IMG/VR virus record: IMGVR_UViG_3300028800_000080
DNA: 64,000 nt
Source of the DNA: an uncultured virus (IMG/VR IMGVR_UViG_3300028800_000080)
Taxonomy: Duplodnaviria > Heunggongvirae > Uroviricota > Caudoviricetes
Reading direction: 5' to 3' (one strand)
Shown here: in pieces, positions 1 through 64,000 of the stretch
Layout of the letters: each line of letters starts with the position of its first letter
How positions within the stretch are numbered: position 1 is the first letter of the stretch
Notes under the pieces: generated by a model
Seen by the model: the letters and a program-made list of their open reading frames with translations, nothing else
The model's database searches: none
What the model was told of the DNA's origin: nothing
Translations under genes and position numbers: made by a program

Positions 1-4
1 TTTA

Positions 5-544
5 GTGGGACTTCTGGAGGCTGTTGCGGAGCGTATAGACTTTATCGCGCCCGGGATGGCGGGTTGGGACGACATGACGGAAGGTAAGATATGCCGTAAA
101 GCCGCCCGCGAGATTGCAGAGTTGCGGGATACGTTGAAACAGCGCGACGAAAACTTCGATGCTCACTACAACAATCTGGCCGACAAGTACGAAGAAGCCG
201 AGGGTGCCGTAGCAGAGTTGCGTAAATCTAACTTTAGCCTCTTGGCCGCAAACGTACAATTGGGCGTAAGGATAGACGCAGCCGAGAAAACCATCGTAGA
301 GTTGCGGCAGCGTGAGAGGGCGCTGCTTTGTGCCTGTTGCGGCGGCCCGTTGCCCGCAGTATTCGCGCCCGTAACCTGCGAGGGTTGCCCGAGCGATATT
401 GTTTGGGATAGCGAGAACCGCAGCGAACACCCCGACTACGACCACGACTTTCAACCGGAGTGGGCAAGGGCCGGAGCCATACTCGATAAGGCTCCATTAG
501 AACAAGCAGCAGCCCATCTTACCGCTTGCGCTGGTTTGGCATGA
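5..544 (+). CDS. Hypothetical phage protein, coiled-coil with Cys cluster (start may lie outside window)
   Basis: 179-aa ORF with repeated (I/V)AELR heptads and CACCGG..CEGC; shares ELRQRER and AILDKAP with the ORF at 1489. Confidence 0.6.
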   Translation: MGLLEAVAERIDFIAPGMAGWDDMTEGKICRKAAREIAELRDTLKQRDENFDAHYNNLADKYEEAEGAVAELRKSNFSLLAANVQLGVRIDAAEKTIVELRQRERALLCACCGGPLPAVFAPVTCEGCPSDIVWDSENRSEHPDYDHDFQPEWARAGAILDKAPLEQAAAHLTACAGLA

Positions 545-632
545 TTGGTTGGGCATCCGGTGTCGGTGTAATCGCATTTTCAATGCTTCTTATTGTGGAT
601 TCGGTTATTAACGCTTGCAAACGGAAGGAACC

Positions 633-929
633 ATGAGCAAAAGCACCGCCCCCTACACCTCCGAGGATGCCGCAGAGTGCAAGCGGATTGAAGCGGCGTT
701 AGATGCTCAACAGAAAGCCTGCTGTCTACATATTCCGTGTGACGAGCATAAGGTTTTTGTTGAGGCCAAATCGGCCCTCGAAAAGGCGGGGCGAGCGATA
801 ACGCGGCTTGAGTCCGAGGCAATGTGTGAATACTGCCAGCGCGGCGAACACTCCCACGACCTCGACGGCGAATGTGGAACGCGAACCGACCAATATTGCA
901 AGTGCGCTTGGAGGGCAAATAATGGCTGA
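633..929 (+). CDS. Hypothetical Cys/His-rich small protein
   Basis: GGAAGGA RBS before ATG 633; CEYC..H..C..C pattern. Confidence 0.55.
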   Translation: MSKSTAPYTSEDAAECKRIEAALDAQQKACCLHIPCDEHKVFVEAKSALEKAGRAITRLESEAMCEYCQRGEHSHDLDGECGTRTDQYCKCAWRANNG

Positions 930-1170
930 CAGCGTTTTAATAACCCAACTACGCGGTCTCTGTCCGGCAGTAATGTTGCCGAAGTGCAAGCCGGGCGAAG
1001 GCGTTTGTATCCCTTGTCGTGCCGCAGACCGCTTAGAGTGGCTTCAAGCAGAACAGAGTGAGTTGTGTCACAGAATAATGAGCATAAGCTCGACTGCCTC
1101 GCGGGAATACTTACTCGCTAAAAATATCATCGCTATACTCAAAGCCGCTTGGAGGGCAAATAATGCATGA
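922..1170 (+). CDS. Hypothetical protein
   Basis: ATG inside the GGAGG repeat; ends AWRANNA, like the preceding ORF (AWRANNG). Confidence 0.6.
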   Translation: MADSVLITQLRGLCPAVMLPKCKPGEGVCIPCRAADRLEWLQAEQSELCHRIMSISSTASREYLLAKNIIAILKAAWRANNA

Positions 1171-1348
1171 AATGACGCTTCGTTATATTGCGGGATTCTC
1201 GCTATTGGTAGCGGTTCTGTTGGCGCTATTTTGCCCCGTAATAGCCGAGGCACTATGGATTTTGAAGAAACGTTTGGACGCTCATAGCCTACAAAAAAGC
1301 GCAAGGTATTCTCCACCCAAAGACGACCCACGCTTGGAGGGCAAATAA
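1163..1348 (+). CDS. Hypothetical small membrane protein
   Basis: ATG in the repeat; hydrophobic segment IAGFSLLVAVLLALFCPVIA. Confidence 0.55.
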   Translation: MHEMTLRYIAGFSLLVAVLLALFCPVIAEALWILKKRLDAHSLQKSARYSPPKDDPRLEGK

Positions 1349-1488
1349 TGGCTGCTGATGAGTTTTGTAATCCGAAGAAGTTTTTATGGTGGACGTACTC
1401 GGCCCACGACTGGCAAGATTTTCAAGGCATGAACTGGGATTTGCCCGGCTATTCCCGCTGTAGACTATGCGGAAAGGAGAGCCGATAA
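1348..1488 (+). CDS. Hypothetical 46-aa protein (below ORF-track cutoff)
   Basis: Manual translation MAADEFCNPKKFLWWTYSAHDWQ...CRLCGKESR*; ATG in the third repeat copy. Confidence 0.55.
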   Translation: MAADEFCNPKKFLWWTYSAHDWQDFQGMNWDLPGYSRCRLCGKESR

Positions 1489-1791
1489 ATGGCTGCTGAT
1501 TTAGTGGAACGGCTTTCGCCGGAACGCATGGCGCTGCTAACACGCGACCTCGAAGCGGTTGAAAGTGCTGGCATACTGCGTTGGAAGGCCGACCTGGAAT
1601 GGTGCGAAGTCAAGGCGCTTCTCAGCGAGATTGCAGAGTTGCGGCAGCGTGAGAGGGGCCTGCGAGCGGTTCCGAAAGCGAGCCCGCGAAAAGCAATCTC
1701 GGCGGACTACGCGACTGGCTACAATCATGCACTCGAAACGGTCCTCGCCATACTCGATAAGGCCCCAACAGAAACGAAGGACAGTAAATGA
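1489..1791 (+). CDS. Hypothetical protein
   Basis: AAGGAG RBS; shares sequence blocks with ORF 5..544. Confidence 0.6.
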   Translation: MAADLVERLSPERMALLTRDLEAVESAGILRWKADLEWCEVKALLSEIAELRQRERGLRAVPKASPRKAISADYATGYNHALETVLAILDKAPTETKDSK

Positions 1792-2375
1792 TAATTTTAG
1801 AAGGACCGGACTGTTCCGGCAAGACTACACTCGCACAGTTTCTGTGTGGGAAACTGAGCGCTCATTTCGAGCACATTGGTCTGCCCCCGCCTGGAGTAAG
1901 GCACTGGGACATCGTACGGGACAAGCTGTTAACTTGCCCCCTTAACACCGTCTACGACAGGATGATTGTCGGCAGCTACGTCTTTAAGCAGTTCAAGGCT
2001 GACAAGCACAACTTCAACGGCGTAACGGGGTCTGAGTTGACCTCTTGGCAAGAGCTGATGGAGGCGCTCTACCCGAAGGCGCTCATCATCGACTGTTTCG
2101 CACCGTATACGACGTTGCTCAGACGTTTCAAAGACAGGGGTGACGACTACGTCACAGAGAATGAGTTAGGTCTGAGTGCCCGGCACTATGACGATGTCTG
2201 GCTGCATTGGGCCGAGTTCAATAGCAACATCCTAATCTTCAATAGCGAAACGATGACCCTCGAAAGTTTCTACCGGGAGAACCTGAGCGCGATAGAGCTA
2301 GCTCTGTCGTCCACCGCAACGCCCAACGCAGCAATGCGGAACGTAATCAAAAATCACATGGGAGATATTAGTTGA
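1788..2375 (+). CDS. dNMP/thymidylate kinase-like P-loop kinase
   Basis: IILEGPDCSGKTT Walker A, VYDR motif and RGDDY lid; adjacent to a TS-family gene. Confidence 0.85.
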   Translation: MIILEGPDCSGKTTLAQFLCGKLSAHFEHIGLPPPGVRHWDIVRDKLLTCPLNTVYDRMIVGSYVFKQFKADKHNFNGVTGSELTSWQELMEALYPKALIIDCFAPYTTLLRRFKDRGDDYVTENELGLSARHYDDVWLHWAEFNSNILIFNSETMTLESFYRENLSAIELALSSTATPNAAMRNVIKNHMGDIS

Positions 2376-3316
2376 ACGTCAGAATAGACGCCGCCGACGC
2401 CGCAGAAGCGTACCAACAGCTGTTAGCTTCGCTGCTGCAAACAAACGTAGCTAGCGTGCCCGGTATCGCAGTTGAGCAGATTAACACTACCGTGTCTATC
2501 TGGCACCCGGAGCGCTTGCTGATAGGCTCCACGGCGCGCAAGTTCAACTACCGTTCGCAAATCAGCGAGGGGTTGTGGAACATGACGAATACGGATGCGA
2601 TTGACTTTCTCTGTCGCTACAACTCAACCATTCCGAGGTTCGTGGAAGACCAAGAACCGGCCCAAAGACACCGCGCTACGTGGGCGTACGGTCCCTACAT
2701 CCACAATCAGTTCCATCGCGTAGTTGATGAGTTGATTCAGGACCCCGACTCACGTCGTGCTCGCATCAGCATCCAGTATAGCGGAGAGAGGGGCACACCA
2801 CCGTGTCTCAGCTACCTCCAATGGTTCGTACGTGGAGGCAAGCTCATCCAGGTAACGCATATGCGTAGCAACGACGCATGGCGTGGCTTCCCTCTGGACA
2901 TCGTCCAGTTTGGGCTGATGGGTCACATCGTTGCTGCGGCACTGGGTGTACCGTTCTCGCTGCTCATCCACCAGGCCGACAGTATGCACATCTACATTCC
3001 TGACCTCGCACACGTGATGGAATTCATTGAGGGTCGACACACGCCTTACACGCTGCCCTACGTAGGGCCACATGCGCTGGGCACCGCTATTCGAGGCGAC
3101 GTGCTAGCGTTCGTGGAGAAATACGGGCACCGCGACCAAACTTGTCTCAAGGTGTGGAACCCCGAAGAAGGCGCTCACACGAGTCAAAAGTTGGATTACA
3201 GCCGGGTCCCGGGGCTGGAAAGTTACGCAGCCCTACTTACGGGCGACTACCTTAGCCCGAATTTTGAGGCCCCCTATGCTAATTTGAAGATGGGCGACTA
3301 CGGCATTGGCTGGTAG
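2372..3316 (+). CDS. Thymidylate synthase-family pyrimidine (hydroxy)methyltransferase
   Basis: AYG, DPDSRRA, catalytic PPC, MRSNDAWRGFPLD and SMHIY motifs. Confidence 0.85.
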   Translation: MNVRIDAADAAEAYQQLLASLLQTNVASVPGIAVEQINTTVSIWHPERLLIGSTARKFNYRSQISEGLWNMTNTDAIDFLCRYNSTIPRFVEDQEPAQRHRATWAYGPYIHNQFHRVVDELIQDPDSRRARISIQYSGERGTPPCLSYLQWFVRGGKLIQVTHMRSNDAWRGFPLDIVQFGLMGHIVAAALGVPFSLLIHQADSMHIYIPDLAHVMEFIEGRHTPYTLPYVGPHALGTAIRGDVLAFVEKYGHRDQTCLKVWNPEEGAHTSQKLDYSRVPGLESYAALLTGDYLSPNFEAPYANLKMGDYGIGW

Positions 3317-5525
3317 AGTTATAACGGACGCTGATGGCGTCCGTGAGCTGTTGCGCGCTATCTATGACTCGTACGAGTGCGCTATCGACACCGAAACCAC
3401 GGGCCTGTACTGGGCGCTGGGCCAAAAGGCGTTCCTTGCAACCTTTGCGCCTAATGAGACGGACGCCTATCTCTGCGCGGACCCGAAACTGGTCTACGAA
3501 ATCATGGACCACATCGCTGAGAGCGGTCTATTCTCCATGGTGTTCCACAACGCGGTGTTCGACCTGCACATGATTCGAGCCTGGAACGGCTGGATGCCGA
3601 AGAAGGGCTACGGTAGCCTCAAGCTTGAGGACACCATGCACGCTTTCAGGATTCAGTACCCCGGCAGTTCAGCGAAGCTCAAAATAGCCTCGCAACGCTT
3701 TTGCCCGGACATGGACGTAATCGGCCCGGAGAAAGCAGTTAAGGAGTGGATACGTGATAACAGCTATTTTGAAACGGTTGCAGGCAAGCGCACCCTGGTC
3801 ACGCCAGGCTATGACGCCGTTCCGATGGAGCTTATGGCGCCCTACGCAATGCAAGACGTCATCCTCACCATCCGGGACCATCATGGGCTGGCTAGGGAGC
3901 GTGCCCTCTGGCAGCGGCCCGCTTATCTCGCACCTGAAGTACCGCCCCCCGACGAAGCTTATCGGGCTGAAATCAAACTCATCGGAAAAGTCATTGTGGA
4001 CCTTGAGCGAAAGGGTATGCATGTTAGAAAGGCAGCGCTTCGTTCTGGGCTTATAGAGTCAGCCGAGCATATCGCTGAGTTGATGACGGCCTGGTCCAAG
4101 GCTGACTTCAAGATACTCGACAAGGACGGTGAGGAGCAAGCTTGCTCCCCGACCTCTCCCGTTCAACTCAAAAAGCTATTCTACGACGTGGCCCACGAGC
4201 CGCTCAAGCATAGAACCAAGCCGTCCAAGACCTGGAAAGATGGCGGCCCCTCAACGGGTGAGTCTGCGCTTGTTGACGCGGTCACTCCGATAGGCAAGAG
4301 GATGAGCAGTATTCTGCTGCCCCTCCGCTCCTGGAAAAAGTACAGTGAGCGCCTAACTGAGATTGACTCGTTCCTAGCTTCAGATGGCGGAGTGCACACT
4401 AGCCTCAAGTCCGACAAGGCGAAGACAGGCCGGTTCAGCTCAACGGAGCCAGCGCTCCAGAACCTCACGCGACCGGGCCTATTGAAGGACGGCACGCTTG
4501 ACCCGCTGAAGCGCTACTCACACGCTCGTGCGGTGTTCGGCCCCCCTCCAGGATTCGAGTGGCTCATCTGGGACCTTAGCCAGATTGAGTTGCGCTTGGC
4601 TGCGCACTTTATGCGCGACCAGGAGATGATTCAAGCTTTCATTGAAGGCGTTGACTTCCACAGCCTCACCGCGTCTCGCATGTACGGTGTACCTCTCGCA
4701 GCCGTCACCAAGACGATGCGCGCTATCGCCAAAATCTTGAACTTCAGCATTCTCTACGGCGCAGGCGTCAGGAAGATTACCGAAACCCTGAGGTACGGAG
4801 CCGCAGGTACGGAGCCTCTGGCTCTAGAGGACGTGCTCCACGCTCTAGTGCTGCTGCTCCCCGACACCTTCAAGATTGAAGACGATGAGCGCCTCCACTA
4901 CGCCGAGATACTGCGCGAGTGGGTGTGGGAGGACGGCAAAGACGCAGACACCGCCTACGTGAACGGCAAGAAGATGGTGTTGACCGGCCAGTACGAATGG
5001 AGGGACCTGAACGATGAGGAATTGTTTACTCTCCTGGGCAAGACGCTGTACGACGCGTACCATAAGGAGAATCCAAAGGTCAGCGAGTTCACTACGAAGG
5101 CTAGTGACCGCGCCAAGAAATATGGTGGAATCTACACCGCATTCGGACTGTTCATCCCCATTCCTAAGCCGACTTGGAGCGCGGAACACAAGCGATTCCT
5201 GACCTACTTCCACAAGGCAGGCAACGCTGTTGTTCAGGGCTCAGCTGCTGGGTTGATGAAGGGCCTGATGGTCCGGGACGTGGAAGTGTGCGAGGAGTAC
5301 GCTCTGGAGCGGAACCTCCAAATGTGGCGCGATATTGCTCTCATCTTGAGCATCCACGACGAATCCATCCACGAGGTCCCGGTGGGCCACGCGCTGCCGT
5401 TAGCGCGCAAGATGGACCGGGTATTGAGTCACTGGCCACAGTTCAACGTGCCCATCGTACTCGAATACGCGTTTGTCCCAGAAGGCGGCAACTGGGCTGA
5501 AAAGCAGAAACTGGAGATAGCATGA
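3306..5525 (+). CDS. polA: DNA polymerase family A with 3'-5' exonuclease domain
   Basis: ExoI DTETTG, HNAVFD, TGRFSSTEPALQN, motif A DLSQIELR, motif B RAIAKILNFSILYG, QGSAA, motif C IHDE. Confidence 0.95.
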   Translation: MAGRVITDADGVRELLRAIYDSYECAIDTETTGLYWALGQKAFLATFAPNETDAYLCADPKLVYEIMDHIAESGLFSMVFHNAVFDLHMIRAWNGWMPKKGYGSLKLEDTMHAFRIQYPGSSAKLKIASQRFCPDMDVIGPEKAVKEWIRDNSYFETVAGKRTLVTPGYDAVPMELMAPYAMQDVILTIRDHHGLARERALWQRPAYLAPEVPPPDEAYRAEIKLIGKVIVDLERKGMHVRKAALRSGLIESAEHIAELMTAWSKADFKILDKDGEEQACSPTSPVQLKKLFYDVAHEPLKHRTKPSKTWKDGGPSTGESALVDAVTPIGKRMSSILLPLRSWKKYSERLTEIDSFLASDGGVHTSLKSDKAKTGRFSSTEPALQNLTRPGLLKDGTLDPLKRYSHARAVFGPPPGFEWLIWDLSQIELRLAAHFMRDQEMIQAFIEGVDFHSLTASRMYGVPLAAVTKTMRAIAKILNFSILYGAGVRKITETLRYGAAGTEPLALEDVLHALVLLLPDTFKIEDDERLHYAEILREWVWEDGKDADTAYVNGKKMVLTGQYEWRDLNDEELFTLLGKTLYDAYHKENPKVSEFTTKASDRAKKYGGIYTAFGLFIPIPKPTWSAEHKRFLTYFHKAGNAVVQGSAAGLMKGLMVRDVEVCEEYALERNLQMWRDIALILSIHDESIHEVPVGHALPLARKMDRVLSHWPQFNVPIVLEYAFVPEGGNWAEKQKLEIA

Positions 5526-5779
5526 TTCTTGAGTGCAACACAACGAGCTACGGAGGGGCGAAACGTAAGGACCGCTATTTCGTAGTGATTAATGACGGCT
5601 CAAAACTCTACAGTTTGCGAAAGTCTGCCTACGACAACAAACCCATCGACCGCAAAGAAGCAATCAAGCGTTATCACGACCAGATTCACAACGAGAACAT
5701 GGTCCTGGTTGAGCTGAACGTGGTTGCTGAGCTTACCCGACCTAAAAAACCCGATTTGGAGTTGATTATACATGGCTAG
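5522..5779 (+). CDS. Hypothetical protein
   Basis: Coupled ORF after polA, GGAG RBS. Confidence 0.55.
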   Translation: MILECNTTSYGGAKRKDRYFVVINDGSKLYSLRKSAYDNKPIDRKEAIKRYHDQIHNENMVLVELNVVAELTRPKKPDLELIIHG

Positions 5780-5975
5780 ATTACAAGACGACATCGAAGG
5801 TGTGCTTCAGAATGTGGAGTTCACCTATCGCAAGCTTCGCCAGGACCAAAGCGAAGCGGACCACGACACCCTTGCTCAACCCTTCGAGGAGGTAGTTGAG
5901 GACGCGGGTGAAGTGCTCATCCGTGCAGGACAGGTCCTGAAAGACTTAGCGAGTGCTAGTAAGTCACGTAGCTGA
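5772..5975 (+). CDS. Hypothetical acidic helical protein
   Basis: Overlapping, operon-like arrangement. Confidence 0.5.
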   Translation: MARLQDDIEGVLQNVEFTYRKLRQDQSEADHDTLAQPFEEVVEDAGEVLIRAGQVLKDLASASKSRS

Positions 5976-6384
5976 GTACCGCTTCTACGACCTAGACCGC
6001 GAAGCAGCGGTCGCAGTCGATAGGGTGCTGACCAAAGCGCTGCTGGAGCACGGACTCGTGTTCAAGGGCGACTACGACTCAGCCTTCAGGCCCGTGGCGA
6101 ACGTTATCAAGTGGGACCCCGTCATCCCCGAGGAGGGCGAGAAGCCGACTAAGAGCCAGCGCAGCTACGCTCTTAGTTTGTGGAAGGACCTTCGAGAGGA
6201 AGCAACCAGGGGTCGTGATGAGAACGTCGTTGCTAGGGTCCAAGTACTCTTGCATGACGTGCAAACAACCATGAAGGACCCCGAAGCAACCAAGCGCGAA
6301 GCATCCAATTGCATTGAGGCGCTGAGCGAAGCGCTCGCTGACCTACGATTCTTGAGAACAGGAGCTACTTATGTTGCCCGTTAA
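5953..6384 (+). CDS. Hypothetical protein
   Basis: 143-aa ORF tiling between neighbours. Confidence 0.55.
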   Translation: MLVSHVAEYRFYDLDREAAVAVDRVLTKALLEHGLVFKGDYDSAFRPVANVIKWDPVIPEEGEKPTKSQRSYALSLWKDLREEATRGRDENVVARVQVLLHDVQTTMKDPEATKREASNCIEALSEALADLRFLRTGATYVAR

Positions 6385-6829
6385 ATTCTACGTTGGCGCC
6401 ACGCTCTCCAAGAAAGCGCTGGCAGACGCCGTAGCTGACCGCCTCATTGCTGAGGGCTGGGAGCAAACCTTCCGTTGGGACACGGTTGAAAAAGCCGAGT
6501 ACCCTGCGCAGGCCGAGAAGGAGCTGAAAGGCGTAGCTCAAGCTAACGTCTTTATTGGGCTGTTACCCGGTCGACTGGGCCTGGCTACCGAATTAGGTAT
6601 CGCGCTGTGTAACCGCGATTGGCTTGAGTACGAGTACGGCCCTACAACGCAAGTCATCCTCTGGGCACCCGAGGCCAAGTGGTACACGGAGGCTGAGGAC
6701 GGTCTACACCCGAGCGTGTTCTACGCTCACCCTAGCGTAGTGCGACTCATTGGCGAGGACCCGGTTGAGACCGTTGCCAGCTACCTGTTCAACAAGGGCC
6801 GCGCTCACGTCACGTTTGAGTACAACTAA
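6371..6829 (+). CDS. Nucleoside 2-deoxyribosyltransferase / dNMP N-glycosidase-like protein
   Basis: FYVG N-terminal strand and ELKGVAQANVFIGLLPGRLGLATELGIAL, resembling the NDT-family G..xE.G.A motif; nucleotide-metabolism context. Confidence 0.6.
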   Translation: MLPVKFYVGATLSKKALADAVADRLIAEGWEQTFRWDTVEKAEYPAQAEKELKGVAQANVFIGLLPGRLGLATELGIALCNRDWLEYEYGPTTQVILWAPEAKWYTEAEDGLHPSVFYAHPSVVRLIGEDPVETVASYLFNKGRAHVTFEYN

Positions 6830-7176
6830 TGGGCCCCGTACACAATGGCACGTTCTACGACCGCTATTCGCTTGAGACGCTCCAACATTGGGCTGAGACG
6901 GAATTCTTCTACGAAGGCCGCATCCACCCGTCTGTAGCGCTAAAGGTGACGAGGCTGCATCCGCCGTTCTCGTGCGGTGCGCAAATTACCTGGATTTGGA
7001 CGCACCCCAGCAACAAGGTGCGACACGAGGGGCGTCACAGTATAGCGTGCGAGGATGAGTGGGCTTTCTATACCATCTTCAAGCAAACAGCGCGCATCAT
7101 GGCGGATGAATGTCGGCGTTACCTGGCGCAAGCCTCGCGTGACTTCTACGACCCGTTTAGCGGTTTCGACCTATGA
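6829..7176 (+). CDS. Hypothetical protein
   Basis: TAATG coupling with upstream ORF. Confidence 0.5.
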   Translation: MGPVHNGTFYDRYSLETLQHWAETEFFYEGRIHPSVALKVTRLHPPFSCGAQITWIWTHPSNKVRHEGRHSIACEDEWAFYTIFKQTARIMADECRRYLAQASRDFYDPFSGFDL

Positions 7177-7194
7177 GACGGCGAATAATGGGGG

Positions 7195-7701
7195 ATGATA
7201 ACTAGCGTGCCGTTTATCGCAACGGCTTACAGCCCATGTGACAGCGGCAATCGTACGGCGACAGGGACCCGGGTTCATACCGGAGAAATAGCTACAGACC
7301 CCCACGTGATTCCATTGGGTTCTTGGGTGAGAATCAATGGGCGCGAGTACCACGCCGAGGACACGGGCGGTGCCATTCGTGGCCATCACATCGATATCTG
7401 GATGCCCAGTTGCCGAGATGCCATTCGGTGGGGCGTCCAAAAAGTTTACGTTGCATTCACAAATCATAGAAAGCAAACACACTGTTGTTCGAGCAATACC
7501 GCTACCGCCCCGAGCCATTTCAGGATGCTCTTTCCCGCTTCATTGACGTCCGCACGTATAGCCGCTACCTACCTGAACAAAACCGCAGAGAAACCTGGTT
7601 TGAGACCGTACGGCGGTATTGCGAATACCTTTTCAGCGTGGCTGGGGACGCTCTTGACGACGCTACGAAACACCGAATATTCCTTGCTGTCTATGACCTG
7701 A
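7195..7701 (+). CDS. 3D-domain (MltA-like, three-Asp) cell-wall hydrolase-like protein
   Basis: ATAYS..TATG..IATDPHVIPLGS..AEDTGGAIRGHHIDIW is the 3D-domain signature; the C-terminal ~70 aa overlap the RNR. Confidence 0.8.
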   Translation: MITSVPFIATAYSPCDSGNRTATGTRVHTGEIATDPHVIPLGSWVRINGREYHAEDTGGAIRGHHIDIWMPSCRDAIRWGVQKVYVAFTNHRKQTHCCSSNTATAPSHFRMLFPASLTSARIAATYLNKTAEKPGLRPYGGIANTFSAWLGTLLTTLRNTEYSLLSMT

Positions 7702-9413
7702 AAGTCCTAGGCTCCATGCGCCTGCTCTGGTCAGCGGGCGAGGCGGCACGCCAAAACAACGTCACCGCATACAACTGCAGTTTTTCCGCCGTGAATGACC
7801 CCGTCGTCTTTGATGAGGCGCTGTTCATTCTCATGTGCGGCACAGGGTTTGGAGGCTCTGTTGAATATGAGTACATCGAACAACTCCCCCGAATCCTCAA
7901 ACCTAAACAAAGTATCCCAGATACGCACATTGTTGATGACTCTAGAGAAGGATGGGCGCTTGCTCTTCGGCAAGGTATCGATAGGTGGTATCATGGGCAC
8001 GACATCACTTATGATTTCAGCGGACTTAGGCCAGCTGGTGCAAGGCTTAGGACCATGGGAGGTCGCTCCAGCGGACCTGAGCCCCTTAAAAGACTTATTG
8101 CTTTCACTAGGGATAAGTTTAGGGAACGTGCTGGGCGTCGTCTACAGACGATAGATTGCGCGGACATCCTGATGATGACGGGTGAAAGCGTGGAGATGGG
8201 CGGCGTCAGACGGTCAAGCGAGATACTGCTATTCTCGCCTGACGACCCGCTGATGTTGGAGGCTAAACAGGGGGCCTACTACAACCAGTATCCGCATCGC
8301 AAGATGGCGAACCTCAGCATGGCGTTCGATGAGCGACCGAGGGACGCCCAGTTGCTCCATCAATGGCTTGCCCTCGCCAAGTCGGGCTCAGGGGAACCAG
8401 GCATCTTCATTAAATCTAACGCAAGAACGACAGCACCCCGGCGCAACCGATGGGGCGTGTTCGGCACCAACCCGTGCGGTGAGATTGTACTGCGAGGCGA
8501 CCACCCACTTGGCGGCGGTCAGTTCTGCAACCTGAGTGAAGCTATCGCTAGACCGGATGACGACTACGACACTTTGCGAGACAAAGTTGAAATCGCAGCT
8601 ATCTTGGGCACCGTGCAAAGCACGTTGACCGATTTCCCCTACCTCCGACCCGGCTGGAAGGCCAATTGCGAGGAGGAGCGGTTGCTAGGTTCGTCTATCA
8701 CGGGCATCGCTGACTGTCCGCAGCTGTTCGATGCTGAGTTGCTGGGTAAATTACGTGACCACGCTATAGCCGTGAACGTTGATTACGCACAACGGATGGG
8801 AGTGAACCCATCAACCGCAATTACGTGCGTAAAACCCAGTGGCACTGCGTCGCAGCTTGTGGGGAGTTCCAGTGGGCTCCACGCTCGGTGGTCGAAATAC
8901 TACATTCGGCGCATCCGCATAAGCGTCACAGACCCGTTGCTAGCGTTTCTGCGCACTCTCGGTGTCCCCTGCGAACCTGAAGTAGGTCAGGACCCAACCA
9001 CGGCTACTACCTGGGTGCTATCGTTCCCAGTCAAGTCGCCTGATGGAGCCGTCACTCGCGACAAGGTCAGCGTGACTGAGCAACTGGAGCGCTGGTTGAC
9101 GTTCAAGAAGCACTGGTGCGAGCATAACCCCAGTTGTACGATTTACGTCAAGGACCACGAATGGATTAAGACGCTCGCTTGGATTGAGTCACATTGGAAC
9201 GAGGTCGGGGGCCTGAGCTTCCTTCCGTCTAATGACCACGTCTATCGCCTAGCTCCTTACGAGGAGATAACCGAGGAGCGTTACCTTGAACTGATGACGA
9301 CGTTCCCCAAGGATATTGACTACTCGCTACTGTCCGCGTTTGAGAATGACGACAACACAAGTGGCGGTGGAAGTGGTTGCGAAGGAGTCACCTGTGAAAT
9401 TGCATCTGTCTGA
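7485..9413 (+). CDS. nrdJ: Class II (B12-dependent) ribonucleotide reductase
   Basis: TYSR..RRETW, YNCSF, GTNPCGEI, FCNLSE, TCVKPSGT and C-terminal CEGVTC redox pair; no beta-subunit gene nearby. Confidence 0.9.
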   Translation: MFEQYRYRPEPFQDALSRFIDVRTYSRYLPEQNRRETWFETVRRYCEYLFSVAGDALDDATKHRIFLAVYDLKVLGSMRLLWSAGEAARQNNVTAYNCSFSAVNDPVVFDEALFILMCGTGFGGSVEYEYIEQLPRILKPKQSIPDTHIVDDSREGWALALRQGIDRWYHGHDITYDFSGLRPAGARLRTMGGRSSGPEPLKRLIAFTRDKFRERAGRRLQTIDCADILMMTGESVEMGGVRRSSEILLFSPDDPLMLEAKQGAYYNQYPHRKMANLSMAFDERPRDAQLLHQWLALAKSGSGEPGIFIKSNARTTAPRRNRWGVFGTNPCGEIVLRGDHPLGGGQFCNLSEAIARPDDDYDTLRDKVEIAAILGTVQSTLTDFPYLRPGWKANCEEERLLGSSITGIADCPQLFDAELLGKLRDHAIAVNVDYAQRMGVNPSTAITCVKPSGTASQLVGSSSGLHARWSKYYIRRIRISVTDPLLAFLRTLGVPCEPEVGQDPTTATTWVLSFPVKSPDGAVTRDKVSVTEQLERWLTFKKHWCEHNPSCTIYVKDHEWIKTLAWIESHWNEVGGLSFLPSNDHVYRLAPYEEITEERYLELMTTFPKDIDYSLLSAFENDDNTSGGGSGCEGVTCEIASV

Positions 9414-9416
9414 TAA

Positions 9417-10388
9417 GTGGTTTCAGCGATGAACCAAGAACACTGGGAAGGCTTTTGGAGGTACGTCTATGAGCGGCAAGCGATTTGGCACAAAAGGTTC
9501 GTCCTCAAGCAAGACCCCCCTTGGACAGAGGACCCGGTACTCCAAGCGTATTCCTTCACTAACGCTTATCGAGAGCTTGACCGCGGCACTATTCATTGTC
9601 TGCGTCATGTTATCACCTCGCCTACCCGACCTAATCTTACGTATCCTGAGTTACTATGCCGGATAGTCGCCTACCGCTTCTTTAACCGCACCGAGGTATG
9701 GGACGAGTGTACAGGTCCGGTACTGGACAATCCTTTACGTGACTACAACGGTCGCTTAGCCAAGCATACGCTCGAACCTAGAATTAGAACCTACGCAGAC
9801 AGCGGGCGACCCGCCTTCACGGGTGCGTTTATGGTTGCCTCCTATTCCATGTTCCCGGGGCGCGACAAGATAGACCGCATATGCTACTTTATTGAGTGGG
9901 TGTTCGATAACTGTAACTACGCCTACCGTGAGCTGCTCAACTGTCAGAACCCCCGCGAAGCGCACAAGTACATCATGTCGTGGCCAGGTGTGGGCCCGTT
10001 CAATGCCTACGAGTTTCTGTCCGATATGTACTATGTTCCCGGCATGCTGCCCTGGACAGAGGATGACTGGGCGAATCCAGGCCCCGGTGCCAAGCGTGGC
10101 ATCAAGCTCATCTACCCGGAGCGCAAGGACTACGAACAATGCATCTACGACCTGCGTGACGCGCAATACGACAACTTGCCTGAGTGGCATGAAATAGCCC
10201 TCAGTCTAGGGTGCGAGGCAGTCACTGCAAGCTACCTAAACAACGCAGGTCGGCAAGAGTACCGAGCTGTGAGCTTAGGACCCAAACCGCTCACCATGCG
10301 CAACATCGAGCACAATTTATGCGAGTACAGCAAATACGCTCGCGGTCGTGCGCGAGTGAAATTCAAACCCAGGACTACGCCAGCGTGA
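9417..10388 (+). CDS. 5-hmdU DNA kinase helical domain (aGPT-Pplase1 family), DNA hypermodification enzyme
   Basis: ERQAIW..R....PPWTEDPVL..YSFTNAYRELDRGT, HhH-like GVGPFNAYE..SD, NPGPGA.RG and IEHNLCEYSKY; likely ATG at 9429. Confidence 0.8.
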   Translation: MVSAMNQEHWEGFWRYVYERQAIWHKRFVLKQDPPWTEDPVLQAYSFTNAYRELDRGTIHCLRHVITSPTRPNLTYPELLCRIVAYRFFNRTEVWDECTGPVLDNPLRDYNGRLAKHTLEPRIRTYADSGRPAFTGAFMVASYSMFPGRDKIDRICYFIEWVFDNCNYAYRELLNCQNPREAHKYIMSWPGVGPFNAYEFLSDMYYVPGMLPWTEDDWANPGPGAKRGIKLIYPERKDYEQCIYDLRDAQYDNLPEWHEIALSLGCEAVTASYLNNAGRQEYRAVSLGPKPLTMRNIEHNLCEYSKYARGRARVKFKPRTTPA

Positions 10389-10505
10389 AACCTAATAATA
10401 GAAAAACACCACGCGTCAACGTGGTAGTAGTTCTATCGTAATCACTAAACTAGTCAGGAGTTCAGTGTACTTTATTCTTCGACATTGTAGGGCGCGGGTC
10501 CTGTA

Positions 10506-12776
10506 ATGAGCGCCAAAGCCGAGAAGGTATCCTACCTCGAACGCGCACCCATCGACATCGCTCGTGTCTACGAGCTTATCGCAGGGAAGCCGCTGGAAGG
10601 TGAGAACACCGAGCGTGCCGGGCGCTGCCTCAATCCCAGCCACAAGGATAAGAACCCCAGTTGTCATTACAATGTTGAAAAAGGACTTTTCAACTGTAAG
10701 GTCTGCTCGGAATCAGGCAATGCCTGGGCGCTGGTCCTCCTCTCAGGAGTTGTAGAGACCAAAGCCGACGTCATGAAGTGGTTGGTTGAGAACCGAGTGC
10801 TTCAGGACCGCAGTCCCGCAGCCTCATGGGACCGAGTTGACCACACCTTTGACTACGTTGATGAGGAAGGCGCTCTACTCTATCAAGTAGGCCGCTGGGA
10901 CAACCCTAAGGAATTCCGCCAACGTATGCCCAGTCCCAAGGGCGGCTGGCTGTGGAACCTCAATGCCTTAGAGCGGCGCGTGCCGTTCATGCTCCCTGAA
11001 CTGCTTCGAGCCGTCAACCGCGATGAGACTATCTACGTCGTAGAGGGCGAGAAGGACGTCATGACCCTGTACAAGCAGGGGCTGATGGCTACCACGAACG
11101 CGCAAGGGTCCAACTGGGTATGGCCGGTTGAGTGGGGCGAGTATTTCCGCAACGCCAAGCAGGTCATCGTCATTGCCGACAACGATGAGGCGGGCCGCAA
11201 GTGCGCCTCGCACCGCGCTGGCATCATCGCTCGCACCGCGCAAGATGTGCGCCTCATCCAACAACTCCCCGGAGTTGCAGACAAAGGTGACGTCAGCGAC
11301 TGGCTCGTAGAACCAGGCAACACCGTCGATGTTTTGGAAGCAATAGCGTCCAAAGCCTCGAAGGTAGAGCCGTACATTCCGCCGTACCCCATGGAAGCCG
11401 TACTGCCGCTTGTAAGCAACCTCACCGACACCGGCAACGGCAGATGGCTGGTTGCCTGCAAAGGCGACGAGTACCGCCACATTATTGACTACAAGCAATG
11501 GTACTGGTACAACGGCAAGGTGTGGTACGCGCCCGTCAACACAACCAGGCTAACTGAGCAAGTAATAGACCTCATGCGACAAGCAGCCGAGGACTACGAT
11601 GGCCCGGACGGCAGCAACTTTGCGGAGCATGTCGACAAGGCTTACAGTATGAACATGCGCCGCAACATGCTTGAGTCCGCCCAGGGACCTCTGGGCGAAT
11701 ACTCGCGTGAGTTCGACAAGCACCCGCACCTGTTGAACTGCAATAACGGCACGCTCAATCTTCACACGGGTGAGCTTCAGCCGCACGATTGCGTGGACTA
11801 CCTCACCCTCCTGACGCCAATAGACTACGACCCGAGTGCAAAATGTCCTACATTTTGCGCATGGTTAATGGAAGCCTGCGGACAGTCCGAGGGGCTGTTC
11901 AACTACATGCAACAAGTGATGGGCTCCTGTCTTGAGGGCCGGGTCGGTGTGCGTCGCTTCTACTTCATCGTAGGACCGAAGGGCACGGGCAAGAGCACGT
12001 TCATACGAACGCTGGAGGCTATGTTGGGCCCCTATCAGTGCTCCACGGACTTCAAGGCGCTGTCCGAGCAACGCTTCACCGATAGCGGCAACGGACCCAG
12101 CCCAGCGTTTGCCCGGTTGAAGGGGAAACGTCTGGTCACTGCCTCAGAGGCGAGCGAAGCCCACAAGCTGGACACCGCCAAAATCAAGCAACTAATCGGT
12201 GGCGACTCTATTACAGCGCGCAACTTGAACCAGAATATGGATGAGTTCAAGTTTGAGGCAACCCTCATCATGAGCGGTAACGAGATGCCTCGCATCATCG
12301 GTGATGAGTCTGTCTGGGATAAGCTCAAGCCTGTCCCCTTCATGCACGCTATCGACGGTGAGGACCCCGACTACGAGGCGAAGAACATTCACCCCGAGCT
12401 AGCGGGCATCCTCAACTTTGCGCTGGACGGTCTCAAGCGACTGCGTGAGAACGGCTATCGGCTGCAAGACACCCCTGAAATCACGCACGCTCGTGAGGAA
12501 GAAATGACTGAGCAGGACCCGTTCTACGATTGGGCGGTTGAGAGCCTGGACTTCAGCGACACGAAGGCTGAGATGGACTGCGGCGTCGTCTATGATGCCT
12601 ACGTCGCTTGGAGCACAAAGAAGAAGCAGTACCTGCATAAACGCAACCGGCTCACCCGTTGGCTGAACACGAAGCACGGTGTGAAAACGCGACACTCCAA
12701 CGCAAATACGTTCTACATCGGCGTCAAGCTTCGCTATGTACCACAAAATGAGGCTGAAGACCCGACCCCGTTCTAG
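10506..12776 (+). CDS. Primase-helicase: CHC2-type Zn finger + TOPRIM + D5/SF3 helicase
   Basis: C..PSH.D..PS..CKVC, VVEGEKDV, ADNDEAG, KGDVSDW, NLTDTGNG, LLNCNNGTLNL and GPKGTGKSTF. Confidence 0.92.
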   Translation: MSAKAEKVSYLERAPIDIARVYELIAGKPLEGENTERAGRCLNPSHKDKNPSCHYNVEKGLFNCKVCSESGNAWALVLLSGVVETKADVMKWLVENRVLQDRSPAASWDRVDHTFDYVDEEGALLYQVGRWDNPKEFRQRMPSPKGGWLWNLNALERRVPFMLPELLRAVNRDETIYVVEGEKDVMTLYKQGLMATTNAQGSNWVWPVEWGEYFRNAKQVIVIADNDEAGRKCASHRAGIIARTAQDVRLIQQLPGVADKGDVSDWLVEPGNTVDVLEAIASKASKVEPYIPPYPMEAVLPLVSNLTDTGNGRWLVACKGDEYRHIIDYKQWYWYNGKVWYAPVNTTRLTEQVIDLMRQAAEDYDGPDGSNFAEHVDKAYSMNMRRNMLESAQGPLGEYSREFDKHPHLLNCNNGTLNLHTGELQPHDCVDYLTLLTPIDYDPSAKCPTFCAWLMEACGQSEGLFNYMQQVMGSCLEGRVGVRRFYFIVGPKGTGKSTFIRTLEAMLGPYQCSTDFKALSEQRFTDSGNGPSPAFARLKGKRLVTASEASEAHKLDTAKIKQLIGGDSITARNLNQNMDEFKFEATLIMSGNEMPRIIGDESVWDKLKPVPFMHAIDGEDPDYEAKNIHPELAGILNFALDGLKRLRENGYRLQDTPEITHAREEEMTEQDPFYDWAVESLDFSDTKAEMDCGVVYDAYVAWSTKKKQYLHKRNRLTRWLNTKHGVKTRHSNANTFYIGVKLRYVPQNEAEDPTPF

Positions 12777-12787
12777 CCCCACAGGAA

Positions 12788-12810
12788 AACCCTAGCGATT
12801 TGCTAGGGTT
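12788..12810. terminator. Hairpin between convergent transcription units
   Basis: AACCCTAGC-GATTT-GCTAGGGTT just after the primase-helicase stop. Confidence 0.6.
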
Positions 12811-13005
12811 CCCACTGCTAGAATCTGTCGGAGCCTAACGCCCCACTATTCGCCTAAGGGCTTCTAGGGCAGGATAGGCCGTCGCCATCCCCGTAGTCAA
12901 CGCAGTTGAAGTACTGCGGTGTATTCGAGTTGATGTGCGCGAGTTCACAGCACATTAACCCCGTGCAGAACCCCATCACTAGGCAGAGCGCTAACCCCGC
13001 TGCTC

Positions 13006-13257
13006 TCACGCCCATATCTCCACGACGGGGGTAGTGGTGATGCGTCTGAAACTGATGCTCTCTCCGTCCTCCGATGTCTCATAGGGCGGGCACCACAACT
13101 CGACAGACTCGCCCACGTTGATGCCGGTACGCATAAAGCAGTACTTGCCTGACGAGGAGCGCAGGTTGCAGCCGTCTAAGCCGTTCTGACGCTCCCAGGT
13201 CTTGTTGACGAGGTCCAGGGCGTAGACCGCCCCAGACCTAGTTCTGAACTTGATCAT
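13006..13257 (-). CDS. Hypothetical protein
   Basis: FRTRSGAVY..TTPVVEI; coupled to the upstream ORF. Confidence 0.55.
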   Translation of the reverse strand: MIKFRTRSGAVYALDLVNKTWERQNGLDGCNLRSSSGKYCFMRTGINVGESVELWCPPYETSEDGESISFRRITTTPVVEIWA

Positions 13258-13715
13258 TAGTAGCGGGTCACCTTGGCGGACGTAACCGTGGCTACAAGCT
13301 TGAGGGCTTGGGGGTCTAGACGGGTGTAACGTACGCGACTAGGGTCAAGTTGGAGAATCAGCACGTCGCACGTCGCTGACTGGCCTATGACGCTCTCTGC
13401 CAACTGGATAGCGTGGTTAAGCGACTCACACTCCGTCGTAGTGGACGAGGTAATGGGGCCGCCCATACTACGGACTAACTCTGACGGCTCTTTGCGGTTA
13501 TGGTAGACGAACACGTACAGCTGCTTGTCCGTGGGCGTGGGCGTGAACGCCTTATTCTCGATTGTGCCGATCAGCTTGCCCTCCTCGTACACCCAGCGCT
13601 TGGAGAAGCGGGTAGCCAGCGCGTCCTCGTAGAACGCGATGACCTCTTTGAGGGTGTCCGCCTGGTGGCACCCGTTCTCCCAGATAGGCTCTTTACCGCA
13701 GTAGACTTTAATCAT
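13257..13715 (-). CDS. Hypothetical protein
   Basis: AAGGAG RBS upstream on the minus strand. Confidence 0.6.
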   Translation of the reverse strand: MIKVYCGKEPIWENGCHQADTLKEVIAFYEDALATRFSKRWVYEEGKLIGTIENKAFTPTPTDKQLYVFVYHNRKEPSELVRSMGGPITSSTTTECESLNHAIQLAESVIGQSATCDVLILQLDPSRVRYTRLDPQALKLVATVTSAKVTRY

Positions 13716-13907
13716 GTTGATTTATCTCCTTGTAAGCTTGTTGAGTGGTTTGTAGATCAAGTACTTGTTGCGGACCCTGCGCATTAGGGGCGCTGGGTTC
13801 CCTTCAGCCAACTTGCCCAGGGCGCGTCCCCATGCAGCCCAGCGGGCTATTCGGTAGAGCCAAGATACCATTCGAGCATCCTCTGTGCATCGCAGGACTC
13901 AACCAGC

Positions 13908-14246
13908 TCATCCGCCAAACGCTGGTCCATCGTCATCAGGCTCTCCAACAGGAGGCGGGCGTGGGACGAGTGGGGGTAGTCCCGAGTCAACTCGCGGGCT
14001 GAGCGCAGGCAAGGCTGGAGGCTGTTCAAACTCCCAATCAGCAATGTGCGCTTCCGTAGCAGTCGGGTAAGAGCGGACTGGAAGAATTGTTTTACGTTGT
14101 CCATGTTTCCTGTAGTAGCAATCAATGTGATGTAGACGATACTCATTGTCCCTTACCTTCTCTACCAGGTACCAACAGCCACGGAGTATCGTAGTGTGAC
14201 AGTCGGTACATATGCGGCTATACCGCGCTCGCTTGGTTATCTGCAT
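13908..14246 (-). CDS. Hypothetical Zn-binding protein (alternative frame 13847..14146 possible)
   Basis: CTDC..HIDC pattern, starting from MQITK. Confidence 0.4.
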   Translation of the reverse strand: MQITKRARYSRICTDCHTTILRGCWYLVEKVRDNEYRLHHIDCYYRKHGQRKTILPVRSYPTATEAHIADWEFEQPPALPALSPRVDSGLPPLVPRPPPVGEPDDDGPAFGG

Positions 14247-14892
14247 ACTTGAGCGACTTGATGATTGAGCGCACAGTTGCTGGGTACCATTTCTGACCCC
14301 GGCAGGCTCTAGGGTAGCGCTCATTCAACAGGGCTGCAACAACAGCGTTGCTGTAGCCCGCTTCATGCCAGTCTTTGAGGTCCAGAATGGCTAACTGCTC
14401 ACCTTCGTCAGGTACGATAACGTCACCCACTCGCTGGTAGCCGTAGGGGATAGACCCGTACACATTGTTATTCTTGCGCTTGTAAGCTAGGGCATTCGTG
14501 GTGCGCTCCACCGTGACCTCGCGCTCCCATTGCGCTACCGTAGCCAGGATGTTGACCACGAGCCGTCCAGAGGCGGACTGCGTGTCCAGCGACTCTGATA
14601 CGGACACTATCTGATAGCCCTTCTCCAACATCAGACCTAGGTCCCGCACCGACCGAGTAAGACGGTCCAGCTTGAAGACCATAACAGTGTCTCCGGGGTT
14701 GAGAAGGGCAAGCATCTCGGTCATCCGTGGCCGGTCAAGGTTGCGTCCGCTGGCGTCCCGGTCGATGAACGTGCCGGTTATCTTGCGGTCGGTAGCCTCA
14801 GCGTAGGCGTTCACCCGGCGTATCTGGTCCTCCACGGACACGGACTTGTCGTGGTCCCGGCTGATGCGAGCGTAGGCGAAGGTGAGGGCCAT
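14218..14892 (-). CDS. Serine recombinase (resolvase/invertase family with short C-terminal recombinase segment)
   Basis: YARIS catalytic Ser, DRDASG..RP, KLDRLTRS and PYGY. Confidence 0.9.
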   Translation of the reverse strand: MALTFAYARISRDHDKSVSVEDQIRRVNAYAEATDRKITGTFIDRDASGRNLDRPRMTEMLALLNPGDTVMVFKLDRLTRSVRDLGLMLEKGYQIVSVSESLDTQSASGRLVVNILATVAQWEREVTVERTTNALAYKRKNNNVYGSIPYGYQRVGDVIVPDEGEQLAILDLKDWHEAGYSNAVVAALLNERYPRACRGQKWYPATVRSIIKSLKYADNQASAV

Positions 14893-15638
14893 TAGGCCCC
14901 CAACTTCAACGTGCGGCTAGCTTCGCTCTTGATGCGCTTCCCGAGGTTCACGCTCTTGCCGGCTGCTTTACCTGCCTCGTAGCCCGAGTAGCCCGTATAG
15001 CTCGCGCCCCTAGAACGATTCGTCTTGAGCTTGGGGAACAACTTGGCCAGCGCCTTAGCCAACTCCTGGCCTTTGACGAGCACCAGCTTCACGCCACCTT
15101 CGTACGTCTTGACGTCCTCATCTTGTTGGTCGGACAGGCGACGTGCAACGGTGGTTACGAAAGCAGCGCGGTAGTTGTAGCGCCAGTTGTCGGAGTTGTA
15201 TCCCACCGAGCCGTCCTCCTTACCTGTCTTGAGGTCGCGCAACATCATGCGACGGCACTCACCCGCCAGGTACTCGTACATGCCCTGGACGATGGCGATG
15301 TTGTGGGGTTCGCCCACGACGCTAGCCCGCTTCGACCCCCTCATGATGAGCATCTTGCAAAAGTTGGTACGGGCAACGGCGCTGAGGAGGTCGTAGTGCC
15401 AGCGCGACCAGATGGACGCATACTTGGCGCCAATCTCAATGTACGTTTCCACGTATGTCAGCTCATCGCTCTGGGTGACGTCTTCCACGCTGAGGTTGTA
15501 CTTAAAGAGGAGGCGCTGAAGAGCCGCTGCGGCTGCGGCGCACTCACCTGCGGTGGCGCCCTTCTCAGCAAGATTCTTGAGATTGCTGAGCTTGTTCATG
15601 ACCTCTTTGTACTGTTCTTTGTTGATAGTGTCGCTCAT
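14892..15638 (-). CDS. DUF2786-like phage protein
   Basis: N-terminal KL..L.EKGAT.GE.AAA....QRLL.KYNL pattern; C-terminal GYEAGKAAG. Confidence 0.6.
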   Translation of the reverse strand: MSDTINKEQYKEVMNKLSNLKNLAEKGATAGECAAAAAALQRLLFKYNLSVEDVTQSDELTYVETYIEIGAKYASIWSRWHYDLLSAVARTNFCKMLIMRGSKRASVVGEPHNIAIVQGMYEYLAGECRRMMLRDLKTGKEDGSVGYNSDNWRYNYRAAFVTTVARRLSDQQDEDVKTYEGGVKLVLVKGQELAKALAKLFPKLKTNRSRGASYTGYSGYEAGKAAGKSVNLGKRIKSEASRTLKLGA

Positions 15639-15659
15639 GGTTCCCTCTCTTTCACCCTA

Positions 15660-15692
15660 ATTATAGACGATATCACGACAGAGTTCAATAGG
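15660..15692 (-). promoter_or_regulatory. Conserved phage promoter CCTA-TTGAAC-N17-TATAAT
   Basis: Sigma70-like spacing; member of a repeated family. Confidence 0.8.
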
Positions 15693-15937
15693 CGCGCATC
15701 AGTTATTTGCGAGCGCTTCCTCTACCGTTTCGAGTGCCCCTGTCCGCATGTTCTACAAGTAGCGATTTATCGCAGCACGCTACGTTACGGGCGCTGGTTC
15801 AACGGACTGAGCCTCCTTCCGGGCGGCCAGGCGCTCTGGCCACGTCTTGACGTTGGCTTGGTGCTCGGGGGAACGGCGGTGGGCGACACGGCTGACGCAA
15901 GCGACCTTGAGCCGTTCGCAAACGATGCATTCGTAGG

Positions 15938-16525
15938 TCACAGTATGCCTTGCTCCTTTGCAAAGATGAGTAGTTCCATGATGCTGATGGGCTGGTAGTG
16001 CCACACGTCTACGCCAACGTTGACGCAGCCGTCCTTGACCTTCCACAGGTCGTGCACGTGGCCGCACAGCGGCAGGTAGAGCAGCTCACCCTTCTCTATC
16101 AGGTCCCGGTAGAGAGGCAGAGTGGGCTGGCGGACGTAGCCCCGGCTATCCAGTTCATTGTTGACGGGGATATGGTTCATCTCCACGAGGACGTTCTTTG
16201 TGCCCTCTGCGTTGCGGGTGATGGTCGAGCACACGCGGTCATAGACCTCATGGAAACCCCGGTTGAGCATCTTAGCCACGTTCGGGTCATGGTTGCCCCG
16301 TACGAGGACCCGCTTACCGTTTAAGCGCTCTACGCAGCTGCGGGTGTACTCGGCACCCTTCATCGCTACATCGCCCAAGTGGTAGACGGTGTCGCCTGGC
16401 TCCACGATGGCGTTCCAGTGGGCAATCAGGGCCTCATCCATCTCCGCAACTGTCTCCCAAGGACGTTTGCAGTAGGGGATGATGTTGGCGTGACCGAAAT
16501 GGGTGTCGCTGGTGAAGTAAATCAT
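15938..16525 (-). CDS. Calcineurin-like metallophosphoesterase
   Basis: SDTHFGH, LGD, GNHD, HIP and GHVH motifs. Confidence 0.9.
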   Translation of the reverse strand: MIYFTSDTHFGHANIIPYCKRPWETVAEMDEALIAHWNAIVEPGDTVYHLGDVAMKGAEYTRSCVERLNGKRVLVRGNHDPNVAKMLNRGFHEVYDRVCSTITRNAEGTKNVLVEMNHIPVNNELDSRGYVRQPTLPLYRDLIEKGELLYLPLCGHVHDLWKVKDGCVNVGVDVWHYQPISIMELLIFAKEQGIL

Positions 16526-16854
16526 CGGTCTAAGTACCCTTCTCCGTGTGCTTGTTCGAGCATACCCAACTGAAATTCAATGTGGTGCAGAAAACAGGGT
16601 GAGTAATCTTCAATCTTCAATCGCCCTACGAGCCACCCCAACGCGTACCAAGCGTCATTACGAGCCTCAGAGCGGAGGTTACGGCGGTAGGTTTCAACGT
16701 CTAGCTTAGACGCTGTCGTAGTTGCCGGTTCTGAGGTATTGGCGGACTTTTTGTCGGGTAAGAGTACGTACTGAGCGGTGAGCACCCCCACGCCGTAGGT
16801 TACGAGGAGGGCCAAGCCGTCCAATAACCCGATAGATATTGTGTGCCATGTCAT
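16522..16854 (-). CDS. Hypothetical membrane-anchored protein
   Basis: N-terminal hydrophobic helix; ATGA overlaps. Confidence 0.5.
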   Translation of the reverse strand: MTWHTISIGLLDGLALLVTYGVGVLTAQYVLLPDKKSANTSEPATTTASKLDVETYRRNLRSEARNDAWYALGWLVGRLKIEDYSPCFLHHIEFQLGMLEQAHGEGYLDR

Positions 16855-17033
16855 GCCCTCTGCGCCTTAACTTTGGCAGCCAGTTCAGCCTCGATGCTCT
16901 CGCCAATCAGGCGCACATAACGTGACTTGCTGTACTCCTTGTGCGCGGACTGGATAGGCGAAAGGTGCTGCTTGTTCTTGTAGAGGCGAGCTGAGCGTCC
17001 GCCCAGCCCTGCGCCGCTAGATGCTTTCGCCAT
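16851..17033 (-). CDS. Small basic hypothetical protein
   Basis: Coupled ORF. Confidence 0.5.
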   Translation of the reverse strand: MAKASSGAGLGGRSARLYKNKQHLSPIQSAHKEYSKSRYVRLIGESIEAELAAKVKAQRA

Positions 17034-17182
17034 TACTCGATACCGATGCGGCTCTTGCCGCAGGCGCGATAGACCGCAAGGACACGACCGCTGTACTCGT
17101 GCGCCACCTTACCGTACTTCTGGTACGGGCTGGGGCTGTTGCCATTCTTGGCGGACTTGCCTTTCGACTTGATGCGTTTCAT
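17033..17182 (-). CDS. Small basic 49-aa protein (below track cutoff)
   Basis: Manual translation MKRIKSKGKSAKNGNSPSPYQKYGK...GIE*; fills the gap with coupled junctions. Confidence 0.5.
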   Translation of the reverse strand: MKRIKSKGKSAKNGNSPSPYQKYGKVAHEYSGRVLAVYRACGKSRIGIE

Positions 17183-17373
17183 GATACGATGTTCGTCCAG
17201 TAACGGATATCAGCAAGGTTGATGTGATGCTGGAAGTTAGGGGTCACTATGAAAGTGGAGCCTATCTCATTCGTTATGATGTCCACTACCTCCTGGCCCT
17301 TGTACGTGCCACCTATCTCGTAGCGCGACCCGTCAGTCATCTCCAGAGCATCGAAATGCTTCATTTCCATCAC
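17179..17373 (-). CDS. Hypothetical protein
   Basis: AAAGGA RBS; lies directly downstream of a promoter. Confidence 0.55.
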   Translation of the reverse strand: MMEMKHFDALEMTDGSRYEIGGTYKGQEVVDIITNEIGSTFIVTPNFQHHINLADIRYWTNIVS

Positions 17374-17391
17374 CGTTCCTTTCTACGCTAA

Positions 17392-17424
17392 ACTATAGCC
17401 GATATCAGCTGAGAGTTCAATAGG
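17392..17424 (-). promoter_or_regulatory. Conserved phage promoter CCTA-TTGAAC-N17-TATAGT
   Basis: Family member, divergent from the promoter at 17473. Confidence 0.8.
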
Positions 17425-17472
17425 CGTCGTCAAAATCGCCTATAAGAAGGAAGCGAAAAATAATTGGCGGAC

Positions 17473-17505
17473 CCTATTGAACTCCGCACCGAAACGCGTT
17501 ATAGT
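17473..17505 (+). promoter_or_regulatory. Conserved phage promoter CCTA-TTGAAC-N17-TATAGT
   Basis: Family member. Confidence 0.8.
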
Positions 17506-17510
17506 TAGGG

Positions 17511-17879
17511 TGTAGTCGAAACGGTCGGTCCAGTTCCACCGAAGCGCGATGCGCGGGAGTGGCGAGAGAAGGCCAAAGTATGACTAAGGGCCTGGGTTAA
17601 AGCCCGCACAAAAAACTCATCCGCCGCTGGGAACCGGCTCAACACGCACCCTGCCTGGGACGCAGAAATCACCCCGTTTCGGAGCCTAACGTAAGGCTGT
17701 CCGGTGCTGGTGGCACCTAAAAAGGCCCAAACCTAAGGGGGCTGGCGACGGCTGGCCCCCAGCGCGTGAAGGAAGGAACCTATGTGCTGAAGATTATGCT
17801 TGAGGTCATCAAGACCCTGAAGCCACTCCACAAACACCTCACCAAGTAAAAACGAAACAGGGCCTTAACAGGCCCTGTT
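17511..17879 (+). ncRNA. Candidate structured RNA or long leader with a 21-aa ORF (17784-17849)
   Basis: Own promoter and terminal hairpin, no long ORF; CGAAACGG/CCGTTTCG long-range stem and a GGGGGCTGGC..GCTGGCCCCC hairpin. Confidence 0.4.
17856..17879. terminator. Bidirectional hairpin terminator
   Basis: AACAGGGCC-TTAACA-GGCCCTGTT between convergent units. Confidence 0.7.
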
Positions 17880-17900
17880 CTCTTGTTGGTGGCGTCTCGT

Positions 17901-19946
17901 TTAGAGTGGCACGGTCCCACGAGCGACCACTTCAAAGCTTCCCGTGAGCGTCAGCCCACTAAGCCAAGTGAACACTGCGTTGTGCCAGGGATTCGTACCG
18001 TCCTCGTTCAGTCCCATGCGAATCGTGGGCGTGGACCCGGTATCAGCGATGACCGCACCGTACTTCTTCATCTGGTTGCAGACCAAGGTGACCTGCGCAT
18101 CTGCGTTCGCGCACGATACGCTGGACTTGATGCGCACGATGTCGCCCAGCTCCAAGCACTGCGTAGCACCGGAACAGCTGCCTCCACCGTTACCCAGTCC
18201 TGGGCTGTAGTTCACACCGTTGGTGCCCGAGAGCAACGCATTGGTGGTGATAATCATCTGCACAGGGTGGTTGATGGAGGTTAGGGTGCTATCGTAGCCG
18301 TAGTCCGTCGTGCCGAATCCACCGATGCCGGCCACGGACCAGTTGGTGCGCTTGTTGGCACGCTGATTATGGTACGTGTCGTAGAGGCAGTCGTAGAACC
18401 CGTTGTAGGCCACGAGCGTGCTAGGACTGGTCCAGTTCATGGCCCCGCCCTCTTCAACACAACCCGTGTCCGTGTTAAGGTTGACCACATGGCCATCGCC
18501 TGAGCAGCCCGTCGTGCAGGTGCCCTCAATCTTGGAAGACCCGCCAATCCAATGGAATTTCCAGTTGGCTCCGCCACCATAGAGGCCAGAGTCAACGGGC
18601 GGATTGTGGCCGCCGTTAAGACCCACAACAAACTGGGTTGTGGCGTTGGTGACGATGTTCACTATCTCAAGGCTGGCTGGGTTGCCGCTGCCGAACGTGA
18701 CCAGACCGCTAACGTGAGACATGATAGCCGCGTTGTTCGTGTCCACGCTGGCGCCGCTGATATCAGCGTTGATGATGGCGTCAGCCGAGCCAGGCGTACC
18801 GTACACTTGGAACGTCTTGCCGCCCGTTACATAGAGGTAGCGTGGGTCAGGCGTGGGGCTGGCCGACGGAGTAGGCGTGGGTGCTGAGGCGACGGGAGCA
18901 ATCAAATCCAGGACCTCAACCTGATGCGCGAAGCTATTGGTCGTAGTCATGGTCATGCTTGCCGTGTACGGGGACAGGCTCGCTAGGTTGCCATCCGTGT
19001 AGAGGCGCGTGGTGAAGTGGACATCGTTTGCCGTGGACACAATAGTACCCGGCGACAGCGACAGCACGGTCTGGCTGGAAGAGCCAGTATTCAGCATAGC
19101 AACCGGAAGGTCGCCCAGCACAGTCGGCGTCACAGCGTTCGTGGTGAACGGGCCTGCGCTACCGGTCAGCGTGGATAAGTTGAGGTTGTGGCCGTCAAAG
19201 GGATTGGTCTGGTTGACGTTCTTAACGTCCATCACAAAGGCTACACACGAGCCGTTGCCGATGGAGTCAGTGTAGTTGAAGCTTGTCCCATCTGAGCCGG
19301 TGCTGTACTTGTACCCTTCAATGAAGTGAAGGGAATTCGTTGTGTTGTTGTCCTCTGACGTGAAGCCAGCGGGCAGCGCTAGGTTGCCCGTCGTACTAGC
19401 CAAGCCGTAGAACAGAAGCAAGTCGCCTGCTGGCGCTTGGACTCCCAGAGCCGTAGTTGCGTTAGTCGTTGCACACGTACTGACACCCGCCACCGTACTA
19501 GCCTGATTCAGACCAGGCGTTGGGACAGGGGTAGGCGAAGCCGTTGGCGTGGGACTTGCGGTGGGGGACGGAGTTGGCGTGTTGAAAGCTATAGCAGAGA
19601 TAGGCGTAAAGTAGCCTAGCCGCAAACGCCCCAGATAGCGCGTCAGCTGAGTTGCCTCAATCTTAGCTGTAGACACGTCGTCAGCCGTGAAGGTGACAGC
19701 GTACGTTACAACGTAGTTGGGAGGCGTGCCGGCCACCGTTGTGACAACGTGGACCGGATAGGACAGCGTCAGGCCCGCTAAGCGACTCTGAATCTGAGTA
19801 GCGTGAATTTGCGCGGAGGTGGCATCTGCCGCAGAAAACTGCACCTGATATTGCGCCGTGTAGAGGACGGGGGTGCTGGCCATTGCTTGTGGCGCGAACG
19901 ATAGTGCAAGCGCTAGCACTAAGGCGCTAATAAAAGGTAGTCTCAT
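17901..19946 (-). CDS. Secreted multidomain protein with signal peptide and Pro/Thr linkers
   Basis: MRLPFISALVLALALSFAPQAMA signal-like N-terminus; TPTPSPTASPTP linkers; beta-rich domains with Cys pairs. Confidence 0.75.
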   Translation of the reverse strand: MRLPFISALVLALALSFAPQAMASTPVLYTAQYQVQFSAADATSAQIHATQIQSRLAGLTLSYPVHVVTTVAGTPPNYVVTYAVTFTADDVSTAKIEATQLTRYLGRLRLGYFTPISAIAFNTPTPSPTASPTPTASPTPVPTPGLNQASTVAGVSTCATTNATTALGVQAPAGDLLLFYGLASTTGNLALPAGFTSEDNNTTNSLHFIEGYKYSTGSDGTSFNYTDSIGNGSCVAFVMDVKNVNQTNPFDGHNLNLSTLTGSAGPFTTNAVTPTVLGDLPVAMLNTGSSSQTVLSLSPGTIVSTANDVHFTTRLYTDGNLASLSPYTASMTMTTTNSFAHQVEVLDLIAPVASAPTPTPSASPTPDPRYLYVTGGKTFQVYGTPGSADAIINADISGASVDTNNAAIMSHVSGLVTFGSGNPASLEIVNIVTNATTQFVVGLNGGHNPPVDSGLYGGGANWKFHWIGGSSKIEGTCTTGCSGDGHVVNLNTDTGCVEEGGAMNWTSPSTLVAYNGFYDCLYDTYHNQRANKRTNWSVAGIGGFGTTDYGYDSTLTSINHPVQMIITTNALLSGTNGVNYSPGLGNGGGSCSGATQCLELGDIVRIKSSVSCANADAQVTLVCNQMKKYGAVIADTGSTPTIRMGLNEDGTNPWHNAVFTWLSGLTLTGSFEVVARGTVPL

Positions 19947-19966
19947 CCGAGGGAGGTTCGCGGTTG

Positions 19967-20842
19967 CTAGGCTGCTCCCCTGCGCGAATCACCCGTCCAG
20001 CCTAGCGGCATGCGGAATCCAGAGGCGTGCTTGTGGCCGCCTCCACCGTAAATCTTGGCCACCTCGGCAACATCAGCGCCGTCCTGTGACGAGCGTAGGC
20101 TGAACCTGCGCCATTCATCGTCATCGTAGTAGGTAGCAGCGAACCCTTCACCTCGTGCCAACTGGTTGCCGATTTCAGAGCATAGCGTGATGGGCGCGTT
20201 GACGACCGGCACACGCTGACCACCGATAACCATAGTAGTTCGAGCACATCTGATAATAGCGTCAATGTCTTGTTGCTGCTTTCTGAGGATGGCGCTGCCC
20301 TCGGCGTACCAGAACCCTTTGCCCTTGAGCTTGAGGTCCTTTGTGAGATACTTATCCATCAGGTTCCAGCGCTCATGCGTGGGCTCGTAGGACATAATCA
20401 CAGCGTTGATTTCACGACTGTCCTGAAGCTTGAAGCGCCACAGGTCCCGGTCCTCAACGTACGCAACCAGGGGTGGGCGGGCCACTCCCGGGTGGTACCA
20501 GTCCCAGGCAAGACCAGCACCGCTACGATTCATGTCAAACTGGATTGTGCAGCCAGCGTATCCAACCAAGGGTTCCAACGCTTGTTGAGCCGACTGGTGG
20601 TGGTCCAGAACCAGAGTATGCGCAGCCTTGTCGATGATTTGCTTCATCACTTCCAGAGGGAAGCTGAAATCCACTAACACCACCTGTGTTTGGCTGTCTA
20701 TCAGGTCCAGTGGTGGCTTGTCCCCATAGTTGATGGGGTGATAGGTTACCTGCTCAGGCAACAGGTCCAGTGCCTTCTTGGCTACCCAAGCAGCCGTGAA
20801 CCCATCAAAGCATGGGCTGTGGTACATTACAACTGTGTTCAT
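19967..20842 (-). CDS. DHH/DHHA1 family phosphoesterase
   Basis: YH..C.DG, VDFS, LDHH, DRDLW, SLRS and GGGGHKHASG. Confidence 0.9.
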   Translation of the reverse strand: MNTVVMYHSPCFDGFTAAWVAKKALDLLPEQVTYHPINYGDKPPLDLIDSQTQVVLVDFSFPLEVMKQIIDKAAHTLVLDHHQSAQQALEPLVGYAGCTIQFDMNRSGAGLAWDWYHPGVARPPLVAYVEDRDLWRFKLQDSREINAVIMSYEPTHERWNLMDKYLTKDLKLKGKGFWYAEGSAILRKQQQDIDAIIRCARTTMVIGGQRVPVVNAPITLCSEIGNQLARGEGFAATYYDDDEWRRFSLRSSQDGADVAEVAKIYGGGGHKHASGFRMPLGWTGDSRRGAA

Positions 20843-21132
20843 TCGTCCTCATCCTCTGTTTCAATCTCAACCCAATCCGAGCTGCCGCACGCACACTCGT
20901 AGTAGGCGTCCGGGTCGAACGTGTCGCCGCAGTCGCGGCACTCTGCTACAACCAATGCACACAGCCGATCAGCCCGCAGGCGAGGCGACACTCTGGATTC
21001 TTCAACAGCTCATAGTAGCCCATTTCAGTAGGATTCGGGACATTTCGGAGTTCTCCTGGGTCCCGAACCAAAAACTAAAACAGACCCCGTCAGAGGCCTG
21101 TTTCTGGTCAATTTGCCAGTGGTAGTTTTAGA

Positions 21133-22602
21133 TTAGTCTGCATCCTCCTGGCCCTTCGGGGGGCTGGTGACGAAGGTTAGGTGCTCGGTTGCCCGGGTGA
21201 TGGCCACGTAGTTGAGGTTCGTCTCCTGGACGTACTCCCAGTCGCGCTGGTTCTTCCAGGTGAGGGGGAGCAGCTCAGGCTTCAGGATGAACACGCGGGG
21301 GTTCTCCAGACCCTTGGCGCGGTGGACGGTGCTGAGGAGGACTGAGGCGCGTCCGTCGCTGAACAGCGACTCAATCTCAGAGCAGAAGCCAGCTACGCTG
21401 TCGGTGGCGAAAGCGTGCCAGCAAGCCAGGATACCGGCCACCTTGTCTTGGTGGGCTTGGAGAGCTGACTCGTTGTGCTTGCGGCGAAGGATTTTAGTGG
21501 TCTCGGCATCAGCCCACATTCCCAGTGCGTTCTCATCGAACACGCCAGAGTTCATCTTGGCTGCTTTCTTGACGATGCCCGTCAGGTTGGCTGCGATGTC
21601 GCGTCCACGCACACGGGCGGGAATCTTGTTGCGAATCATCTTGATGCAAGCGCTGATGAGTGGTGCAGTGGTGCGGCACAGAATCATGTCGCCTTCACCC
21701 GCCTGCTCGAACAGCTGGGCGTAGGGGATGTTGTCCACGGTGCCCTCGGGGCAGTTGGGCCGGTCCTGAATGTCCGGCACGATTTGGCGAGCCAGGTCCA
21801 ACACGGAGGAGGGGCAGCGGTAGCAGATGGACAGAGGCAGCTCCGTGGCGTCCAGCGTGGTCTTGATGTTGTTGAACGACTCACAGTCAGCGCCAGCAAA
21901 CCCGTAGATGCTCTGGTTGGGGTCGCCCACGAACAGCATCCGACCACCCTTGGCCTGGGCCTTCAGCACGATGCCCAGCTGGGCTGCGCTGAGGTCCTGC
22001 GCTTCATCGCAGAGGACGAAGGAGTAGGACGAAGCGAGTGAGTAGTTCTCCACAGCCGGTATCCACAGCATGTCCGTGTAGTCGATGGTGCCCTGGGCCG
22101 CGAACATGCGACCATTCTGCAGTGCTAGCGGAAGGTTCGCTAGCATCGACGGCTGCACGTCCTCAATGCCGTAGTGCTCGATGACCAGGTTAACTGCCTC
22201 TTGGTTGCTCACATCCGTCAGGGTGCAGCGGACGAGGTCAATCAGCTTCACAAAGGTGTTCTGGGCTGCACGGTCCTCAGAGTAGAAGGTCTGAGCAATG
22301 TCCCGGTACTTGTGCTCCTGGACGTTCACACGCTTGGGGCGGATTGCCTTAGCGATGGCGCCGTAGCCGAGGCCATGGACCGTCTTGACGGTGGCCTTCG
22401 TGCCGACCTTGCGCTGAAGCTCATCAGCGATGTGCTTGTTGAACGCTACGAGGATGACATCACCGAAGATGAACTGGAGCAGCCAGATGAGGGTGCTGGT
22501 CTTGCCGCTACCTGCTTTGGCGTTGAGGACTGCGTGACCGCGGCCATTCTTGACCCACGCTGCGACTGCTTCCTGGAGCTGACTCGGTACAAACATTTTC
22601 AT
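21133..22602 (-). CDS. UvrD/Rep-like SF1 helicase
   Basis: AKAGSGKT, DEAQD, GDPNQSIYGFAGA, STVHRAKGLE and YVAITRA. Confidence 0.92.
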   Translation of the reverse strand: MKMFVPSQLQEAVAAWVKNGRGHAVLNAKAGSGKTSTLIWLLQFIFGDVILVAFNKHIADELQRKVGTKATVKTVHGLGYGAIAKAIRPKRVNVQEHKYRDIAQTFYSEDRAAQNTFVKLIDLVRCTLTDVSNQEAVNLVIEHYGIEDVQPSMLANLPLALQNGRMFAAQGTIDYTDMLWIPAVENYSLASSYSFVLCDEAQDLSAAQLGIVLKAQAKGGRMLFVGDPNQSIYGFAGADCESFNNIKTTLDATELPLSICYRCPSSVLDLARQIVPDIQDRPNCPEGTVDNIPYAQLFEQAGEGDMILCRTTAPLISACIKMIRNKIPARVRGRDIAANLTGIVKKAAKMNSGVFDENALGMWADAETTKILRRKHNESALQAHQDKVAGILACWHAFATDSVAGFCSEIESLFSDGRASVLLSTVHRAKGLENPRVFILKPELLPLTWKNQRDWEYVQETNLNYVAITRATEHLTFVTSPPKGQEDAD

Positions 22603-22650
22603 TCCTTCCGTGTGGTGGGGTCGCTCTTTATCGGCTGACCCTCTGGGTCA

Positions 22651-22682
22651 ATTATAAGCGCAAATCTGAGGAAAACAATAGG
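22651..22682 (-). promoter_or_regulatory. Promoter CCTA-TTGTTT-N16-TATAAT for the helicase arm
   Basis: Variant of the repeated family. Confidence 0.7.
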
Positions 22683-22786
22683 TGCGTGAAAGAATCTTGC
22701 GCTACGACAGATTCCCACACGAAATCGAACGTACGTTCTGTGCGGTGGAATTTGGTTCACCAAGCGCTGTGGGAATGTAGGGGGGG

Positions 22787-22815
22787 TTGTTTTCCGTCAC
22801 CGCATCGGCTATGAT
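22787..22815 (+). promoter_or_regulatory. Promoter TTGTTT-N17-TATGAT
   Basis: Divergent partner of the 22651 promoter, with a similar ATCGGC-TAT context. Confidence 0.55.
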
Positions 22816-23366
22816 TGTCGGTAACTCTCACGCTTGAAAGGAGTTGGATTCTGATGGTTGCTAAGATGTTACTGGTCGCCTGGTGCGTCGTTGTTGGGTT
22901 GGCTATCTACACGGTGGACGTACGAGTGATGGCGCGCATTCATGCGCAAGACCGCTGGCTCAACCCGAACGCACAGGGTGACGACTCTGCGTGTACGCTG
23001 GCGCGGACTTGTTGAAGCTTCTGTGCCAGGCTTGTGGGCAGACCTGTGCGCACTTTTGTGGTGTGTGCGGCTGCTCTGTCCACAGTGCTAGCAGTTGCTC
23101 CGAGAAACGTAAGCAGTCAAGTGGGCGAGATGCGCACTATTTGGTGTGTGCATCGTGCGTGGTTGCTGGGCACTGAGCCTGGGCTACTCAGCTAAAGGTG
23201 AGTGCTCAAGGCCCGCCTGTCACAAGAAACGAGTGCCGGATGGTAGGAAGAAATGCGCCTACCATCTACGTTTGGACGTAGAGTACCGACGTTTGCAACG
23301 TGAAGGCGGATTGTGCTCGCATTGCTACGATAGACGTGGACCAGGCGAGCATCGCTCGTGGTGTCG

Positions 23367-23457
23367 CACCAGAACCAGTCACCAGAACCAGTCACCAGAA
23401 CCAGTCACCAGAACCAGTCACCAGAACCAGTCACCAGAACCAGTCACCAGAACCAGC
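23367..23457 (+). repeat. Tandem array, 7 x 13 bp CACCAGAACCAGT (last copy ends in C)
   Basis: Read directly; no spacers. Confidence 0.95.
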
Positions 23458-23667
23458 CCCTAAATCACACTAACAAGCGTCCGCCCGAGGGGTCGCTTGG
23501 TTGACGAGGGCGTGGGTGGGCGACCGCTCGCTCTCGAAAGGACGAAGTGGGTGGGCGGTCGCCTCGTTTTTCGGTCGGCGGCTCGGAGAGGCGCGAAGCG
23601 CTCCGCGAACCGGAACCCCCCGATTCTCTCGCGAATCGGCTCGGAAGGGAAGCGGGAGTTTCTCCTT

Positions 23668-23871
23668 TCGAACGGACGTTCGAGCGTGGCGGACGAAGCG
23701 TTTTTCGGTCGTGTGGGAAATGCCCTTCTTTTGACCGGAAACGGCCCTTCCTTCGCTTCCGGTCCGACCTCCCACCCTCTCTCCCAAAATCGTTTTTTCG
23801 ACCGATTCCCACACGAAAGCGAACGGACGTTCGCGTTTCCGCGCTTGGTGAATCTCGCGAACGGACGTTCG
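23668..23871. promoter_or_regulatory. Three CGAAC-GGAC-GTTCG palindromes (23669-82, 23820-33, 23858-71), LexA/SOS-box-like
   Basis: Identical copies matching GAAC-N4-GTTC; a fourth variant lies at 22726-22739. Confidence 0.6.
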
Positions 23872-23915
23872 CTGGAAAAGAATTCGAAAAGGAGGAAAAA
23901 AACCTCTCTCTCCTC

Positions 23916-23944
23916 TCGACTTTTCGGCTCGGAAAGCGGATAAT
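23916..23944 (+). promoter_or_regulatory. Island promoter TCGACT-N17-GATAAT with upstream A-tracts
   Basis: Exact 17-bp spacer; the -10 holds one of very few TA steps in the island; 46 bp upstream of the first ATG. Confidence 0.7.
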
Positions 23945-23990
23945 CGGAGAAGGACCGGAATCCTTCCGGCCCCTCTCGAAAGGACTCGAA

Positions 23991-24314
23991 ATGACTGACG
24001 AAATGACCGTCGAAACGGCCCTCGCGAACCTTCGTTCCGCCTCGCGAAACTTCGCGCTCGACTCCGAAAACCTCGAACGATTTGAAGAGGTCGCTTTCCG
24101 TCGCCTCCTCTCCTCGCTCGGAAAAGACGTTTGGAACGAGGAGCGCGGAGCGAAAGCGAAGCGAAACGTCGCGATTCTCGTTCTTCGCGAGGCGATTCGC
24201 TCGCTCGAATCCGCCGTCGCCCTCGAAACGGTGACGGAAAACTTCTCTCTGGACGGGTCGCTCCTCCGTAATTTCGGACTCGTCCCCCCCTCTTTCGGGG
24301 AGGACTCGAAATGA
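23991..24314 (+). CDS. Island gene A, 107-aa hypothetical (no H/Q/Y)
   Basis: GAAAGGACTCGAA-ATG RBS; TGA stop overlaps the next ATG. Confidence 0.8.
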   Translation: MTDEMTVETALANLRSASRNFALDSENLERFEEVAFRRLLSSLGKDVWNEERGAKAKRNVAILVLREAIRSLESAVALETVTENFSLDGSLLRNFGLVPPSFGEDSK

Positions 24315-25048
24315 CTCTCGGAAACCCGGTTCTCGACTCCGTTTTCTCGCGCTCGGCGGGTCGCGAAACTTTCTCCTCCGTTTTCGCCCGCGAATTTGGC
24401 TCCCCGGTCGGACTCGACTCGGACGGACCGGACCTCGCTCGGACGTTCGCTCGGGCCTCTCGCGCTTTCCTCGAAGCTTTCCCGGACGTTGACCTCTTGG
24501 AATTCTCGATGGAAACCGGAATTTCGCTCGACCCCGACGCTTGGTTCGAGTCCTCCGCGACTCGCGAAACCCCGTTCGGAATTTCGACCGGCTCCTTCGT
24601 TTGCCCCGCGAATCCGTGCGGGGCCGGTCCCCGCTCCGACCGCTGGGACGAAGCGGAATTCCGGGAGTCGGTCGAAAATGACCTCGCCTTCCTCCTCCTC
24701 GCTCTCGCGGAGAAGAGAAAATCCGCTCGACTCGACGGCGCTTCGAAATCGCGCTTCGAAATGATGAAGGAAATCGAAGCGAATTTCGAGGCGGGAAAAA
24801 AGCGAGTGGATGACCTCTTCTTCGCTTCGCTCCTCGCGACCCGCGAAGCGCTCGCTTCGGCTCTCTCGGACCTCCCCGGACCGTCCGACCCCTCGCTCGC
24901 TCTCCCCCCGTTCTCGACGGTCGAAAAACTTCTCCGCTCGGTCGAAAACGTCGTGGACGCGGTGGACCTCCCGGAAATCGCTCGGACGCGCCTCTCGCTC
25001 CTCCGCTCGCTCGTTCTTGACCTTTCGGCCCGGGGGAAGCTTTCGTGA
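24311..25048 (+). CDS. Island gene B, 245-aa hypothetical (no H/Q/Y)
   Basis: GGAGGACTCGAA-ATG; ATGA coupling; globular-looking composition. Confidence 0.8.
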   Translation: MTLGNPVLDSVFSRSAGRETFSSVFAREFGSPVGLDSDGPDLARTFARASRAFLEAFPDVDLLEFSMETGISLDPDAWFESSATRETPFGISTGSFVCPANPCGAGPRSDRWDEAEFRESVENDLAFLLLALAEKRKSARLDGASKSRFEMMKEIEANFEAGKKRVDDLFFASLLATREALASALSDLPGPSDPSLALPPFSTVEKLLRSVENVVDAVDLPEIARTRLSLLRSLVLDLSARGKLS

Positions 25049-25191
25049 CCGCCTCCGACCTCGCTCGCTCGTTCGAGGAGCGCTCCGCGCTCCTCCCCCC
25101 CGTCCTTCTCGCCTTCCGTGCCCGGGGCGTCCGTCGCTCGAAAGCGACCCGTCGCCTCTCCTCCCTTCTCTCTCGAAAGGACTCGAAATGA
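25045..25191 (+). CDS. Island gene C, 48-aa basic peptide (no H/Q/Y)
   Basis: GTGA/ATGA coupling at both ends; MTASDLARSFEERSALLPPVLLAFRARGVRRSKATRRLSSLLSRKDSK. Confidence 0.55.
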   Translation: MTASDLARSFEERSALLPPVLLAFRARGVRRSKATRRLSSLLSRKDSK

Positions 25192-25847
25192 CTCTCTCCG
25201 ACGCTCTCGCGAACCTCCGTTCCTTCGCCTTCGAGGCGGCTCGCCTCTCGGACGCCCCCGCCCCCGTTCTCGCTTCGGTCGAAGGCGAGGGGTCGCTCGC
25301 GGAACGGGTCGCTCGCTTCCTCTTCGTCGCGAATTCGGACGAAGGCCCGGAACCGTTCGCCTTCTCGTGTGGCGGCGATGGCGGGTGGGGCTCGTTCTTC
25401 TCGGCGGTCGGCGTCGTTTCGGGGCTGACCCCGGACGGCGAGGACCCCGCTTCGGCGGGCGACGAACCGCCCTTCGCTCCCCTCGTCTTTCTCGACGGCT
25501 CGGCGCTCGCTCCGACCTCCGAGGAAGCGGACGGAACGCTGGTTGTCCTTCGCGGACCGGCTTCGACTCTCGCGGAGCGAGCGATTCTCGCTCGGGAAAT
25601 GGGCTCCGAGGAGGATTTCTTCGACCGAGTGGGCTGTTTCTCGGCTCCCGGTTTCGAGGAGAACGACGAGCGAGCGCTCCCGACCCTTTTCGAGGACGGC
25701 TCCGTTCTCGCGGACCTCGGAGAAATGTGTGGGCGAGAGGGCGCTTGGTTGACTCTCTCGGCTTGGTTCCTCGGAGAGGAGGCGACCTTCGCGGAAGCGA
25801 CGGACGACCGGGGGACCTCCCTTCTCTCTCGAAAGGACTCGAAATGA
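25188..25847 (+). CDS. Island gene D, 219-aa acidic hypothetical (no H/Q/Y)
   Basis: GAAAGGACTCGAA-ATG; N-terminal ALANLRS shared with gene A. Confidence 0.8.
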   Translation: MTLSDALANLRSFAFEAARLSDAPAPVLASVEGEGSLAERVARFLFVANSDEGPEPFAFSCGGDGGWGSFFSAVGVVSGLTPDGEDPASAGDEPPFAPLVFLDGSALAPTSEEADGTLVVLRGPASTLAERAILAREMGSEEDFFDRVGCFSAPGFEENDERALPTLFEDGSVLADLGEMCGREGAWLTLSAWFLGEEATFAEATDDRGTSLLSRKDSK

Positions 25848-26788
25848 CTGATTCGACTTTCCGCGCTCGAATCGAGGGCTCTCTCGCTCTCGCCTTCGCG
25901 AAGGCGAACCCGAATGACCGTCGCGAACGTCGCGAATTCCCGGACGGCTCCGCGCTCTCGCCTCGCGGAATTCGAGGCGAAGCTTTCTCCGTTTGGATGA
26001 ACGGCTGGTTGGACTTCGGCTCGGTGACCGAGGAGGAAATCCTCGGCTCGGAGGCGGCTCTCGCCGTCCTCTCGGGCTCTCTCGGGCTCTCGGACGGACT
26101 CCGCTCGACCTCGTTCCCGGACGGCTCCTCCGCTCGACGGAACGATGACGGCTCGGCGCTCGTTTGGCTGCCTGGCCTCCTCGGGGGGAAGCGCTTCGAC
26201 GCGGCTTTCGCTCCGCTTCCGACCCCTCGCTTGACCCCTCGAAGCGAGTGGGCGACCGCTTCCGACCTCCCCGAGTGGGAGAGAGAGCTTCGACGGAGCG
26301 CTCGGAACCGGGCGGCTCTTTTGACGGCGGCTCGGGCTCGCTTCGAACGTCTCCCGAATGGCGACGTTCGCGCTTCGGTCCCGGGAGAGTCGCGGACTTT
26401 CTCCTGGGAAAAAGAGGATTTTGTCGGACGCGGCTCTCGCTCGGGAACCGGACCCGCGCTCTCGGCGGTTCTCGATTCGGTCGCCTTCGCTTGGTCGCGT
26501 GGCGCGTGGGGAATCGGGCTCGTGGTTGGCGACGGACCGGGAGTCGCGCTCGAAACGTCCGCCTCGATTCCCGGTCGCTCGGATTGGTTGAACCTCTCGA
26601 TTGCTCGCTCGGCGAACGGAACCTGGTCGCTTGTCGGAGAGCGCGAGGCGGCGGAACGCTTCGGCGTCTGGACGGACGATGGCTTCCTTCCCGCCGACCC
26701 GTCGCTCGTTCTCTCGGTCGCGGACGCGGAGAGGCGCGACGAAATCGAAGCGGAGAATGGGAGGCGGATTCGCGAAGCGCTCGGCTGA
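25844..26788 (+). CDS. Island gene E, 314-aa hypothetical (no H/Q/Y)
   Basis: GAAAGGACTCGAA-ATG; Trp-rich; internal FPDGS repeats. Confidence 0.8.
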   Translation: MTDSTFRARIEGSLALAFAKANPNDRRERREFPDGSALSPRGIRGEAFSVWMNGWLDFGSVTEEEILGSEAALAVLSGSLGLSDGLRSTSFPDGSSARRNDDGSALVWLPGLLGGKRFDAAFAPLPTPRLTPRSEWATASDLPEWERELRRSARNRAALLTAARARFERLPNGDVRASVPGESRTFSWEKEDFVGRGSRSGTGPALSAVLDSVAFAWSRGAWGIGLVVGDGPGVALETSASIPGRSDWLNLSIARSANGTWSLVGEREAAERFGVWTDDGFLPADPSLVLSVADAERRDEIEAENGRRIREALG

Positions 26789-26807
26789 CTTGGTTGGGGG
26801 GTCCGGG

Positions 26808-26845
26808 AGAGGGGTCGCGCTTCGGTGCGGCTCCTCTTTTCTTTT
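26808..26845 (+). terminator. Intrinsic terminator of the island operon
   Basis: AGAGGGGTCGCGC-TTCG-GTGCGGCTCCTCT followed by TTTCTTTT. Confidence 0.85.
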
Positions 26846-26952
26846 GACCGTCGGAGCGCCTCCGGGCGCTTCGCGCGTCGTTGATGGGGGAAAGAGTCGG
26901 GGGCGGCTCCGAACGCGCTGAGAAGAGGCTCGGAGGCCCGGGAAATGGTAGC

Positions 26953-27330
26953 GAGGGGAAAGTTGAGGGGGAAAGTTTCCCCGCTCGGAAAGGACTCGGG
27001 TGTTCTTTCTTCGCTCGGTCGTGTGGGAACGGGGTCGCGAAAAGAGAACCGAGGTCGCTTCCGGGGAGAACGGGGAGAACGGGGAGTGATTCTCGGGCTC
27101 GGGCTCGCTCTCTTAGAGAGGAGAGAAGCTTTTTTCGGAAAACCGCTTGGTTGGTAACGAAAGAAGCGAGCGAGAGGGGTCGCGAGGCGAGAGGAACCCG
27201 AGAATAACTCCCCGTTCTCCCCGTTCTCCCCGGAAGCGACCCTGGTCTCTTTCTTCGTGTGGGAGGGTGAGGAGAAAGGACCGTCCGGTTCTTTCCGAAG
27301 CGGGGAAAGTTTCCCCTTGACTTTCCCCTC
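26953..27330. repeat. Large imperfect inverted repeat (~380 bp)
   Basis: Outer arms from 26953 and to 27330; inner arms 27041-27097 and 27197-27252 contain tandem GGGGAGAAC / GTTCTCCCC units. Confidence 0.9.
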
Positions 27331-27702
27331 CCCCGTGGGAGAGAGCGAGCGAGTGGGCTGGTTGCCCGGCTGATGGGGTGGGTGGGTGAATAGAGAAGGG
27401 GCCGGTTGGTAGTGGGTGGTAGGTCCCCACCGTGTGAACATGCTATAGTCACTACGCGTAGTTTCGCCTGCGGCATCAACCCAGCAACTGCGCACACACG
27501 CCCAAGGCACGTTTCAGCTGCGCGCCGAAGCTAATAGAGGAGACAATGGACGACGACGCGCAGTTCTGGTTTGAGGCGCATCACTTCAGGGATATGCCCT
27601 TCAGGGCTATTCCTGAAGAACATAAACAAGCAGTTATTGAACTGCTTGTGGATTTGTTCCTACGCGGGAGTGGTTTACTCGTTAACGGGGAATAATTAGA
27701 AT

Positions 27703-28107
27703 ATGGATACTTTAATGGATTACAAGGTTGAGCTTAAGGTCGCTTTTCGTGCGGCCACGGACGGTGACGCACAGAAGATGTGCTCGCGCATGCAGCATGC
27801 AGCTACCACGTTGAGCGGCATCAATTACGATTTGGCGGTGAATGAGAGCAAACTCATCAACCTCTCCCCCGTGGACCCGAAGTATAAGACGGTAGACGAG
27901 GAGGACATGGACGGTCGAATGGTGCGCGTCACCCGCGACGAGGCAGGCCGAGTTATGCGCGTCACGGACGAGGCGGGCGACATTGTGTTCAGTCCGCGCC
28001 TGGTCGCGCAGCGGCCTGGGGTCAGCGGCACGCCCGGTGAGACCCCGAAGCCGAACCTGCCGTCAACCGCAGCTCCTATGCCGACCAAGGCTGACCCGAG
28101 GTCGTAA
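27703..28107 (+). CDS. Hypothetical protein
   Basis: 134-aa ORF with an internal RV(T/M)RDEAG repeat. Confidence 0.6.
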   Translation: MDTLMDYKVELKVAFRAATDGDAQKMCSRMQHAATTLSGINYDLAVNESKLINLSPVDPKYKTVDEEDMDGRMVRVTRDEAGRVMRVTDEAGDIVFSPRLVAQRPGVSGTPGETPKPNLPSTAAPMPTKADPRS

Positions 28108-28246
28108 TGGAGCCTCTTTCGCTAGCATTTGTGCTATTCGTCTTTGTCACAGCCTTCGTTGCAGGCTGTGCCTGGACACTCGGGTGCTGGCTGATGTCAC
28201 GGCTACTGTTGGCGCTATTCAAGTAGCGCCAAAATAATCCCCGGCC

Positions 28247-28279
28247 CCTATTGAACTTTCCGCCCTGATCGCTTATGAT
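28247..28279 (+). promoter_or_regulatory. Conserved phage promoter CCTA-TTGAAC-N17-TATGAT
   Basis: Family member, preceded by the hairpin at 28209-28232. Confidence 0.8.
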
Positions 28280-28307
28280 TAGGGCGAAATGTTGAAAGGA
28301 GCACCCA

Positions 28308-28646
28308 ATGCTTATTACAGGCGACAAGGTCACCGTTCGTCCCGGCGTGCGCTTCGAGCACAACTCAGCCCCCGGCAAACTAGGCCACGCGGTTGAGGCG
28401 GTCATCGCCTACCGGGACGACTTAGGCGGCCCAAACTTTAACCTACCACGCTACTTCGTCTGTGTGCTCGGCATACACGACGGCAAGTTTGGCTACCGAG
28501 GCTTCATCAACGATGAGGATATACTCATCACAGAGCCGTATCAAATCTACGTGTATCGCAACGGTGAAAGCGTGTTCTACAAGACGTGCACTACCTTCAG
28601 TACGAAGGACGCATTGCAGAAGGCTACAGATGCTGCTGTTGGTTGA
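28308..28646 (+). CDS. Hypothetical protein
   Basis: AAAGGAG RBS after the promoter. Confidence 0.65.
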   Translation: MLITGDKVTVRPGVRFEHNSAPGKLGHAVEAVIAYRDDLGGPNFNLPRYFVCVLGIHDGKFGYRGFINDEDILITEPYQIYVYRNGESVFYKTCTTFSTKDALQKATDAAVG

Positions 28647-28796
28647 AATCAGCAACGACTTTCCGCCTAGCGTAGATTCACGAAGCTATCGCCTGGCACA
28701 CGAGGACACTCAGTCCTCCTATGGCGTGCACATCGTTGCTGAGTTGAGCGTCAGCGGCCCCTGCCTAATCTACCAGTCAGTACGGGAGGAGTCGGC

Positions 28797-29207
28797 GTGA
28801 GCATTCGCGCTGATGATATGCGGCCCCGGTGGCTCTATCTCTTTATCGCGGGGCGTCTGCTGACACCCGGCATCAGTTGGGACCCGGAGCAACGTGCCCA
28901 GCAACACCGCAACGCGGGCCATGAGCGCGGTTTCCTAGCTTTCAAAGCGCTTTGCCCCGATGGACCCGCCGCCATGGCGGCTGAGAGAAGGGTTGCTGAG
29001 TTGATTGATGCAGCTAAACTTCACAGTCATCAGTACGGCGAGTGGTACTACAGTATACCTCGCCCCCAGGCTTTCAAGATAGTGCAAATAATGTATAAAG
29101 TAGCTGAGGAGTTCATGTTGACTGAGGTGTGGGCTATGGGCGGGTCTACGATGCGGCCTCGTCGCCACGGTAAGCCACCCAAATTACGCCTACAGGAGCA
29201 AGCATGA
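28797..29207 (+). CDS. T5orf172/GIY-YIG-like protein
   Basis: WLYLF..GIS.DPEQR...AAER...GEWY pattern. Confidence 0.5.
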   Translation: MSIRADDMRPRWLYLFIAGRLLTPGISWDPEQRAQQHRNAGHERGFLAFKALCPDGPAAMAAERRVAELIDAAKLHSHQYGEWYYSIPRPQAFKIVQIMYKVAEEFMLTEVWAMGGSTMRPRRHGKPPKLRLQEQA

Positions 29208-29413
29208 AATACCACGCCACAATCAAATTAGTCGTCAACGAGCTAGATGACGATGAGGCCGCGCTGACGTTGGACTACATCAAGACCAACATTGAGAAGG
29301 GCTCATTCACGAACCTGCGCAAATTCAAGGGCACCATCAAGCGCAAGAGCAAGGGCTACGGCATCCGTCTGCCTGATGTCATCGTCGGGAAACTGAAGTG
29401 GAAAAATGATTAA
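29204..29413 (+). CDS. Hypothetical protein
   Basis: AGGAG RBS; ATGA coupling. Confidence 0.55.
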   Translation: MKYHATIKLVVNELDDDEAALTLDYIKTNIEKGSFTNLRKFKGTIKRKSKGYGIRLPDVIVGKLKWKND

Positions 29414-29662
29414 GTGGCTTATCCGCAACTTCACCGTGAGTGACAATTTTGGCACTCACTTCGACTGGGTGACCCCTCTCGTAATCGGCGGCTACCTAGT
29501 CATCGCAGTAGCCACGCCCATTCTGCTCATCGCTATCAGGAACAAGTCATGCGGGTAGCACTACTCCTGTTAGTAGTGCTACTCGTCGGGTGCTCCCCTT
29601 GTGGAGTGCTCCAGGCCTGTCCGCTACCCTGCTGGATTTCATGCGCAAAATAAGTACGAAAG

Positions 29663-29695
29663 CCTATTGTTTTCAGCAGCGTAATCGGTTATAGT
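29663..29695 (+). promoter_or_regulatory. Promoter CCTA-TTGTTT-N17-TATAGT
   Basis: Family member. Confidence 0.75.
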
Positions 29696-29767
29696 TAGAA
29701 TGTAGAGTCGAGAATAACCCCGGGAAATCCCTGATGCGTTCTAGGCTCAGCTAAATAAGGAGAATCA

Positions 29768-30139
29768 GTGAAAATCACAATCAGACGTGTTGACCTCATA
29801 ACTAAGATGAAGGCGGCGCGTGCCAAGCTCAGAAAGAGCGCTGAGGTGTTTAACGACGGTATCATGGAGCGATTCATGGACGGTCGGCAACAGGACATAG
29901 ACAAGATTAGCGACCTTCTTGAGAAACTGGACAAATTCAAGCCTCTCAAGTTGGGTCGCTACCGCGATAACGACTTTCAGATTGACCTCCACAACCCCGA
30001 AGCGAAGCGCGTGGCCAACACGAGCTATCTCGACTACGGTATCAGCGTCTTGGAATCATGTCAAGACGATATACTGGTCATCGACACGGCTCGCGACAAG
30101 TACGGGCTGTATGAAGCCATCCGCCAGGCTCTGAGTTAA
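29768..30139 (+). CDS. Hypothetical protein
   Basis: AAGGAG RBS. Confidence 0.65.
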   Translation: MKITIRRVDLITKMKAARAKLRKSAEVFNDGIMERFMDGRQQDIDKISDLLEKLDKFKPLKLGRYRDNDFQIDLHNPEAKRVANTSYLDYGISVLESCQDDILVIDTARDKYGLYEAIRQALS

Positions 30140-30388
30140 ATGCCTTCCTTTACCCGCCATCAGTTGCAGACTGCCGATTACGATATCACGCACGCTAAGG
30201 CCCGCCTTGCTGACGCGGAGCAAATTGCGAAGGACCGTGACAGCTACGTTGTGCGAGTGCGGCAGTTCAAGGACCCGAAAGACAACTGCGCGAAGATTGA
30301 ACTGGCCACGTTCGGAGGCACCACGCACACATTTTTGGTTGCTGAAGACGCTGAGCTGGTGGGGATAACTTCAAGTCGATGCCGCTAG
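30140..30388 (+). CDS. Hypothetical protein
   Basis: Abuts the upstream stop. Confidence 0.5.
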   Translation: MPSFTRHQLQTADYDITHAKARLADAEQIAKDRDSYVVRVRQFKDPKDNCAKIELATFGGTTHTFLVAEDAELVGITSSRCR

Positions 30389-30462
30389 CCGAGCACATAG
30401 GGCACTGCTTAGTCGTGTACCTCATTCTCGGCTGCTTAGTGTTCGCAAAAAACTTTGATGAA

Positions 30463-30495
30463 CCTATTGAACTTTGAGTCGCAATCGGTTATAGT
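30463..30495 (+). promoter_or_regulatory. Promoter CCTA-TTGAAC-N17-TATAGT
   Basis: Family member. Confidence 0.8.
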
Positions 30496-30501
30496 TAAGA
30501 T

Positions 30502-30656
30502 GAGGTTGGGAGCAGCCCGCAGACGGTTCTAAGCGTACTCGATACCACCGGATACGCACCAGCGGGACCTAGTGAGCCGTGGTACCTCAGACTCAACCTC
30601 CAAAAATCGTTCCCCGAGACACCCCGGTTACGTTCCTTCCCGGGGTGTTTCATTTT
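30502..30656 (+). ncRNA. Candidate small structured RNA with its own promoter and terminator
   Basis: 9-bp closing stem 30502-10/30592-600, internal crossing helices, terminator hairpin 30616-30656. Confidence 0.55.
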
Positions 30657-30724
30657 ATCGCGTTCTGCCTACGGCGGCGCAGACACACCCGGGTGAACGA
30701 CGCGACACAAAATACTTTCGCGTC

Positions 30725-30758
30725 CCTATTGAACTCACGGCCGCAATTACGTTATAAT
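30725..30758 (+). promoter_or_regulatory. Promoter CCTA-TTGAAC-N18-TATAAT
   Basis: Family member; ATG starts 7 nt after the -10. Confidence 0.75.
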
Positions 30759-30764
30759 TGTGAA

Positions 30765-31007
30765 ATGGACATCCTCGTCTGGCTCAGTTGGATAGGAAAC
30801 CCCCTTGCGTTGCTTGGCTCCTATATGATAGGCGGCGGCAACCTCAAAGGCTGGTGGGCCTATCTCGCAGCGGACTTTTGCCTCATCGGGCTACCTATCC
30901 AGCACCGTCTCTGGTCGCTGGCGGTGTTGTTCACTCTGTTCATTGCGACAGGTCTACGCGGCCTCTACAAGTCAGGACAGTTGAAGTGGCCAAGCTTTAC
31001 ATCTTAA
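30765..31007 (+). CDS. Small membrane protein, PnuC-like half-transporter
   Basis: Three hydrophobic helices with W..G..LALLG.Y....N.KGW.....D and GLY. Confidence 0.5.
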   Translation: MDILVWLSWIGNPLALLGSYMIGGGNLKGWWAYLAADFCLIGLPIQHRLWSLAVLFTLFIATGLRGLYKSGQLKWPSFTS

Positions 31008-31444
31008 GAGGCGCACCCGGCTCAGGCAAGAGCACTTTTGCCCATCACCTGTTGAATGCGGGCCTAGCAGACAAGCACTTTGAAGCCGACCTGTGGTTCT
31101 ACGGTAAGAACGGCTACAAGTGGGACCCCGCATTACTGCAGGACGCCCACTACTGGTGCTTCCTCAGCACGCACGCGGCCTTGCGCGGCGGCTACAATGT
31201 TGTTGTAGCCAATTGCTTTGCGCGACGCATGCAAATACAGGATTACGTAGACCTCGGTTACGAAACTGAAGTGATTGAGCTGAGGGGCAAACACCCTAAC
31301 GTTCATGGTGTCCCGCCCCAGAAAGTCGAACACATTCGTCGTATCATGGAGGAGTGGCCCGGTGAGCAAAGCGTCAATAGAGGTAAAAGGTCAAAAGTAC
31401 ATAGTCCCGGTTATGCGGGGCCTGAGTATTCGCAAGTTAGCTAA
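30986..31444 (+). CDS. P-loop kinase (AAA_33 / polynucleotide kinase-like)
   Basis: LYILRGAPGSGKST, EADLWF, DAH.WC and NVHGVP. Confidence 0.8.
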   Translation: MAKLYILRGAPGSGKSTFAHHLLNAGLADKHFEADLWFYGKNGYKWDPALLQDAHYWCFLSTHAALRGGYNVVVANCFARRMQIQDYVDLGYETEVIELRGKHPNVHGVPPQKVEHIRRIMEEWPGEQSVNRGKRSKVHSPGYAGPEYSQVS

Positions 31445-31638
31445 GCATCTCGCAGGAACCTACGCGTAGTCCGTCGAAAGTAGAAGGGAACAGTAAATGA
31501 TAGATGATAAAATCATTCAGCAGGACGTTGAGACATTGCTCGTAAATCACGGAGTAACTGAGGCGCGAGTGAAATTCTCCGTGTCGGACGGTGACAGCAT
31601 CAAGCATTTCACCATGTTAATGAAAGCGGGACCGAAGG

Positions 31639-31914
31639 TTGCCTTACATCAACAAAGAGCGTCGTAAGCTTCTCAACGAGGGTATGATTGAGCCGTCCTC
31701 TCCGGGGGACCTCAATTGGCTTATCCACGAGGACGTGCTGAAGCCGTACTTCAAAGAGCAGGGCGTGTCCTACAAGACCCTCAACGAGGTCATCGGCGTC
31801 CTGGAATGCGTGAAGCTTGAACTATATAGACGGCTCGCCTCGCGCTACGAAGCAAAAAAGATTACGGAGAACGGCGACATAGCCTTTTACGTGGACTCCA
31901 TTGCCAACGTATGA
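31639..31914 (+). CDS. Conserved phage hypothetical protein
   Basis: MPYI..GDLN..GVLECVKLELYRR..YE..K..ENGD pattern. Confidence 0.65.
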   Translation: MPYINKERRKLLNEGMIEPSSPGDLNWLIHEDVLKPYFKEQGVSYKTLNEVIGVLECVKLELYRRLASRYEAKKITENGDIAFYVDSIANV

Positions 31915-32173
31915 CTATAAGTGCGACACCTGTGGCGAGATAGCCGAGGTGTTTCAGCCTATATCGGAGTTCAAGTCAGAGCGACTCTGCTCGGGGTCGT
32001 TGACCGTAGACGGCGTGACCTATCGCCAGCGTTGCAAGGGCACTATGCGACCGCTGATAGTGGGCACGGGGGCCTTCATTCTTAAGGGCGACGGGTACTA
32101 CTCTACCGAGACAGCCAAGGGCCGGGCAAAGCGTGCCCTTCACAATAGCGAATCAGGAGATTACGAACGATAA
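31901..32173 (+). CDS. FmdB-family zinc-ribbon protein
   Basis: MPTYDYKCDTCG ... LKGDGYY. Confidence 0.75.
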   Translation: MPTYDYKCDTCGEIAEVFQPISEFKSERLCSGSLTVDGVTYRQRCKGTMRPLIVGTGAFILKGDGYYSTETAKGRAKRALHNSESGDYER

Positions 32174-32541
32174 TGCCAGTGTTTGAAGAATCAGCAGCCG
32201 CTACAGCGCGAAAGTGCTCCGATATCTACACGCAACGAGGCGGTGAGTACAAGGATACGTGGGCCCTGGAGCACCAGACGCACACGTTCTTGGATGCGGT
32301 CCTGGACGAAGCAGGCAGCGACTACTTCCCAGTGAAGTTGCCGGACGATTTGAAGCGACTGATGAAGCTAGCGGACCTCATCGACGTCAAGGAGGACCGC
32401 ATGCTGGGCGGCTACAAGGAGGACACGCTGGTTGACGGTGTGAACTATCGCCTTGTGTTTGCGGACCTGATGGACCAATTCCGTCGCACCCCTAAAATGA
32501 CGACAATCAGGCCGCAGTTGGAGGGTGACAAGCGTGCGTAA
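32173..32541 (+). CDS. Nucleotide-modification-associated, MazG-like helical protein
   Basis: RG.EY ... VKEDR ... EDTLVDGVNY pattern. Confidence 0.5.
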   Translation: MPVFEESAAATARKCSDIYTQRGGEYKDTWALEHQTHTFLDAVLDEAGSDYFPVKLPDDLKRLMKLADLIDVKEDRMLGGYKEDTLVDGVNYRLVFADLMDQFRRTPKMTTIRPQLEGDKRA

Positions 32542-32743
32542 AGATTGGCGCGGTCAAACCCTCAACGTAGGTGACAAAGTAGTCTACCCGGGACGGATGG
32601 GCTCTTCACTTTGGCTTCGTGAGGGTGTCATTGAGGAAATTCACTCAGACGCTATCGTAGTACGTCTCACCTACGTGGATAACTGGCAGGGCGGCGGTCG
32701 CCGTGTGACTATTCGCAGCCGTTGGGTGACCCGAGTTGCCTGA
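32525..32743 (+). CDS. Small SH3/KOW-like protein
   Basis: D..GQTLNVGDKVVY motif. Confidence 0.5.
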   Translation: MTSVRKDWRGQTLNVGDKVVYPGRMGSSLWLREGVIEEIHSDAIVVRLTYVDNWQGGGRRVTIRSRWVTRVA

Positions 32744-33302
32744 CTACATTCAAGTCTTTACTCGGGGCAAGTTTTGGCCGTTGGAACCGCATAGAGGCGC
32801 CATCGACTTACACGACATCGCCCACTCACTATCGCTTTTGTGCCGATACGCCGGTCACATCGACCGTTTTTATAGCGTAGCACAGCATAGCATCATGGTT
32901 TCGCTGCTAGTACCCGCTAAGGACGCGCTGTGGGGCCTGATGCACGATGCGTCGGAAGCCTACCTTTTAGATATTCCAGCCCCTCTCAAGAAGATGGACG
33001 CGCTGCGGCCCTACCGCGAGGCTGAGGCGAAGCTAATGCGGGCTATCGCGCTGACGTTCCACATGGAGTCTGAGCAGCCTGAGTCTATTCACGAGGCGGA
33101 TTTGAAGGCGCGGCGTGTAGAGGCTGAAGAGCTGATGTCCCCTCCAGTAGACAACTGGACGAGCAACTTGCCTGAGTACAGTGCGAATGACCGAATATTA
33201 TTCAAGCGCATTGCTAACATGGGTATGTACCAAGCAGAAAAGGCATTCCTAGCACGATACGAAGAAATAACCGGGTGTAAGACCCCTTCCGAATGGAGAT
33301 AG
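32736..33302 (+). CDS. HD-domain 5'-deoxynucleotidase (YfbR/YfdR-like)
   Basis: DIAHSLS.LCRY.GH..FYSVAQHS and LMHDASEAY. Confidence 0.88.
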   Translation: MPDYIQVFTRGKFWPLEPHRGAIDLHDIAHSLSLLCRYAGHIDRFYSVAQHSIMVSLLVPAKDALWGLMHDASEAYLLDIPAPLKKMDALRPYREAEAKLMRAIALTFHMESEQPESIHEADLKARRVEAEELMSPPVDNWTSNLPEYSANDRILFKRIANMGMYQAEKAFLARYEEITGCKTPSEWR

Positions 33303-33303
33303 A

Positions 33304-34896
33304 ATGAAGTTCCTTAAAGTCAGCCTAGCGCTGCTGCTGTTTTTTGGCGGCTACGGTGTAGCGTCAGCTGCGGCTCCGGGCGTATCCTCGTTGACGACAC
33401 GTGGCACGCTTGCGTCCCTCAATGACACGGTCACCCTGCAATGCCCTGACGGGCAGAGTATGGCCACGGTCTACGTTCCTGCGGGCACGTTGGCGGGCAC
33501 GGTTACCGTCTATACGGCCCCTGATAACGTTCCGGGCTACCCGGGCACGTTCACGGCCCCGTTCAACATTACCCCTGCGAACAGCTCCACCTACACGCAG
33601 ACGCTCTCAGCGTTCCCGGGTGAGCTGTATGTGACGTTAGCAGGCAACCATTGGGTGCAAGCGAAGCTCACTACGGCCACGAGCGGCGCATCTACCGCGA
33701 CTATTTCGTGTAGCGCCTCAATTGCGCGCTACGGTGCTGCGACGACTACGCCAAGCGTGGGCACGGGTGCGGGAGTCAACAACTACGACATCGACCAGAC
33801 CGGCACCCCAGTCGCCCAACCCGGTAATGACTGGGCGCAGGGCTACCGTATTTCCTCAAACACCAATTCACCTTCGCTTACGATGCTCTCGGCAGGGGAC
33901 TATCTCTCCTCTGAGAGCAACACGAAGGGCCGCATTTGGATGGCCCAGGCTACGGGCACGACAGCGAGCGCGGTGGTGTACATCGCACTTACTGAGCTTC
34001 AGACGGCTAACAGTCTTGGCCCACAAGCGGGTGATGTGCTTACGATTACCGTCAACGGTCACGCGGTAGCGTATACCGTGCTTGCGGGTGACACTACGTT
34101 AGCTACGTTAGCGGCTAGTATTGCTGCGGCTATCAACGCAGACAGCACGGATAGTGCGATTGTCTCCGCAGTAGGTAGCTCTAGCGGACAGCTGGGCACC
34201 GTGACTATTACGGCATTGACGAGCGGCATTTGCTGCCGCTATTCGCTGTCCTCCTCGGTCAGCGGCGGCTCACAAGAAACCCTCAACTCATTCCCCTTGC
34301 TCGATGTTGCCGGTTCCTATGCGGACTACGGCAAGAACGTCAGCGGATGGTCGCTGGGCACCGACTTGGGCGATTACACTTTTGACCACAGCGGCAACTT
34401 TCAAGGTCCTGTGGGGCACATCTTAAACATACAAGCAGGCGCAGGCGCGTCCACAGCTATCAGGTTCAACTTCAATAGCCCCGGCAACTACACCGGACTC
34501 GCTATCTACGATGGTACGTCAACGCTATCCCATGCCGACCTGCTCTACCCCATGAACGTGCACATCATCACGGGTCCGCTGGAAGAGAATATTTGTCAGT
34601 ACATCGCTAACAACTGTACTTCCGCCCCCACCAACCCCAGTTATGTTGGCGAGTGGATGAATATCAACGGCAGCGCTACGGGGCCTACTCAGCATGAGAT
34701 TCACGGTCACTGCGTGGCAGGTACGACTTGCACAGTCAACTTCACCTACAACTGGACTAACTCAACTAGCTACGATTGTACCGCGACGGCTGAAGGCTCA
34801 GCTGATGCGCCTTACATTTCTACTAAGACGGCTGCTCAAATCGTTTTTACCGGCTCAACGTCAGTGGTACGCGACTTTATTTGCTCCGGTATCTAG
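33304..34896 (+). CDS. Secreted/virion beta-rich protein with signal peptide
   Basis: MKFLKVSLALLLFFGGYGVASAA; Thr/Ser/Gly-rich with multiple Cys pairs. Confidence 0.75.
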   Translation: MKFLKVSLALLLFFGGYGVASAAAPGVSSLTTRGTLASLNDTVTLQCPDGQSMATVYVPAGTLAGTVTVYTAPDNVPGYPGTFTAPFNITPANSSTYTQTLSAFPGELYVTLAGNHWVQAKLTTATSGASTATISCSASIARYGAATTTPSVGTGAGVNNYDIDQTGTPVAQPGNDWAQGYRISSNTNSPSLTMLSAGDYLSSESNTKGRIWMAQATGTTASAVVYIALTELQTANSLGPQAGDVLTITVNGHAVAYTVLAGDTTLATLAASIAAAINADSTDSAIVSAVGSSSGQLGTVTITALTSGICCRYSLSSSVSGGSQETLNSFPLLDVAGSYADYGKNVSGWSLGTDLGDYTFDHSGNFQGPVGHILNIQAGAGASTAIRFNFNSPGNYTGLAIYDGTSTLSHADLLYPMNVHIITGPLEENICQYIANNCTSAPTNPSYVGEWMNINGSATGPTQHEIHGHCVAGTTCTVNFTYNWTNSTSYDCTATAEGSADAPYISTKTAAQIVFTGSTSVVRDFICSGI

Positions 34897-34962
34897 CAGG
34901 AGACAACGCTCGATAGAGCGAAGGGTATAAGGACAAGTTTCATTTTGAGTGAGGAGTAGTTC

Positions 34963-35247
34963 ATGAACGTTAAGATTATCGAAGCGATTAAGGCGCTGTG
35001 GGACACGAATAAGGCCACCGTCGTTGCGCTTATCACGCAGGGCGAAGGTGGCGCGGAAGCGTTCATCCTTTCAGCTCTGAAGGCTGAAGGTGCCCGGTTG
35101 ACGGGCCTCGCGGCTATGCTCTACAGTTTCGTTGAGCCGCAACTGGCTGCGTATGTTCAGGCTGAGTTTACTCAGTACGGTCCGCAGTACCTGTATACGT
35201 TCATCGATGCCTGGCTGGCGGGGGAAATCAAGACTCTGGGAGGCTAA
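34963..35247 (+). CDS. Hypothetical protein
   Basis: GAGGAG RBS. Confidence 0.6.
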   Translation: MNVKIIEAIKALWDTNKATVVALITQGEGGAEAFILSALKAEGARLTGLAAMLYSFVEPQLAAYVQAEFTQYGPQYLYTFIDAWLAGEIKTLGG

Positions 35248-35264
35248 GTCTCACTCGGAAACGT

Positions 35265-35289
35265 AGGGGGTAGCTTCGCGCTGCCCCCT
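35265..35289 (+). terminator. GC-rich hairpin
   Basis: AGGGGGTAGC-TTCGC-GCTGCCCCCT; weak U tail. Confidence 0.45.
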
Positions 35290-35323
35290 GAAGTAATCAC
35301 TAAATCATAAATAGGAGGCTCGC

Positions 35324-36472
35324 TTGAGCACACTCGCGGTAAAAGTTGAGCGCATTCGTGACATTCAACCCCACGGTAACGCAGACCGGCTTGAGATTGC
35401 CACCGTATTAGGATGGCAGTGTGTCGTGCAGAAGGGTGCCTTTAAGAAGGGCGACCTTTGCGTCTATTTCCCCATCGACAGCATTCTCCCGCAGACGGTT
35501 GAGGACGCCATCTTTGGCGCAGACTCCAAAATCAAACTGGCCAAGCATCGCATCCGCGCCATCAAGCTTCGTGGGGCTATTAGCCAGGGATTGGCGACCG
35601 AGCCTAAGACGCTGATTGGGCTGGGCGCGGGCATCATCAACGCTAAAGAAGGTACGGACCTAACTGCGGTGCTAGGCGTCACCAAGTACGAGCCACCCCC
35701 GCCGCGTACGCAGGGCATGTCTAACCTGCAAAAGTCGTGGCGCAAGAAGAACCCGCACTTTCACGAGTACACGGACATCGAAAACGCCAAAAACTACCCC
35801 GACACCTTTGCGCCAGGTGAGCGTGTGCTCGTATCGGAGAAGGTCCATGGCACGAATTTCCGTGCCGGTTGGGTGCCCTACGAGCCAGATAACCTCTGGA
35901 AGAAGTTACTCACTTGGCTGCATCTCGCGCCTAAGTACGAGTTTGTCTTCGGCAGTCGCAAGGTTCAGTTACAAGACCCCGGTCGGGTAGCGGGTACTGG
36001 CTTCTACGAACGTCAAGCGAATGGCGAAGGCCCCCCACCGGGTAACGTGTACGCTGAAGCGGTGCGCAAGTACAACCTTCGCAAGATTCCGCTGGGCTAC
36101 GTTGTGTATGGTGAGATTTACGGGTCCGGCATTCAGAAGGGCTACACTTACGGGTGTAAGCAGGGCGAGCATAAGGTTGCTTTCTTCGACCTGATGATTA
36201 ATGGCCAGTACCAGGATGACTACGAGTTTCGCCGGTGGGCCACGATTGTGGGGCTACCCGTTGTACCGCAGTTGTGGTCAGGTAAGTACGAGTCGCTGGA
36301 CCAGATGAAGGCGCTTACGGTGGGCGACAGCGTGCTGTGCCACGAGCAACCCTGTATGGAAGGCGTCGTAGTGAAGCCTGAGCACGAGCGCTGGGACCCG
36401 TCCTTAGGCCGCGTCATTCTCAAGGTCGTCAGTGACCAGTATTTGCTGGGCGACCAGAGCGAATTCCACTGA
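35324..36472 (+). CDS. RNA ligase (Rnl2/DRB0094-like) with N-terminal OB-type domain
   Basis: H.NADRLE, LRGAISQG, motif I SEKVHGTN, YGEIYG, FFD and EGVVVK. Confidence 0.88.
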   Translation: MSTLAVKVERIRDIQPHGNADRLEIATVLGWQCVVQKGAFKKGDLCVYFPIDSILPQTVEDAIFGADSKIKLAKHRIRAIKLRGAISQGLATEPKTLIGLGAGIINAKEGTDLTAVLGVTKYEPPPPRTQGMSNLQKSWRKKNPHFHEYTDIENAKNYPDTFAPGERVLVSEKVHGTNFRAGWVPYEPDNLWKKLLTWLHLAPKYEFVFGSRKVQLQDPGRVAGTGFYERQANGEGPPPGNVYAEAVRKYNLRKIPLGYVVYGEIYGSGIQKGYTYGCKQGEHKVAFFDLMINGQYQDDYEFRRWATIVGLPVVPQLWSGKYESLDQMKALTVGDSVLCHEQPCMEGVVVKPEHERWDPSLGRVILKVVSDQYLLGDQSEFH

Positions 36473-36496
36473 TGGATAGAAAGTTGCGCGCTAGGC

Positions 36497-36525
36497 TTGA
36501 ATCCGAGCTTAAAATCGTCTATAAT
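36497..36525 (+). promoter_or_regulatory. Promoter TTGAAT-N17-TATAAT
   Basis: Family-like ATCGTC-TATAAT context. Confidence 0.6.
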
Positions 36526-36617
36526 CAGCTAGTGCTAGTGCGCGAGAGCCTTCAAAGAGGAGAACGCGCTTGGCCTCTAACCCGATTAGTGGAGGCTGAG
36601 AACGATTTGCTGCGCAC

Positions 36618-36899
36618 ATGGAAAACTACGTTGAAGGAGTACTAGTGGACAAGGTACAACAAGTGATTGAGAAGGCAGCATGTAATGCTTGGCCGTTGGT
36701 CGAAGCGCTGCGTAAGTTGAGTCAAGGTTTCGTTATGTCCCCCATGGCCAACGTTGAACTGGTCGTGTTCGAGAACGGCGGCTGGGCGATTTGCTCCGGG
36801 GACGACGCAGGCATTCAAGTCGCGTCAGCGCCGTTGAGCATCAGCTATACCTGCGTTCACGACCTGGAAGCCGCATTAGGGGAGACAGTCGATGGCTGA
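36618..36899 (+). CDS. Hypothetical protein
   Basis: ORF tiling. Confidence 0.45.
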   Translation: MENYVEGVLVDKVQQVIEKAACNAWPLVEALRKLSQGFVMSPMANVELVVFENGGWAICSGDDAGIQVASAPLSISYTCVHDLEAALGETVDG

Positions 36900-37092
36900 G
36901 AAAGTGGCTACGGACAGTAGCATGTTCTTCAAGGCCCCGGTGGAACCGGAATTCACTCTGGTATTGCTGCTGAAAGGCGGCGGTGACGAGAGTGTCTGCG
37001 GCTTCAAGTCTAACGCAGCCGCAGAAGAGCGTTTTTACCGCGAGTATTCTAACGCACCGAATGTGGCGGGGTTCAAGGTTCTTGAAGTTTGA
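36892..37092 (+). CDS. Hypothetical protein
   Basis: GGGGAG RBS; coupled to the next gene. Confidence 0.5.
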   Translation: MAEKVATDSSMFFKAPVEPEFTLVLLLKGGGDESVCGFKSNAAAEERFYREYSNAPNVAGFKVLEV

Positions 37093-37940
37093 CCCCAGTT
37101 GAGCAGTTTGGTCGCCAGCTGATTCAGAATGGCGACCTAGACCCGGCGTACATCGTAGCATTTGACGCCGAGTTAAAGCCTGACCTGTTGCGTAAGTGGG
37201 TATTCCTCTACTCTTGGTTCATACATGCGGGAGTTACCAGCCACTTAGCAGCGCAGGACCACCCCTACGCGGCAGCGATGAGCGAGTTGAAGATACTGCC
37301 GCGCTCACCTGAGCGGCGTCACTTTAGGGCTGCTAATGCGGTGCGAACGCTAGAGTACCTCAAGACCAAGTCACCGGATGCTTGGCTCAAGTACTGGTTC
37401 GGACAAGACACGACGTACGCCCCCATCGAGAAGCGTATCCGTGAGGTGCCCGGCTTTGGCGCCTGGACGGCGACTAAAATCATCGACATGGGTGAGATGC
37501 TGCTGGGCTATTCCGTGGACCCGCCAGACCCCTATACGTGGGAGCTATACAAGACCCCCGCCGAAGGGGCTAAAATGATTGCCTCGCCAGGTGAATCCCA
37601 AGGCGATACACTGGTACGGTTGGCCTCACTCCTATCGGACCTAACCGTGCCCCCGTTGCATATCCGCCACGTGGACGTGCGCGAGGCTGAAACGGTGCTG
37701 TGCCGGTTCAAAGAATTCACGACAGGCACGTATCAACCGGGTAAGGAAATACGTACTACCGTAAATGAATTGCTGTGGCGTCCTAACTGGATTGCCAAAC
37801 GCATGCTCGAAAGGAGCAGTCTATGGTCTTTCAAATCCGAGGGAACCACGGCTCAGGTAAGTCTACGACAATTCGATGCCTCATTGACAACTACGGAGTA
37901 CGGGATGTTATCAAAGCCTCCGACCTGGTCAACGGCCTAG
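37089..37940 (+). CDS. Amino acid:DNA transferase-like (aGPT-Pplase2 family) hypermodification enzyme
   Basis: GDLDPAY, ERRHFR, HhH-like GFGAWTATKIIDM and EAETVLCRFK..G.Y.PGK. Confidence 0.75.
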   Translation: MTPVEQFGRQLIQNGDLDPAYIVAFDAELKPDLLRKWVFLYSWFIHAGVTSHLAAQDHPYAAAMSELKILPRSPERRHFRAANAVRTLEYLKTKSPDAWLKYWFGQDTTYAPIEKRIREVPGFGAWTATKIIDMGEMLLGYSVDPPDPYTWELYKTPAEGAKMIASPGESQGDTLVRLASLLSDLTVPPLHIRHVDVREAETVLCRFKEFTTGTYQPGKEIRTTVNELLWRPNWIAKRMLERSSLWSFKSEGTTAQVSLRQFDASLTTTEYGMLSKPPTWSTA

Positions 37941-38437
37941 ACTTTGCGGATAAACCCAACGAGGTAGTTGGGATACTGCTTAACGATGGCCTCTTTGTTG
38001 TGGGAGACTACTCGGCTCCCACTGGAGGATGCGATAAGATTCACCGCCAGGACCACATCAATGCTCGTGTGGAGTGGGCAGTAGGAAGCGGATTTGACGT
38101 TGCGTTCGAGGGGATACTGGCAAGCATCACTTACGAGCGCTATGCTGACCTAGCCGGCAAGATGCAAGATGCGCAGGTGCGGTACCAGTTCATTTTTCTC
38201 ATGCCTGACCGCGCTAAGTGCTTCGAACACATCAACGCACGGCGCAAAACCTCCAAGGTGGTACGAGGCCCATTTAAGGAGGAGCTGTTCGACGCGAAGG
38301 TCAAGATGCTGGACCGTTGTTGCGCCCGTTATGAGCGCGCAGGTTTTGAGGTCATCAAGGCGGATAGCGCAGTCGTAGCGGCGAATCAGATTATTCACGT
38401 ACTCGATACGCTGCGGGCGGGCGTCGCAACCATTTAA
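37823..38437 (+). CDS. Hypermodification-associated P-loop kinase
   Basis: IRGNHGSGKST, G.Y...GGCD and FEG; overlaps the transferase-like gene. Confidence 0.75.
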   Translation: MVFQIRGNHGSGKSTTIRCLIDNYGVRDVIKASDLVNGLDFADKPNEVVGILLNDGLFVVGDYSAPTGGCDKIHRQDHINARVEWAVGSGFDVAFEGILASITYERYADLAGKMQDAQVRYQFIFLMPDRAKCFEHINARRKTSKVVRGPFKEELFDAKVKMLDRCCARYERAGFEVIKADSAVVAANQIIHVLDTLRAGVATI

Positions 38438-38474
38438 GAGGTAACAACCACAAGAGCATCGAAGCACTCTGTGG

Positions 38475-38957
38475 ATGGACCTGGACCCTAAAATTGACCT
38501 CGTACGACGGCTCTACATTCAACAGGGCCGGTCGCTGTCTGACTTGGCCATATCGTATGATATCGCCATGTTTGTTCTAAAGTCACATTGTAAGACTGAG
38601 AAATGGGATGAACAGCGTGAAGCGCATCAGCAGAAGGCCGCGAGCACAGACCCCAACAACAGTCTATCTCGTCACGAGTCCATTGTCAACGGCTATATGC
38701 TTAAGCTTGAGGAGTTGTGGGAGAAAAACCTAGACCCCACTCTCAGCGAAGGCGAGCTGCGTCGGCTCCGGGTGGTCGTGGAGAATGCGAACAAAATCAC
38801 GGAGTCTATGATGAGCACGATTGAGTATGACCGCAAGATTCACGGTGTGAAGAACACTGCTCCGTCCGTTCAGCAAGACGTGGGAGAAGAGCACGGCGTG
38901 GCTTACCAGGTCAAGCTCAAGGAGTCAGTTGAAGGGGCGGCAGCGCAAAGCAACTAG
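38475..38957 (+). CDS. Terminase small subunit (putative)
   Basis: N-terminal HTH-like segment ending ..EKWDEQR; immediately upstream of terL. Confidence 0.6.
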   Translation: MDLDPKIDLVRRLYIQQGRSLSDLAISYDIAMFVLKSHCKTEKWDEQREAHQQKAASTDPNNSLSRHESIVNGYMLKLEELWEKNLDPTLSEGELRRLRVVVENANKITESMMSTIEYDRKIHGVKNTAPSVQQDVGEEHGVAYQVKLKESVEGAAAQSN

Positions 38958-40420
38958 TGGTTCACGAAATTGACGTGCTCCCTTGGCAGATGGAGTTTCT
39001 AGCCTGCCAGGATGACATAGCCGCAGTAATTGGCGGGTTCGCCTCAGGCAAATCCTTCATCGCAGCAAACTGGTTCACCGACCGCTGCATGCAGTTCCCT
39101 GAGGCTAATCACATTGTTGTCTGTAAGGACTTGCCGCAGGCCAAGAAGGGTCCGCTATCCACTTTGCGCGGTGTGTTAGATTCGCGTGATATTGAGTACC
39201 ATTACAACGCGTCAACAGGTCAAATTAATTTCGACAACGGCTGTCGTGTTGCAGTTAAAGCCGTGCAGAATTATCTAGCCTTCCGGTCGCTAGAGGCTGA
39301 CACGCTGTGGTGCGATGAAACGGCGGACTGGGGGCCTTCGGCTGAGCTAGCCTTCGTCCGTTATGTACAGCCCCGTCTGCGCTACAGCCCCAAAGGCAAG
39401 CAATACATCAAGTACGGCATGCGGCCTCAGATGCGCATCACGACTAACCCGTCACCCATCAACAGCTGGCTCTATAAGCTTATCGTGGAGCGACAGTTCT
39501 GCAAGTACTGGAACGTGTCGCTGCGCACTAATTACTTGATGCCCGACCTAGAGGGCTACATCGACCGTCAAGAGCGCTCGATGTCCCCCGACTTATGGCC
39601 CTTCCTCATCGACGGCAACTGGGGCAGCACGACGGCAGGCCAAGTGTACAAGGGGTTCTCTCGCGCTGCGTGCTGTATCACGCCTCCTCCGGGGTTGCCA
39701 GCGTTCGGACTGGACATGACGAAGCCGCTACTTTGGGCGCATGACTTCAACGTAGGCATGATGTGCTCAACCATCAGCCAACTCCATCAGCAGAACCGTA
39801 TCATTATTGAGCGGCGCAGCAAAAACTCACTGTGGAACCTGCCTGGCGCGTCCCGCATACAGACGCTGAAGGATACAACCAAACTTATGGTTGAAGGATT
39901 CCAACACGGCGTGCTGTACATTATGGATGAGATTCGCATACCTAACGCAGGCACGCCTGACGTGTGCGAGGAGTTTGGCAAGCGGTACATCAACACCGGC
40001 ATTGCTCAGCGTACGGGCGTCATACTCTACGGCGACCCCGCAGGCGGCGGCAGGTCACAGCAGCTGTCGGCTCGACAGGCGGCACGGTCCAACTGGGCTA
40101 TCATTGTGCAGTACCTTCAGAGCAAAGGCGTACGTGTTGAGTTTCGAGTAATGGAGGCCGCGCCATCGGTCCTGGACCGCGTGAACGAGGTGAAGGCCCA
40201 GATTCTCACGAAGGATGGTAAGGGGCTCATCATAGACCCCGACAAGTGCCCCCACACAGTCAAGGACTTTGAGGCGGTGACTTTTAAGGAAGGCACCAAC
40301 GACATTCTCAAAGATGACAAGGAGATTACTCACTTGACGGACGCGACGGGGTACATGATTTACGTTGAGCGCACGCTTCAGAAGCGCAAAGTTGTGGAGT
40401 TTAGGAAGACACTCGAATAA
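38957..40420 (+). CDS. terL: Terminase large subunit
   Basis: PWQ, GGFASGKS, WCDE, TTNP, HDFN, GDPAG and HLTDA. Confidence 0.92.
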   Translation: MVHEIDVLPWQMEFLACQDDIAAVIGGFASGKSFIAANWFTDRCMQFPEANHIVVCKDLPQAKKGPLSTLRGVLDSRDIEYHYNASTGQINFDNGCRVAVKAVQNYLAFRSLEADTLWCDETADWGPSAELAFVRYVQPRLRYSPKGKQYIKYGMRPQMRITTNPSPINSWLYKLIVERQFCKYWNVSLRTNYLMPDLEGYIDRQERSMSPDLWPFLIDGNWGSTTAGQVYKGFSRAACCITPPPGLPAFGLDMTKPLLWAHDFNVGMMCSTISQLHQQNRIIIERRSKNSLWNLPGASRIQTLKDTTKLMVEGFQHGVLYIMDEIRIPNAGTPDVCEEFGKRYINTGIAQRTGVILYGDPAGGGRSQQLSARQAARSNWAIIVQYLQSKGVRVEFRVMEAAPSVLDRVNEVKAQILTKDGKGLIIDPDKCPHTVKDFEAVTFKEGTNDILKDDKEITHLTDATGYMIYVERTLQKRKVVEFRKTLE

Positions 40421-42051
40421 TGGCGGCTTATCAAGAGTTGGTGCGGCTGTGGTCTAGTCGTTACCCTAAAGGTACGTCTGAGCGCTTTAAGCGCATGGAC
40501 GCTCTTTCAAAGCTTCAAGATGACTCCATCTACGACATCCTACCTCACCCGTTCGAGAAAGAGGAGAACGGGGTCAATAATCCTATTCCGTTACATGAGC
40601 GGCGTCCTAACGTCCGCTATATGCTGCCTAAAATCATTGTGGACCACACGTCCTCGCTGACGTTCGGTGACGCCCACGCCCCTGCGGTTCGCATCGCTGA
40701 GCCGTCCGAGGACATGGACCCGAAGGCGCTTGCGAACAAGCACGAGCAGTTTGAGCGCATCATTGAAGCGCTTGAATTAGACGCCGTCATGATTGAGGCG
40801 ATGAAGCTTGGCGCAGTAGGTTCGGTTGCGGTTATTCTTCGGGTGTTGGACGACGGCTATCCGTGGTTGGACATCATAGAGGGCAAGTACTGCATACCCC
40901 ACTTTGACGTAAAGGACCCGCGCAAGCTAGTTCAACTCGACCAGATTTACAGCGTAACAGCTGAAGATTTGCGCTTAGCCGGGTACAAAGGCGACTATAA
41001 GCCCGACAAGATTTACTACATAAAAATCACTTACACTACAACCCGGACCGTTGTGTCGATGCCGCTCGTTAAAGAGCGCTACGAGCGACTGGGGGAGAAA
41101 GACGATGACCAAAAGGTTATCGTGTGGGTCAAAGATGAAGAGCGCTCTTACAGCAATCCGCTATCATTTATGCCGGTGGTCTGGATTCGCAACCTTCCAT
41201 GTCGCACCGCTATTGACGGGGACAGTACTTTCGGTTGTGTCGCAGATTTCACTATTCAGATAAGCTATCTGCTCAGTCAGATTGGCCGAGGTTACTACTA
41301 CACCGCAGACCCCATCCTCGCAGAGGAGTCTAGCCAGCTATCTACGGGTATACCGCTGGCGGGGACAGACCCGGACGTGGACACCGAGATTCGCCGGTCA
41401 CCGGCTCGCATGCTTAAGGTGGACGGTAAGGTTAGCGTTCTTGAGATTAGTGGCGAAGGTTTGCGTGGTGCTAGCGAGCACGTTAAGATGCTGCGTGAGT
41501 ACGCTCTAGAGGTTCTGTCGGGTATGAAATCCGACTCAGACAACTCAAAGGGCGTCCAGTCCGGTCGTGCGCTCCACTACCTCCATCAAGCGCTAGTGTG
41601 GCTCGCTGAAAAGTTTCGCGTGTCATACGGCACTCGTGGTTATCTTGCGGTTCTTCGCATGGTATTCCAAGGTATCGCTGATGGTGACATCGTCATTCCA
41701 AACGTCGAAATAGACGAGGTGGACCCCAAGGTTCCGCTGCGCTTGGTTTGGCCGCAATGGTCTACGCCTAGCGGTGCGGACATGTTAGCGGAAATCACGG
41801 CATTGGCTACGGCAGCAGGCAGCACGCCCCAGTTCCCGGTCAAGATTCTGCCCATCAGCGTCATTGCTCAGAAGGCAGCGTCAGTGGTAGGTATCAGCGA
41901 CCAGAACCGTGTGGCGGCTGAGTTGGAAGCGGAGATGGAGGAGAAACCCCCGTTGACTGCAGCCGACGCAAATGACACTAAAGTGGAAATAGCGGATAAA
42001 GCCGCGAAAGTTAAGGCTACGCAGGCCAAAGCGCGTAGCACAGCGAAGTAA
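40420..42051 (+). CDS. Portal protein
   Basis: 543 aa directly after terL; PVVWI.N and SGRAL.Y SPP1-like motifs. Confidence 0.8.
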   Translation: MAAYQELVRLWSSRYPKGTSERFKRMDALSKLQDDSIYDILPHPFEKEENGVNNPIPLHERRPNVRYMLPKIIVDHTSSLTFGDAHAPAVRIAEPSEDMDPKALANKHEQFERIIEALELDAVMIEAMKLGAVGSVAVILRVLDDGYPWLDIIEGKYCIPHFDVKDPRKLVQLDQIYSVTAEDLRLAGYKGDYKPDKIYYIKITYTTTRTVVSMPLVKERYERLGEKDDDQKVIVWVKDEERSYSNPLSFMPVVWIRNLPCRTAIDGDSTFGCVADFTIQISYLLSQIGRGYYYTADPILAEESSQLSTGIPLAGTDPDVDTEIRRSPARMLKVDGKVSVLEISGEGLRGASEHVKMLREYALEVLSGMKSDSDNSKGVQSGRALHYLHQALVWLAEKFRVSYGTRGYLAVLRMVFQGIADGDIVIPNVEIDEVDPKVPLRLVWPQWSTPSGADMLAEITALATAAGSTPQFPVKILPISVIAQKAASVVGISDQNRVAAELEAEMEEKPPLTAADANDTKVEIADKAAKVKATQAKARSTAK

Positions 42052-42059
42052 GGAGAACA

Positions 42060-42701
42060 ATGGTAACCGAAGAAACGCCTGAAAATCAGAATCCCAACCC
42101 TACCGAGGGCGAGGCTAAACCGAAGGTAGAGCCTAAGACCCCGCCAGACGGCGAGAAGCCTATTGACCCCGCCTACGCAACCCGCCTCCGCAATGAAACT
42201 GCGGCAGAGCGTGGCAAGCGCGAGGCTGCAGAGCAGCGTGCCGCCGACCTTCAGACGCAGCTGGATGAGATTGAGCGTAAGCGTCTACAAGATGAAAAAG
42301 ATTTCAAGGGCCTAGCGGAAAAAGAGAAGAAGCGGGCTGATGATATTGAGAGGCAGTTCAACCAATTCAAGGATAGCGCCTCCAAGCGCTCTGCGAACAC
42401 TGAGCTTCGGGCTGAGGCTCGTGAAGCGGGTATCCTAGATGTGGACGATATCAGCCTTATTGATGCTTCTGGCATTAAAGTGGACGATGACGGCAACGTC
42501 ACGGGCGCGAAGGAAGCCGTTGAAGCTTTCAAGACGAGCAAGCCACACAAGTTCAAGACCGAGGGTGAGTCTACCCCCGAAAGCAAGACTAAACCGCGTA
42601 CTCCGAACCCGAACCCTAACGCGAAAGGCATCAAAAAGGATGCGAAGGATATGACGGGTGATGAATTCGATAACGCATGGGCCACGGCTGGTAGAGCCTA
42701 A
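42060..42701 (+). CDS. Head scaffolding protein
   Basis: Charged coiled coil (RLRNETA..R), KPHKF, flexible termini; position in head module. Confidence 0.75.
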   Translation: MVTEETPENQNPNPTEGEAKPKVEPKTPPDGEKPIDPAYATRLRNETAAERGKREAAEQRAADLQTQLDEIERKRLQDEKDFKGLAEKEKKRADDIERQFNQFKDSASKRSANTELRAEAREAGILDVDDISLIDASGIKVDDDGNVTGAKEAVEAFKTSKPHKFKTEGESTPESKTKPRTPNPNPNAKGIKKDAKDMTGDEFDNAWATAGRA

Positions 42702-43510
42702 TGCCCTCACGGGGCCTAGCTAGGACTGTTTACCTCGACATCGAGAACAGCCCACATATGGGTTACACCTGGGGCAAGTGGCAGCAGAATGTGATTGCAG
42801 TAGAGGAATACTCCTGCCTCATGTCTGTGGCCTGGGCCTGGGGTGATGACCGCAAAATCCATAGCGCCAAGCTTCCCGATTTCAAATCCGCCTACCGCAA
42901 CAACCCCCGAGATGACTCTAAGTTGATGGAGGTTATCGGTAACGTCTTAGATGAGGCGGATATACTGGTGGGCCACAATATTGAGAAGCATGATGTGCGT
43001 AAGTCTAACGCAAGCTTTTTACGTCATTCCCAACTCCCCTACTCTCCGGTAAAACCAGTCGATACTCTCCGTGAGGCGAAGCGCATTGGCCTGTTTTTCG
43101 GCAACAGTCTAGACGACCTAGCCCGATTCTTGGGCCTTGGCTCTAAGCTCAAAGTGCTGACCTCGGGCAACAAGTTTGACCTTTGGCTGCGTTGTATGGG
43201 CGGTAATGAGCAAGCCTGGACTAAGATGGAGCGGTACAATAAGCACGACGTGTTCCTGAACCGTCTAGTGCATCATCGCTTACGTGCTTGGGATTCAATG
43301 CACCCTAACATCACGTTGATGACGGGTGAGTCTAAACTCTGTCCTGTGTGCGGCCACAAAACTGTGAGAGCCCAGGAGGCTGATGGCAGCGAAGCTTGGG
43401 CTTACATGAAGTCTTGGCGTGCAGAATTATACGTCTGCACCCGCGCTACATGCGGCAAATACGCGAAGGGCCGTAGAGAAAAACTTAAAGCAAGCGTACT
43501 CGTAGCCTAG
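42701..43510 (+). CDS. RNase H-like DEDD 3'-5' exonuclease with C-terminal Zn ribbon
   Basis: YLDIENSP, GHNIEKHD, VDTL, YNKHDV and CPVCG. Confidence 0.8.
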   Translation: MPSRGLARTVYLDIENSPHMGYTWGKWQQNVIAVEEYSCLMSVAWAWGDDRKIHSAKLPDFKSAYRNNPRDDSKLMEVIGNVLDEADILVGHNIEKHDVRKSNASFLRHSQLPYSPVKPVDTLREAKRIGLFFGNSLDDLARFLGLGSKLKVLTSGNKFDLWLRCMGGNEQAWTKMERYNKHDVFLNRLVHHRLRAWDSMHPNITLMTGESKLCPVCGHKTVRAQEADGSEAWAYMKSWRAELYVCTRATCGKYAKGRREKLKASVLVA

Positions 43511-43517
43511 GAGACAC

Positions 43518-44228
43518 ATGTTCGCACCGGATAAGACTACCCCTGCAATACTTGACCTCTCCATTCGGCGTGCTATTGAAGCTCAACTGAAGCCTCGCCA
43601 TCTGAAGAGTATGGACTCCCTGGTGGACGAGATGATGCACGGAATCATGGAGCAGATTCCTGTTCAGGCTTTTGAGGAGCGTTTAGCGCATCACGAAGGC
43701 TATCTCGTGTTCCAGCAGGACGTGGACCAAGCGAGCTGCGAGAACATGCAGTACGAGTTGCTTAGCGCTCACATGTCGCTACCTATAGACAAACCCATCA
43801 ACATGATGCTTAGCACCTTTGGCGGTGATTGGGAGTACGGATTAGCGGTTATGGGGGTCATGCATCGCATTCAAAGCGAAGGGCGCGACGTAAACGTACA
43901 CGTGACCGGCTCAGCCTCCAGTATGGGCAGTATCATTACCCAAGCAGGCACTCGCCGCTACATGGATGAGTTTGCGGATATGATGCTGCATGAAGGTTCA
44001 GGCGGCTTGCCCATCAACTATCGCCAAGCGAAAGACTACATGGAAGGCTGGGACAAGACCCAGAAATCCATGTACCGCATTTACGCTTCTCGTTCCGGTA
44101 AGACCCCCGAATACTGGGAGAATCGCGTATCGCGTCATGATGTATTCCTGACCGCGCAAGAGGCGCTGGAAGAGAAGCTCATAGACGAAATCATCTACTC
44201 CCCGTTCACCACAGCAAAAAAAGTTTAA
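43518..44228 (+). CDS. ClpP-like protease (likely prohead protease)
   Basis: STFGG, ASSMGSII, MLHE and FLTAQEALEEKLIDEI. Confidence 0.85.
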   Translation: MFAPDKTTPAILDLSIRRAIEAQLKPRHLKSMDSLVDEMMHGIMEQIPVQAFEERLAHHEGYLVFQQDVDQASCENMQYELLSAHMSLPIDKPINMMLSTFGGDWEYGLAVMGVMHRIQSEGRDVNVHVTGSASSMGSIITQAGTRRYMDEFADMMLHEGSGGLPINYRQAKDYMEGWDKTQKSMYRIYASRSGKTPEYWENRVSRHDVFLTAQEALEEKLIDEIIYSPFTTAKKV

Positions 44229-44405
44229 TCCCCTAAAAGGGAAGACATCCCACATAGACGAATGTAGCCCATGTAAGGTAGCTTGTAAGAGGGGCTACCG
44301 TCCTGGGTTGAAACTCAGCAGAGGCTGTGAAACCTAGTTGGACGCTGACACTCGGCAGAGGCCGTGATGCGAACCTCAGCAAAAACGACTAGGAGATAAA
44401 GCTTC

Positions 44406-45803
44406 GTGGCTTTCGAGAATTTCCCCACCGTATTTCAAGATATTTTCCAGCAAAACATGCTGGCTCGGCGCTTCGAGGACCAACTTAAGGCGCTCTGTGC
44501 GTATCGTAAGACTGCCTTCCGCTTGCCGGTCCCTATCCGCAGCGGTGAAAGCATCACCTATTCGCGTGCTGGTCGTATCAGCCCGGTCCTCAGTGACCTC
44601 ACTCCTTCCCTTAATACGGGTCTGGACAACGGCGTCACCGGCATCGGCGGCGTAGGAGCGGCTAACCCCACCTACCCGTTCGAGCAGTGGTCCGTGTTCA
44701 TCGGCATGCGTCCGTACTTCTTGGACCTGAACCTCGTTCAGGCGAAGGAAGTCATCGCAGACATTTTCAAACAGAACCAGGACAACCTGGTTGAGAACGC
44801 AGCGTTGTCGCTTGACCTTCAGGCGATGAATGTGGCGTTCGATGCCTACCTGGGCGGGTCTACGTACATCAAGTCCGGTTCGGGCACGTCGTACATTGTG
44901 GACAATGCGAAGGGCCTTGATACGGCGTTCGCAACCACGACCATCGGCGGAAACACTTTCCCCACGGGCGCACCGGCTCCGGTTAGCGTAAGCAACCCGC
45001 TGTCGGTCGTAATCACGCATGACGACGGCACGACCGAAGTCAACACGATTACGGGCGTCACCCCCGAAGGTACGAACCACGCGGTGGAAAACTACGCAGG
45101 CTCGGGCGCATACTCTGCGACCTTGACTCTGGGTACCACGGCGACCCTCACGGCGGGTTGGACCATCAAGGCGGCAGACGGCCCGGCCATCTACCGTCCG
45201 AACGGTAAGCCCAACGTGTCCAAACTCACGGCAACGGACACCATCGGTGCCCAGCTCATCATCAACGCGGTGGCTGAGCTTCGCGCAAACGGTGTGAAGT
45301 CGCCTCTGGCGGATAACACCTATCCGTGCTACATTGACCCGATTGTGGATGCGCAGTTCTTCACGGACCCGCAGTACCAAATCATGAGTCAGGGCACGGT
45401 GGACTCCCCGGAGTTCAAGGGTGCGCGAGTCAATAAAAACTTCGGTGTGACGTTCGTGCCGACCACGAACAGCCCGGCCTTCACGGCTAGTGCCGGCGTC
45501 GTAGCACGCCACGCTATCGTGACGGGCGAGAAGTACCTCCAGATGTCCCCGTTCGCGGGTACTGAAGAGGCTATCCGTTCGATGCCTGATATGGGCGTGC
45601 AGAAATTCGACATCGTTGACGACATCGTGTTCGTCCAGCGTATGCCGCTTGACCGTGCGGGCCAGATTCTTTCGAGCGGTTGGTACTGGATTGGCGGGTA
45701 CGCGGCTCCGACCGATGCCACCATCACCAGTGCGGTCCTTCCGTCTGCGAGCGCTGCGCGTAACAAGCGTGCGGTCGTGGTCCAGGTCGCTTCTGCCCGA
45801 TAA
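44406..45803 (+). CDS. Major capsid protein
   Basis: 465 aa after protease/scaffold, AGGAG RBS, strong codon bias, followed by a terminator. Confidence 0.8.
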   Translation: MAFENFPTVFQDIFQQNMLARRFEDQLKALCAYRKTAFRLPVPIRSGESITYSRAGRISPVLSDLTPSLNTGLDNGVTGIGGVGAANPTYPFEQWSVFIGMRPYFLDLNLVQAKEVIADIFKQNQDNLVENAALSLDLQAMNVAFDAYLGGSTYIKSGSGTSYIVDNAKGLDTAFATTTIGGNTFPTGAPAPVSVSNPLSVVITHDDGTTEVNTITGVTPEGTNHAVENYAGSGAYSATLTLGTTATLTAGWTIKAADGPAIYRPNGKPNVSKLTATDTIGAQLIINAVAELRANGVKSPLADNTYPCYIDPIVDAQFFTDPQYQIMSQGTVDSPEFKGARVNKNFGVTFVPTTNSPAFTASAGVVARHAIVTGEKYLQMSPFAGTEEAIRSMPDMGVQKFDIVDDIVFVQRMPLDRAGQILSSGWYWIGGYAAPTDATITSAVLPSASAARNKRAVVVQVASAR

Positions 45804-45831
45804 AGGCACGTTCTCAGGAACATTCACAATG

Positions 45832-45862
45832 GGCTGGCTGAAAGGCCAGCCTCTTGTATTTT
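45832..45862 (+). terminator. Intrinsic terminator after the MCP
   Basis: GGCTGGCT-GAAA-GGCCAGCC followed by TCTTGTATTTT. Confidence 0.7.
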
Positions 45863-45903
45863 AAGAGGCCAAACAACAGCATACCGCGAAAGTAGATAAC
45901 GTT

Positions 45904-46152
45904 ATGGCTACCAATATCCCTCTGCCGGGTTCCCCGGCTCTTCACCCGACTTACGAAGCGGCATCCCTACCCGGGACTGGTGCCGGCGACTTTGCTGGCT
46001 CGCTGCTGTCTGCGACTAATCAGCTGACGCCCAATCGCACGTTCAGCTACGCTATGCCTGGTGGAGGCAGTAAGACGTTTTACTACGGCATGAAGACCAC
46101 GGTGTCTACTGCGGTCTACAACGCCATTACCGGGTTGGGATGGGCTAGCTAA
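45904..46152 (+). CDS. Small virion protein
   Basis: Position in head module. Confidence 0.55.
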   Translation: MATNIPLPGSPALHPTYEAASLPGTGAGDFAGSLLSATNQLTPNRTFSYAMPGGGSKTFYYGMKTTVSTAVYNAITGLGWAS

Positions 46153-46436
46153 TGCCCAAAGGCGTTCCGAATCCGAAACCCGTCGCTCCGGTGGATGCGG
46201 CGGCTATGCAGGCGTCCCAGAAACTACTGCATGATTTTGCAGGCGCGGGAAAGACGGACCTGCCATTGCCGGAGAGCAAGGTTAAGGACCCCACCAAATT
46301 CCAATGTCCTCGTGACATACAGATATCTACGGCGATGAGCGGCGCTCTGCTGATTCGCAGGGGTCAGATTGTGGATTCCCCCCTGCTTCTCAAGGCGCTC
46401 AGGGACGCTAAAGTAGAGCTGATTCCGGTCGGCTAA
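46152..46436 (+). CDS. Hypothetical protein
   Basis: TAATG coupling. Confidence 0.55.
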   Translation: MPKGVPNPKPVAPVDAAAMQASQKLLHDFAGAGKTDLPLPESKVKDPTKFQCPRDIQISTAMSGALLIRRGQIVDSPLLLKALRDAKVELIPVG

Positions 46437-46437
46437 T

Positions 46438-47232
46438 ATGGCTTCACTAGACCTGCAGACTAAAGCGCGCATACGGCGCCAACTAGGTGTCCCCTTTGCG
46501 GGTAGGGCGGATGCAAACACTACCATGGGTTTGCGTACTGTTCTTAAGGCGGGTCAGCTGGAGTTCTATATGAACAACCTCCAGATGCCTGAGGTGTCGC
46601 TGCTGCTTGGACGGCCCTACGGCGCTTTCATCATCTACGCTCCTACGGCGCTAGACCGCGTGTACAGTTTCACCGTAGACTCCACGACAGTGACCTACAC
46701 AGTCCAGCCCTCAGATATGGCGGCTCGTGACCCGTTGCTGAGCGTGGCGACGGGTATATTGGCGGCTATCCAGGCGGCGCTGCCTACGTATCTAGCCGAC
46801 TCTGCGCAGATTGCGGTGATAGGCTCTTACCCCCAACTTTCCACTGCAATACAGTTCGAGTTGCTAACCCCCACCGCGACCCCATTTGCACTGACTGCGG
46901 TGTCGAATGTGGTAGTAATTCAGTCGGGCGACTACCCTGCTTCCCCACAGTTTCTTGTTGACGACGGAAACGGCGACCCGACTAAGCAGGTCATAGCTTA
47001 CGGGCTACTGCCTATATGTGAGGCACTCGAACAGCAACTACTCAACTCTAGCTCAAATCTGTCTCTCAGCGAAGTGGGCTCACGCACACTTGGTGCGGCG
47101 GTGTTCCGTCCCGATGAGCTGCGAGTACGCAACTCGCTACTGCGTCGCTATCGTTTTGAACTGGGCGTGGCGCTATCGTTCTTCGCTCCCAACCCTAGTA
47201 GCGGAATTCCCAGCTTCGGTCTGCCCCAGTAG
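46438..47232 (+). CDS. Head-tail adaptor (putative)
   Basis: L..QTKARIRRQLG N-terminus and position. Confidence 0.55.
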   Translation: MASLDLQTKARIRRQLGVPFAGRADANTTMGLRTVLKAGQLEFYMNNLQMPEVSLLLGRPYGAFIIYAPTALDRVYSFTVDSTTVTYTVQPSDMAARDPLLSVATGILAAIQAALPTYLADSAQIAVIGSYPQLSTAIQFELLTPTATPFALTAVSNVVVIQSGDYPASPQFLVDDGNGDPTKQVIAYGLLPICEALEQQLLNSSSNLSLSEVGSRTLGAAVFRPDELRVRNSLLRRYRFELGVALSFFAPNPSSGIPSFGLPQ

Positions 47233-47238
47233 GCTACC

Positions 47239-48015
47239 GTGTCGCTTTACACTAACGACAAGGCTCTGCGACAAGGTCTAGGCAAAATTAAGCCTATTGC
47301 CTCCACGTATAGCGTGTACCGTATCGGCGGCGCTTCAGGCGTGCCTAACGATGCCTCCAGCATCATCAACGAGCAGAACCTGGTGACGGCCTACTTCCCT
47401 GGTCGCTTCAATCGTATCACGAACAAAAGCGTGCTGGAGCAAGAGGACATCTACAAGATGTGCTATATAGGCGAGGCGGACATTCGCTCGCTGAAGATAG
47501 GCGATATCCTCATTGAAACAGCGCCACATACGACGGACGCCCCGGACGGACGTGCCTTCGCCTTCGTAGATTGCCAGCCTCTGATGCCCGCAGTGTTCGC
47601 TCGTACTGAGATTATGGGGTCGGTGTCGCGACCTAATTCTGACGAGGCTGAAGAGCCTATGCTAGGGACCGTACCCTACCAAGGTACGACAAAGGGCAGT
47701 GAAGAGTATCTAGTGCTAGGCGCGACTCCTGAGACGTGGGGCTACTACAGTTTCGAGTCTACCGGCATCATGGCCACGATTCCATTCGGGCTACAACCTT
47801 ACAGCCGATTGGGCACAGCTCAGGAATACCATTACCCGACAGCGACAAAACGTGGTATTCACTACGCCTACCTGCCGTTGCTACCTGGGGTGTTGCTCCA
47901 GCCCGGTGACGTGTTGAATGCGCAGAACGGTGACCGCTTCCGTATTGAGAACCTTTCCGTATTTACGACGGGCACGCAGGGGTATCTTGCTATATGCGAA
48001 TCGCTGTTCATCTAA
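47239..48015 (+). CDS. Head closure/neck protein (putative)
   Basis: Position; C-terminal GD.L....GDRF.I beta motif. Confidence 0.5.
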   Translation: MSLYTNDKALRQGLGKIKPIASTYSVYRIGGASGVPNDASSIINEQNLVTAYFPGRFNRITNKSVLEQEDIYKMCYIGEADIRSLKIGDILIETAPHTTDAPDGRAFAFVDCQPLMPAVFARTEIMGSVSRPNSDEAEEPMLGTVPYQGTTKGSEEYLVLGATPETWGYYSFESTGIMATIPFGLQPYSRLGTAQEYHYPTATKRGIHYAYLPLLPGVLLQPGDVLNAQNGDRFRIENLSVFTTGTQGYLAICESLFI

Positions 48016-48329
48016 CGGATGAGGAATATGATACGCGGAGAGATGAGCTTCACAAGATTCAGCGGGACGCCGTGCTCGAAGCCGAGGCCCAGTATCAAGC
48101 AGACCTTCTCACCGACCCCGAAGGATGGGAACGTGTCGCCGGTCTCAACGGACCTGCTCGCGGGGGCGAACCCGGCAACGTAGGGGACCGCCTAATATCT
48201 TACATGTTTAAGTGGCGCGACGTAGACGCACTTAATCGCCTGAATCGTAGTCTAGCTACGATTGCACAGAGGATTTCAAAGTTAGCAACGGAGTTGGATG
48301 ATGAGTATTACAGCAGTCGTGGCGGATGA
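47994..48329 (+). CDS. Hypothetical protein
   Basis: ORF tiling. Confidence 0.5.
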   Translation: MRIAVHLTDEEYDTRRDELHKIQRDAVLEAEAQYQADLLTDPEGWERVAGLNGPARGGEPGNVGDRLISYMFKWRDVDALNRLNRSLATIAQRISKLATELDDEYYSSRGG

Positions 48330-48669
48330 TTCCGACCCCGAGTTACAGCAAATCATACCCATCCTTAAACGGATAGGCGTGACGGTGCTAGCCTCATTTC
48401 GTGACGGACTCTCCGCTTGGAAGTATATCCAGAGCCTGGAGACACCGCCTGATTTGCTCGTGACTGATTATGTGATGCCTCACATGTCAGGCGCGGAATT
48501 AGCTACCCACGTCAAGAATGCAAGATTAGCGACTAGAGTTCTCATGTGGTCCTCAGCGGGGCAGAAGGGTGCGGCTTATGGCGACCCTGACTCCATCCAT
48601 TGCGTGAGGATTAAGCCCTATTTACGACGTGAGACAGAGTCAGCCTTGAGGGAGCTAGGATTCAAGTAG
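48298..48669 (+). CDS. Stand-alone response-regulator receiver (CheY-like) domain
   Basis: VVADD, PDLLVTDYVMPHMSG, WSS and IKPY. Confidence 0.85.
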   Translation: MMSITAVVADDSDPELQQIIPILKRIGVTVLASFRDGLSAWKYIQSLETPPDLLVTDYVMPHMSGAELATHVKNARLATRVLMWSSAGQKGAAYGDPDSIHCVRIKPYLRRETESALRELGFK

Positions 48670-49359
48670 ATGGCATTTCTGGATGATGTAATGGACCAGT
48701 TGGCGGTGAGCGTGGGAGCATTCCTTGCGCCGTTTCAACCTAACCTTCCTCCAGACTATCCGAATGCGCAGCCTTCTGCAGGCTACATACCGCCTACTAT
48801 CATTGGCGCGGGCCACCCTATCCAGGTGAAAGTGTTGCACCGTCTAGAGAATCACATGGCACAAGTAAGCATCTACCCTTACACGACCGAGAAGGTCATG
48901 CCGTACTACGATTCGCAGAAGCTTATAACTCTGCCGAACGGTTTGGAAACCTTCCAGACGGGACGTTCGGAGAAGGCAATGATTATTGAGGTGTGGTCCT
49001 ACGACCGCCCCACCCGGGCAGCTATCTCTAACGTGATTAGAGGCTATCTCGGTGATTTTTATCGTCAGACGGAGTTGGACACCACCACCACCACGCTGCG
49101 TTTCGCTCACGCTGAGCCGTTTGATAACGAGCAGAGCGATTCGGTCTATGTTCAAAAGATGTTTTACGTTGCTGACTTCGATGTGCTTCAGATACCTGTG
49201 GGTCAGATTTCCTACCTGGTTGAAGAGGTAGACGTTAGCATGACGGTGAATAATCAAGTATTAGGCGTTGTGGTACGCAATCGGGGCAGCAACCCGCCTG
49301 CAGAGAACCCCATCATCTTAGACACTACAGAGCTAGACAGCGGAGCGACCTGGAACTAA
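48670..49359 (+). CDS. Tail terminator/neck protein (putative)
   Basis: Position before the sheath; IEVWSYD..TR motif. Confidence 0.5.
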   Translation: MAFLDDVMDQLAVSVGAFLAPFQPNLPPDYPNAQPSAGYIPPTIIGAGHPIQVKVLHRLENHMAQVSIYPYTTEKVMPYYDSQKLITLPNGLETFQTGRSEKAMIIEVWSYDRPTRAAISNVIRGYLGDFYRQTELDTTTTTLRFAHAEPFDNEQSDSVYVQKMFYVADFDVLQIPVGQISYLVEEVDVSMTVNNQVLGVVVRNRGSNPPAENPIILDTTELDSGATWN

Positions 49360-50873
49360 TGTCAGTACCACATGAGTTTGTGACCGGCGAAGTAGCCCAC
49401 GCAGCGGACCTCAACGAGGATTTTGACGCAGCTGTTGCAGCGCAGAACGCTGTAGGAGCCACGGCTGATCTGTCGGGTATTTCTATTTTTCTAGGCACTA
49501 AGTACGGCATGTCCGGTGCCAGTGGGGCATCATCTAACACGGACGGATTCAACGCGGCTGCTACAGCGGCTGTCGCGGGCGGACGGATTCTCATACCGCT
49601 AGCAACGTATCAAATCAACCCCCTCAATGAGCTGGTTGACGGCGTAGATATTGAATCGCCTAGCCGGTTGACTGAGTTGGTAGTGAACGCGAACGGTAAC
49701 TTGTTCTTTGTCGCGGGCGACGGCGGTAACGGTATGGGTATCGGTATCCGCAATCTCACTATTAAGTACATGGGCGGCGTGAGCGGTTATCCGCTGTATG
49801 CCACTAATTGCCAGAACATGGTGGGTGAGCGCCTATTCTTTAACAGCTGCGCAGCTGCCTTCTTTGACGACCATGCCCTGCAGTGTGGGGTCAAAGATAG
49901 TACGTTGGATGCGTTCAACGTCAACAATCTCATTTGGAACGTCTTATCAGGGTCGCAGTGTTTCCTACGCAACAACGTAATGCGTTGTGCTGGCGGCTCG
50001 AACAACAATAACAAGGCAGCGCAGATACAATCGGTGTCTACGCTGTACATAGAGGACAATCATTTCTCGCACATGGACTACGGGTTTGAATTCCTTAAGA
50101 GTTGGAATGACGTATTCATCTCGCGTAACCACATGAATCCTCGCAAGTGGTCCGTGATGTTCAACCCGCCTACAGGGGCGGCTAATCAGAACGCTATCTT
50201 CACAGATAACATCCACGTCCTGAGTGCCAGCGCGGTGACGACGTTCCCTGGTGGAACGATTGGCACAGGAGCGTTCGCTAACTCCTCAACTGACGGTGTG
50301 AGCCTCAACAATGAGACCTATATCAACTGGACGCGGGACGGATTGCTTATTGCAGGCTGCCACTTAGTCAAGGTCAACAAGGGTCGCTACTCGGCCAACG
50401 GACAGGGCGGGGGCGATTACGCAGGCATTCGTGTGACGGGGGGCGACGTTGTTGAGATTGAAGGCGCGAATTGCCGAGGCGACTATGAAGGCTTCTCTAC
50501 TCGCCAGCCCTGGGGCATGATAGTGGACCTAGGCTCAAACACCACTATTCTACGTGTAAAGAATGTAGACCTCACCAACAACGCGCTAGGCCCCCTTAAA
50601 GTAGTGGGCACGCCAACGACTATTTGGTTCAAGGATTGCCCCGGCCTCACGGACCAGCACAAGGTGCTTAATGGCGGCGTGATTCCTTTGACGGCGACCA
50701 CAGCAGCGTCATTGGGCTACTATGGAACGTCTTACATCTCGTTCTGGGGCGCGACAAGCTACACTCTGAACGGCGTGACTAAACTGATTACTCAAGGCAT
50801 TTTGAAACTGGACCCTTACGACCAGATTTCATTTGCCGGCTCGCCGTCTGGCGACTGGATTGGAAACGACTAA
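49359..50873 (+). CDS. Right-handed beta-helix (pectate lyase-like) spike/depolymerase
   Basis: F..G.V..AADLN..F N-terminus; YG..G...NTDGFNAA..A..GG.I.IP...Y start; Asn-rich ladder repeats. Confidence 0.7.
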   Translation: MSVPHEFVTGEVAHAADLNEDFDAAVAAQNAVGATADLSGISIFLGTKYGMSGASGASSNTDGFNAAATAAVAGGRILIPLATYQINPLNELVDGVDIESPSRLTELVVNANGNLFFVAGDGGNGMGIGIRNLTIKYMGGVSGYPLYATNCQNMVGERLFFNSCAAAFFDDHALQCGVKDSTLDAFNVNNLIWNVLSGSQCFLRNNVMRCAGGSNNNNKAAQIQSVSTLYIEDNHFSHMDYGFEFLKSWNDVFISRNHMNPRKWSVMFNPPTGAANQNAIFTDNIHVLSASAVTTFPGGTIGTGAFANSSTDGVSLNNETYINWTRDGLLIAGCHLVKVNKGRYSANGQGGGDYAGIRVTGGDVVEIEGANCRGDYEGFSTRQPWGMIVDLGSNTTILRVKNVDLTNNALGPLKVVGTPTTIWFKDCPGLTDQHKVLNGGVIPLTATTAASLGYYGTSYISFWGATSYTLNGVTKLITQGILKLDPYDQISFAGSPSGDWIGND

Positions 50874-51130
50874 TGGATTTAACAAAGGTTCGAGTGCCCG
50901 AAGGCCACGAAATTGTTGTGGACCGCCCATTCGATAAGCACGTTCGAGGCGACGTGCTTAAAGAGTGCGAGCGTTGGCGTTTAGACCAAAACTTTGTAGG
51001 CTTCCGTCAAAAGGAGAACAAGGTAGTGTCTACCACAGACACGAAGAAAGAAGTAGTGCGTGATAAGATGCACGATAAGCCCACGACCGCATTAGGAGAA
51101 CAGGACAACAATGGCTCAAAGCTTCAGTAA
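50873..51130 (+). CDS. Hypothetical protein
   Basis: Coupled small ORF before the sheath. Confidence 0.5.
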   Translation: MDLTKVRVPEGHEIVVDRPFDKHVRGDVLKECERWRLDQNFVGFRQKENKVVSTTDTKKEVVRDKMHDKPTTALGEQDNNGSKLQ

Positions 51131-52673
51131 TGGTTTAGGCATTGATGATGTTTATTTGAACGTCAATCTGCCGCAAGCCATTCTAATGAACGGTGCGACC
51201 CTGTTCAACGCGCTTATTTCAGGCGCGGCTTCTTGGGGTCCGTTTAACACGGCGCTTGTCTCCGCTTCTCCGCAGCAACTGGTTCGTAATTTTGGACCGC
51301 CTATTAACAGCGGCAAGGATATCGTTCAAGACGGTGTCCTGTACATGGCGCAGCGTGCGCAAGGTGGCGTTATCGGCGTTCGCGTAGGCGACGGCACTCA
51401 GACCAAGGCAGGCGGGTTCCTTGTGGACACCGCTGCAGCTCACGGCCTGGTCGTGACGGCCTACTACCACGGTTCTTGGGGTAAGCAATTTTACTGTCGC
51501 GTGTCGAAGGGTTCTAACTGGACCTCGGGTGCGCCTACGGCCATGGTTTCTATCTTTACGGGTAAGAATCAGCGGGCTGAAGTCTACGACAATATTCTCA
51601 TGGACGTGACCACGGATGGTACCTACGGTGTTAAGAGCTGGCTCAACATCGCTACGGCGGTGAACGCTAAGAGCACGCTCGTCGTTATGTCTGCGCCTGG
51701 CACGCCTAGCGTGTTACAGCCTGACCTCACGAATCTTAAGGAGTCTCTTGCGGGCGGCTCTGACGGTATAACCTCCATCACTACGTCTATCCAGATGGGT
51801 ACGGATGGTGGAGCGGGTTCGCGTACGGGCCTCTATGCGGGACGTCAATCGGGTTTCGATATGTGTTGGCTTGCGGGTAGCACGGACACTACGGCATGGG
51901 CCGCAGGCGATGTGTTTGCTCAAAGCGAAGGCGGCGCATTCGTAGGCTGTATCACTGCAGGTGATACGGTGACCACGGCACTCAGTGACTTCTTAACGGC
52001 TGCAGTTGCAGACGCTAACTTTTTCTGTGGCTGGGGTAATATAACGTATCTCGACACGTGGTTGAACGCGCAGGTAACCCTGCCAGCAACCCCGGTCATC
52101 GCGGGCATTTGTGCTCGCATGAATCCGAGCGATTCGCCGGGTAACCAGCAAGCATTCGGTATTCTGAAGACTAATCTTACGGGCGCTCAGCAGCTGTCGT
52201 TCACGGATATGACGTCGTTGAAGAACAACGGCATTCTGTTTCTGAACAATCCCATCCCTTCGGGCGCGGTGATTGGTCTGCGGCACGGCAAGAACACTTC
52301 CACGAACACGGCTATCAACGAGATTACGTATACGCGTAAGCTCAACCAGATTCTCCGCGACTTGGGCGGCCCAGTCCTCGGACAGTGGGTCAACAAGAAG
52401 CAGACCACGCGGGACCCGGACCCAACTCGGTCGGGCGTCATGGCTTCTCTCACGGGCTACTTCAGCCCGCAGAAAGCATCGGACGACATCGATGACTTCT
52501 CGGTTCAATGCGACCTGGGCAACAACTCAGTGCCCAACATTCAAGCAGGCCGACTGACGGCTGATGTGGTCGTGGAGTTCATGTCGGTTGTGAACCAACT
52601 CATCATCAACATCACGGCGGGTCAGACGGTTACGATTCAGAACGCTACTCAAGCAGGACAAGTAGGGAGCTAA
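51111..52673 (+). CDS. Contractile tail sheath protein
   Basis: ASWGPFN, LAGGSDG, SPGN and C-terminal CDLGNN..IQAGRL.ADV. Confidence 0.88.
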   Translation: MAQSFSNGLGIDDVYLNVNLPQAILMNGATLFNALISGAASWGPFNTALVSASPQQLVRNFGPPINSGKDIVQDGVLYMAQRAQGGVIGVRVGDGTQTKAGGFLVDTAAAHGLVVTAYYHGSWGKQFYCRVSKGSNWTSGAPTAMVSIFTGKNQRAEVYDNILMDVTTDGTYGVKSWLNIATAVNAKSTLVVMSAPGTPSVLQPDLTNLKESLAGGSDGITSITTSIQMGTDGGAGSRTGLYAGRQSGFDMCWLAGSTDTTAWAAGDVFAQSEGGAFVGCITAGDTVTTALSDFLTAAVADANFFCGWGNITYLDTWLNAQVTLPATPVIAGICARMNPSDSPGNQQAFGILKTNLTGAQQLSFTDMTSLKNNGILFLNNPIPSGAVIGLRHGKNTSTNTAINEITYTRKLNQILRDLGGPVLGQWVNKKQTTRDPDPTRSGVMASLTGYFSPQKASDDIDDFSVQCDLGNNSVPNIQAGRLTADVVVEFMSVVNQLIINITAGQTVTIQNATQAGQVGS

Positions 52674-52680
52674 CAGGTAA

Positions 52681-53160
52681 GTGGCAAAGTTTAACATTGG
52701 CCGAGATTTAACGCTGACCATCAGCGTGAACGGTAGCGTTGTAAATGAGTTAGGTCTGTTGACCGAAACGAGTTTCAAGGCTGACTGGAGCATGAAGAAA
52801 GTGACGCCCACTAACAAGGGCGGCATTACAGTAGCTCGTTCCATCTTCGGTGGCTACGACGTTGAGTGTCATATCACTCGGCAGGACAGCACGGCAGATG
52901 ACTTCTTCAGCATGCTCGAAGCTAACTGGATTGCCGGCGGACAAGACCCGGATGTCACGCTCCTTGAAACGGTGCGTAACCCGGACGGTTCGGTTGACCA
53001 GTACAACTACATCGATGGCACGATTGCTCCTGAGGGCGACGGCATCTACAAAGGTCTGGACGAGTCAACGATGTCTGTCAAATTCTTCTTCCCGCAGCGT
53101 CAAGCGCTCACCCAGAACAGTCAAGTGTTCGTGGGCGGGGGCAACGGTGGTCTACTCTAA
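52681..53160 (+). CDS. Tail tube protein
   Basis: 159 aa after the sheath; FNIGRD..ETVRNPDGS..QY.Y. Confidence 0.75.
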   Translation: MAKFNIGRDLTLTISVNGSVVNELGLLTETSFKADWSMKKVTPTNKGGITVARSIFGGYDVECHITRQDSTADDFFSMLEANWIAGGQDPDVTLLETVRNPDGSVDQYNYIDGTIAPEGDGIYKGLDESTMSVKFFFPQRQALTQNSQVFVGGGNGGLL

Positions 53161-53189
53161 AGTTTACTAAGGCCACCCGAACACGAGAG

Positions 53190-53222
53190 GACAGCGTTCG
53201 ATAACACGCTGTCTTTTTGTTT
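53190..53222 (+). terminator. Intrinsic terminator
   Basis: GACAGCGT..ACGCTGTC followed by TTTTTGTTT. Confidence 0.75.
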
Positions 53223-53261
53223 TACCCAGGACTTACGCGCTAAACGTCGAATAGTTGTAGA

Positions 53262-53741
53262 ATGGCAAATGCTAGAGTTACGCCGCCAGGCGACAAGCCT
53301 GCGGCACCTGTCGCGACGGACGTGACGGATGAAACCTTCAATTATACGTTACCGGACGGCTCGCTAGTCGTCTGCGGTAAACCGCGAGGCGTTCTCAAGC
53401 TTCGCTTGCGCAACATCACCACCGAGATTCAACGCAAGGACCCCGAGTTAGCAGCTATCGCTACGGCGTTCATGTGTATCCGCACCATCAACGGCAAACC
53501 CCCGGTCCTCACGACCGAGCGTGAGTTTGAAGCGTTGGTGAACCGCTTTGGTTCAGACGAGGCTGTGGATGAGTTCATGCAACTCTACCAGAACCTCATC
53601 AACCCCGAGGCGGCGGCTATTCTCAAAAAGGCCCTGGAGCTGGCTGTTGAGAACAAGTGGGAAACGGAACAAATCCAGGACTACATCACCACCGAGGTGA
53701 TGAAGCTAGAGGTTGAGCGCCGCAACAAAGTCCGGGACTGA
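53262..53741 (+). CDS. Tail assembly chaperone
   Basis: Position between tube and tape measure. Confidence 0.6.
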   Translation: MANARVTPPGDKPAAPVATDVTDETFNYTLPDGSLVVCGKPRGVLKLRLRNITTEIQRKDPELAAIATAFMCIRTINGKPPVLTTEREFEALVNRFGSDEAVDEFMQLYQNLINPEAAAILKKALELAVENKWETEQIQDYITTEVMKLEVERRNKVRD

Positions 53742-53764
53742 CCGAGGACCCAGCCTTTCGCGGC

Positions 53765-53968
53765 ATGGCCGCAATAGCCCAGCCTACTTGGGCTGAGGTC
53801 CAGTTTCTGGATTCCCTGGTGTTGGAGGCTATTAACATAGTCAAGGGCGAGATGAACGGCGATAAATTCCTTTGGGAGAAGGAGTACCGCGACCCTAAGA
53901 CGGGCATCACTATGATAGGCGTCTGGAAAAGCGTGTTAGATGAGGAGAAGGAGTCCCAGGCAAGATAG
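53765..53968 (+). CDS. Chaperone extension ORF (-1 frame relative to upstream gene)
   Basis: Frame open from 53717, overlapping the end of the chaperone. Confidence 0.5.
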   Translation: MAAIAQPTWAEVQFLDSLVLEAINIVKGEMNGDKFLWEKEYRDPKTGITMIGVWKSVLDEEKESQAR

Positions 53969-53991
53969 CTACCAACGGCGAAAGCATTTGA

Positions 53992-54480
53992 GTGGAGTTT
54001 CGCGGGCTGAACGAGTTGATTGCACACACCGTGAAGGTGGCGGCTTTGTGCGATGAAGCGGTTCACGAGGGGTTGGAGGGGGTAACGAGCAAGCTACTGA
54101 GTGATACTCGTGCTACGTTCGGCCACTACCAGGAAGGCGCGGGTCCGTTCGGCGCTTGGCCCGAGTTAGCGGAACGCACTAAAGCCGACCGTGTCGCGTT
54201 AGGCTTCTCTGAGAATGACCCGTTAATGCGCAGCGGTGAGTTGCGCGACAGTTATTACAAACTAGTTCAAGGTATGGAAGGCGGCGTAGGTTCCGATTTG
54301 GGCAAGGCGCTAGGCATGGAGATAGGTGACCCTATCAAGAATATCCCTGCGCGTTCCACCATCGGATTGACGTTCGCACGCACGGAGAAACGGTTGTTTG
54401 AGGAGTTGGGCTTACCCGTTGATGCTCTGCTCATACAAGGCGCTGTCCGTAAAATGTTTTCCTCTATAAATAGGCGGTAA
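53992..54480 (+). CDS. Virion morphogenesis (HK97 gp10-like) protein
   Basis: W.ELA..T...R...G....PL.RSGELRDS ... E.G....IPARS. Confidence 0.65.
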   Translation: MEFRGLNELIAHTVKVAALCDEAVHEGLEGVTSKLLSDTRATFGHYQEGAGPFGAWPELAERTKADRVALGFSENDPLMRSGELRDSYYKLVQGMEGGVGSDLGKALGMEIGDPIKNIPARSTIGLTFARTEKRLFEELGLPVDALLIQGAVRKMFSSINRR

Positions 54481-54485
54481 GTCCG

Positions 54486-57038
54486 ATTTTTGCAGCCTGG
54501 CGAGTCGCAGTAGTACTTTCAGCCCGTAACCTCACCGGGCCAGCATTCGGCGCTCTTGTCGCTGATGCAGGCAAGGCCGAGGCAGCTACTGCGCGTCTCA
54601 ACTCGCTGATGCGCAGCCTAGGTGTAGGTGCGGCCATTGGCGCAATTGCGGTAGGCGCTGCGCTGGAATACGGTATCGGAAAGGGCATTCAGAAGGCGTC
54701 TGAGCTTCAGTCAGCGCTGAAGAGCCTCCAGGTCACCACGGGCGTTAGCAATCCTACGTTGGACCGCATTCACGACCTGGCGTTATCCGTAACGGGCGCT
54801 ACGTCTCAGTCTATCCAACAGATTCTGAGTGAGTTTCAATCCGGCGTCCGGGGAGGTTTAACTCCAGGGCAGCTGATGGGCAACAACGGTGCGTTGTTCC
54901 GTAAGATGGCTTACTTCTCGGACGTGCTTTACCGCACACCAGGATTAGGTACGGACCCGAATGAGTCCATGTACGACATCGCCAAAATCTCGCATATGCT
55001 TGGCGCGTATTCGCCTAAAGCTATGGGCGATGTCACAGAAGACATCTACGCTGCGATGCGCACGGGACCGTTCGAGCTGGATAAGATGGTCACGCAGGGC
55101 AAGTACTTCATGTCCCTGTTCCACAATCTAGGCGCGTCCAACAAAGACATTATCGCAATGACGTCCTTCATGGGCCAGCTAGGCTACATGCAGGGTCGTG
55201 GCGGTACGGGTATGCAGGCTATCGCGCTGGGCCTCATCAACGCAGCCCAGATGACGACCTCTCGCCAAGCCAAGCAGAAGAACGCTCTGAAGGACCTGGG
55301 CCTCATCGGTCCGAACGGACAGAGCCTCTACATGAGTCACGAGCGCCAGGCTGATGGTACGTATAAGAACCATTGGGACGTCATGGGCATGATGTCTCAT
55401 CTTGTCTCGTTTGCCAAGTACCATCCGGCAGTAACCTTCGCAGGACTCATCAACAGCGCTCTGGGTCGTATCGCAGTCCCGTTAGTTTCGGCGGCGTCTA
55501 TGGGACAGGCTTACGAGCAGTTTCTAAAAATCTACGCCGAGCAGCAAAAGCTTAAGCGGGAGATGCCCATTGAGAAGGCGCAGCAGGAGCTGGTCTACGG
55601 CACTTTCAAGGGCGCATCAGGGCTGCTTAAGACGAACATTGAGAGCGCAATAGCTGAGATATTCCTGCCTCTCACTAACACGCTGATTCCGTATATCACT
55701 AAGCTAGCGAGCGTGTTCCTGCAAATAGCCATATTTGCTCGTCAACACCCTGCAGCGATGCTCACGGCTACTCTCACCGCAGCGGCTACGGGCCTTGTGC
55801 TGATAGTGGGCGGTGCGGCAGCACTAGCGCGTATGTCGTGGGTCGCTTATGCGGGCCTACGAGCACTTTCCCGGATGGAGGGCGAGCAAACAGTGGCCTC
55901 AGCCGCAGCAGGTGGCGGCGGCTTGTTGGGTAAATTGTTCGGGGGCCTAGCAATTGGCGGCTGGCTTAAGAATGCGTTTTCCGGCGTCGGCAAGTATTTG
56001 TTGGGTGAGGGTTTCGTAGCCAACGCAGGCTTTGGCGGCCACATGATCTACAAAGCAGGCGCGATTGCTGAGGGTCTGGGCGGCAATTTAGAGAGCAACA
56101 TGGCTATTCGCGGCTTCATAATGCGGGTGCTGCCGCTAATTGGCGCAGCCTTCTCTCGGGTAGGGGCCTCGCTCATACCGCTTGTGGGCGAAGTGTTCAT
56201 GTTCATTACCGCTATCCAGTTGCTGAAGGGTCACGCTACGAACGTCGGCTGGGTACTGGGCACTATGGCTCGCTGGATTACGCACTCGTTCTGGCCGGGC
56301 GTTCTCTGGGCGTTCAGCGCAGGCTTTACCAACTCCAAGGGCAGCCTGTCTAAGATGTTTACAGGTAATGTGACCGATTGGTTCCGTGACGCGATAGACG
56401 CTTACGAGGCGGCGTTACATGGCGAGTCCTTGCACCATTACCGCTTAAAGAAGTACGGTCCCCAGGGACGTAAACCCGGCGCGGATGAGCTTACTTTGGC
56501 GATGGAGGGCAAAGGTCCTTGGGCGTTCGACAACCTGGTTCTAAAGCCTCTCGGTGTGAAGCTAGGTCAGTTCGGCAATTTCATGAAGCAGTGCTTCTAC
56601 ACGGCCACTAATTTCGTTGAGCAGCAACTCAGGCGATTTGACTCCTGGAATCGCAGCATCTGGCAGAGCATCATCAACACGATAACGCAGTCCATTTTGA
56701 AAATACCAGCGCTGTTCAGCGCTCTGAGTGCTAATATTGCGGCTAAGATTCACTCTATACCCTTCATCGGGGACAAACTGGTACCTAACGCTCCTAGTGG
56801 AGCAGCGCATCCACACGCCACCGTGCGACGAGTAAGTGCGACGCATCCACACGCCCCCGTGCGCGTAGGCGATATCACTATCCACGTGAATGGCGCAGGG
56901 AACCCGAAGCAGGTGGCTGACGCGGTGATGAATCTGCTGGTGAAACACGGGGGCCTGCAGCAGCGAGCGCAAGGGGGCCAAGCGACCAGCCCGTTCAGCA
57001 TTGAGTCGCAGCTGGGGCTAGTAGGAGTGCCGGGCTAA
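54486..57038 (+). CDS. Tape measure protein (start possibly ATT 54486; first ATG 54609)
   Basis: Long Ala/Gly-rich helical ORF with hydrophobic segments, upstream of the baseplate genes. Confidence 0.85.
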   Translation: MFAAWRVAVVLSARNLTGPAFGALVADAGKAEAATARLNSLMRSLGVGAAIGAIAVGAALEYGIGKGIQKASELQSALKSLQVTTGVSNPTLDRIHDLALSVTGATSQSIQQILSEFQSGVRGGLTPGQLMGNNGALFRKMAYFSDVLYRTPGLGTDPNESMYDIAKISHMLGAYSPKAMGDVTEDIYAAMRTGPFELDKMVTQGKYFMSLFHNLGASNKDIIAMTSFMGQLGYMQGRGGTGMQAIALGLINAAQMTTSRQAKQKNALKDLGLIGPNGQSLYMSHERQADGTYKNHWDVMGMMSHLVSFAKYHPAVTFAGLINSALGRIAVPLVSAASMGQAYEQFLKIYAEQQKLKREMPIEKAQQELVYGTFKGASGLLKTNIESAIAEIFLPLTNTLIPYITKLASVFLQIAIFARQHPAAMLTATLTAAATGLVLIVGGAAALARMSWVAYAGLRALSRMEGEQTVASAAAGGGGLLGKLFGGLAIGGWLKNAFSGVGKYLLGEGFVANAGFGGHMIYKAGAIAEGLGGNLESNMAIRGFIMRVLPLIGAAFSRVGASLIPLVGEVFMFITAIQLLKGHATNVGWVLGTMARWITHSFWPGVLWAFSAGFTNSKGSLSKMFTGNVTDWFRDAIDAYEAALHGESLHHYRLKKYGPQGRKPGADELTLAMEGKGPWAFDNLVLKPLGVKLGQFGNFMKQCFYTATNFVEQQLRRFDSWNRSIWQSIINTITQSILKIPALFSALSANIAAKIHSIPFIGDKLVPNAPSGAAHPHATVRRVSATHPHAPVRVGDITIHVNGAGNPKQVADAVMNLLVKHGGLQQRAQGGQATSPFSIESQLGLVGVPG

Positions 57039-57976
57039 TGCCGGATGATTTAGGCTTCAATATAGGTGGGGTAGACCTTTTCCGGTTTGAAGTGCCGGAG
57101 GAGTTTGACTTCGGTCACGAGTCTGTGTCCGTCACTCACAAGTACATCACGACGGGCGGCACGCCTATCATCCAGATTCAGGACATGGGCTCGTTCCCTC
57201 TGCCAACTGAATGGGAGGGCATACTCTACTACGTAGACGCTATTGACCGAGCACTCCAGTTAGACGCTCTTCAAACGAGTCAGGACCCCAACTACCCCGT
57301 CAAGTGGACTTATGGGCCTCTGCAGTTTGTGGTCTACATCAAGTATTTCAAATTCACCGTACGTACCAATTTTGAGATTCACTACAAAATCTCACTTGAA
57401 GTCATCAGCTCTACTTCGCAAGGAGCAGGGCCGAACGGCGGCGTAACGCAAGGTTTCAGTACTCAGCTCATTGAGAACTGGCATAACGGACAGATGGGTC
57501 TGCAGCAAATGCAGCAGTTTGACGCTAACTTGCCTGAGGATATCATTGTTAATGCGCAGACCGTGGACACGCTCTTAGCAGCAGCGCAGCCCCTTTCAGC
57601 CCAGACGCCGGATACACTCGCAGCCCTTTCGAGCGCCATCACACCCTTGCTCGCAGCCTTCACGGACTACATGACGCCGTTGCAAGATGCTACGACATTG
57701 ACGGCCCTGAATCAATTGCTGTCTACTCAGTCCGCGTACAACGGCTACGCCCTACTCCGGCAGAACGTAAATGAGCTTTACGGATTGGGCCCCGATTACA
57801 TTGCGGTCGCTTACGGTTTCACGGGTAACCTTTTCGCGCTCGCCTCCAGGGTCTACCCCACCCAGGACGTTGCTGCTATGGCTACGAATATAGCTGTGGC
57901 TAACGGTCTGGTGGACTATTGGATTCTTACGCCGACTGATATTGTCCTGCCGCAAGTCTTTCTTCCGGTGACGTAA
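57038..57976 (+). CDS. Tail tube initiator/baseplate protein with C-terminal LysM-like segment
   Basis: FEVPE.F.FG N-terminus; NLFALA..Y.....IAVANGL.D......I.LP. Confidence 0.6.
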   Translation: MPDDLGFNIGGVDLFRFEVPEEFDFGHESVSVTHKYITTGGTPIIQIQDMGSFPLPTEWEGILYYVDAIDRALQLDALQTSQDPNYPVKWTYGPLQFVVYIKYFKFTVRTNFEIHYKISLEVISSTSQGAGPNGGVTQGFSTQLIENWHNGQMGLQQMQQFDANLPEDIIVNAQTVDTLLAAAQPLSAQTPDTLAALSSAITPLLAAFTDYMTPLQDATTLTALNQLLSTQSAYNGYALLRQNVNELYGLGPDYIAVAYGFTGNLFALASRVYPTQDVAAMATNIAVANGLVDYWILTPTDIVLPQVFLPVT

Positions 57977-59031
57977 TGGCTGAATCTGAAATCAACAAGC
58001 CGCTATTTACAGCGGCGTTGAACGGTACTAGTCTGCCCTCGAAGGAGATACGCATTGAACAAAGTACTTACGGACAAGCGGATGTCATCTACTCCACCAT
58101 CGTGTGCTCAAAAGCCACTGAAGATTACGGAGCTGTCTCGCAGTCAGGTAAGTATTTGCCCCTCACGATTCAAGCCGGAATGGTCGGGGGTTCCGTGGAA
58201 CAAGTGCAGTATGCTTATTTGGATGAGATTAACACGGATTATGCGCTGGATGAGATTGAGTTTTCAGCGCGGGGGCTGCTGTCGGTTCTGCTGGATACTA
58301 AGATATCACTGAAGGCGTCCCTCAACGTTGATGTGACGACCGCCATTAGCAACGTCATTACGAACCTTGGCATGCAGGCGAACGTCAACAACGGACAACC
58401 GTCAGGCATTGACGCGGGCAACCTGCTAGTGAATGACTTCTCCACGATGACGAAGAACATTAAGGCGATGGACTACATCAACCTATTAGCCTTTGGCGTG
58501 GGCTGGCGTCCCCGAGTACAAGGCAACGTCATCATCGTTGGACCGCCCCCTTACTCCGCTCCGGTTCTCTCAAAGAGTGTGGCGGAGGGCGGGCTAATCA
58601 AGTGCAACGTCAAGCATAGCGCTCTTCATGCGCACGATATCAGCGTGCGAGTGGTGTCCTACGTCCCTAACCACAAGACGCGAGTGGTGGCTACGGCGGG
58701 TACGACGGGACAAGGGGGGGACACGACGGATGAGCAGTACGTGTTCAGTATCCCCGGCCTGGACCAAAATTCAGCCAACTATCGCGCCACCCAGATTCAG
58801 GCTGAGCTATCGCGCCATGAATTCATCTTGGAGATGGAGTTTGCGCTAGATAGTTACACGCTGCCCTTCCTAGTGAAGAACAGCCCCGAGTTTCAGATTC
58901 AGCTGGAAGATGCTTCGCAGGAATCCCACAATCAACTCTACACTCCGCGCCGGGTGAACTGGTATTGGGACCAGGATAAGGGCGGATACATCAATATCGT
59001 AGCAGTCAATCACGCGGAGCCGCAAGGGTAG
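57976..59031 (+). CDS. Baseplate hub (gpD/gp44-like)
   Basis: Position, size and ARG..SVLLD motif. Confidence 0.6.
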   Translation: MAESEINKPLFTAALNGTSLPSKEIRIEQSTYGQADVIYSTIVCSKATEDYGAVSQSGKYLPLTIQAGMVGGSVEQVQYAYLDEINTDYALDEIEFSARGLLSVLLDTKISLKASLNVDVTTAISNVITNLGMQANVNNGQPSGIDAGNLLVNDFSTMTKNIKAMDYINLLAFGVGWRPRVQGNVIIVGPPPYSAPVLSKSVAEGGLIKCNVKHSALHAHDISVRVVSYVPNHKTRVVATAGTTGQGGDTTDEQYVFSIPGLDQNSANYRATQIQAELSRHEFILEMEFALDSYTLPFLVKNSPEFQIQLEDASQESHNQLYTPRRVNWYWDQDKGGYINIVAVNHAEPQG

Positions 59032-59032
59032 T

Positions 59033-60058
59033 ATGCCGACTACATCTGATTTCTGGGCGATGTCTCGTGCGCAATCCGCCTCGCAACCGCAGCACGTCAA
59101 ACTGACGTTTGGTGAGCTGTCCGCCTACGACCCGGCTACGCATACAGGCAAGTTCAAGCTTGTCATGTTCTCAGACCAGGCCGACCCCACGGGCAACACG
59201 CCGATTGAGACAGGCTTCCTCCAGATAATGACGCCCTACGTGGGCGAGCTAGATTCGCAGGGCAACCCTACTGGCATGCAGTTTGTGCCGAAGCTTGGCG
59301 CTCAGTCACTTGTGCTGTTTGCTGATGAAGCAGGCATGCACGCTATCTGCGGCCTCCTCCTCTATAACGCAGGCGGTGATGCACCTCCGTTCCCGGGTGG
59401 CAAGATTAACGGCTGGAAGGACCCCAATCTAGCGCACGTCACCACTACGGTAGATGGCGCTATACCCGGCGACGGCGCAGGCGCAGCGAGACTGGGCGGT
59501 AACGGCTACACTCAAGTATCTACTCAAGGGGGGCACTCCTCCTACCAAGACGACATAGCTCAGAAGGTCGGCATATTGTCGGCGGCGGGCCATAGCGTTC
59601 TTCTGAATGACGCAGGCCAGATTCTCAGCATTGTGTCGAAGGGCGGCCATACGTTCCATCTGGACGATGCGGGTCAGGTAGTAAGCATCCTCTCGACTGG
59701 CGGCCATCACATCAACATGAACGACGCGACCGGCGTTATGGGGCTATTGCCTGTGGGCGGTCTGACTCCGACGTTGAATCTCGGCTCTATCATTGGCGGT
59801 GGAGCTAGCATGCACCCGGCTATCGGTAAAAATGATATTGACACCTTACTACATGACTCTTCTACGGGCATAGATAAGTTGCGCTCTTTGGACCAGACAG
59901 CGATGGTGAACGCTATTGCTAATGGGTTAGCAGGCTCAGGTTTCCTGGTGGGGGGACCCGCAGCATCGGTGGTTGCAGCAGCTATCAACGGCTTCTTGGG
60001 GTCTTTAACTGCTTCTGTCACACCTAACGGCTCAGCTATGGTGAACCTCCATGAATAG
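59033..60058 (+). CDS. Baseplate central spike (gpV/gp45-like)
   Basis: OB-like N-terminus (YDP..H, P..G.Q) and repeated S.GGH...DD..Q beta repeats. Confidence 0.7.
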   Translation: MPTTSDFWAMSRAQSASQPQHVKLTFGELSAYDPATHTGKFKLVMFSDQADPTGNTPIETGFLQIMTPYVGELDSQGNPTGMQFVPKLGAQSLVLFADEAGMHAICGLLLYNAGGDAPPFPGGKINGWKDPNLAHVTTTVDGAIPGDGAGAARLGGNGYTQVSTQGGHSSYQDDIAQKVGILSAAGHSVLLNDAGQILSIVSKGGHTFHLDDAGQVVSILSTGGHHINMNDATGVMGLLPVGGLTPTLNLGSIIGGGASMHPAIGKNDIDTLLHDSSTGIDKLRSLDQTAMVNAIANGLAGSGFLVGGPAASVVAAAINGFLGSLTASVTPNGSAMVNLHE

Positions 60059-60097
60059 CCAGGTAGCTTACTTACACTTCACGAAGAAGGAACAGTT

Positions 60098-60514
60098 ATG
60101 CCTGATTTTGCGTTAGACTGGGGCGGCGACCTGGATTATAGCGATACGGGCGACTGGTTAACGGTTGACGGCGCAGCCCTGTTTGTCCAGCGCGCAGTGC
60201 GTCGGGCGCTCACGAATAGCTACTCTCCGCCAGGCGTGGACGGCAACGGTGAGATTCCTTCAGATAACGTCTTCATTACGAATTACGGTGGCAACTTGCG
60301 AGCGGCAGTAGATACTAAGAACAGTAAGTTGAACTGGGACAGTATCAAGCAAACATTCATTCGACAGATTCAAGTCGAAGCGGAGGCAGAGCGGTTGCGT
60401 ACCGTGACGGCGGATATTTCAGTTACCGGGTCGGGCAGTTGCGCGACCATCGAAGGCACGATTTCCGTGGGCAAGAATCCTATTGTACCTATTCCTTTGA
60501 TTGAGTTGACTTAG
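60098..60514 (+). CDS. Baseplate wedge gp25/gp46-like protein
   Basis: WGGDL..SDTGD...VDG....QR..RR.LTN ... YGG. Confidence 0.7.
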   Translation: MPDFALDWGGDLDYSDTGDWLTVDGAALFVQRAVRRALTNSYSPPGVDGNGEIPSDNVFITNYGGNLRAAVDTKNSKLNWDSIKQTFIRQIQVEAEAERLRTVTADISVTGSGSCATIEGTISVGKNPIVPIPLIELT

Positions 60515-61650
60515 TGGCTACTATAACGACCTACTCTTGGCAAGACTTTGTAGACGCAATGATTGCGACAGCGTCTACGGCGACCCCGAACCTGACGGAT
60601 TTTACGCCAGGCTCTATTGCTTTGGCGATGTTCATGGCGGTAGCGGGCGTAGCTACCATGTTGCAGAGCATGATTCTAACCGTTCAGAACGGCATGCGGC
60701 TCCAGACGAGTCAAGGCTCGCAGGTAGACTCGTTCCTGGCTGACTGGGGTGCCTCTCGGCAAGACTCACGTGCCGCAACGGGCCAAGTCACGTTAGGTCG
60801 CATTCTTACGGCGGCAACAATCCACATCTCCCCCGGCGCGGTCATTCAGACCAGCGTTGACCGCATCAAGTTCAACATCGTAGCGGACCCTGGCAATATC
60901 ACGGGCAATTGGGATAGCGGTTCTAGTACGTACATCTTCCCCAGCGGTCAAAGCACGTTGAACGTGTTAGTGCAGGCGGTTGTCTCCGGTTCGGGGGGCA
61001 ACATTATTGCGAACACCCTGACCCAGATAGTCAGCGGGTTGGGCGGCGTGAACACCGTTTTTAATGCGCTACCGTTTACGACGGGTCTGGACACCGTTTC
61101 GGATGATTCGGCTAAGGCTGATTTCCAGCAGTCCTACATACCCGCACTCGGTACAGGTAACTACGCAGCCATTGCTCGCGCTGTGAAGGGCGTAGGCGGC
61201 AACCTCACGCACAACGTCATCCCCCAGCAGCATCTCGACGGCTCAGCCTTCGTTTCAGGCTACACGGTAACCGTGGATGACGGCACGGGCGCTATTTCGG
61301 GCGCTACTTTGACGGCGGTAGCTACTGCGCTGGACAGCGTTAGGGCGGCGGGCGATATTCCTGAGGTTCAAGCGCCTAACAATTTGCTTGTCAATGTGCA
61401 AATGCACATGCTTCCCAGCAGCACGTCTGTCGCGTCTGTCGTACAGGCGGCAGTACAGGCGTCTATCAGCGACTACATGAACAACCTCGGCGCAGGAGCG
61501 ACGGTAGTAAGCTTTGCTGACGTGTTAGCGCTGGCTCAGAGCGTGCCAAGTGTGCTGTCCGTGACGGGCCTTCAACTCAACGGCACGGGCGCTGATGTGC
61601 CGGTGACGCCGGTTCAGTTGCCTCGGATAGGAACCGTCACCTTTGTATAG
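60514..61650 (+). CDS. Baseplate J-like protein
   Basis: DFTPGS, ATGQVT, V.A...G..GN and N...FT.G.D..SD. Confidence 0.88.
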   Translation: MATITTYSWQDFVDAMIATASTATPNLTDFTPGSIALAMFMAVAGVATMLQSMILTVQNGMRLQTSQGSQVDSFLADWGASRQDSRAATGQVTLGRILTAATIHISPGAVIQTSVDRIKFNIVADPGNITGNWDSGSSTYIFPSGQSTLNVLVQAVVSGSGGNIIANTLTQIVSGLGGVNTVFNALPFTTGLDTVSDDSAKADFQQSYIPALGTGNYAAIARAVKGVGGNLTHNVIPQQHLDGSAFVSGYTVTVDDGTGAISGATLTAVATALDSVRAAGDIPEVQAPNNLLVNVQMHMLPSSTSVASVVQAAVQASISDYMNNLGAGATVVSFADVLALAQSVPSVLSVTGLQLNGTGADVPVTPVQLPRIGTVTFV

Positions 61651-62320
61651 CCTCGCAGATTTCACGGGGCGGCTGGTCACTCTGTGGACGTCAGTATGGT
61701 CAAGCAGTGATTCGGTCGTGAACGGTGGCGTCATAGGAGCGCTTACCGGCTACGCTACGGTGTTCCCCATGCTCAAGGGCACTCTGGATTCCCTGCAGAC
61801 GCAGGGCCGTGTGATCAGTTCAGTGGACAGCGCTCTTGAGGGCTGGTCTAATGACCTGTTCGGTGAGGGCGTGTTCCCCCGAGGCTTGAACTACGACGCT
61901 GTTCACAACGTCTGGGTCGCCATTGATGACCCGACCTATGCGACGCTCATTAAAAACAACCTCATTCTGCCTCAGAACACGGTTGGGGGCTTACAGGCTC
62001 GAATCACAAACTACCTCACGTACTACTATCAGCAGGACCGCGACAGTATGTCCCTCGACACAGGTGGGGGCCTCGACACAGGTGGGGGCCTCGATGGCGG
62101 CGGCTACAGCGCCGTGCCGACTGTGGAAGTGTTCGACTTGCGAAGCGACCCCACTAAGGCTGCGACACTGGGTATTACCCAGGGGCAATTCTGTGTACTT
62201 TTCCGTTTCGGAGGCTCCACTTTAAGAGTGATTACTGGGTTGACTCCCGAACTAACAGATTTAGTAAATGGCTGGAAGGCACAAGGCAAGACAGTAGTTT
62301 ACGCCGACGACCAAGGATAA
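61643..62320 (+). CDS. Baseplate wedge (gpI-like) protein
   Basis: Follows baseplate J; contains an 18-bp tandem encoding LDTGGG x2 (62053-62088). Confidence 0.55.
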   Translation: MYSLADFTGRLVTLWTSVWSSSDSVVNGGVIGALTGYATVFPMLKGTLDSLQTQGRVISSVDSALEGWSNDLFGEGVFPRGLNYDAVHNVWVAIDDPTYATLIKNNLILPQNTVGGLQARITNYLTYYYQQDRDSMSLDTGGGLDTGGGLDGGGYSAVPTVEVFDLRSDPTKAATLGITQGQFCVLFRFGGSTLRVITGLTPELTDLVNGWKAQGKTVVYADDQG

Positions 62321-62321
62321 A

Positions 62322-64000
62322 ATGCGAAACATATTCAAGACGCTGCTCCTCTCTTTAGCGCTTGTCACGATGGTGACGGGCGTTGACCGCGTACAGTATA
62401 AGACGGCACTACAGCTGCCCAGCAACTGGTTGAATACAGCTGAGGTCAACAAGACCGTCAACCTGGGACAGCTGGTTTGGGACGTAGTGGGGCGCGCCAA
62501 CACCACAGGCTTCCTCTCTAACGTCGGCATCGTGCCTAACGGCTCCAACCTGAACATCAACGTCGGACCCGCAGTGACTAACAGCTATGGGAGCGTTTAC
62601 CAGGTTGCTGCTATTGACACGTCTGCCTTCGGTGACGGCTCGGGCCAGATTGCTGCGAACGCCAACCAAGTCTACCACCAGTACCTGATTAAGTCCACGC
62701 AAGTGCTTGGGCCCCTTACGGCTCCGTCCGGTGGCAACTCGGTCATCGACCTGGTTGAATGTCACGGCACTACGTCGGATACGACCAGCCAGAGCGTGTT
62801 CTTCAGTTCCACCAGCAACATTCGCACGAGCGGCACGGCCAATCGTGACCGAGTAGACGCGGGCAGCTGCCAAGTTAAGGCGGGCACGCCTGCCGGTAGC
62901 CCCACGGTCCCCTCTACGGACAGCGGCTGGTTAGCGGCGGGCATTGTAACGTTGCCTTCGGGCGTGACGTCTATTACGGGCGGCATGATTACCGTCTATG
63001 CGCAGGGTCTTACGATTCCCGCAGGCGCGGCTAGCTCGCTCGCTCAGCCGGGCACGAACGTCACGGGCTGCTTTATTTGCTACGGCACGCTAGGCGTTGC
63101 CAGCACAGGCTTCATTCGTATGGGCAACGCAGACACGACGGGCTATACGAGCCTCGCTACGGGTAATACCTCGACTATTGCGGGCGTCGTTGATAAGTTG
63201 CTGGGCATCGGTGACACCGGTGTTGCAAAGGCGGGCCTCAATACTTCCGGTAGCTTAGGCTTGGCGGGCAGCCTCCAAGCGCTTGGCTCAGTTATCGCTG
63301 GACAAGCGACGGCAGCGACGGTCAGTTTTGGTGACCTCACAGCGTCCCGTTCATCGACCACCGGCGCTTTGGTGCTTGGTGGCTCCTCCTCTAACTGCGT
63401 ATTCGACTATGGCGTAACGGCAAGCGGTGACCTCAGTTCCAACTGTTTGATTCAAGCTACTGGCGTCCAGCAAGTAGCTACCAACGTCACGGGCTGCTTC
63501 TTCTGCTACGGCACGCTCGGTGCTACCTCAGCAGCGGTGCTACGTTTCGGCAATAACCTCACCGGCACGGCGTATACGTCCATCGGCGCTCCAAACAACG
63601 GTTCGGTCGCAGGCGTAACCTCCTCTCTCGTGTCCATAACGAATACGGGCACGAAAGTGGTCAACATTGATGGCACCGGCAACATCGGAACGGCTGGCGG
63701 TGTAACGGCTCTTGGCGCGATTGTGTCGGGTGGAACGGCGAACGCTCCTGCCTTCTCGTCAGGTGACGTGGTTGCTCTGCGCTCCACTACGACTGGCGCA
63801 ATGTGGATTGGCGGCTCCTCGTCTAGCTGCCGCGTTGACTACCAGTTAACCGCAAGTGGCGCGATTGGGCTGAATTGCGGCTTGCAACTTAGCGGTAACG
63901 TCTATGCGGCGGGCGGCGGCGGCAACATCTTCTCGGACCAGACTATCGTAGCAGGCTTCTCCAATGGCAGCCCGCTAACTCTCGTGGGCGGCGACCTCGT
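62322..64000 (+). CDS. Tail fibre, truncated by window end
   Basis: AAGGA RBS; MRNIFKTLLLSLALVTMVTG-VDRVQY..; Gly/Thr/Ser-rich; ~426-bp internal repeat (63057 vs 63483). Absent from the track, consistent with no stop before the end. Confidence 0.8.
   Translation, partial: MRNIFKTLLLSLALVTMVTGVDRVQYKTALQLPSNWLNTAEVNKTVNLGQLVWDVVGRANTTGFLSNVGIVPNGSNLNINVGPAVTNSYGSVYQVAAIDTSAFGDGSGQIAANANQVYHQYLIKSTQVLGPLTAPSGGNSVIDLVECHGTTSDTTSQSVFFSSTSNIRTSGTANRDRVDAGSCQVKAGTPAGSPTVPSTDSGWLAAGIVTLPSGVTSITGGMITVYAQGLTIPAGAASSLAQPGTNVTGCFICYGTLGVASTGFIRMGNADTTGYTSLATGNTSTIAGVVDKLLGIGDTGVAKAGLNTSGSLGLAGSLQALGSVIAGQATAATVSFGDLTASRSSTTGALVLGGSSSNCVFDYGVTASGDLSSNCLIQATGVQQVATNVTGCFFCYGTLGATSAAVLRFGNNLTGTAYTSIGAPNNGSVAGVTSSLVSITNTGTKVVNIDGTGNIGTAGGVTALGAIVSGGTANAPAFSSGDVVALRSTTTGAMWIGGSSSSCRVDYQLTASGAIGLNCGLQLSGNVYAAGGGGNIFSDQTIVAGFSNGSPLTLVGGDL

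Follow-up and report, generated by a model that had tools for sequence, protein, structure and literature searches.

A phage cassette with almost no CA or TA on one strand, possibly a template that escapes hypermodification

An island at 23475..27427 in the genome of an uncultured soil phage (IMGVR_UViG_3300028800_000080; the window is the whole stretch of 64,000 nucleotides analysed here) carries only 4 CA and 9 TA on its + strand. It is a self-contained accessory cassette, in which a regulatory region precedes a coupled five-gene operon with a long RNA hairpin on its 3' side, and its exclusion of CA is maintained by ongoing purifying selection. The composition probably leaves the strand that is copied without thymine decoration, or else shields the mRNA from a nuclease. 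Our best explanation, to which we give a probability of roughly 0.4, is that hypermodification cannot occur on the template strand of the cassette; this explanation builds on the observed composition, strand asymmetry, borders, purifying selection, operon anatomy and modification genes. The island comprises or adjoins the following features:

23367..23457, no strand: tandem repeat of seven 13-bp units CACCAGAACCAGT, abutting the island's left border
23475..27427, + strand: the island
23668..23872, no strand: three copies (23669, 23820, 23858) of the 14-bp palindrome CGAACGGACGTTCG, operator-like, without T-purine on either strand
23773..23813, + strand: the island's sole CA-containing patch (CA at 23773, 23785, 23810 and 23812)
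23916..23944, + strand: sigma-70-like promoter match (TCGACT, 17-nt spacer, GATAAT), the only one in the island
23991..24314, + strand: gene A, 107 aa, ATG after AAAGGACTCGAA, stop overlapping the next start (ATGA)
24311..25048, + strand: gene B, 245 aa, accessory, with a clean deletion in some of the population
25045..25191, + strand: gene C, 48 aa, GTG start
25188..25847, + strand: gene D, 219 aa, very acidic, N-terminus paralogous to that of A (ALANLRS)
25844..26788, + strand: gene E, 314 aa, residues 175-312 homologous to a 221-aa metagenomic protein
26789..27427, + strand: 3' non-coding region (~640 nt), CA-free and hyperstructured

In a strand-specific dinucleotide scan of the window, the + strand is CA-free over 23813-27427, the flanking CAs at 23812 and 27428 enclosing a gap of 3,616 nt. 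The second-longest gap also lies in the island (299 nt, 23474-23773; CA-free 23475-23772), and outside it the longest + strand CA gap is 126 nt and no run free of the two dinucleotides CA and TA exceeds 59 nt. TA occurs on the + strand at 23941, 24269, 26949, 27114, 27155, 27205, 27391, 27410 and 27420, leaving 24270-26948 TA-free (the TAs at 24269 and 26949 are 2,680 nt apart). A preliminary description of this DNA had placed the end of the CA-free stretch at 27427 and had listed TA positions that match those counted; k-mer counts gave a stronger depletion than it had claimed, but the interval it proposed includes the four CAs of the patch, two of which belong to an inverted copy of CGTGTGGGA (other, + copies at 23710, 27020 and 27256). 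Observed over expected counts, given the island's own base composition, are 0/178 for CA, 9/116 for TA and 111/239 for TG. The odds ratios in the 5' non-coding, coding and 3' non-coding parts are 0.14, 0 and 0 for CA (1.07 in the rest of the window), 0.05, 0.01 and 0.31 for TA (0.84), and 0.43, 0.43 and 0.63 for TG (1.14). TG, already described as reduced, is thus lowered ~2.5-fold on the + strand, and this extends to the non-coding parts. The excess of CG, TC and GA first seen by eye is also real: these dinucleotides and AA are up 1.5-2.4-fold, and with odds ratios of 1.6-1.8 for TC and 1.5-2.1 for GA, TC is enriched on both strands. G+C rises from ~0.56 outside to 0.61-0.67 in the island. 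The rest of the genome uses CA and TA freely, as had been stated, and CA density is 48-89 per kb of coding strand in all 48 other ORFs examined, none of which is depleted. A second island was not found in the 6.5 kb past the window's right end, available from a near-identical record.

The simplest rule is that T-purine is avoided on both strands, absolutely on the template strand: the - strand has no TG and about no TA, and the asymmetry persists in 23475-23772 (0 CA vs 11 TG on the + strand). Since the island's - strand is almost without T-purine, none of its frames has a stop codon or an NTG start; two spurious - strand ORFs, of 1,345 and 1,346 aa, are found there. The data support a constraint on the DNA or RNA sequence beyond codons alone, as had been proposed, because both non-coding flanks, the codon junctions and both arms of the long hairpin obey it. 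Junctions with T ending one codon and G opening the next number 24, vs 61.7 expected. CTG provides 4 of 111 Leu codons (263/852 in other genes). Codons end preferentially in C/G, TCG provides 63 of 104 Ser codons, and NCG codons dominate. The 933 codons of the island include no His, Gln or Tyr, which reach 9.9% in the remainder of the phage; the island's proteins are rich in Arg, Glu, Asp, Ala and Gly and poor in Lys, Asn, Ile and Met.

The avoidance of restriction sites and palindromes in phage genomes is genome-wide, statistical and strand-symmetric. The island shares with it a selection against short DNA words but is local, absolute and strand-specific; restriction-site avoidance was rejected, with CA at 0 and TG at 111 on the same strand and with TCGA, AAGCTT and GAATTC present.

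The 13-bp array at the island's left border has the opposite polarity, with a CA-dense, TG/TA-free + strand lying in a 99-nt run without T-purine (23362-23461), and its copy number is polymorphic (L003 and L004 each lack one unit). The promoter search returned 2 sites vs 0.5 expected in shuffles. In the promoter-like site of the island, the TA at 23941 falls within the -10 hexamer, and the -35 (TCGACT, vs TTGACA) lacks TG; the depletion spans this site and ~440 nt upstream of it. Its class differs from that of six strongly conserved phage promoters in other parts of the window, which are sigma-70-like with consensus sequences and whose genes have normal CA/TA. The five genes are translationally coupled by ATGA overlaps and have repeated, identical, strong ribosome-binding sites. 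Gene C is possibly merely a coupling ORF. Deletion of gene B (joint 24307>25039 in 3 of 4 runs, with a drop in depth over B in X2, X3 and X9) leaves the coupling in place (protein forms P0026/P0028), and the forms with and without B co-occur. Among 1.8 billion representative proteins scanned, just one distant homologue of E was found, with 44% identity; this otherwise unrelated metagenomic protein (P0002, 221 aa) has normal composition and 9 Tyr, and 2 of its 4 aligned Tyr are Arg in E. The 3' region folds at -367 kcal/mol (z = -10.8; a stability reached by 0 of 20 shuffles) and contains a nested hairpin of ~380 nt (26953-27330), whose apex carries a terminator-like hairpin plus T-run (27108-27134), and G-tracts at 27366-27394. 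The RNA fold of the + strand is 67 kcal/mol more stable than that of the - strand, through 31 G.U pairs in the nested hairpin. In a 53-nt stem (92% complementary), both arms do without CA and accept mismatches or G.U pairs instead, and most tolerated UAs of the 3' region are in unpaired positions.

The island occurs in nature and is under selection there. Among the matches listed, the stretch was found in 19 rhizosphere metagenome runs, all with near-identical island variants; in 12 of these runs, half or more of the sampled words were present. The possibility of a chimera, raised at the outset, was checked: contigs from 4 non-source runs (one of 40,494 nt) run across the two borders, as do 3 JGI contigs. 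Three data sources gave 4-12 natural variants per protein (5 for gene A, 12 for gene D), and the 29 protein variants and fragments found in nature all lack H, Q and Y. Of 27 polymorphisms, 0 include a YA allele, vs 6.7 expected (P=8e-5), and new A alleles arise only after purines; the non-synonymous share is high (13/20). This SNP test indicates that the constraint is still maintained in the present genome.

The phage does carry genes for the hypermodification that had been suggested; a Pfam profile scan of 62 of the window's ORFs found three relevant ones:

2372..3316, + strand: thymidylate-synthase-family enzyme, candidate dUMP hydroxymethylase (PF00303, E=4.4e-16)
9417..10388, + strand: 5-hmdU DNA kinase (PF18723, E=3.4e-53, 181 bits vs a cut-off of 25), with relatives in 251 phage records
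37089..37940, + strand: amino acid:DNA transferase, aGPT-Pplase (PF18724, E=9.3e-9, 35.8 bits vs a cut-off of 26.2)

PolA is present together with the PF00303 match, which fits a hydroxymethylase or a methylase alike. In such a phage, T would be replaced by 5-hmdU, part of which the kinase and the transferase would convert into a bulky, charged base. The specificity of the kinase would set the modifiable context, and we infer that it acts on T followed by a purine, TG above all. The cassette, which has lost T-purine wholly from its transcribed (-) strand while its coding strand is depleted ~2.5-fold, would then keep an un-hypermodified template in the virion. RNA polymerase could read it from injected, fully modified DNA, the modified base presumably hindering the host enzyme elsewhere; ordinary genes would either be read later, from replicated DNA that carries less modification, or put up with slower reading, and the operon would be expressed first. 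A more tentative extension, somewhat doubtful in our view, makes hypermodification a built-in clock, in which T-purine adducts delay transcription of the injected genome; the cassette would be a sequence-encoded epigenetic blank, paid for with a 17-amino-acid alphabet, and its five proteins would be the first or only products of virion DNA.

Several observations favour a template strand that escapes hypermodification. A single rule, T-purine avoidance, explains three depletions (CA, TA and TG). The constraint ignores RNA structure, both stem arms being without CA, and includes the promoter-like site and the three operator-like palindromes. In the passages of PMC11550810 drawn on here, charged or bulky 5-substituted uracils strongly inhibit T7 RNA polymerase in the template but not the non-template strand, and aminomethyl and dihydroxypentyl uracils of the phage type inhibit strongly from the template strand but have a mildly positive effect from the sense strand; by analogy, this is the same asymmetry as that of the island. 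The preliminary claim that bulky template adducts impede the polymerase thus holds for T7 RNA polymerase, whereas our reading concerns the bacterial enzyme; earlier work cited there had 5-hmU stimulating the E. coli polymerase. Up to half of thymidines are modified according to PMC8989533, and roughly one T in two is followed by a purine in this genome, a loose consistency. The claim that modification depends on dinucleotide context is likewise proposed in print, but with a context that includes TC, which is enriched in the island: the relevant passages of PMC6449724 propose TG/TC for M6, ViI and phiW-14, as implicated by resistant restriction sites, and have the M6 kinase modifying TG. The six promoters and the 48 of 48 undepleted ORFs also imply that T-purine in the template strand is no general obstacle, and the asymmetry in 23475-23772, upstream of the only recognisable promoter, requires an unseen start further upstream. 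The suggested survey of other hypermodifying phages covered the whole genomes of phiW-14, Vi01, SP10, Ab18 and PhiJL001, 50 of the 61.8 kb of LKO4, 1.28 Mb surrounding 5-HMUDK genes at 80 IMG/VR loci and another three contigs, and it found no comparable island. Overall, the preliminary interpretation is partly supported.

The alternative that we regard as doubtful but most worth weighing is a nuclease-proof mRNA, purged of CpA, UpA and partly UpG to survive a short-motif endoribonuclease: a MazF/Kid-type toxin of host abortive infection (ACA, UAC, UAH), a two-base cutter or a phage host-shutoff RNase. Five counter-defence or takeover proteins would be made while other messages are destroyed, with the 3' hairpin adding protection from exonucleases. 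The feature is indeed strand-specific and co-linear with the polycistronic operon and both untranslated regions, and the design of the operon (ribosome-binding sites, ATGA coupling, C/G-ending codons, 3' structure) favours robust expression. The TA at 23941 is upstream of the likely transcription start and so outside the RNA, there are 0 CA and 3 TA between the predicted start (~23951) and 27134, and the island is without any ACA, UAC or UAH. RNA-repair-type genes (RNA ligase, 35324-36472; AAA_33 kinase, 30788-31444) suggest RNA-attacking hosts. Yet CA is missing even inside long perfect stems that a single-strand RNase could not cut, the tolerated UAs of the 3' region are mostly unpaired, the depletion runs through the promoter-like site and ~440 nt beyond, and the enrichment of CpG argues against a general pyrimidine-purine cutter. 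We know of no YpA-specific bacterial toxin, and no RNase family was found among the ORFs scanned (62 with Pfam, 9 with PADLOC/NCBIfam). Dinucleotide-specific MazF enzymes do exist (U|GN), and ACA-less mRNAs escape MazF in the single-protein-production system (passages of PMC13107127). The island resembles these mRNAs in having a motif written out of the message; that system is engineered and uses synonymous changes at one trinucleotide, whereas here two dinucleotides are gone from 4 kb including non-coding DNA, and three amino acids are lost.

Another directional process on single-stranded or translocating DNA (avoidance of - strand primase start sites, a strand-specific ssDNA nuclease or ADP-ribosyltransferase, directional DNA entry), or import from a genome with such a process, is unlikely. 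DnaG-type primases initiate at CTG/CTA/TTA, the phage encodes a DnaG-type zinc-ribbon/Toprim primase, and the iteron-like array, with its reversed polarity, lies directly against the left border; sharp borders, higher G+C, a distinct promoter class, orphan proteins and the variable presence of B would also suit an import. However, no donor genome of such composition was found, the sole homologue of E is normal in composition, the SNP test places the constraint in the present genome, and a primer-free template strand has no evident benefit. Still less probable is a mutational footprint, a local T>C hypermutation at T-purine (A>G at YA on the + strand) in a fast-evolving accessory region, RIP-like in spirit. 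The doubled CG, the NCG codons, the amino-acid bias, the Tyr-to-Arg differences in E and the non-synonymous polymorphisms resemble the end state of such transitions, but the 380-nt hairpin is intact, as are all starts, stops, ribosome-binding sites and ATGA overlaps; just one of the two strands shows a complete loss, the other a partial one, and E is 44% identical to its homologue. C/T polymorphisms at TG/CG are not enriched (4/14 vs ~4.6 expected, manual count), and A alleles restricted to positions after purines require selection or an implausibly exact bias; RIP-like regional hypermutation was rejected on the intact coupled ORFs, the strand asymmetry and the homology of E to P0002. So absolute an exclusion is unusual for a natural sequence, but an assembly chimera, a synthetic insert or a systematic misreading of modified bases is hardly credible given the 19 runs among the matches listed, the border-bridging contigs, the natural variants and the two co-occurring forms; a base templating as C in vitro would do likewise in vivo, and the remainder of the same genome reads normally.

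A template blank to hypermodification would have partial counterparts. The T4 protein Alc acts on cytosine DNA, and base J (glucosyl-hmU) is an RNA polymerase II barrier in kinetoplastids. In both, as with the T7 RNA polymerase templates in the passages of PMC11550810, a modified template pyrimidine decides the progress of the polymerase; for Alc and base J proteins place or read the modification, whereas here the DNA sequence itself would decide the sites. The kinase, transferase and TS-family enzyme are those of the M6, ViI, phiW-14 and SP10 systems (5-HMUDK and aGPT-Pplase), whose published context is TG/TC, unlike the T-purine implied here. We found no description of a sequence-encoded modification-free region in the literature on hypermodification context. 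The pre-early region of T5, transferred in the first step, carries takeover genes by large repeats and palindromes, and to our knowledge shows no compositional exclusion. Judged by sequence, the cassette resembles it as a short gene block next to repeats and palindromes.

On the plus strand of the island (23475-27427), CA is absent from 23813 to 27427, a gap of 3,616 nt, and from a second stretch at 23475-23772; four CAs grouped at 23773-23812 separate the two. The preliminary description had reported such a gap and a handful of TA sites by eye. Exact positions bear out the gap and also the TAs, which number nine on this strand, with a 2,680-nt gap between them. In 1-kb bins, CA occurs 48-90 times per kb throughout the window except in 24001-27000, where the count is 0; in the same bins TA falls to 0-1, TG drops to 21-37, and CG and TC are doubled, in agreement with the reduced TG and dominant CG and TC noted earlier. 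Relative to its own base composition, the island has 0 CA (178 expected), 9 TA (116 expected) and 111 TG (239 expected). The claim that CA and TA are used freely elsewhere also holds: the CA density on the coding strand is 48-89 per kb in each of the 48 other ORFs examined, and the longest run of the window free of both CA and TA outside the island is 59 nt. The minus strand of the island has zero TG and almost no TA. It consequently has neither stop nor NTG start codons, which produces two meaningless ORFs of 1,345 aa.

The island encodes a coupled operon of five genes:

23991-24314, plus strand: gene A, 107 aa
24311-25048, plus strand: gene B, 245 aa
25045-25191, plus strand: gene C, 48 aa
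25188-25847, plus strand: gene D, 219 aa, very acidic
25844-26788, plus strand: gene E, 314 aa

Three of the four junctions are ATGA overlaps; that between B and C is GTGA because C begins with GTG. A near-identical ribosome-binding block (...CTCGAAAGGACTCGAAATGAC) precedes A, B, D and E, and all five genes end with TGA. Another copy of the block stands before a GTG at 23547 that is in frame with A (region 23547-23990), and A may exist in a longer 255-aa form starting there, the extra part of which looks non-coding. The 933 operon codons, which overwhelmingly end in C or G, include no His, Gln or Tyr, versus 9.9% of the 9,857 codons of the other genes of the phage. E is a genuine protein. When 1.84 billion representative proteins were scanned exhaustively with HMMER, E retrieved its own cluster and one distant metagenomic homologue, P0002 (E=1.5e-12, 44% identity over residues 175-312). 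Since P0002 has nine Tyr and one Gln, the family of E is ordinary and the island copy has been purged. No relatives of E or of the ribosome-binding-site repeat were found in IMG/VR, and A-E have no match of meaningful E-value in Pfam, PHROG, NCBIfam or PADLOC. Among the matches of the island proteins, we discounted DrmC (E=0.033, not meaningful) and Tcp10_C (below cut-off). The AlphaFold2 models were unusable (pLDDT 37.5 for E with a 5-row alignment, 35.2 for D as a single sequence). The ESM Atlas gave nothing for B and assigned D to DUF1963 at 0.88, a lead that Pfam does not confirm.

The most economical description of these patterns is that T followed by a purine (TG or TA) is avoided on both strands, and completely on the template strand of the operon. 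The plus-strand odds ratio of TG, which is 1.14 outside the island, comes down to 0.63 in the 3' part and to 0.43 in both the coding part and the 5' non-coding part. TG is depleted at synonymous sites and codon junctions alike: CTG accounts for 4 of 111 Leu codons in the island genes versus 263 of 852 elsewhere, and there are 24 T|G junctions when 61.7 are expected. CpG is enriched 1.1-1.5-fold, hence not avoided. Codon junctions and non-coding DNA thus follow the rule, which upholds the earlier suggestion that selection is not on codons alone and rules out tRNA or codon selection as the sole cause. DNA flexibility or evasion of H-NS alone is also ruled out, because neither is strand-specific, and avoidance of antisense ORFs was dismissed for want of a rationale. 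Base-paired stems obey the rule too. When TG occurs in one arm of a 53-nt stem, it faces a mismatch or a G.U pair, not CA, and the plus-strand fold has 31 G.U pairs versus 4 in the minus-strand fold.

The non-coding DNA includes three copies of the palindrome CGAACGGACGTTCG upstream of gene A and the only sigma-70-like site of the island (TCGACT-17-GATAAT, 23916-23944), whose -10 box takes the TA at 23941. The region 26789-27427 forms a long, nested hairpin (-367 kcal/mol, z = -10.8 versus dinucleotide shuffles) whose apex carries a terminator-like stem with a T-run; the structure of the 5' non-coding part is unremarkable (z = -1.5). Rfam returned a single chance lncRNA match (E=0.16, far under the gathering score) and the search for tRNA genes found none. 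A 13-bp tandem repeat, CACCAGAACCAGT, adjoins the island (23367-23457; 7 copies in the window, 6 in two metagenome contigs). The array looks iteron-like, is dense in TG on the minus strand and lacks T-purine on the plus strand.

The island is natural, neither a chimera nor an insert. The chimera, considered at the outset, would leave the borders unspanned in reads; the right border is crossed by contigs of four runs other than the source (one of them 40,494 nt long) and the left border by contigs of three of these runs, and we give an artefact almost no credence. Exact island proteins occur in JGI, ENA and Logan assemblies (4-12 variants each, contigs up to 73,613 nt), and in three JGI metagenome contigs, which share 98.8-99.7% identity with the window, island CA is still at zero. 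The stretch is present in 19 rhizosphere metagenome runs, all from 2019 and maybe from one campaign, one of which may be the source of the window DNA; 12 of the 19 have at least half of the sampled words, and none of the 19 listed is an RNA run. A blastn search of 50,697 phage records with the island and its left flank, in both near and distant modes, retrieved nothing.

Selection against YA (CA or TA) in the island is ongoing. Of the 27 polymorphic island sites collected, the three contigs supplied 20 and further runs the other 7. At all 11 sites with an A allele, a purine precedes it, and not one allele gives rise to CA or TA; the same types of mutation at random island sites would create YA 6.7 times on average (P(0) = 8e-5). 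None of 29 variant proteins and fragments contains His, Gln or Tyr, including one form of B with a divergent C-terminus of roughly 45 residues. The high share of non-synonymous contig SNPs (13 of 20) is as expected for fast-evolving accessory proteins. The population has two structural forms, with and without gene B, and the deletion is clean and leaves the reading frames coupled. A second indel polymorphism lies just left of the island, where 134 nt of the window (22703-22838) are swapped for 657 other bases in one near-identical contig (L004) and two metagenome runs (X3, X9).

The window belongs to a myovirus-type phage (terminase, sheath and baseplate J genes) that also encodes a thymidylate-synthase-family gene, PolA, RNR, a primase-helicase, an amino-acid:DNA transferase and a 5-hmdU DNA kinase (E=3.4e-53). 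Its PolA is less than 30% identical to everything in the 50,697 records, placing the phage far from any sequenced one, and the nearest record (G001) overlaps the window from 35432 onward only. The island is flanked by rightward small genes and, on the other side, by a block of leftward genes with a UvrD-type helicase (21133-22602) at its end. The helicase has one relative, 31% identical, in an unrelated contig of 34% G+C without an island; five kinase-related contigs contain none. The phage's own early class is probably represented by six almost identical sigma-70-like promoters:

15692, minus strand: sigma-70-like promoter
17424, minus strand: sigma-70-like promoter
17473, plus strand: sigma-70-like promoter
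28247, plus strand: sigma-70-like promoter
30463, plus strand: sigma-70-like promoter
30725, plus strand: sigma-70-like promoter

Their layout is an A-rich upstream element, CCTATTGAACTC, 15 nt, TATAAT or TATAGT, then TAGGGTG-like bases. Two of them point away from each other at a distance of 50 nt, close to where the cumulative GC skew is lowest. All six are rich in T-purine and the genes they drive are normal in composition; promoters of this class are not used by the island. Elsewhere, the phage encodes an RNA ligase (35324-36472; PHA02142 OB fold and PF09414), an AAA_33 kinase-like protein (30788-31444) and a calcineurin-like phosphoesterase (15938-16525), which together might make up an RNA (tRNA) repair set. 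Amid the structural genes lies one for a protein with a response-regulator receiver domain (48298-48669; PF00072, E=6.8e-11), and a serine recombinase (14218-14892; resolvase N-terminal domain, E=2.1e-32) lies in a leftward, early-looking block of this otherwise lytic-looking myovirus.

Similar islands in other hypermodifying phages, a possibility raised in the preliminary description, did not turn up in the whole genomes of phiW-14, Vi01, SP10, Ab18 and PhiJL001 or in 50 of the 61.8 kb of LKO4 (best gap score 12.4, versus 221 for the island), nor in 80 IMG/VR loci around 5-hmdU DNA kinase genes (1.28 Mb) or three further kinase-bearing contigs. The kinase as a single query found no relatives in IMG/VR. 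We dismissed a 283-nt CA gap in the comparison record G003, of ordinary composition, and dinucleotide gaps in the contigs L049, L090 and L067, which are poly-acidic coding repeats. These Asp/Glu repeats (L049 6150-6650, L090 1-490, L067 5400-6160) are broken by Lys-rich patches and lie at most 10 kb from a 5-hmdU DNA kinase gene, in contigs that are unrelated.

A strand-specific rule is compatible with two kinds of explanation, in which the constraint lies either on the template DNA or on the mRNA. We tentatively favour, with a probability of about 0.4, a constraint on the template DNA, whose strand would have been purged of T-purine and hence not be hypermodifiable. It is favoured because one T-centred rule accounts for CA, TA and TG, because the rule disregards RNA pairing and also covers the promoter, operators and upstream DNA, and because the phage has T-modifying enzymes. 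In Flodman et al. (PMC6449724), a TG/TC context is inferred from the restriction resistance of M6, ViI and phiW-14, and modification of TG by the M6 kinase is mentioned. According to Gracias et al. (PMC11550810), T7 RNA polymerase is strongly inhibited by charged or bulky 5-substituted uracils of the phage type if these lie in its template strand, whereas their effect in the sense strand is neutral or mildly positive; the island has this same strand asymmetry. The two studies make the steps required by a template constraint plausible. PMC5889632 states that modification motifs are still to be learned, and term searches of it and of PMC8989533, a study in which fully 5-hmdU-substituted DNA was treated with M6 gp54, gave none. 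The template constraint is weakened because TC is enriched on both strands, the rest of the genome shows not even mild depletion, comparable islands are missing from the surveyed reference phages, kinase loci and kinase contigs, and the polymerase data come from a non-bacterial enzyme.

The purge might instead concern the transcript, which a YpA-directed or short-motif RNase would then be unable to cut. A design optimised for expression, the giant 3' hairpin, the RNA-repair-type genes and the existence of two-base-cutter MazF enzymes (PMC13107127) would fit such a message, but CA is missing even within long stems, the tolerated UAs are mostly unpaired and the depletion reaches DNA upstream of the promoter; we hold this possible, if doubtful. 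Another directional process on DNA, or an imported cassette, seems unlikely to us. A mutational footprint is quite improbable: the composition resembles what A>G transitions at YA would leave behind, but we regard these as the route that the purge took rather than the reason for it.

The literature searched describes no strand-specific, dinucleotide-free operon. To our knowledge, no other natural protein-coding operon lacks three amino acids owing to a dinucleotide forbidden in DNA or RNA. It comes closest to regional hypermutation and to the avoidance of motifs (restriction sites, ACA-less mRNAs), from both of which the island differs in being local, absolute, strand-specific and functional and in costing three amino acids. 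If the template DNA is what is constrained, the sequence context of the hypermodification enzyme would be readable from sequence alone, transcription would pay a cost for hypermodified thymine and the phage would meet this cost with an unmodifiable template, which would bear on how infection by hypermodified phages starts and on engineering restriction-proof yet expressible phage DNA. If it is the message, the island would be a natural counterpart to motif-free mRNAs, and soil bacteria or the phage itself would be expected to have a YpA-directed RNase still to be discovered. In both cases it provides a clean natural experiment, with five proteins made of 17 amino acids kept so by measurable selection.

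The TGs that remain on the plus strand (23475-27427) cluster in pairs with a spacing of 4 nt (21 pairs where about 4 are expected), mainly in TGGTTG (9 copies, about 4.5 times as frequent as in the remainder of the window) and in TGGGTG (5 copies). The sequence CGTGTGGGA occurs four times in the island, once inverted, and TGGTA(A/G) contains four of the nine island TAs.

Follow-up and report, generated by a model that had tools for sequence, protein, structure and literature searches.

A phage module with a one-stranded CA/TA ban and five genes free of His, Gln and Tyr

Why should five adjacent phage genes encode no histidine, glutamine or tyrosine? The question is posed by a locus in a 64,000-nucleotide stretch from an uncultured tailed phage of soil (hereafter the window), which represents 64 kb of a ~73-kb genome; the longest contig carrying these proteins measures 73,613 bp. 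According to the original prediction, the translations of genes A to E (23991-26788) contain none of the three residues, keep Trp, Met and Cys, and all end at TGA. This proved correct: H, Q and Y are absent from all 933 residues (107 + 245 + 48 + 219 + 314), W, M and C occur 17, 11 and 5 times, respectively, and TGA is the stop codon of all five genes. In contrast, the 15,048 aa of 49 further ORFs in the window are 9.8% H+Q+Y, with no ORF below 4%, and the stop codons outside A-E comprise 21 TAA, 15 TGA and 13 TAG. The probability of 933 residues without H, Q or Y by chance is ~1e-42. The genes are:

23991..24314, top strand: gene A, 107 aa, pI 4.9
24311..25048, top strand: gene B, 245 aa, pI 4.7
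25045..25191, top strand: gene C, 48 aa, GTG start, pI 11.9
25188..25847, top strand: gene D, 219 aa, pI 4.05, the most polymorphic of the five
25844..26788, top strand: gene E, 314 aa, pI 5.1

The restricted alphabet reflects a restriction on nucleotides. A-E make no use of any of the 18 codons with CA or TA in them. Of the two dinucleotides, CA is missing from the operon altogether and TA nearly so, with a single cross-codon instance left in gene A (CGT|AAT, 24269). Since non-coding DNA, cross-codon junctions and the NCA and NTA codons comply as well, the 17-amino-acid set is a by-product of a ban at the level of nucleic acid, as had been proposed, and the same observations reject a tRNA-level cause that would spare tRNA-His, -Gln and -Tyr. 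No tRNA genes were found in the window.

Several features suggest that A-E are genuine genes for fast-evolving orphan proteins, joined in one operon by translational coupling. Stop and start codons overlap at every junction, as ATGA at A/B, C/D and D/E and as GTGA at B/C, and ribosome-binding sites accompany them: A, D and E have AAGGA in their leaders, 7 nt ahead of the ATG, and GAGGA precedes B. The leader core GGACTCGAAATGAC is identical before A, B, D and E, with exactly four occurrences against 0.02 expected. In-frame TGA is absent from A-E against 25 off-frame occurrences ((2/3)^25, ~4e-5), and G+C is lowest at the second codon position in all five genes (GC2 0.43-0.59, against GC1 0.64-0.70 and GC3 0.69-0.78). 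The gene B cassette is cleanly missing (24309-25038) from two sister contigs, L016 and L017; where it is absent, gene A takes a 108-aa form, and gene C is joined by GTGA to A instead of B.

The ban itself is broader than the operon, taking in regulatory DNA, a terminator-like hairpin and a hairpin of ~380 nt. On the top strand CA is absent for 3,615 nt (23813-27427), where 178 would be expected, and TA occurs 9 times against 116 expected. Between 23472 and 27390 there are six TA (23941, 24269, 26949, 27114, 27155 and 27205). The next-longest CA-free gaps of the window are 299 nt (23474-23773, the upstream part of the same island) and then 126 nt. Non-coding DNA upstream has 4 CA against 29 expected and 1 TA against 21; downstream, CA is 0 against 25, and the CA ban runs on for ~580 nt beyond the terminator-like hairpin.

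The ban is strand-asymmetric. Against the complete loss of CA (0 of 178 expected), the same strand retains 111 TG of 239 expected; the avoided word is thus absent from one strand only, whereas avoidance of palindromic restriction sites would remove it from both. One-strandedness likewise rules out a property of the duplex step, such as the flexibility of CA:TG and TA, as the cause. No other partial CA/TG asymmetry was found in the window. TG is nevertheless depleted on the top strand, with observed/expected ratios of 0.43 in the genes, 0.43 upstream and 0.62 downstream. Within A-E there are 24 cross-codon T|G against 61 expected, the share of CTG among Leu codons is 3.6% (elsewhere 30%) and that of GTG among Val codons 15% (elsewhere 35%), and NCG codons are raised. 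The most enriched dinucleotide of the island is TC, on both strands (TC 1.76, GA 1.94). Antisense ORFs of 1,345 aa arise solely because neither stops nor ATG, GTG or TTG can occur on the bottom strand, and a coding role for them was rejected.

The module, self-contained between 23475 and 27427, and its immediate borders carry these further features:

23354..23470, no strand assigned: left border, tandem array of seven copies of a 13-bp unit (CACCAGAACCAGT), repeat family D1
23475..23772, top strand: upstream part of the island, with zero CA and zero TA in a sequence scan
23531-23549, top strand: leader-like CTCTCGAAAGGAC-GAAGTG, within the upstream part
23669-23682: copy of the CGAACGGACGTTCG palindrome, within the upstream part
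23707-23720, bottom strand: CCCACACGA motif, within the upstream part
23799..23834, top strand: 36-nt regulatory element CGACCGATTCCCACACGAAAGCGAACGGACGTTCGC, a near copy of 22705-22740
23858..23871, no strand assigned: 14-bp near-palindrome CGAACGGACGTTCG, third copy, a putative operator (13 matches against 2.6 expected)
23916..23944, top strand: predicted sigma-70-like promoter candidate, TCGACT-17-GATAAT, agreeing with the consensus at 9 of 12 positions
26805..26848, top strand: terminator-like hairpin (26805-26840) with a U-rich tail; the predicted fold has a 16-bp G+C-rich stem and a UUCG loop
26953..27330, top strand: long imperfect hairpin of nested inverted repeats I1 and I2, from repeat search and fold
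27331..27427, top strand: right end of the CA-free run, rich in G and TG and closed by the next CA at 27428
27441-27449: extended -10-like TGCTATAGT, right of the island and ahead of rightward genes

Two of the island's four CA (23810 and 23812) lie within the 36-nt element and the other two (23773 and 23785) 14-26 nt upstream of it, and the CA-free run begins at the CACACG core of that element. The GATAAT hexamer of the promoter candidate is the sole TA between 23472 and 24268. The centre of the CGAACGGACGTTCG palindrome is TA in the copy outside the island (22726) and GA in the island copies. After the last gene, the G+C-rich hairpin followed by a U tract has the make-up of a putative rho-independent terminator. 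The long hairpin beyond it has arms of 53 nt (92% complementary) and 58 nt (72%); a 661-nt fold of its region reaches -378.6 kcal/mol (z = -12.6). It contains no CA, and a potential pair is interrupted at the very position where pairing would require one. An Rfam search gave a chance-level match only. The 13-bp array at the left border is dense in CA when read on the top strand, and in TG on the bottom one, and is probably non-coding, because locus L017 has one unit fewer.

Variation within the population respects the ban. None of 20 island SNPs creates a new CA or TA (P ~0.01 given the SNP types), and all 31 distinct protein variants lack H, Q and Y. Differences at 24619, 24632 and 24667 were excluded from the SNP counts because the short contigs that show them have unrelated loose ends and probably derive from other organisms, and a change at 23803, seen in run X10 alone and 5 nt from a contig end, was not scored as a new CA. 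Purifying selection, on which the original prediction had in part staked its case, gave a divided answer. At the protein level none was detected: the 17 coding SNPs comprise 6 synonymous and 11 non-synonymous changes, a pN/pS of ~0.9 that is indistinguishable from neutral at this sample size. Yet the frames stay open, indels at the locus are restricted to non-coding DNA, and the N-terminal domain of D (121 aa) is conserved blockwise, at 64% identity, in a diverged relative, P0011. This 238-aa protein, encoded on a 1,666-bp contig, also lacks H, Q and Y, its unrelated C-terminal half included, which is evidence at the protein level only.

No protein family had been recognised in A-E, and searches of Pfam, PHROGs and NCBIfam gave no meaningful match for any of the five (none for D at E <= 1, 1 and 0.01, respectively). 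Word-indexed protein searches with D returned near-identical relatives and P0011 only, and a D+P0011 profile added none; for E the only relatives were 99-100% identical. An exhaustive HMMER search of 1.84 billion representatives with B returned B itself and one 40-residue low-complexity match (E = 7e-5) in a 1,102-aa protein that has H, Q and Y. The ESM Atlas held no usable match for E or for a 680-aa neighbour, and the AlphaFold models were unusable (pLDDT 35.2 for D from a single sequence, 36.6 for E from 8 near-identical rows). At the nucleotide level, megablast and blastn of the island and of its left flank found no match among 50,697 phage records. Viral contigs searched for the leader, E, the kinase and the D profile yielded none, nor did genome contigs searched with the D profile. 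The nearest record, G001, does not cover the island, and its extra 6.5 kb contains none.

What, then, might read T before a purine on one strand? The phage probably hypermodifies thymidine, because it encodes a 5-hmdU DNA kinase and an amino acid:DNA transferase; these and two associated genes are:

9417..10388, top strand: 5-hmdU DNA kinase (PF18723, E = 3.4e-53, 181 bits), with <30% identity to known phage homologs
37089..37940, top strand: amino acid:DNA transferase (AADT / aGPT-Pplase; PF18724, E = 9.3e-9, 35.8 bits against a cut-off of 26.2)
2372..3316, top strand: thymidylate-synthase homolog and candidate dUMP hydroxymethylase (PF00303, E = 4e-16; PHROG 160), two activities that sequence alone cannot separate
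1788-2375: dNMP-kinase-like gene adjoining the thymidylate-synthase homolog

The same enzyme families, 5-HMUDK and AADT, serve hypermodification in phages M6, ViI and phiW-14. According to Flodman et al. 2019 (PMC6449724), restriction-site resistance in these phages points to TG/TC modification contexts, and the M6 kinase acts on TG. O'Toole et al. 2026 (PMC13229309) report for T-dioxygenases a preference for NTC or for NTG>NTA, the latter being that of the phage enzyme 5mYOX176/ParB. T before G or A, the step banned here, coincides with the NTR preference reported for 5mYOX176/ParB and with the TG activity reported for the M6 kinase. Bulky major-groove groups block bacterial RNAP in vitro (PMC4838386), and with T7 RNAP template-strand effects differ from non-template-strand ones (PMC11550810).

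The reading we favour, with a probability of about 0.4, is that the template strand has been purged of the adduct-receiving T-purine context, so that an early operon stays transcribable. The bulky modification would proceed by way of 5-hmdU, then DNA kinase, then amino-acid transfer. The module would have been cleared of 5'-T-purine-3' fully on the bottom strand, the template of the operon, and about two-fold on the top strand; the top strand would be without CA, and almost without TA, because the bottom strand was purged of T-purine. If the modification context is indeed T-purine, no adducts would sit on the template of the module, and the operon could serve as an immediate-early unit, transcribed by the unmodified host RNA polymerase as soon as virion DNA enters; doing without His, Gln and Tyr would be the cost. 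Here we infer the modification context, the effect on transcription, the early timing and the roles of the proteins. The strand that lacks T-purine does match the template strand of all five genes, and the ban is kept in the SNPs, the 31 protein variants, P0011 and the TA-to-GA difference at the palindrome centre. Bolder, and held only tentatively, is the proposal of a sequence-encoded epigenetic 'window': word choice alone would keep the adducts that armour the rest of the virion DNA off the strand that host RNA polymerase has to read first, and working orphan proteins of 17 amino acids would go on to render the modified genome usable or to disarm the host. Several roles had been suggested for A-E, demodification of the rest of the genome among them. 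The thymidine-hypermodification pathway of this phage lends indirect support to a part in expression from a modified genome. A part in host takeover or in counter-defence is a guess that draws on the orphan status of the genes, their polymorphism and the gain and loss of a cassette.

Some observations run against the template-strand reading. PaMx11, a known 5-HMUDK/AADT phage that was scanned whole, has no island (longest CA-free gap 141 nt, TG-free 125 nt), and none lies near the helicase gene at 14 loci of distant helicase relatives. The unit 3' of the sister 36-nt element (22741-23470) has an ordinary CA/TA content. The CA ban persists well past the terminator-like hairpin, and the rest of the genome still needs transcription, with a sigma-70-like extended -10 just right of the island. 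Protein-level purifying selection went undetected in the coding SNPs. Finally, TC is enriched although it is an inferred context in M6, ViI and phiW-14, so the model would need a kinase confined to T-purine.

The main rival to the template-strand reading, which we consider unlikely, moves the ban to the RNA: a transcript free of CpA and UpA would escape a pyrimidine-A-specific endoribonuclease, from host defence, a toxin or phage shut-off, that cuts other mRNAs. YpA bonds are the RNA steps most prone to nuclease and hydrolysis, toxins of the MazF (ACA) and PemK (UAH) types require CA or UA, and engineered ACA-less mRNAs evade MazF. The banned strand is equally the mRNA-sense strand of all five genes, and genes for an RNA ligase (35324-36472), a kinase and a phosphoesterase (30788-31444, 15938-16525) suggest pressure from RNA-cutting defences on this phage. 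However, this rival leaves unexplained why TG is reduced two-fold on that strand even at synonymous sites and across codon boundaries; such a reduction at free sites of the coding strand points to T-purine on DNA and is not predicted by a YA ban acting on mRNA only. The ban moreover reaches putative operators and promoter DNA that lie before the probable transcript start, and it persists for 580 nt beyond the terminator-like hairpin. One UA remains within gene A (24269), and an RNase was not recognised in the window.

Less probable still is that the module evades some other strand-specific reader of a short T-purine word in DNA, be it a nickase, a restriction or translocating enzyme, or a primase. 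DnaG-type primases begin at CTG or CTA, and chlorovirus nickases recognise words of 2-3 nt. The strict one-strand asymmetry and the CA-dense array placed directly at the left border would fit such an enzyme, but no candidate was found by Pfam among the 79 window ORFs, A-E included, nuclease protection of 4 kb out of ~73 kb brings no obvious benefit, and the proposal is purely inferential.

Could the composition instead be a historical scar, left by foreign or hypermutated DNA, for example by context-dependent A-to-G editing of YA? The island has a G+C content of 60-65% against 55% in the rest of the window (1-kb bins reach 67%) and an excess of CG (observed/expected 1.45-1.55); pN/pS is near neutral, and homologs beyond the phage population are lacking except for P0011. 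We nevertheless judge this non-adaptive origin improbable. The frames are intact and coupled, with four leaders sharing an identical core; present polymorphisms preserve the ban; the unrelated C-terminal half of P0011 is devoid of H, Q and Y too; the regulatory element and a -10-like hexamer are just the places where CA and TA have survived; and the centre of the putative operator is altered in a way that avoids TA.

It is highly improbable that A-E are untranslated frames, open because only TGA can stop in CA/TA-free DNA, within a module acting as DNA or RNA only: very low AlphaFold confidence, the pN/pS and a B variant (P0024) with a divergent C-terminal stretch of ~45 aa would agree with this, but not the four exact SD-spacer-ATG leaders, the ATGA/GTGA coupling that survives in the B-less form, the off-frame placing of TGA, the G+C minimum at codon position 2 or the blockwise conservation of the D N-terminal domain.

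Known systems resemble the phage module in part. The papers on M6, ViI and phiW-14 and on the T-dioxygenases deal with the placement of marks, whereas here a region appears to be written around them, with TC enriched and a putative context; in the accessible literature on phage thymidine hypermodification we found no description of a genome region written to avoid a modification context. Vertebrate RNA viruses suppress CpG (against ZAP) and UpA (against RNase L), and thus likewise give up a two-letter word, at a codon cost, to escape its reader. Their suppression is genome-wide, partial and at the RNA level, whereas the phage ban is absolute (for CA), spans 4 kb, affects one strand of a DNA phage and removes three amino acids. 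In the single-protein-production system, ACA-less mRNAs escape MazF and stay translatable while other mRNAs are destroyed; there too coding sequences are rewritten without a short RNase word, and ACA contains CA. That system is engineered, synonymous only and limited to one trinucleotide, whereas the phage ban is natural, extends to non-coding DNA, is complete for CA and nearly so for TA, and is accompanied by TG depletion. Restriction avoidance concerns words of 4-8 bp, mostly palindromic and hence strand-symmetric. Together with the first-entering early regions of T7 and T5, it resembles this locus in that avoidance is concentrated in a small module, putatively early in the present case, whose proteins are orphan, acidic and often directed against defence. 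In this locus the avoided word is a dinucleotide, banned on one strand.

If the template-strand reading is true, DNA sequence alone would reveal the hypermodification site (T before purine), the unmarked strand and the unmarked genes, and scanning the genomes of uncultured phages could predict both their modification contexts and their immediate-early genes. A further consequence would be that bulky thymidine adducts hinder transcription in vivo in a strand-specific manner. The responsible reader of the YA/TR step would be a kinase, an RNase or a nickase. Whatever the mechanism, A-E are a natural set of five proteins and 933 residues without His, Gln and Tyr, maintained across the population and in a diverged relative, and as such relevant to reduced-alphabet protein design.

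The acidic product of gene D had been put forward as a DNA mimic. Judged by charge only (40 D+E against 14 K+R), it could be one of the Ocr or ArdA type, although acidity is a weak criterion, with A, B and E acidic too. The N-terminus of gene A has an ALANLRS motif in common with D.

The five genes A to E, which form a top-strand operon (23991-26788), encode proteins of 107, 245, 48, 219 and 314 amino acids. As the original prediction had it, not one of these 933 residues is His, Gln or Tyr, while Trp (17), Met (11) and Cys (5) are retained and every stop is TGA. Among 49 other ORFs of the window, the three missing residues make up 9.8% of 15,048 amino acids and at least 4% of each ORF, and stops outside the operon are TAA (21), TGA (15) and TAG (13). 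The proposal that the cause lies at the nucleic-acid level also held: every codon containing CA or TA is unused, and codon junctions comply as well, except for a single TA at 24269.

The ban reaches beyond the operon, an aspect absent from the original prediction, and defines an island at 23475-27427. CA is missing from the top strand throughout 23813-27427, compared with a longest CA-free gap of 126 nt outside the island, and TA occurs only six times in 23472-27390. In the 516 nt upstream there are 4 CA versus 29 expected and 1 TA versus 21; in the 639 nt downstream, the corresponding figures are 0 versus 25 and 7 versus 23. The ban is also one-stranded, which had not been stated. The top strand keeps 111 TG, the complement of CA; the bottom strand, the operon's template, is thus free of TG and nearly free of TA, so that its T never precedes a purine. 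TG is nevertheless under-used on the top strand, with an observed/expected ratio of 0.43 both in the genes and upstream of them, and of 0.62 downstream. T|G steps across codon boundaries number 24 versus 61 expected, CTG accounts for 3.6% of Leu codons versus 30% elsewhere and GTG for 15% of Val codons versus 35%, and GCG, TCG and CCG codons are raised. Given the bottom-strand absence together with this under-use, the banned step is best described as 5'-T-purine-3', absolute on the bottom strand and reduced about two-fold on the top strand.

The island and its borders carry several candidate regulatory and structural features.

Features of the island and its borders
23354-23470: left border, seven 13-bp units (CACCAGAACCAGT) in tandem, very CA-dense on the top strand
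23916-23944: promoter-like TCGACT-17-GATAAT, holding the only TA for 800 nt
26805-26848: terminator-like hairpin after gene E
26953-27330: imperfect hairpin of 380 nt, after the terminator-like hairpin
27375-27425: tract of G runs (GGGGTGGGTGGGTG...GGGG...GGGTGG) at the CA-free run's right-hand end
27441-27449: extended -10-like TGCTATAGT, directly right of the island

Two copies of a 36-nt element (CGACNGATTCCCACACGAAANCGAACGNACGTTC) share one orientation: the copy at 22705-22740 precedes a small ORF for a membrane peptide (about 22855-23015), and that at 23799-23834 precedes the operon. Three bottom-strand sites (23707, 27017 and 27253) repeat its core CCCACACGA. The element may be a promoter or operator specific to the phage. 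The island has four CA in total: two lie inside this element (23810 and 23812) and two 14-26 nt upstream of it (23773 and 23785). The near-palindrome CGAACGGACGTTCG is present in three exact copies upstream of the operon, with TA at the centre of the copy outside the island and GA in the inside copies. The 13-bp array, which may represent iterons or a loading site, differs in copy number among contigs, and L017, a metagenome locus carrying a variant island, lacks one unit; an ORF called across the array (23146-23463) is doubtful, 13 not being divisible by 3. Downstream of the operon, a 661-nt fold reaches -378.6 kcal/mol (z = -12.6), and inspection of the long hairpin shows a pair lost in one arm at the very position where CA would be required. 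The G-run tract could form a top-strand G-quadruplex. TGCTATAGT has a single exact copy in the window, about 100 nt upstream of the first rightward gene (27546).

The phage encodes a 5-hmdU DNA kinase (PF18723, E = 3e-53) and an amino acid:DNA transferase (PF18724, E = 9e-9), and the window also holds a thymidylate-synthase homolog and a dNMP-kinase-like gene. Two papers describe the same gene set for post-replicative thymidine hypermodification (PMC8989533, PMC5889632). Flodman et al. infer that modification in M6, ViI and phiW-14 falls on TG/TC, and state that the M6 kinase modifies TG (PMC6449724); O'Toole et al. report phage T-dioxygenases that favour NTC/YTY, or NTG and then NTA (PMC13229309). 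Bulky groups in the major groove are reported to stop bacterial RNA polymerases in vitro (PMC4838386), and with T7 RNAP the effects on the template strand are not the same as those on the non-template strand (PMC11550810). We infer, with a probability of roughly 0.4, that the simplest account is an adduct-free template: word choice would exclude the phage's own bulky adducts from the template strand of the module, and because this strand could not receive them, the module would remain readable on incoming DNA. Such an account would explain which strand is banned, why the module spans 4 kb, about the size of a transcription unit, why both strands avoid TG, and why CA and TA survive only in regulatory motifs. 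What keeps it tentative is that the modified context is itself a prediction for this phage, that TC is enriched in the island rather than avoided, that PaMx11, a known 5-HMUDK/AADT phage scanned whole, has no comparable island, that the unit behind the sister 36-nt element has ordinary composition, and that the CA ban continues 580 nt beyond the terminator-like hairpin.

A more doubtful possibility is that YA-free mRNA evades an endoribonuclease, which would agree with the strand that is banned and with the RNA-repair genes of the phage but explains neither the avoidance of TG nor a ban on apparently untranscribed DNA. That a different reader of one DNA strand, such as a nickase or primase, imposed the ban is less likely again, as the window ORFs yielded no candidate enzyme.

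Variation within the population bears on whether the ban is maintained. None of 31 distinct population variants of A-E contains H, Q or Y. We collected 23 single-base differences from L017, a second variant locus, L016, and four runs. Not one of the 20 within 23813-27427 results in a new CA or TA (chance about 0.01 given the mutation types, with only six informative). The differences concentrate in genes, with seven in D of L016 and none in 2.1 kb of flanks, and indels are confined to non-coding DNA. The expectation of purifying selection on the frames was borne out only in part: the frames stay intact, but 6 synonymous and 11 non-synonymous changes (pN/pS about 0.9) do not depart from neutrality. 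Thus, the pattern of substitutions, variants and indels points to fast protein evolution with frames and word ban kept. A mutational scar is a very unlikely source of the island's composition, given a maintained ban and frames that are intact and coupled.

The anatomy of the operon points to translated genes. The core GGACTCGAAATGAC stands ahead of A, B, D and E and occurs exactly four times versus 0.02 expected, with AAGGA 7 nt upstream of ATG in the A, D and E leaders and GAGGA in B. Every gene junction overlaps (ATGA or GTGA), the leader sequence doubles as coding for the C-terminal ...RKDSK common to C and D, and TGA occurs 0 times in frame versus 25 times off frame. These leaders and frame statistics speak against non-coding ORFs, which we regard as the least credible reading of all.

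Gene B is precisely missing (24309-25038) from L016 and L017, both 99.3-99.7% identical; there, A terminates in ...GKDSLS and is GTGA-coupled to C, and this 108-aa form of A is on record from additional contigs too. The junctions of this presence/absence polymorphism fall at the repeated leader and are clean, with the frame preserved (near position 526 in L016 and 1473 in L017). One variant of B (P0024, 246 aa) differs completely over some 45 C-terminal residues, perhaps through a compensated frameshift.

No family had been recognised for these proteins, and A-E indeed have no match in Pfam, PHROGs or NCBIfam. Relatives of E are 99-100% identical only, and an exhaustive protein search gave none for B. 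For D, a single diverged relative was found, P0011 (238 aa); identity is 64% across the first 121 residues, and from there on P0011 is unrelated to D or to the remaining island proteins; this entire protein also lacks H, Q and Y, with a chance of about 2e-11 at the usual frequencies of the phage. AlphaFold models of D and E were both unusable. By analogy, the orphan status, acidity, cassette gain and loss, and polymorphism of A-E would be typical of early host-takeover or counter-defence genes.

Searches of the freely accessible literature turned up no report of a phage region from which a dinucleotide has been removed so as to evade the phage's own modification, and none of a natural operon lacking H, Q and Y. 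The island can be classed with a known phenomenon, word avoidance to escape a sequence-context reader; distinctive here are the one-strand strictness, the T-purine ban and the span of a whole five-gene operon.

The window represents a contractile-tailed phage, with genes for sheath, baseplate, tape measure and terminase, that also encodes a family-A DNA polymerase, a DnaG/D5-type primase-helicase, RNR and an RNA ligase. It originates from rhizosphere metagenomes: 12 of the 20 runs listed contain half or more of the words sampled from the island, all 12 coded as rhizosphere and none as RNA. A collection of 50,697 phage records contained no DNA-level relative. The island lies between a leftward replication block extending to 22602 and rightward genes from 27546, and G+C between these blocks is 60-65% (1-kb bins up to 67%) versus 55% elsewhere in the window. 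A 681-aa ORF on the bottom strand (17901-19946), between a DHH phosphoesterase gene and an intergenic gap, had no match in PHROGs, Pfam, NCBIfam, PDB sequences or the ESM Atlas. That phosphoesterase gene (19967-20842), together with the genes for the RNA ligase (35324-36472), an AAA_33 kinase-like protein (30788-31444) and a metallophosphoesterase (15938-16525), could make up a set for RNA repair or nucleotide salvage. Unusually for a phage, the structural gene block includes a gene (48298-48669) for a protein with a response-regulator receiver domain (PF00072, E = 7e-11), and a bottom-strand serine recombinase (14218-14892; Resolvase domain, E = 2e-32) in this otherwise lytic-looking genome could be an invertase or integrase.

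Follow-up and report, generated by a model that had tools for sequence, protein, structure and literature searches.

A nested imperfect palindrome of 378 bp forms the right end of a 3.9-kb gene module that shuns the dinucleotides CA and TA on one strand of an uncultured phage genome. The palindrome is real, it is the only element of its kind in the 64,000-nucleotide stretch of DNA analysed here (the window), and its probable role is that of a control site at which proteins dock or a hairpin forms. With regard to its surroundings, we consider it quite possible, if short of probable, that it is the cis element with which a naturally recoded module ends, the module having been purged to evade a strand-specific activity. 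With regard to the element itself, our tentative reading is a DNA-level protein assembly or boundary site. Its parts are as follows.

26953-27330: whole nested imperfect inverted repeat (378 bp), centre at 27141/27142
26953-27010: left outer arm, containing GGGGAAAGTT twice
26968-26982: 15-bp dyad GGGGAAAGTTTCCCC in the left outer arm
26988: GAAAGGACTCG in the left outer arm, a degenerate match to the core of the gene-start box
27019-27029, + strand: left copy of the box TCGTGTGGGAA, in a poorly paired segment between outer and inner arms
27048-27100: left inner arm, with the 9-bp tandem CGGGGAGAA (2.8 copies) at 27062-27086
27101-27193: centre, with small sub-hairpins, TA at 27114 and 27155 and a T6 run
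27194-27246: right inner arm, with the complementary tandem CTCCCCGTT (2.8 copies) at 27208-27232
27255-27265, + strand: right copy of the box, TCGTGTGGGAG, mirror of the left copy in direct orientation
27273-27330: right outer arm, containing the dyad GGGGAAAGTTTCCCC at 27302-27316
27319-27328: inverted GGGGAAAGTC in the right outer arm

An earlier note on this DNA had described an imperfect palindrome of about 380 bp with iterated 9-mers in its inner arms, and both descriptions hold. A repeat search returned inner arms of 53 nt (92% complementary, separated by 93 nt) and outer arms of 58 nt (72% complementary), and these two pairs are the only inverted repeats of at least 20 nt within 600 bp in the whole window. 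The 9-bp tandems of both inner arms were detected by TRF. Folding of 26940-27345 gave structures far better than those of shuffled sequences on either strand, with 0 of 100 shuffles as good in any of the four calculations: −254.3 kcal/mol (z −11.8) for the + strand and −229.9 kcal/mol (z −14.2) for the − strand as RNA, and −135.9 and −125.9 kcal/mol, respectively, as DNA. RNA folding favours the + strand by 24 kcal/mol, with 158 pairs (12 G:U) vs 143 (4 G:U) on the − strand. The G+C content of the palindrome is 59%. A small open reading frame with a GGAGG Shine-Dalgarno sequence (26945-27157) overlaps it.

The surrounding module is more remarkable than the palindrome. Its genes and signals, and those next to it, are the following.

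22712-22722 and 23806-23816, both − strand: further copies of the box, each with the dyad GAACGNNCGTTCG directly before it
23367-23456: perfect 13-bp tandem array CACCAGAACCAGT (6.9 copies), adjoining the left border of the island
23475-27390, + strand: CA/TA-poor module (3.9 kb), with the palindrome as its right end
23705-23719, + strand: TCGGTCGTGTGGGAA box of the left control region
23916-23944, + strand: sigma-70-like promoter TCGACT-17-GATAAT, which spends one of the island's rare TA
23991-24314, + strand: gene A, translationally coupled
24311-25048, + strand: gene B, translationally coupled
25045-25191, + strand: gene B', translationally coupled
25188-25847, + strand: gene C, translationally coupled
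25844-26788, + strand: gene D, translationally coupled
26805-26846, + strand: strong intrinsic terminator of the island operon
27441-27449, + strand: extended -10-like sequence TGcTATAGT, preceding the next + strand ORF (ATG 27546)

On the + strand, CA is absent from 23813 to 27427 (3616 bp), and TA occurs in the module only at 23941, 24269, 26949, 27114, 27155 and 27205; ordinary CA/TA content is back from 27391. The module is also partly depleted of TG and AT. Its A content is lowered by about 9 points, the largest rise is in C, not in G, and CTC and TCG are enriched fourfold in the island. These shifts led us to reject hypermutation as the origin of the island, which is also countered by unraised Cys and by intact frames, coupling and boxes. 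In the strict zone, 2 of 20 variant sites make CA or TA vs 3.4 expected, both in the dispensable gene B and each in one low-depth contig; none of the 13 differences in the independent JGI contig L059 does so. A full-text search of the literature returned no report of operon-wide, strand-specific CA avoidance combined with near-absolute avoidance of TA.

The coding sequences bear the same mark. A gene-start box, (CTCTCGAA)AGGACTCGAAATGACT, opens four of the five genes. CAN and TAY codons are absent from all five, and the sole stop codon is TGA. Proteins A, B, C and D, whose composition was tabulated, contain no His, Gln or Tyr. In contrast, a distant homologue of gene D has 9 Tyr and 1 Gln, a sequence that appears to show the family without the CA/TA rule. 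Neither the island proteins nor most of their neighbours matched a PHROG or Pfam family, and AlphaFold models were unusable (mean pLDDT 36 for gene D and 35 for gene C). Behind gene D, the terminator combines a 13-bp core stem (3 G:U) and a wobble-pair extension with a UUCG loop and the tail UUUUCUUUU; the region 26800-26852 folds with −30.3 kcal/mol. The palindrome follows 100 nt downstream, within a 700-bp untranslated gap, and the promoter of the operon that comes next is about 110 bp further on. A promoter scan of both strands from 22400 to 28200 returned sites at 23916 and 27674 only, with no -35/-10 pair in the palindrome arms. No tRNA genes were found.

CA avoidance runs straight through the palindrome, which belongs to the CA-free island, as had been proposed. 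It contains no CA (18 expected), 12 TG and three TA (16 expected), the third of which, at 27205, lies in the right inner arm; all three gather near the apex. In the + strand fold not one of these 12 TG has both of its bases in Watson-Crick pairs, as the exclusion of CA dictates; they form T:G wobbles, bulges or loops. The CA rule overrides the symmetry of the palindrome. The earlier note had gone further in suggesting that several mismatches fall exactly where perfect symmetry would need CA. This holds insofar as the + strand has no CA and no fully paired TG, but only two of the approximately 34 mismatched positions in a global alignment of the arms (26965/27319 and 27088/27206) are irreparable on either side without creating CA or TA.

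The arms are built mostly of iterated motifs. Ten of the window's 22 GGGGARA sites are inside the palindrome, in mirror order and five per arm, one pair in each arm forming the 15-bp dyad and the remainder the 9-bp tandem run; shuffles of the 378 bp contained 0.14 sites on average, and none of 2000 reached ten. Likewise, GGGGAAAGTT with at most one mismatch occurs at 12 sites vs 3.25 expected, six of them in the palindrome. The dyad GGGGAAAGTTTCCCC is unable to fold on itself since its loop would be a single base, and is thus plausible as a dyad in duplex DNA. The two TCGTGTGGGA boxes (27019-27028 and 27255-27264) are both on the + strand and exact mirrors about 27141.5, which bears out the observation that they are mirror-placed yet direct in orientation. 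They fall in unpaired segments and are identical, not complementary, as expected of a duplex site required on both arms whose inverted form, with its two CA, is forbidden. In 64 kb, the 11-mer TCGTGTGGGAA has four exact copies and one with a single mismatch. They occur in either orientation and are confined to the interval 22712-27265, although five matches at one mismatch also arose in 3 of 100 shuffles. Its sites are the divergent intergenic region at 22712, the left control region of the island and the palindrome, and an exact 15-mer is common to 23705-23719 and the region of the left box in the palindrome (27015).

Mirrored motifs, a box that recurs only at neighbouring control regions, a terminator behind and an extended -10-like sequence ahead together argue for the assembly or boundary site that we tentatively favour. 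The palindrome would present short recognition motifs, arranged with two-fold symmetry, in duplex DNA, with 15-bp dyads of the type bound by dimers. We infer that one or more sequence-specific proteins, whatever their identity, assemble on it, and that the complex marks the right-hand boundary and control region of a CA/TA-free module of early type. Proteins on the two arms might bridge them, thereby insulating transcription of the module from that of the genes downstream or switching between the two. The large hairpin potential would then be a by-product of symmetry, which the + strand could still use when single-stranded.

In support of this reading, no substitution was seen in the palindrome in contig L059 or in Logan contigs from four other sequencing runs; the sole difference is a T run at the apex that is longer by one in two of the sequencing runs (T7 instead of T6). 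As flanking phage DNA varies at about 2 per kb, the absence of substitutions matches the background and is no proof of special constraint. The island genes vary fastest, with 19 variant sites in 2798 bp. Further points weigh against the assembly site. Our scans revealed no DNA-binding regulator, the low-complexity composition of the island inflates short repeats, and avoidance of CA on one strand only, which a purely duplex function leaves unexplained, suggests a single-strand process such as transcription. The larger number of pairs and of G:U on the + strand would also fit a + sense RNA.

Relatives that could tell conservation of motifs from conservation of pairing were not found. The virus is a thymidine-hypermodifying myovirus with a contractile tail and only distant kinship to anything cultured; in protein searches, relatives of the neighbouring UvrD-like helicase and 5-hmdU kinase reached at most 39% and 30% identity, respectively. 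Megablast of 22500-28500 against cultured phages, scans of viral contigs with gene D, P0002 and two DNA patterns, and a genome-contig scan with alignment A3 gave no match, and the Atlas gave no usable one. The nearest virus record (G001) overlaps the window only from 35432 onward. Fifty-seven loci with the 15-bp dyad and locus L001 contained no long CA- or TA-free run, their longest dinucleotide-free runs (up to 512 bp) being of CG and GC.

The recoded module, which we hold quite possible, would be a self-contained unit of control region, five coupled genes, terminator and palindrome. The purge, paid for with the loss of His, Gln and Tyr from its proteins, might hide one strand, or its transcript, from a strand-specific activity. 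One candidate is a YpA-cutting ribonuclease of host or phage. The other is a thymine-hypermodification (or modified-T-directed) activity reading T plus purine, in which case the template strand of the first-expressed genes would be without target. The palindrome would serve as a protein-bound or hairpin-forming end-stop that obeys the rule against its own symmetry.

By itself, the palindrome adds another example to the large, repeat-built cis elements that occur at origins and at the boundaries of early regions in phages. It matters through the rule, by which an entire operon and its flanks avoid CA absolutely, and TA almost absolutely, on one strand. This rule is strong enough to distort the symmetry of a palindrome and to deprive real proteins of three amino acids. 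If the rule reflects nuclease escape or the context of thymidine hypermodification, the module is a natural experiment revealing the specificity of that activity. The palindrome could then be a handle to the protein or process that reads the module boundary, and the module could guide the design of expression cassettes that are nuclease-proof or free of modification.

Among the alternatives, a hairpin in a + sense RNA, reached by read-through or a local start and acting as a cap at the 3′ end against exonucleases, a double-strand processing site or an insulator, is possible but on the unlikely side. According to the folding model a structured RNA, one of the proposals of the earlier note, is energetically plausible, and it would protect a module transcript that is itself unusually nuclease-proof (YpA-free). 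The stronger + strand fold, the clustering of TA near the apex and the gene-sense avoidance of CA up to 27390, which rightward transcription of the entire zone would predict, agree with it. The G:U excess on the + strand, however, arises because CA is forbidden while TG is tolerated. A canonical strong terminator already stands 100 nt upstream, the 3′ flank of the palindrome is CCCCCGTGGG, without the U tract of a Rho-independent terminator, and a terminator scan found only weak terminator-like sub-hairpins inside it. In addition, the conserved boxes are unpaired and also occur inverted at 23806 and 22712. The sole match in Rfam 15 was to a eukaryotic lncRNA model, at 22.7 bits (gathering threshold 60; E 0.16).

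We regard a replication origin as unlikely. Mirror arrays might load two opposed hexamers of the D5/SF3-type primase-helicase encoded at 10506-12776, a Zn-ribbon/TOPRIM primase fused to D5_N and DUF5906, the last of which is taken to be the SF3 helicase part. SF3-helicase origins such as those of SV40, papillomavirus and AAV are palindromes in which motifs of 4-6 bp are iterated, and the iterons recognised by P4 alpha are octamers. The iterated repeats in mirror order are candidate initiator-binding sites, and the palindrome is unique of its kind in 64 kb. Yet it has no AT-rich unwinding stretch, and with an imperfect centre of 93 bp it is poorly suited to extrude a cruciform from duplex DNA. 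GC skew, put forward earlier as a check on a candidate origin, was computed, and the cumulative curve does not turn at 27 kb. The window contains no consensus DnaA box (TTWTNCACA, 2.7 expected), to whose reverse complement the TCGTGTGGGAA box bears only a partial resemblance. With neither an AT-rich stretch nor a skew turn nor a DnaA box, a classical melting origin is left unsupported. The primase-helicase gene is 14 kb away, and the palindrome shares the composition of a module that resembles an accessory unit, inserted and evolving fast. A packaging structure, another early suggestion, is unlikely too, since the large terminase gene and the ORF directly before it (38475-38957, no family match) lie 11 kb away.

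Rather doubtful is a functionless relic, that is, an inverted gene-start duplication or a selfish insertion of MITE type, from which the constraint on the island would later have removed CA. The degenerate gene-start box in the left arm, the divergence of the arms and a 24-nt direct repeat of 75% identity (26779 and 27364) flanking the terminator and palindrome would fit. However, neutral decay would hardly yield mirrored boxes in direct orientation, since this takes a joint change of six central bases, and the palindrome is free of substitutions in all samples examined. The marks of a MITE (multiple copies, terminal inverted repeats and a target-site duplication) do not describe this element within the 64 kb, where it is present once. 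Of 82 genome-contig loci with the 22-nt inner-arm pattern, 80 were examined, and the matches there were unrelated repeats, mostly in Streptomyces genomes; none was related or had the pattern in both orientations, and none had a long CA- or TG-free run. An invertible switch is also unlikely, given that strand-changing joints were not observed and that the centre, with TG but no CA, apparently has one fixed orientation.

A T5-like injection-stop or pause site is improbable. The module would be the first to enter and would be expressed, and the palindrome would hold the DNA until module proteins release it. The T5 report describes a first-step-transfer region whose layout is similar (10.1101/866236): here, boxes stand at both ends of a 3.3-kb gene block with the fastest-varying genes, the 13-bp array adjoins its left border, and a homologue of the T5 pre-early dmp gene is present (32736-33302). 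That gene, however, lies 5.4 kb to the right of the module and outside it, and no A1/A2 family was found among the proteins scanned against PHROG and Pfam. A site of the T5 type would lie close to the left physical end of the genome, in a long terminal repeat, and the proposal presupposes such an end and a matching entry polarity. The phage is contractile-tailed and distant from anything cultured, and the T5 mechanism is itself unproven.

An Frpo/ssi- or sso-like element, in which a folded single strand mimics a duplex promoter or primer site, is very improbable. Bacterial DnaG primase starts at sites with TG or TA at their core (CTG, CTA, TTA), and the − strand of the island is without TG and almost without TA. 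Size (about 330-380 nt), imperfect symmetry, strand asymmetry and a position beside likely early accessory genes recall the Frpo promoters of leading regions (PMC11541004). Against this, neither arm has a -35/-10 pair on either strand, a -10 hexamer being impossible where TA is nearly absent; the palindrome is downstream, not upstream, of the island genes, and tailed-phage DNA enters as duplex.

An assembly fold-back, already judged unlikely in the earlier note, is next to inconceivable: short-read unitigs do end at the inner arms, the usual behaviour of k-mer assemblers where an inverted repeat is genuine, but contig L059 spans the entire palindrome with 100% identity over 26780-27560, Logan contigs of the four other runs cover both arms with unique flanks, and the arms, which are mismatched at many positions, flank a 93-bp centre that is unique.

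Comparison with known systems places the element among several partial likenesses. In T5, poorly conserved ORFs lie between repeat regions sharing inverted elements, followed by a large untranslated block with nested repeats, palindromes and a run of direct repeats (10.1101/866236). The element shared by both ends of a gene block of about 3 kb and the direct repeats nearby resemble this arrangement. In contrast to T5, to which our phage is unrelated, the window has no paired DnaA boxes, and no dmp, A1 or A2 family was recognised among the island proteins scanned. To our knowledge, T5 has no strand-specific dinucleotide avoidance. SF3-initiator origins, including the AAV Rep-binding element and the P4 ori iterons, share mirrored iterated motifs with the palindrome and an SF3-type primase-helicase with this genome; they differ from it in their AT-rich melting element and skew signal, and helicase binding here is hypothetical. 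Intrinsic terminators and T7-type RNase III hairpins are likewise G+C-rich hairpins ending an early transcription unit, but the palindrome is 5-10 times longer, has repeated motifs and no U tract, and follows a separate canonical terminator. With Frpo/ssi elements it has in common an imperfect palindrome of a few hundred nucleotides, strand specificity and fast-evolving early accessory genes, whereas the Frpo stem carries -35/-10 elements upstream of its genes on a strand that enters single-stranded (PMC11541004); here, neither element is present and genes A-D lie upstream. For the module rather than the palindrome, the closest comparison is with MazF. Engineered ACA-less mRNAs escape MazF and remain translatable, and 9 of the 15 MazF/ChpBK-group toxins in Table 1 of the same source recognise UA- or CA-containing sites (PMC5408214), none of which the + strand of the island contains. 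Other MazF sites, e.g. UCGCU, are abundant in the island, and the partial depletion of TG and AT is unpredicted by an RNase reading. Unlike that of ACA-less mRNAs, the avoidance in this module is natural, acts at the level of dinucleotides and extends into non-coding flanks, past the terminator.

The element is a nested imperfect inverted repeat of about 380 bp (26953-27330, centre 27141/27142), as described in the earlier note. A repeat search resolved inner arms of 53 nt each at 27048-27100 and 27194-27246, 92% complementary and separated by 93 nt, and outer arms of 58 nt each at 26953-27010 and 27273-27330, 72% complementary; a scan of all 64 kb returned no other inverted repeat of at least 20 nt within 600 bp. 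The iterated 9-mers noticed in the inner arms are a 9-bp tandem of 2.8 copies (CGGGGAGAA, 27062-27086) and its complement in the right inner arm (27208-27232). Global alignment of the left half with the reverse complement of the right half gave 134 Watson-Crick, 9 G:T and 2 A:C pairs and 42 gap columns. Both strands of the stretch 26940-27345 were folded. RNA folding yielded -254.3 kcal/mol for the + strand (z -11.8) and -229.9 kcal/mol for the - strand (z -14.2), DNA folding -135.9 and -125.9 kcal/mol, respectively, and none of the 100 dinucleotide-preserving shuffles per case was as good.

Such a structure might have been an assembly fold-back, which the earlier note considered unlikely. The stretch is present in 22 rhizosphere metagenome runs; half or more of the sampled words occur in 12 of these. 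In four of the 22 runs, Logan contigs cover both arms together with unique flanks and end at the inner arms, the behaviour expected of k-mer assemblers at true inverted repeats. Moreover, the JGI metagenome contig L059 spans the entire element with 100% identity to the window over 26780-27560 and differs at 10 positions in 1.7 kb of genes left of it. An assembly artefact is therefore extremely improbable. The sole variation inside the element in four runs was the lengthening, in two of them, of the apical T run by one T after 27129. Substitutions were lacking from 26927-27969, which equals the flanking background, as ordinary phage DNA on both sides has about 2 variant sites per kb; thus, the element is neither hypervariable nor demonstrably under special conservation.

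Consistent with its proposed position at the right end of a CA-free island, the palindrome contains no CA and ends 60 bp before the right edge of a 3.9-kb zone (23475-27390) in whose + strand A almost never follows a pyrimidine. CA is absent from this strand over 3616 bp (23812 to 27428), and TA occurs in the zone only at 23941, 24269, 26949, 27114, 27155 and 27205; CA/TA content is normal again from 27391. In the island genes, CA was found 0 times versus 137 expected and TA once versus 83 expected. TG and AT are also depleted, TC, GA, AA and CG are enriched, and G+C is 61-67% versus about 55% elsewhere. As a result of the avoidance, ORFs of about 1345 codons cross the whole island in two of the three - strand frames. 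The module is organized as follows.

23916-23944, +: sigma-70-like promoter TCGACT-17-GATAAT, using one of the rare TA
23991-24314, +: gene A
24311-25048, +: gene B
25045-25191, +: gene B'
25188-25847, +: gene C
25844-26788, +: gene D
26805-26846, +: canonical intrinsic terminator directly after the gene D stop (13-bp core stem, UUCG loop, tail UUUUCUUUU)
27441-27449, +: extended -10-like TGcTATAGT ahead of the next ORF (start 27546)

The island consists of real + strand genes, five translationally coupled frames with ATGA/GTGA overlaps. Four of the five open with the same gene-start box, AGGACTCGAAATGACT, and all use TGA as the only stop, which is absent in frame along each gene and occurs many times in the other two frames. 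The codon table of the five frames holds no CAN and no TAY, and His, Gln and Tyr are missing from the four proteins tabulated (A, B, C and D); Leu codons comprise 85 CTC and 4 CTG. Neither Pfam nor PHROGs matched any of the four larger gene products. With gene D as query, exhaustive HMMER searching retrieved a copy almost identical to it and a single distant homologue, P0002 (36% identity over 212 residues, library-wide E 1.5e-12). P0002 has nine Tyr and one Gln; D is thus a member of a real family and was recoded here. A natural clean deletion of gene B (24308-25038), carried by both JGI contigs (L059 and L060) and by two of the Logan runs, keeps the coupling to the next frame and retains the avoidance, as 0 of 13 L059 differences create CA or TA. 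Of the strict zone's 20 variant sites, two give rise to CA/TA where 3.4 would be expected, both in the dispensable gene B and in one low-depth contig each. The island genes carry 19 variant sites in 2798 bp, about threefold denser than the flanks (four runs), and coding changes are mostly non-synonymous (14/17).

The terminator stretch (26800-26852) folds at -30.3 kcal/mol, and the palindrome starts about 100 bp past the terminator. With this terminator upstream and the next ORF at 27546, the element is untranslated DNA between two transcription units, and it follows the dinucleotide rule despite this position. The left arm is traversed by a 70-codon ORF (26945-27157), preceded at 8 nt by a GGAGG Shine-Dalgarno sequence; two of the rare TA of the flank are used in its second codon (GTA) and its stop (TAA), and it could have arisen by chance from the symmetry. 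At the other end, a perfect 13-bp tandem array (CACCAGAACCAGT, 6.9 copies, 23367-23456) in the 3' end of ORF 23146-23463 abuts the island. Each unit contains three CA, adjoining the CA-free zone. Successive 13-bp units shift the frame, so that the repeat is translated in all three frames and looks like a DNA-level array. The only three exact window copies of GTGGGTGGG (23512-23520, 23547-23555 and 27378-27386, all +) bracket the island, the right-hand one within a G-run cluster with quadruplex potential.

A perfect palindrome requires equal numbers of CA and TG on one strand. The + strand of the palindrome holds 12 TG and 0 CA (18 expected), and TA is reduced to 3 versus 16 expected. When the + strand is folded, no TG has both bases in Watson-Crick pairs; all 12 form T:G wobbles, bulges or loop residues. 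Thus, CA exclusion accounts for much of the arm divergence and, with TG present, for the difference between the + strand (158 pairs, 12 G:U) and the - strand (143 pairs, 4 G:U). The claim that mismatches coincide exactly with positions at which symmetry requires CA held at two places only and failed for most of the ~34 mismatched positions; at 26965/27319, and at 27088/27206, where the right arm reads TAAC, not TCAC, restoring the pairing from either side would introduce CA or TA.

The arms are built from iterated motifs. Of the 22 GGGGARA sites on both strands of the window, the palindrome contains ten, arranged in mirror order with five on each arm; palindrome shuffles contained 0.14 on average, and 0 of 2000 reached 10. 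In each arm, two GGGGARA sites together form a 15-bp dyad, GGGGAAAGTTTCCCC (26968 and 27302), which is unable to fold on itself. An 11-mer box, TCGTGTGGGAA, has four exact copies and one with a single mismatch in the window, all within 22712-27265, although with one mismatch permitted five matches also arose in 3 of 100 shuffles, and the low-complexity composition of the island inflates short repeats. Box copies and operator-like dyads are located as follows.

22712, -: box
23709, +: box
23806, -: box
27019, +: box, left arm
27255, +: box, right arm
23669-23682, 23820-23833 and 23858-23871: operator-like dyad CGAACGGACGTTCG, left control region of the island

An exact 15-mer is common to 23705 and 27015. 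The dyad GAACGNNCGTTCG directly precedes the boxes at 22712 and 23806, and the left control region contains three copies of it. The palindrome boxes are indeed mirrored yet direct, at 27019-27028 and 27255-27264 about 27141.5 in the same orientation; both sit in unpaired segments of the arms, and inverting the box would introduce two CA. The box at 22712 is adjoined by GAACGTACGTTCG, related to CGAACGGACGTTCG. It lies in a divergent intergenic region of which a contig from one metagenome run, X9, omits 134 bp (22703-22838).

The window derives from a contractile-tailed phage (sheath, baseplate J, T4-type large terminase), for which no close relative was found among cultured phages. Also encoded are a Zn-ribbon/TOPRIM primase fused to a D5-type helicase, a family A polymerase, and two proteins that could act together in RNA repair, an RNA ligase (35324-36472) and an AAA_33 kinase-like protein (30788-31444). 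On the - strand, 13257-14892 holds a 224-residue serine recombinase with a resolvase domain and the start of a recombinase domain, followed by short same-strand ORFs; this may represent a large serine recombinase that was split or truncated. Thymidines in the virion DNA are probably modified, as a thymidine-hypermodification set is encoded.

2372-3316: thymidylate-synthase homologue
9417-10388: 5-hmdU DNA kinase
37089-37940: amino acid:DNA transferase

The cause of the CA/TA rule bears on the palindrome too. A mutational origin is unlikely, as A is down by about 9 points, C shows the largest rise, fourfold enrichment is seen for CTC and TCG, and Cys shows no increase. The best fits are two selective readings. 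At the RNA level, UA and CA would be avoided as recognition sequence of a MazF-type RNase. In support of this, Table 1 of PMC5408214 lists 15 MazF/ChpBK-group toxins, nine of which have UA or CA inside their recognition sites; according to the same source, messages lacking ACA remain translatable under MazF. An RNase predicts neither the 2.3-fold TG depletion nor the AT depletion, nor avoidance upstream of the promoter and past the terminator. At the DNA level, the rule would be tied to the sequence context of thymidine hypermodification, for which this phage appears equipped by gene content. T stands in a pyrimidine context on both strands of the module: T followed by a purine is absent from the - strand, and the + strand keeps only TG, at 0.43-0.61 of expectation. 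Passages on related systems describe 5-hmdU conversion as sequence-specific (PMC5889632) and restriction-resistant sites as enriched for T then G or C, credited to the kinase (PMC6449724); template and non-template base modifications can differ in their effects on T7 RNA polymerase transcription in vitro, according to part of PMC11550810. No report of such a dinucleotide-avoiding island was found in a limited full-text collection. Bacterial DnaG primase starts at CTG, CTA and TTA, so that the - strand of the module might be a primase desert, an idea from which no coherent role for the palindrome was derived.

We tentatively favour a DNA-level role, in which sequence-specific protein(s) would assemble on the two-fold-symmetric site in duplex DNA and the complex would mark where the module gives way to the following operon and control this boundary. 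This is suggested by arms made of iterated sites including local duplex dyads, by a box common in both orientations to two other nearby control regions, by boxes retained at mirror positions though unable to pair, and by the location between a strong upstream terminator and a downstream promoter. Against it, no regulator was identified among the scanned island proteins and neighbours, no relatives were found for covariation comparison, and one-strand CA avoidance through the element points to a single-strand process. The latter would suit a + sense RNA hairpin, a somewhat less probable but still plausible alternative that explains strand bias and huge stability; it is at odds with the strong terminator upstream, the missing U tract, box copies elsewhere in opposite orientation and the lack of an Rfam match. 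That the palindrome is an origin for the SF3-type primase-helicase appears rather unlikely. Its mirror arrays resemble, by analogy, those of the SV40, papillomavirus, AAV and P4 origins, but there is no AT-rich element (59% G+C), no DnaA box in the window and no GC-skew inflection at the element. A functionless relic or selfish insert is less likely again.

A T5-like injection stop is slightly less probable still. The layout corresponds to that described for the T5 iss region in part of 10.1101/866236, and a homologue of the T5 pre-early deoxyribonucleotidase (dmp) is present at 32736-33302; in contrast to T5, no A1/A2 family was found among the proteins scanned, and the window has no consensus DnaA box. 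A Frpo/sso-like single-strand element is very improbable, since the promoter -35/-10 pair of Frpo, as presented in sections of PMC11541004, is absent from the palindrome. The interest of the palindrome lies in its being the end piece of a module under a strand-specific dinucleotide rule, of which we found no prior description. Repeat-built cis elements are already known from phage early-region boundaries and origins, and the palindrome is a variant of these.
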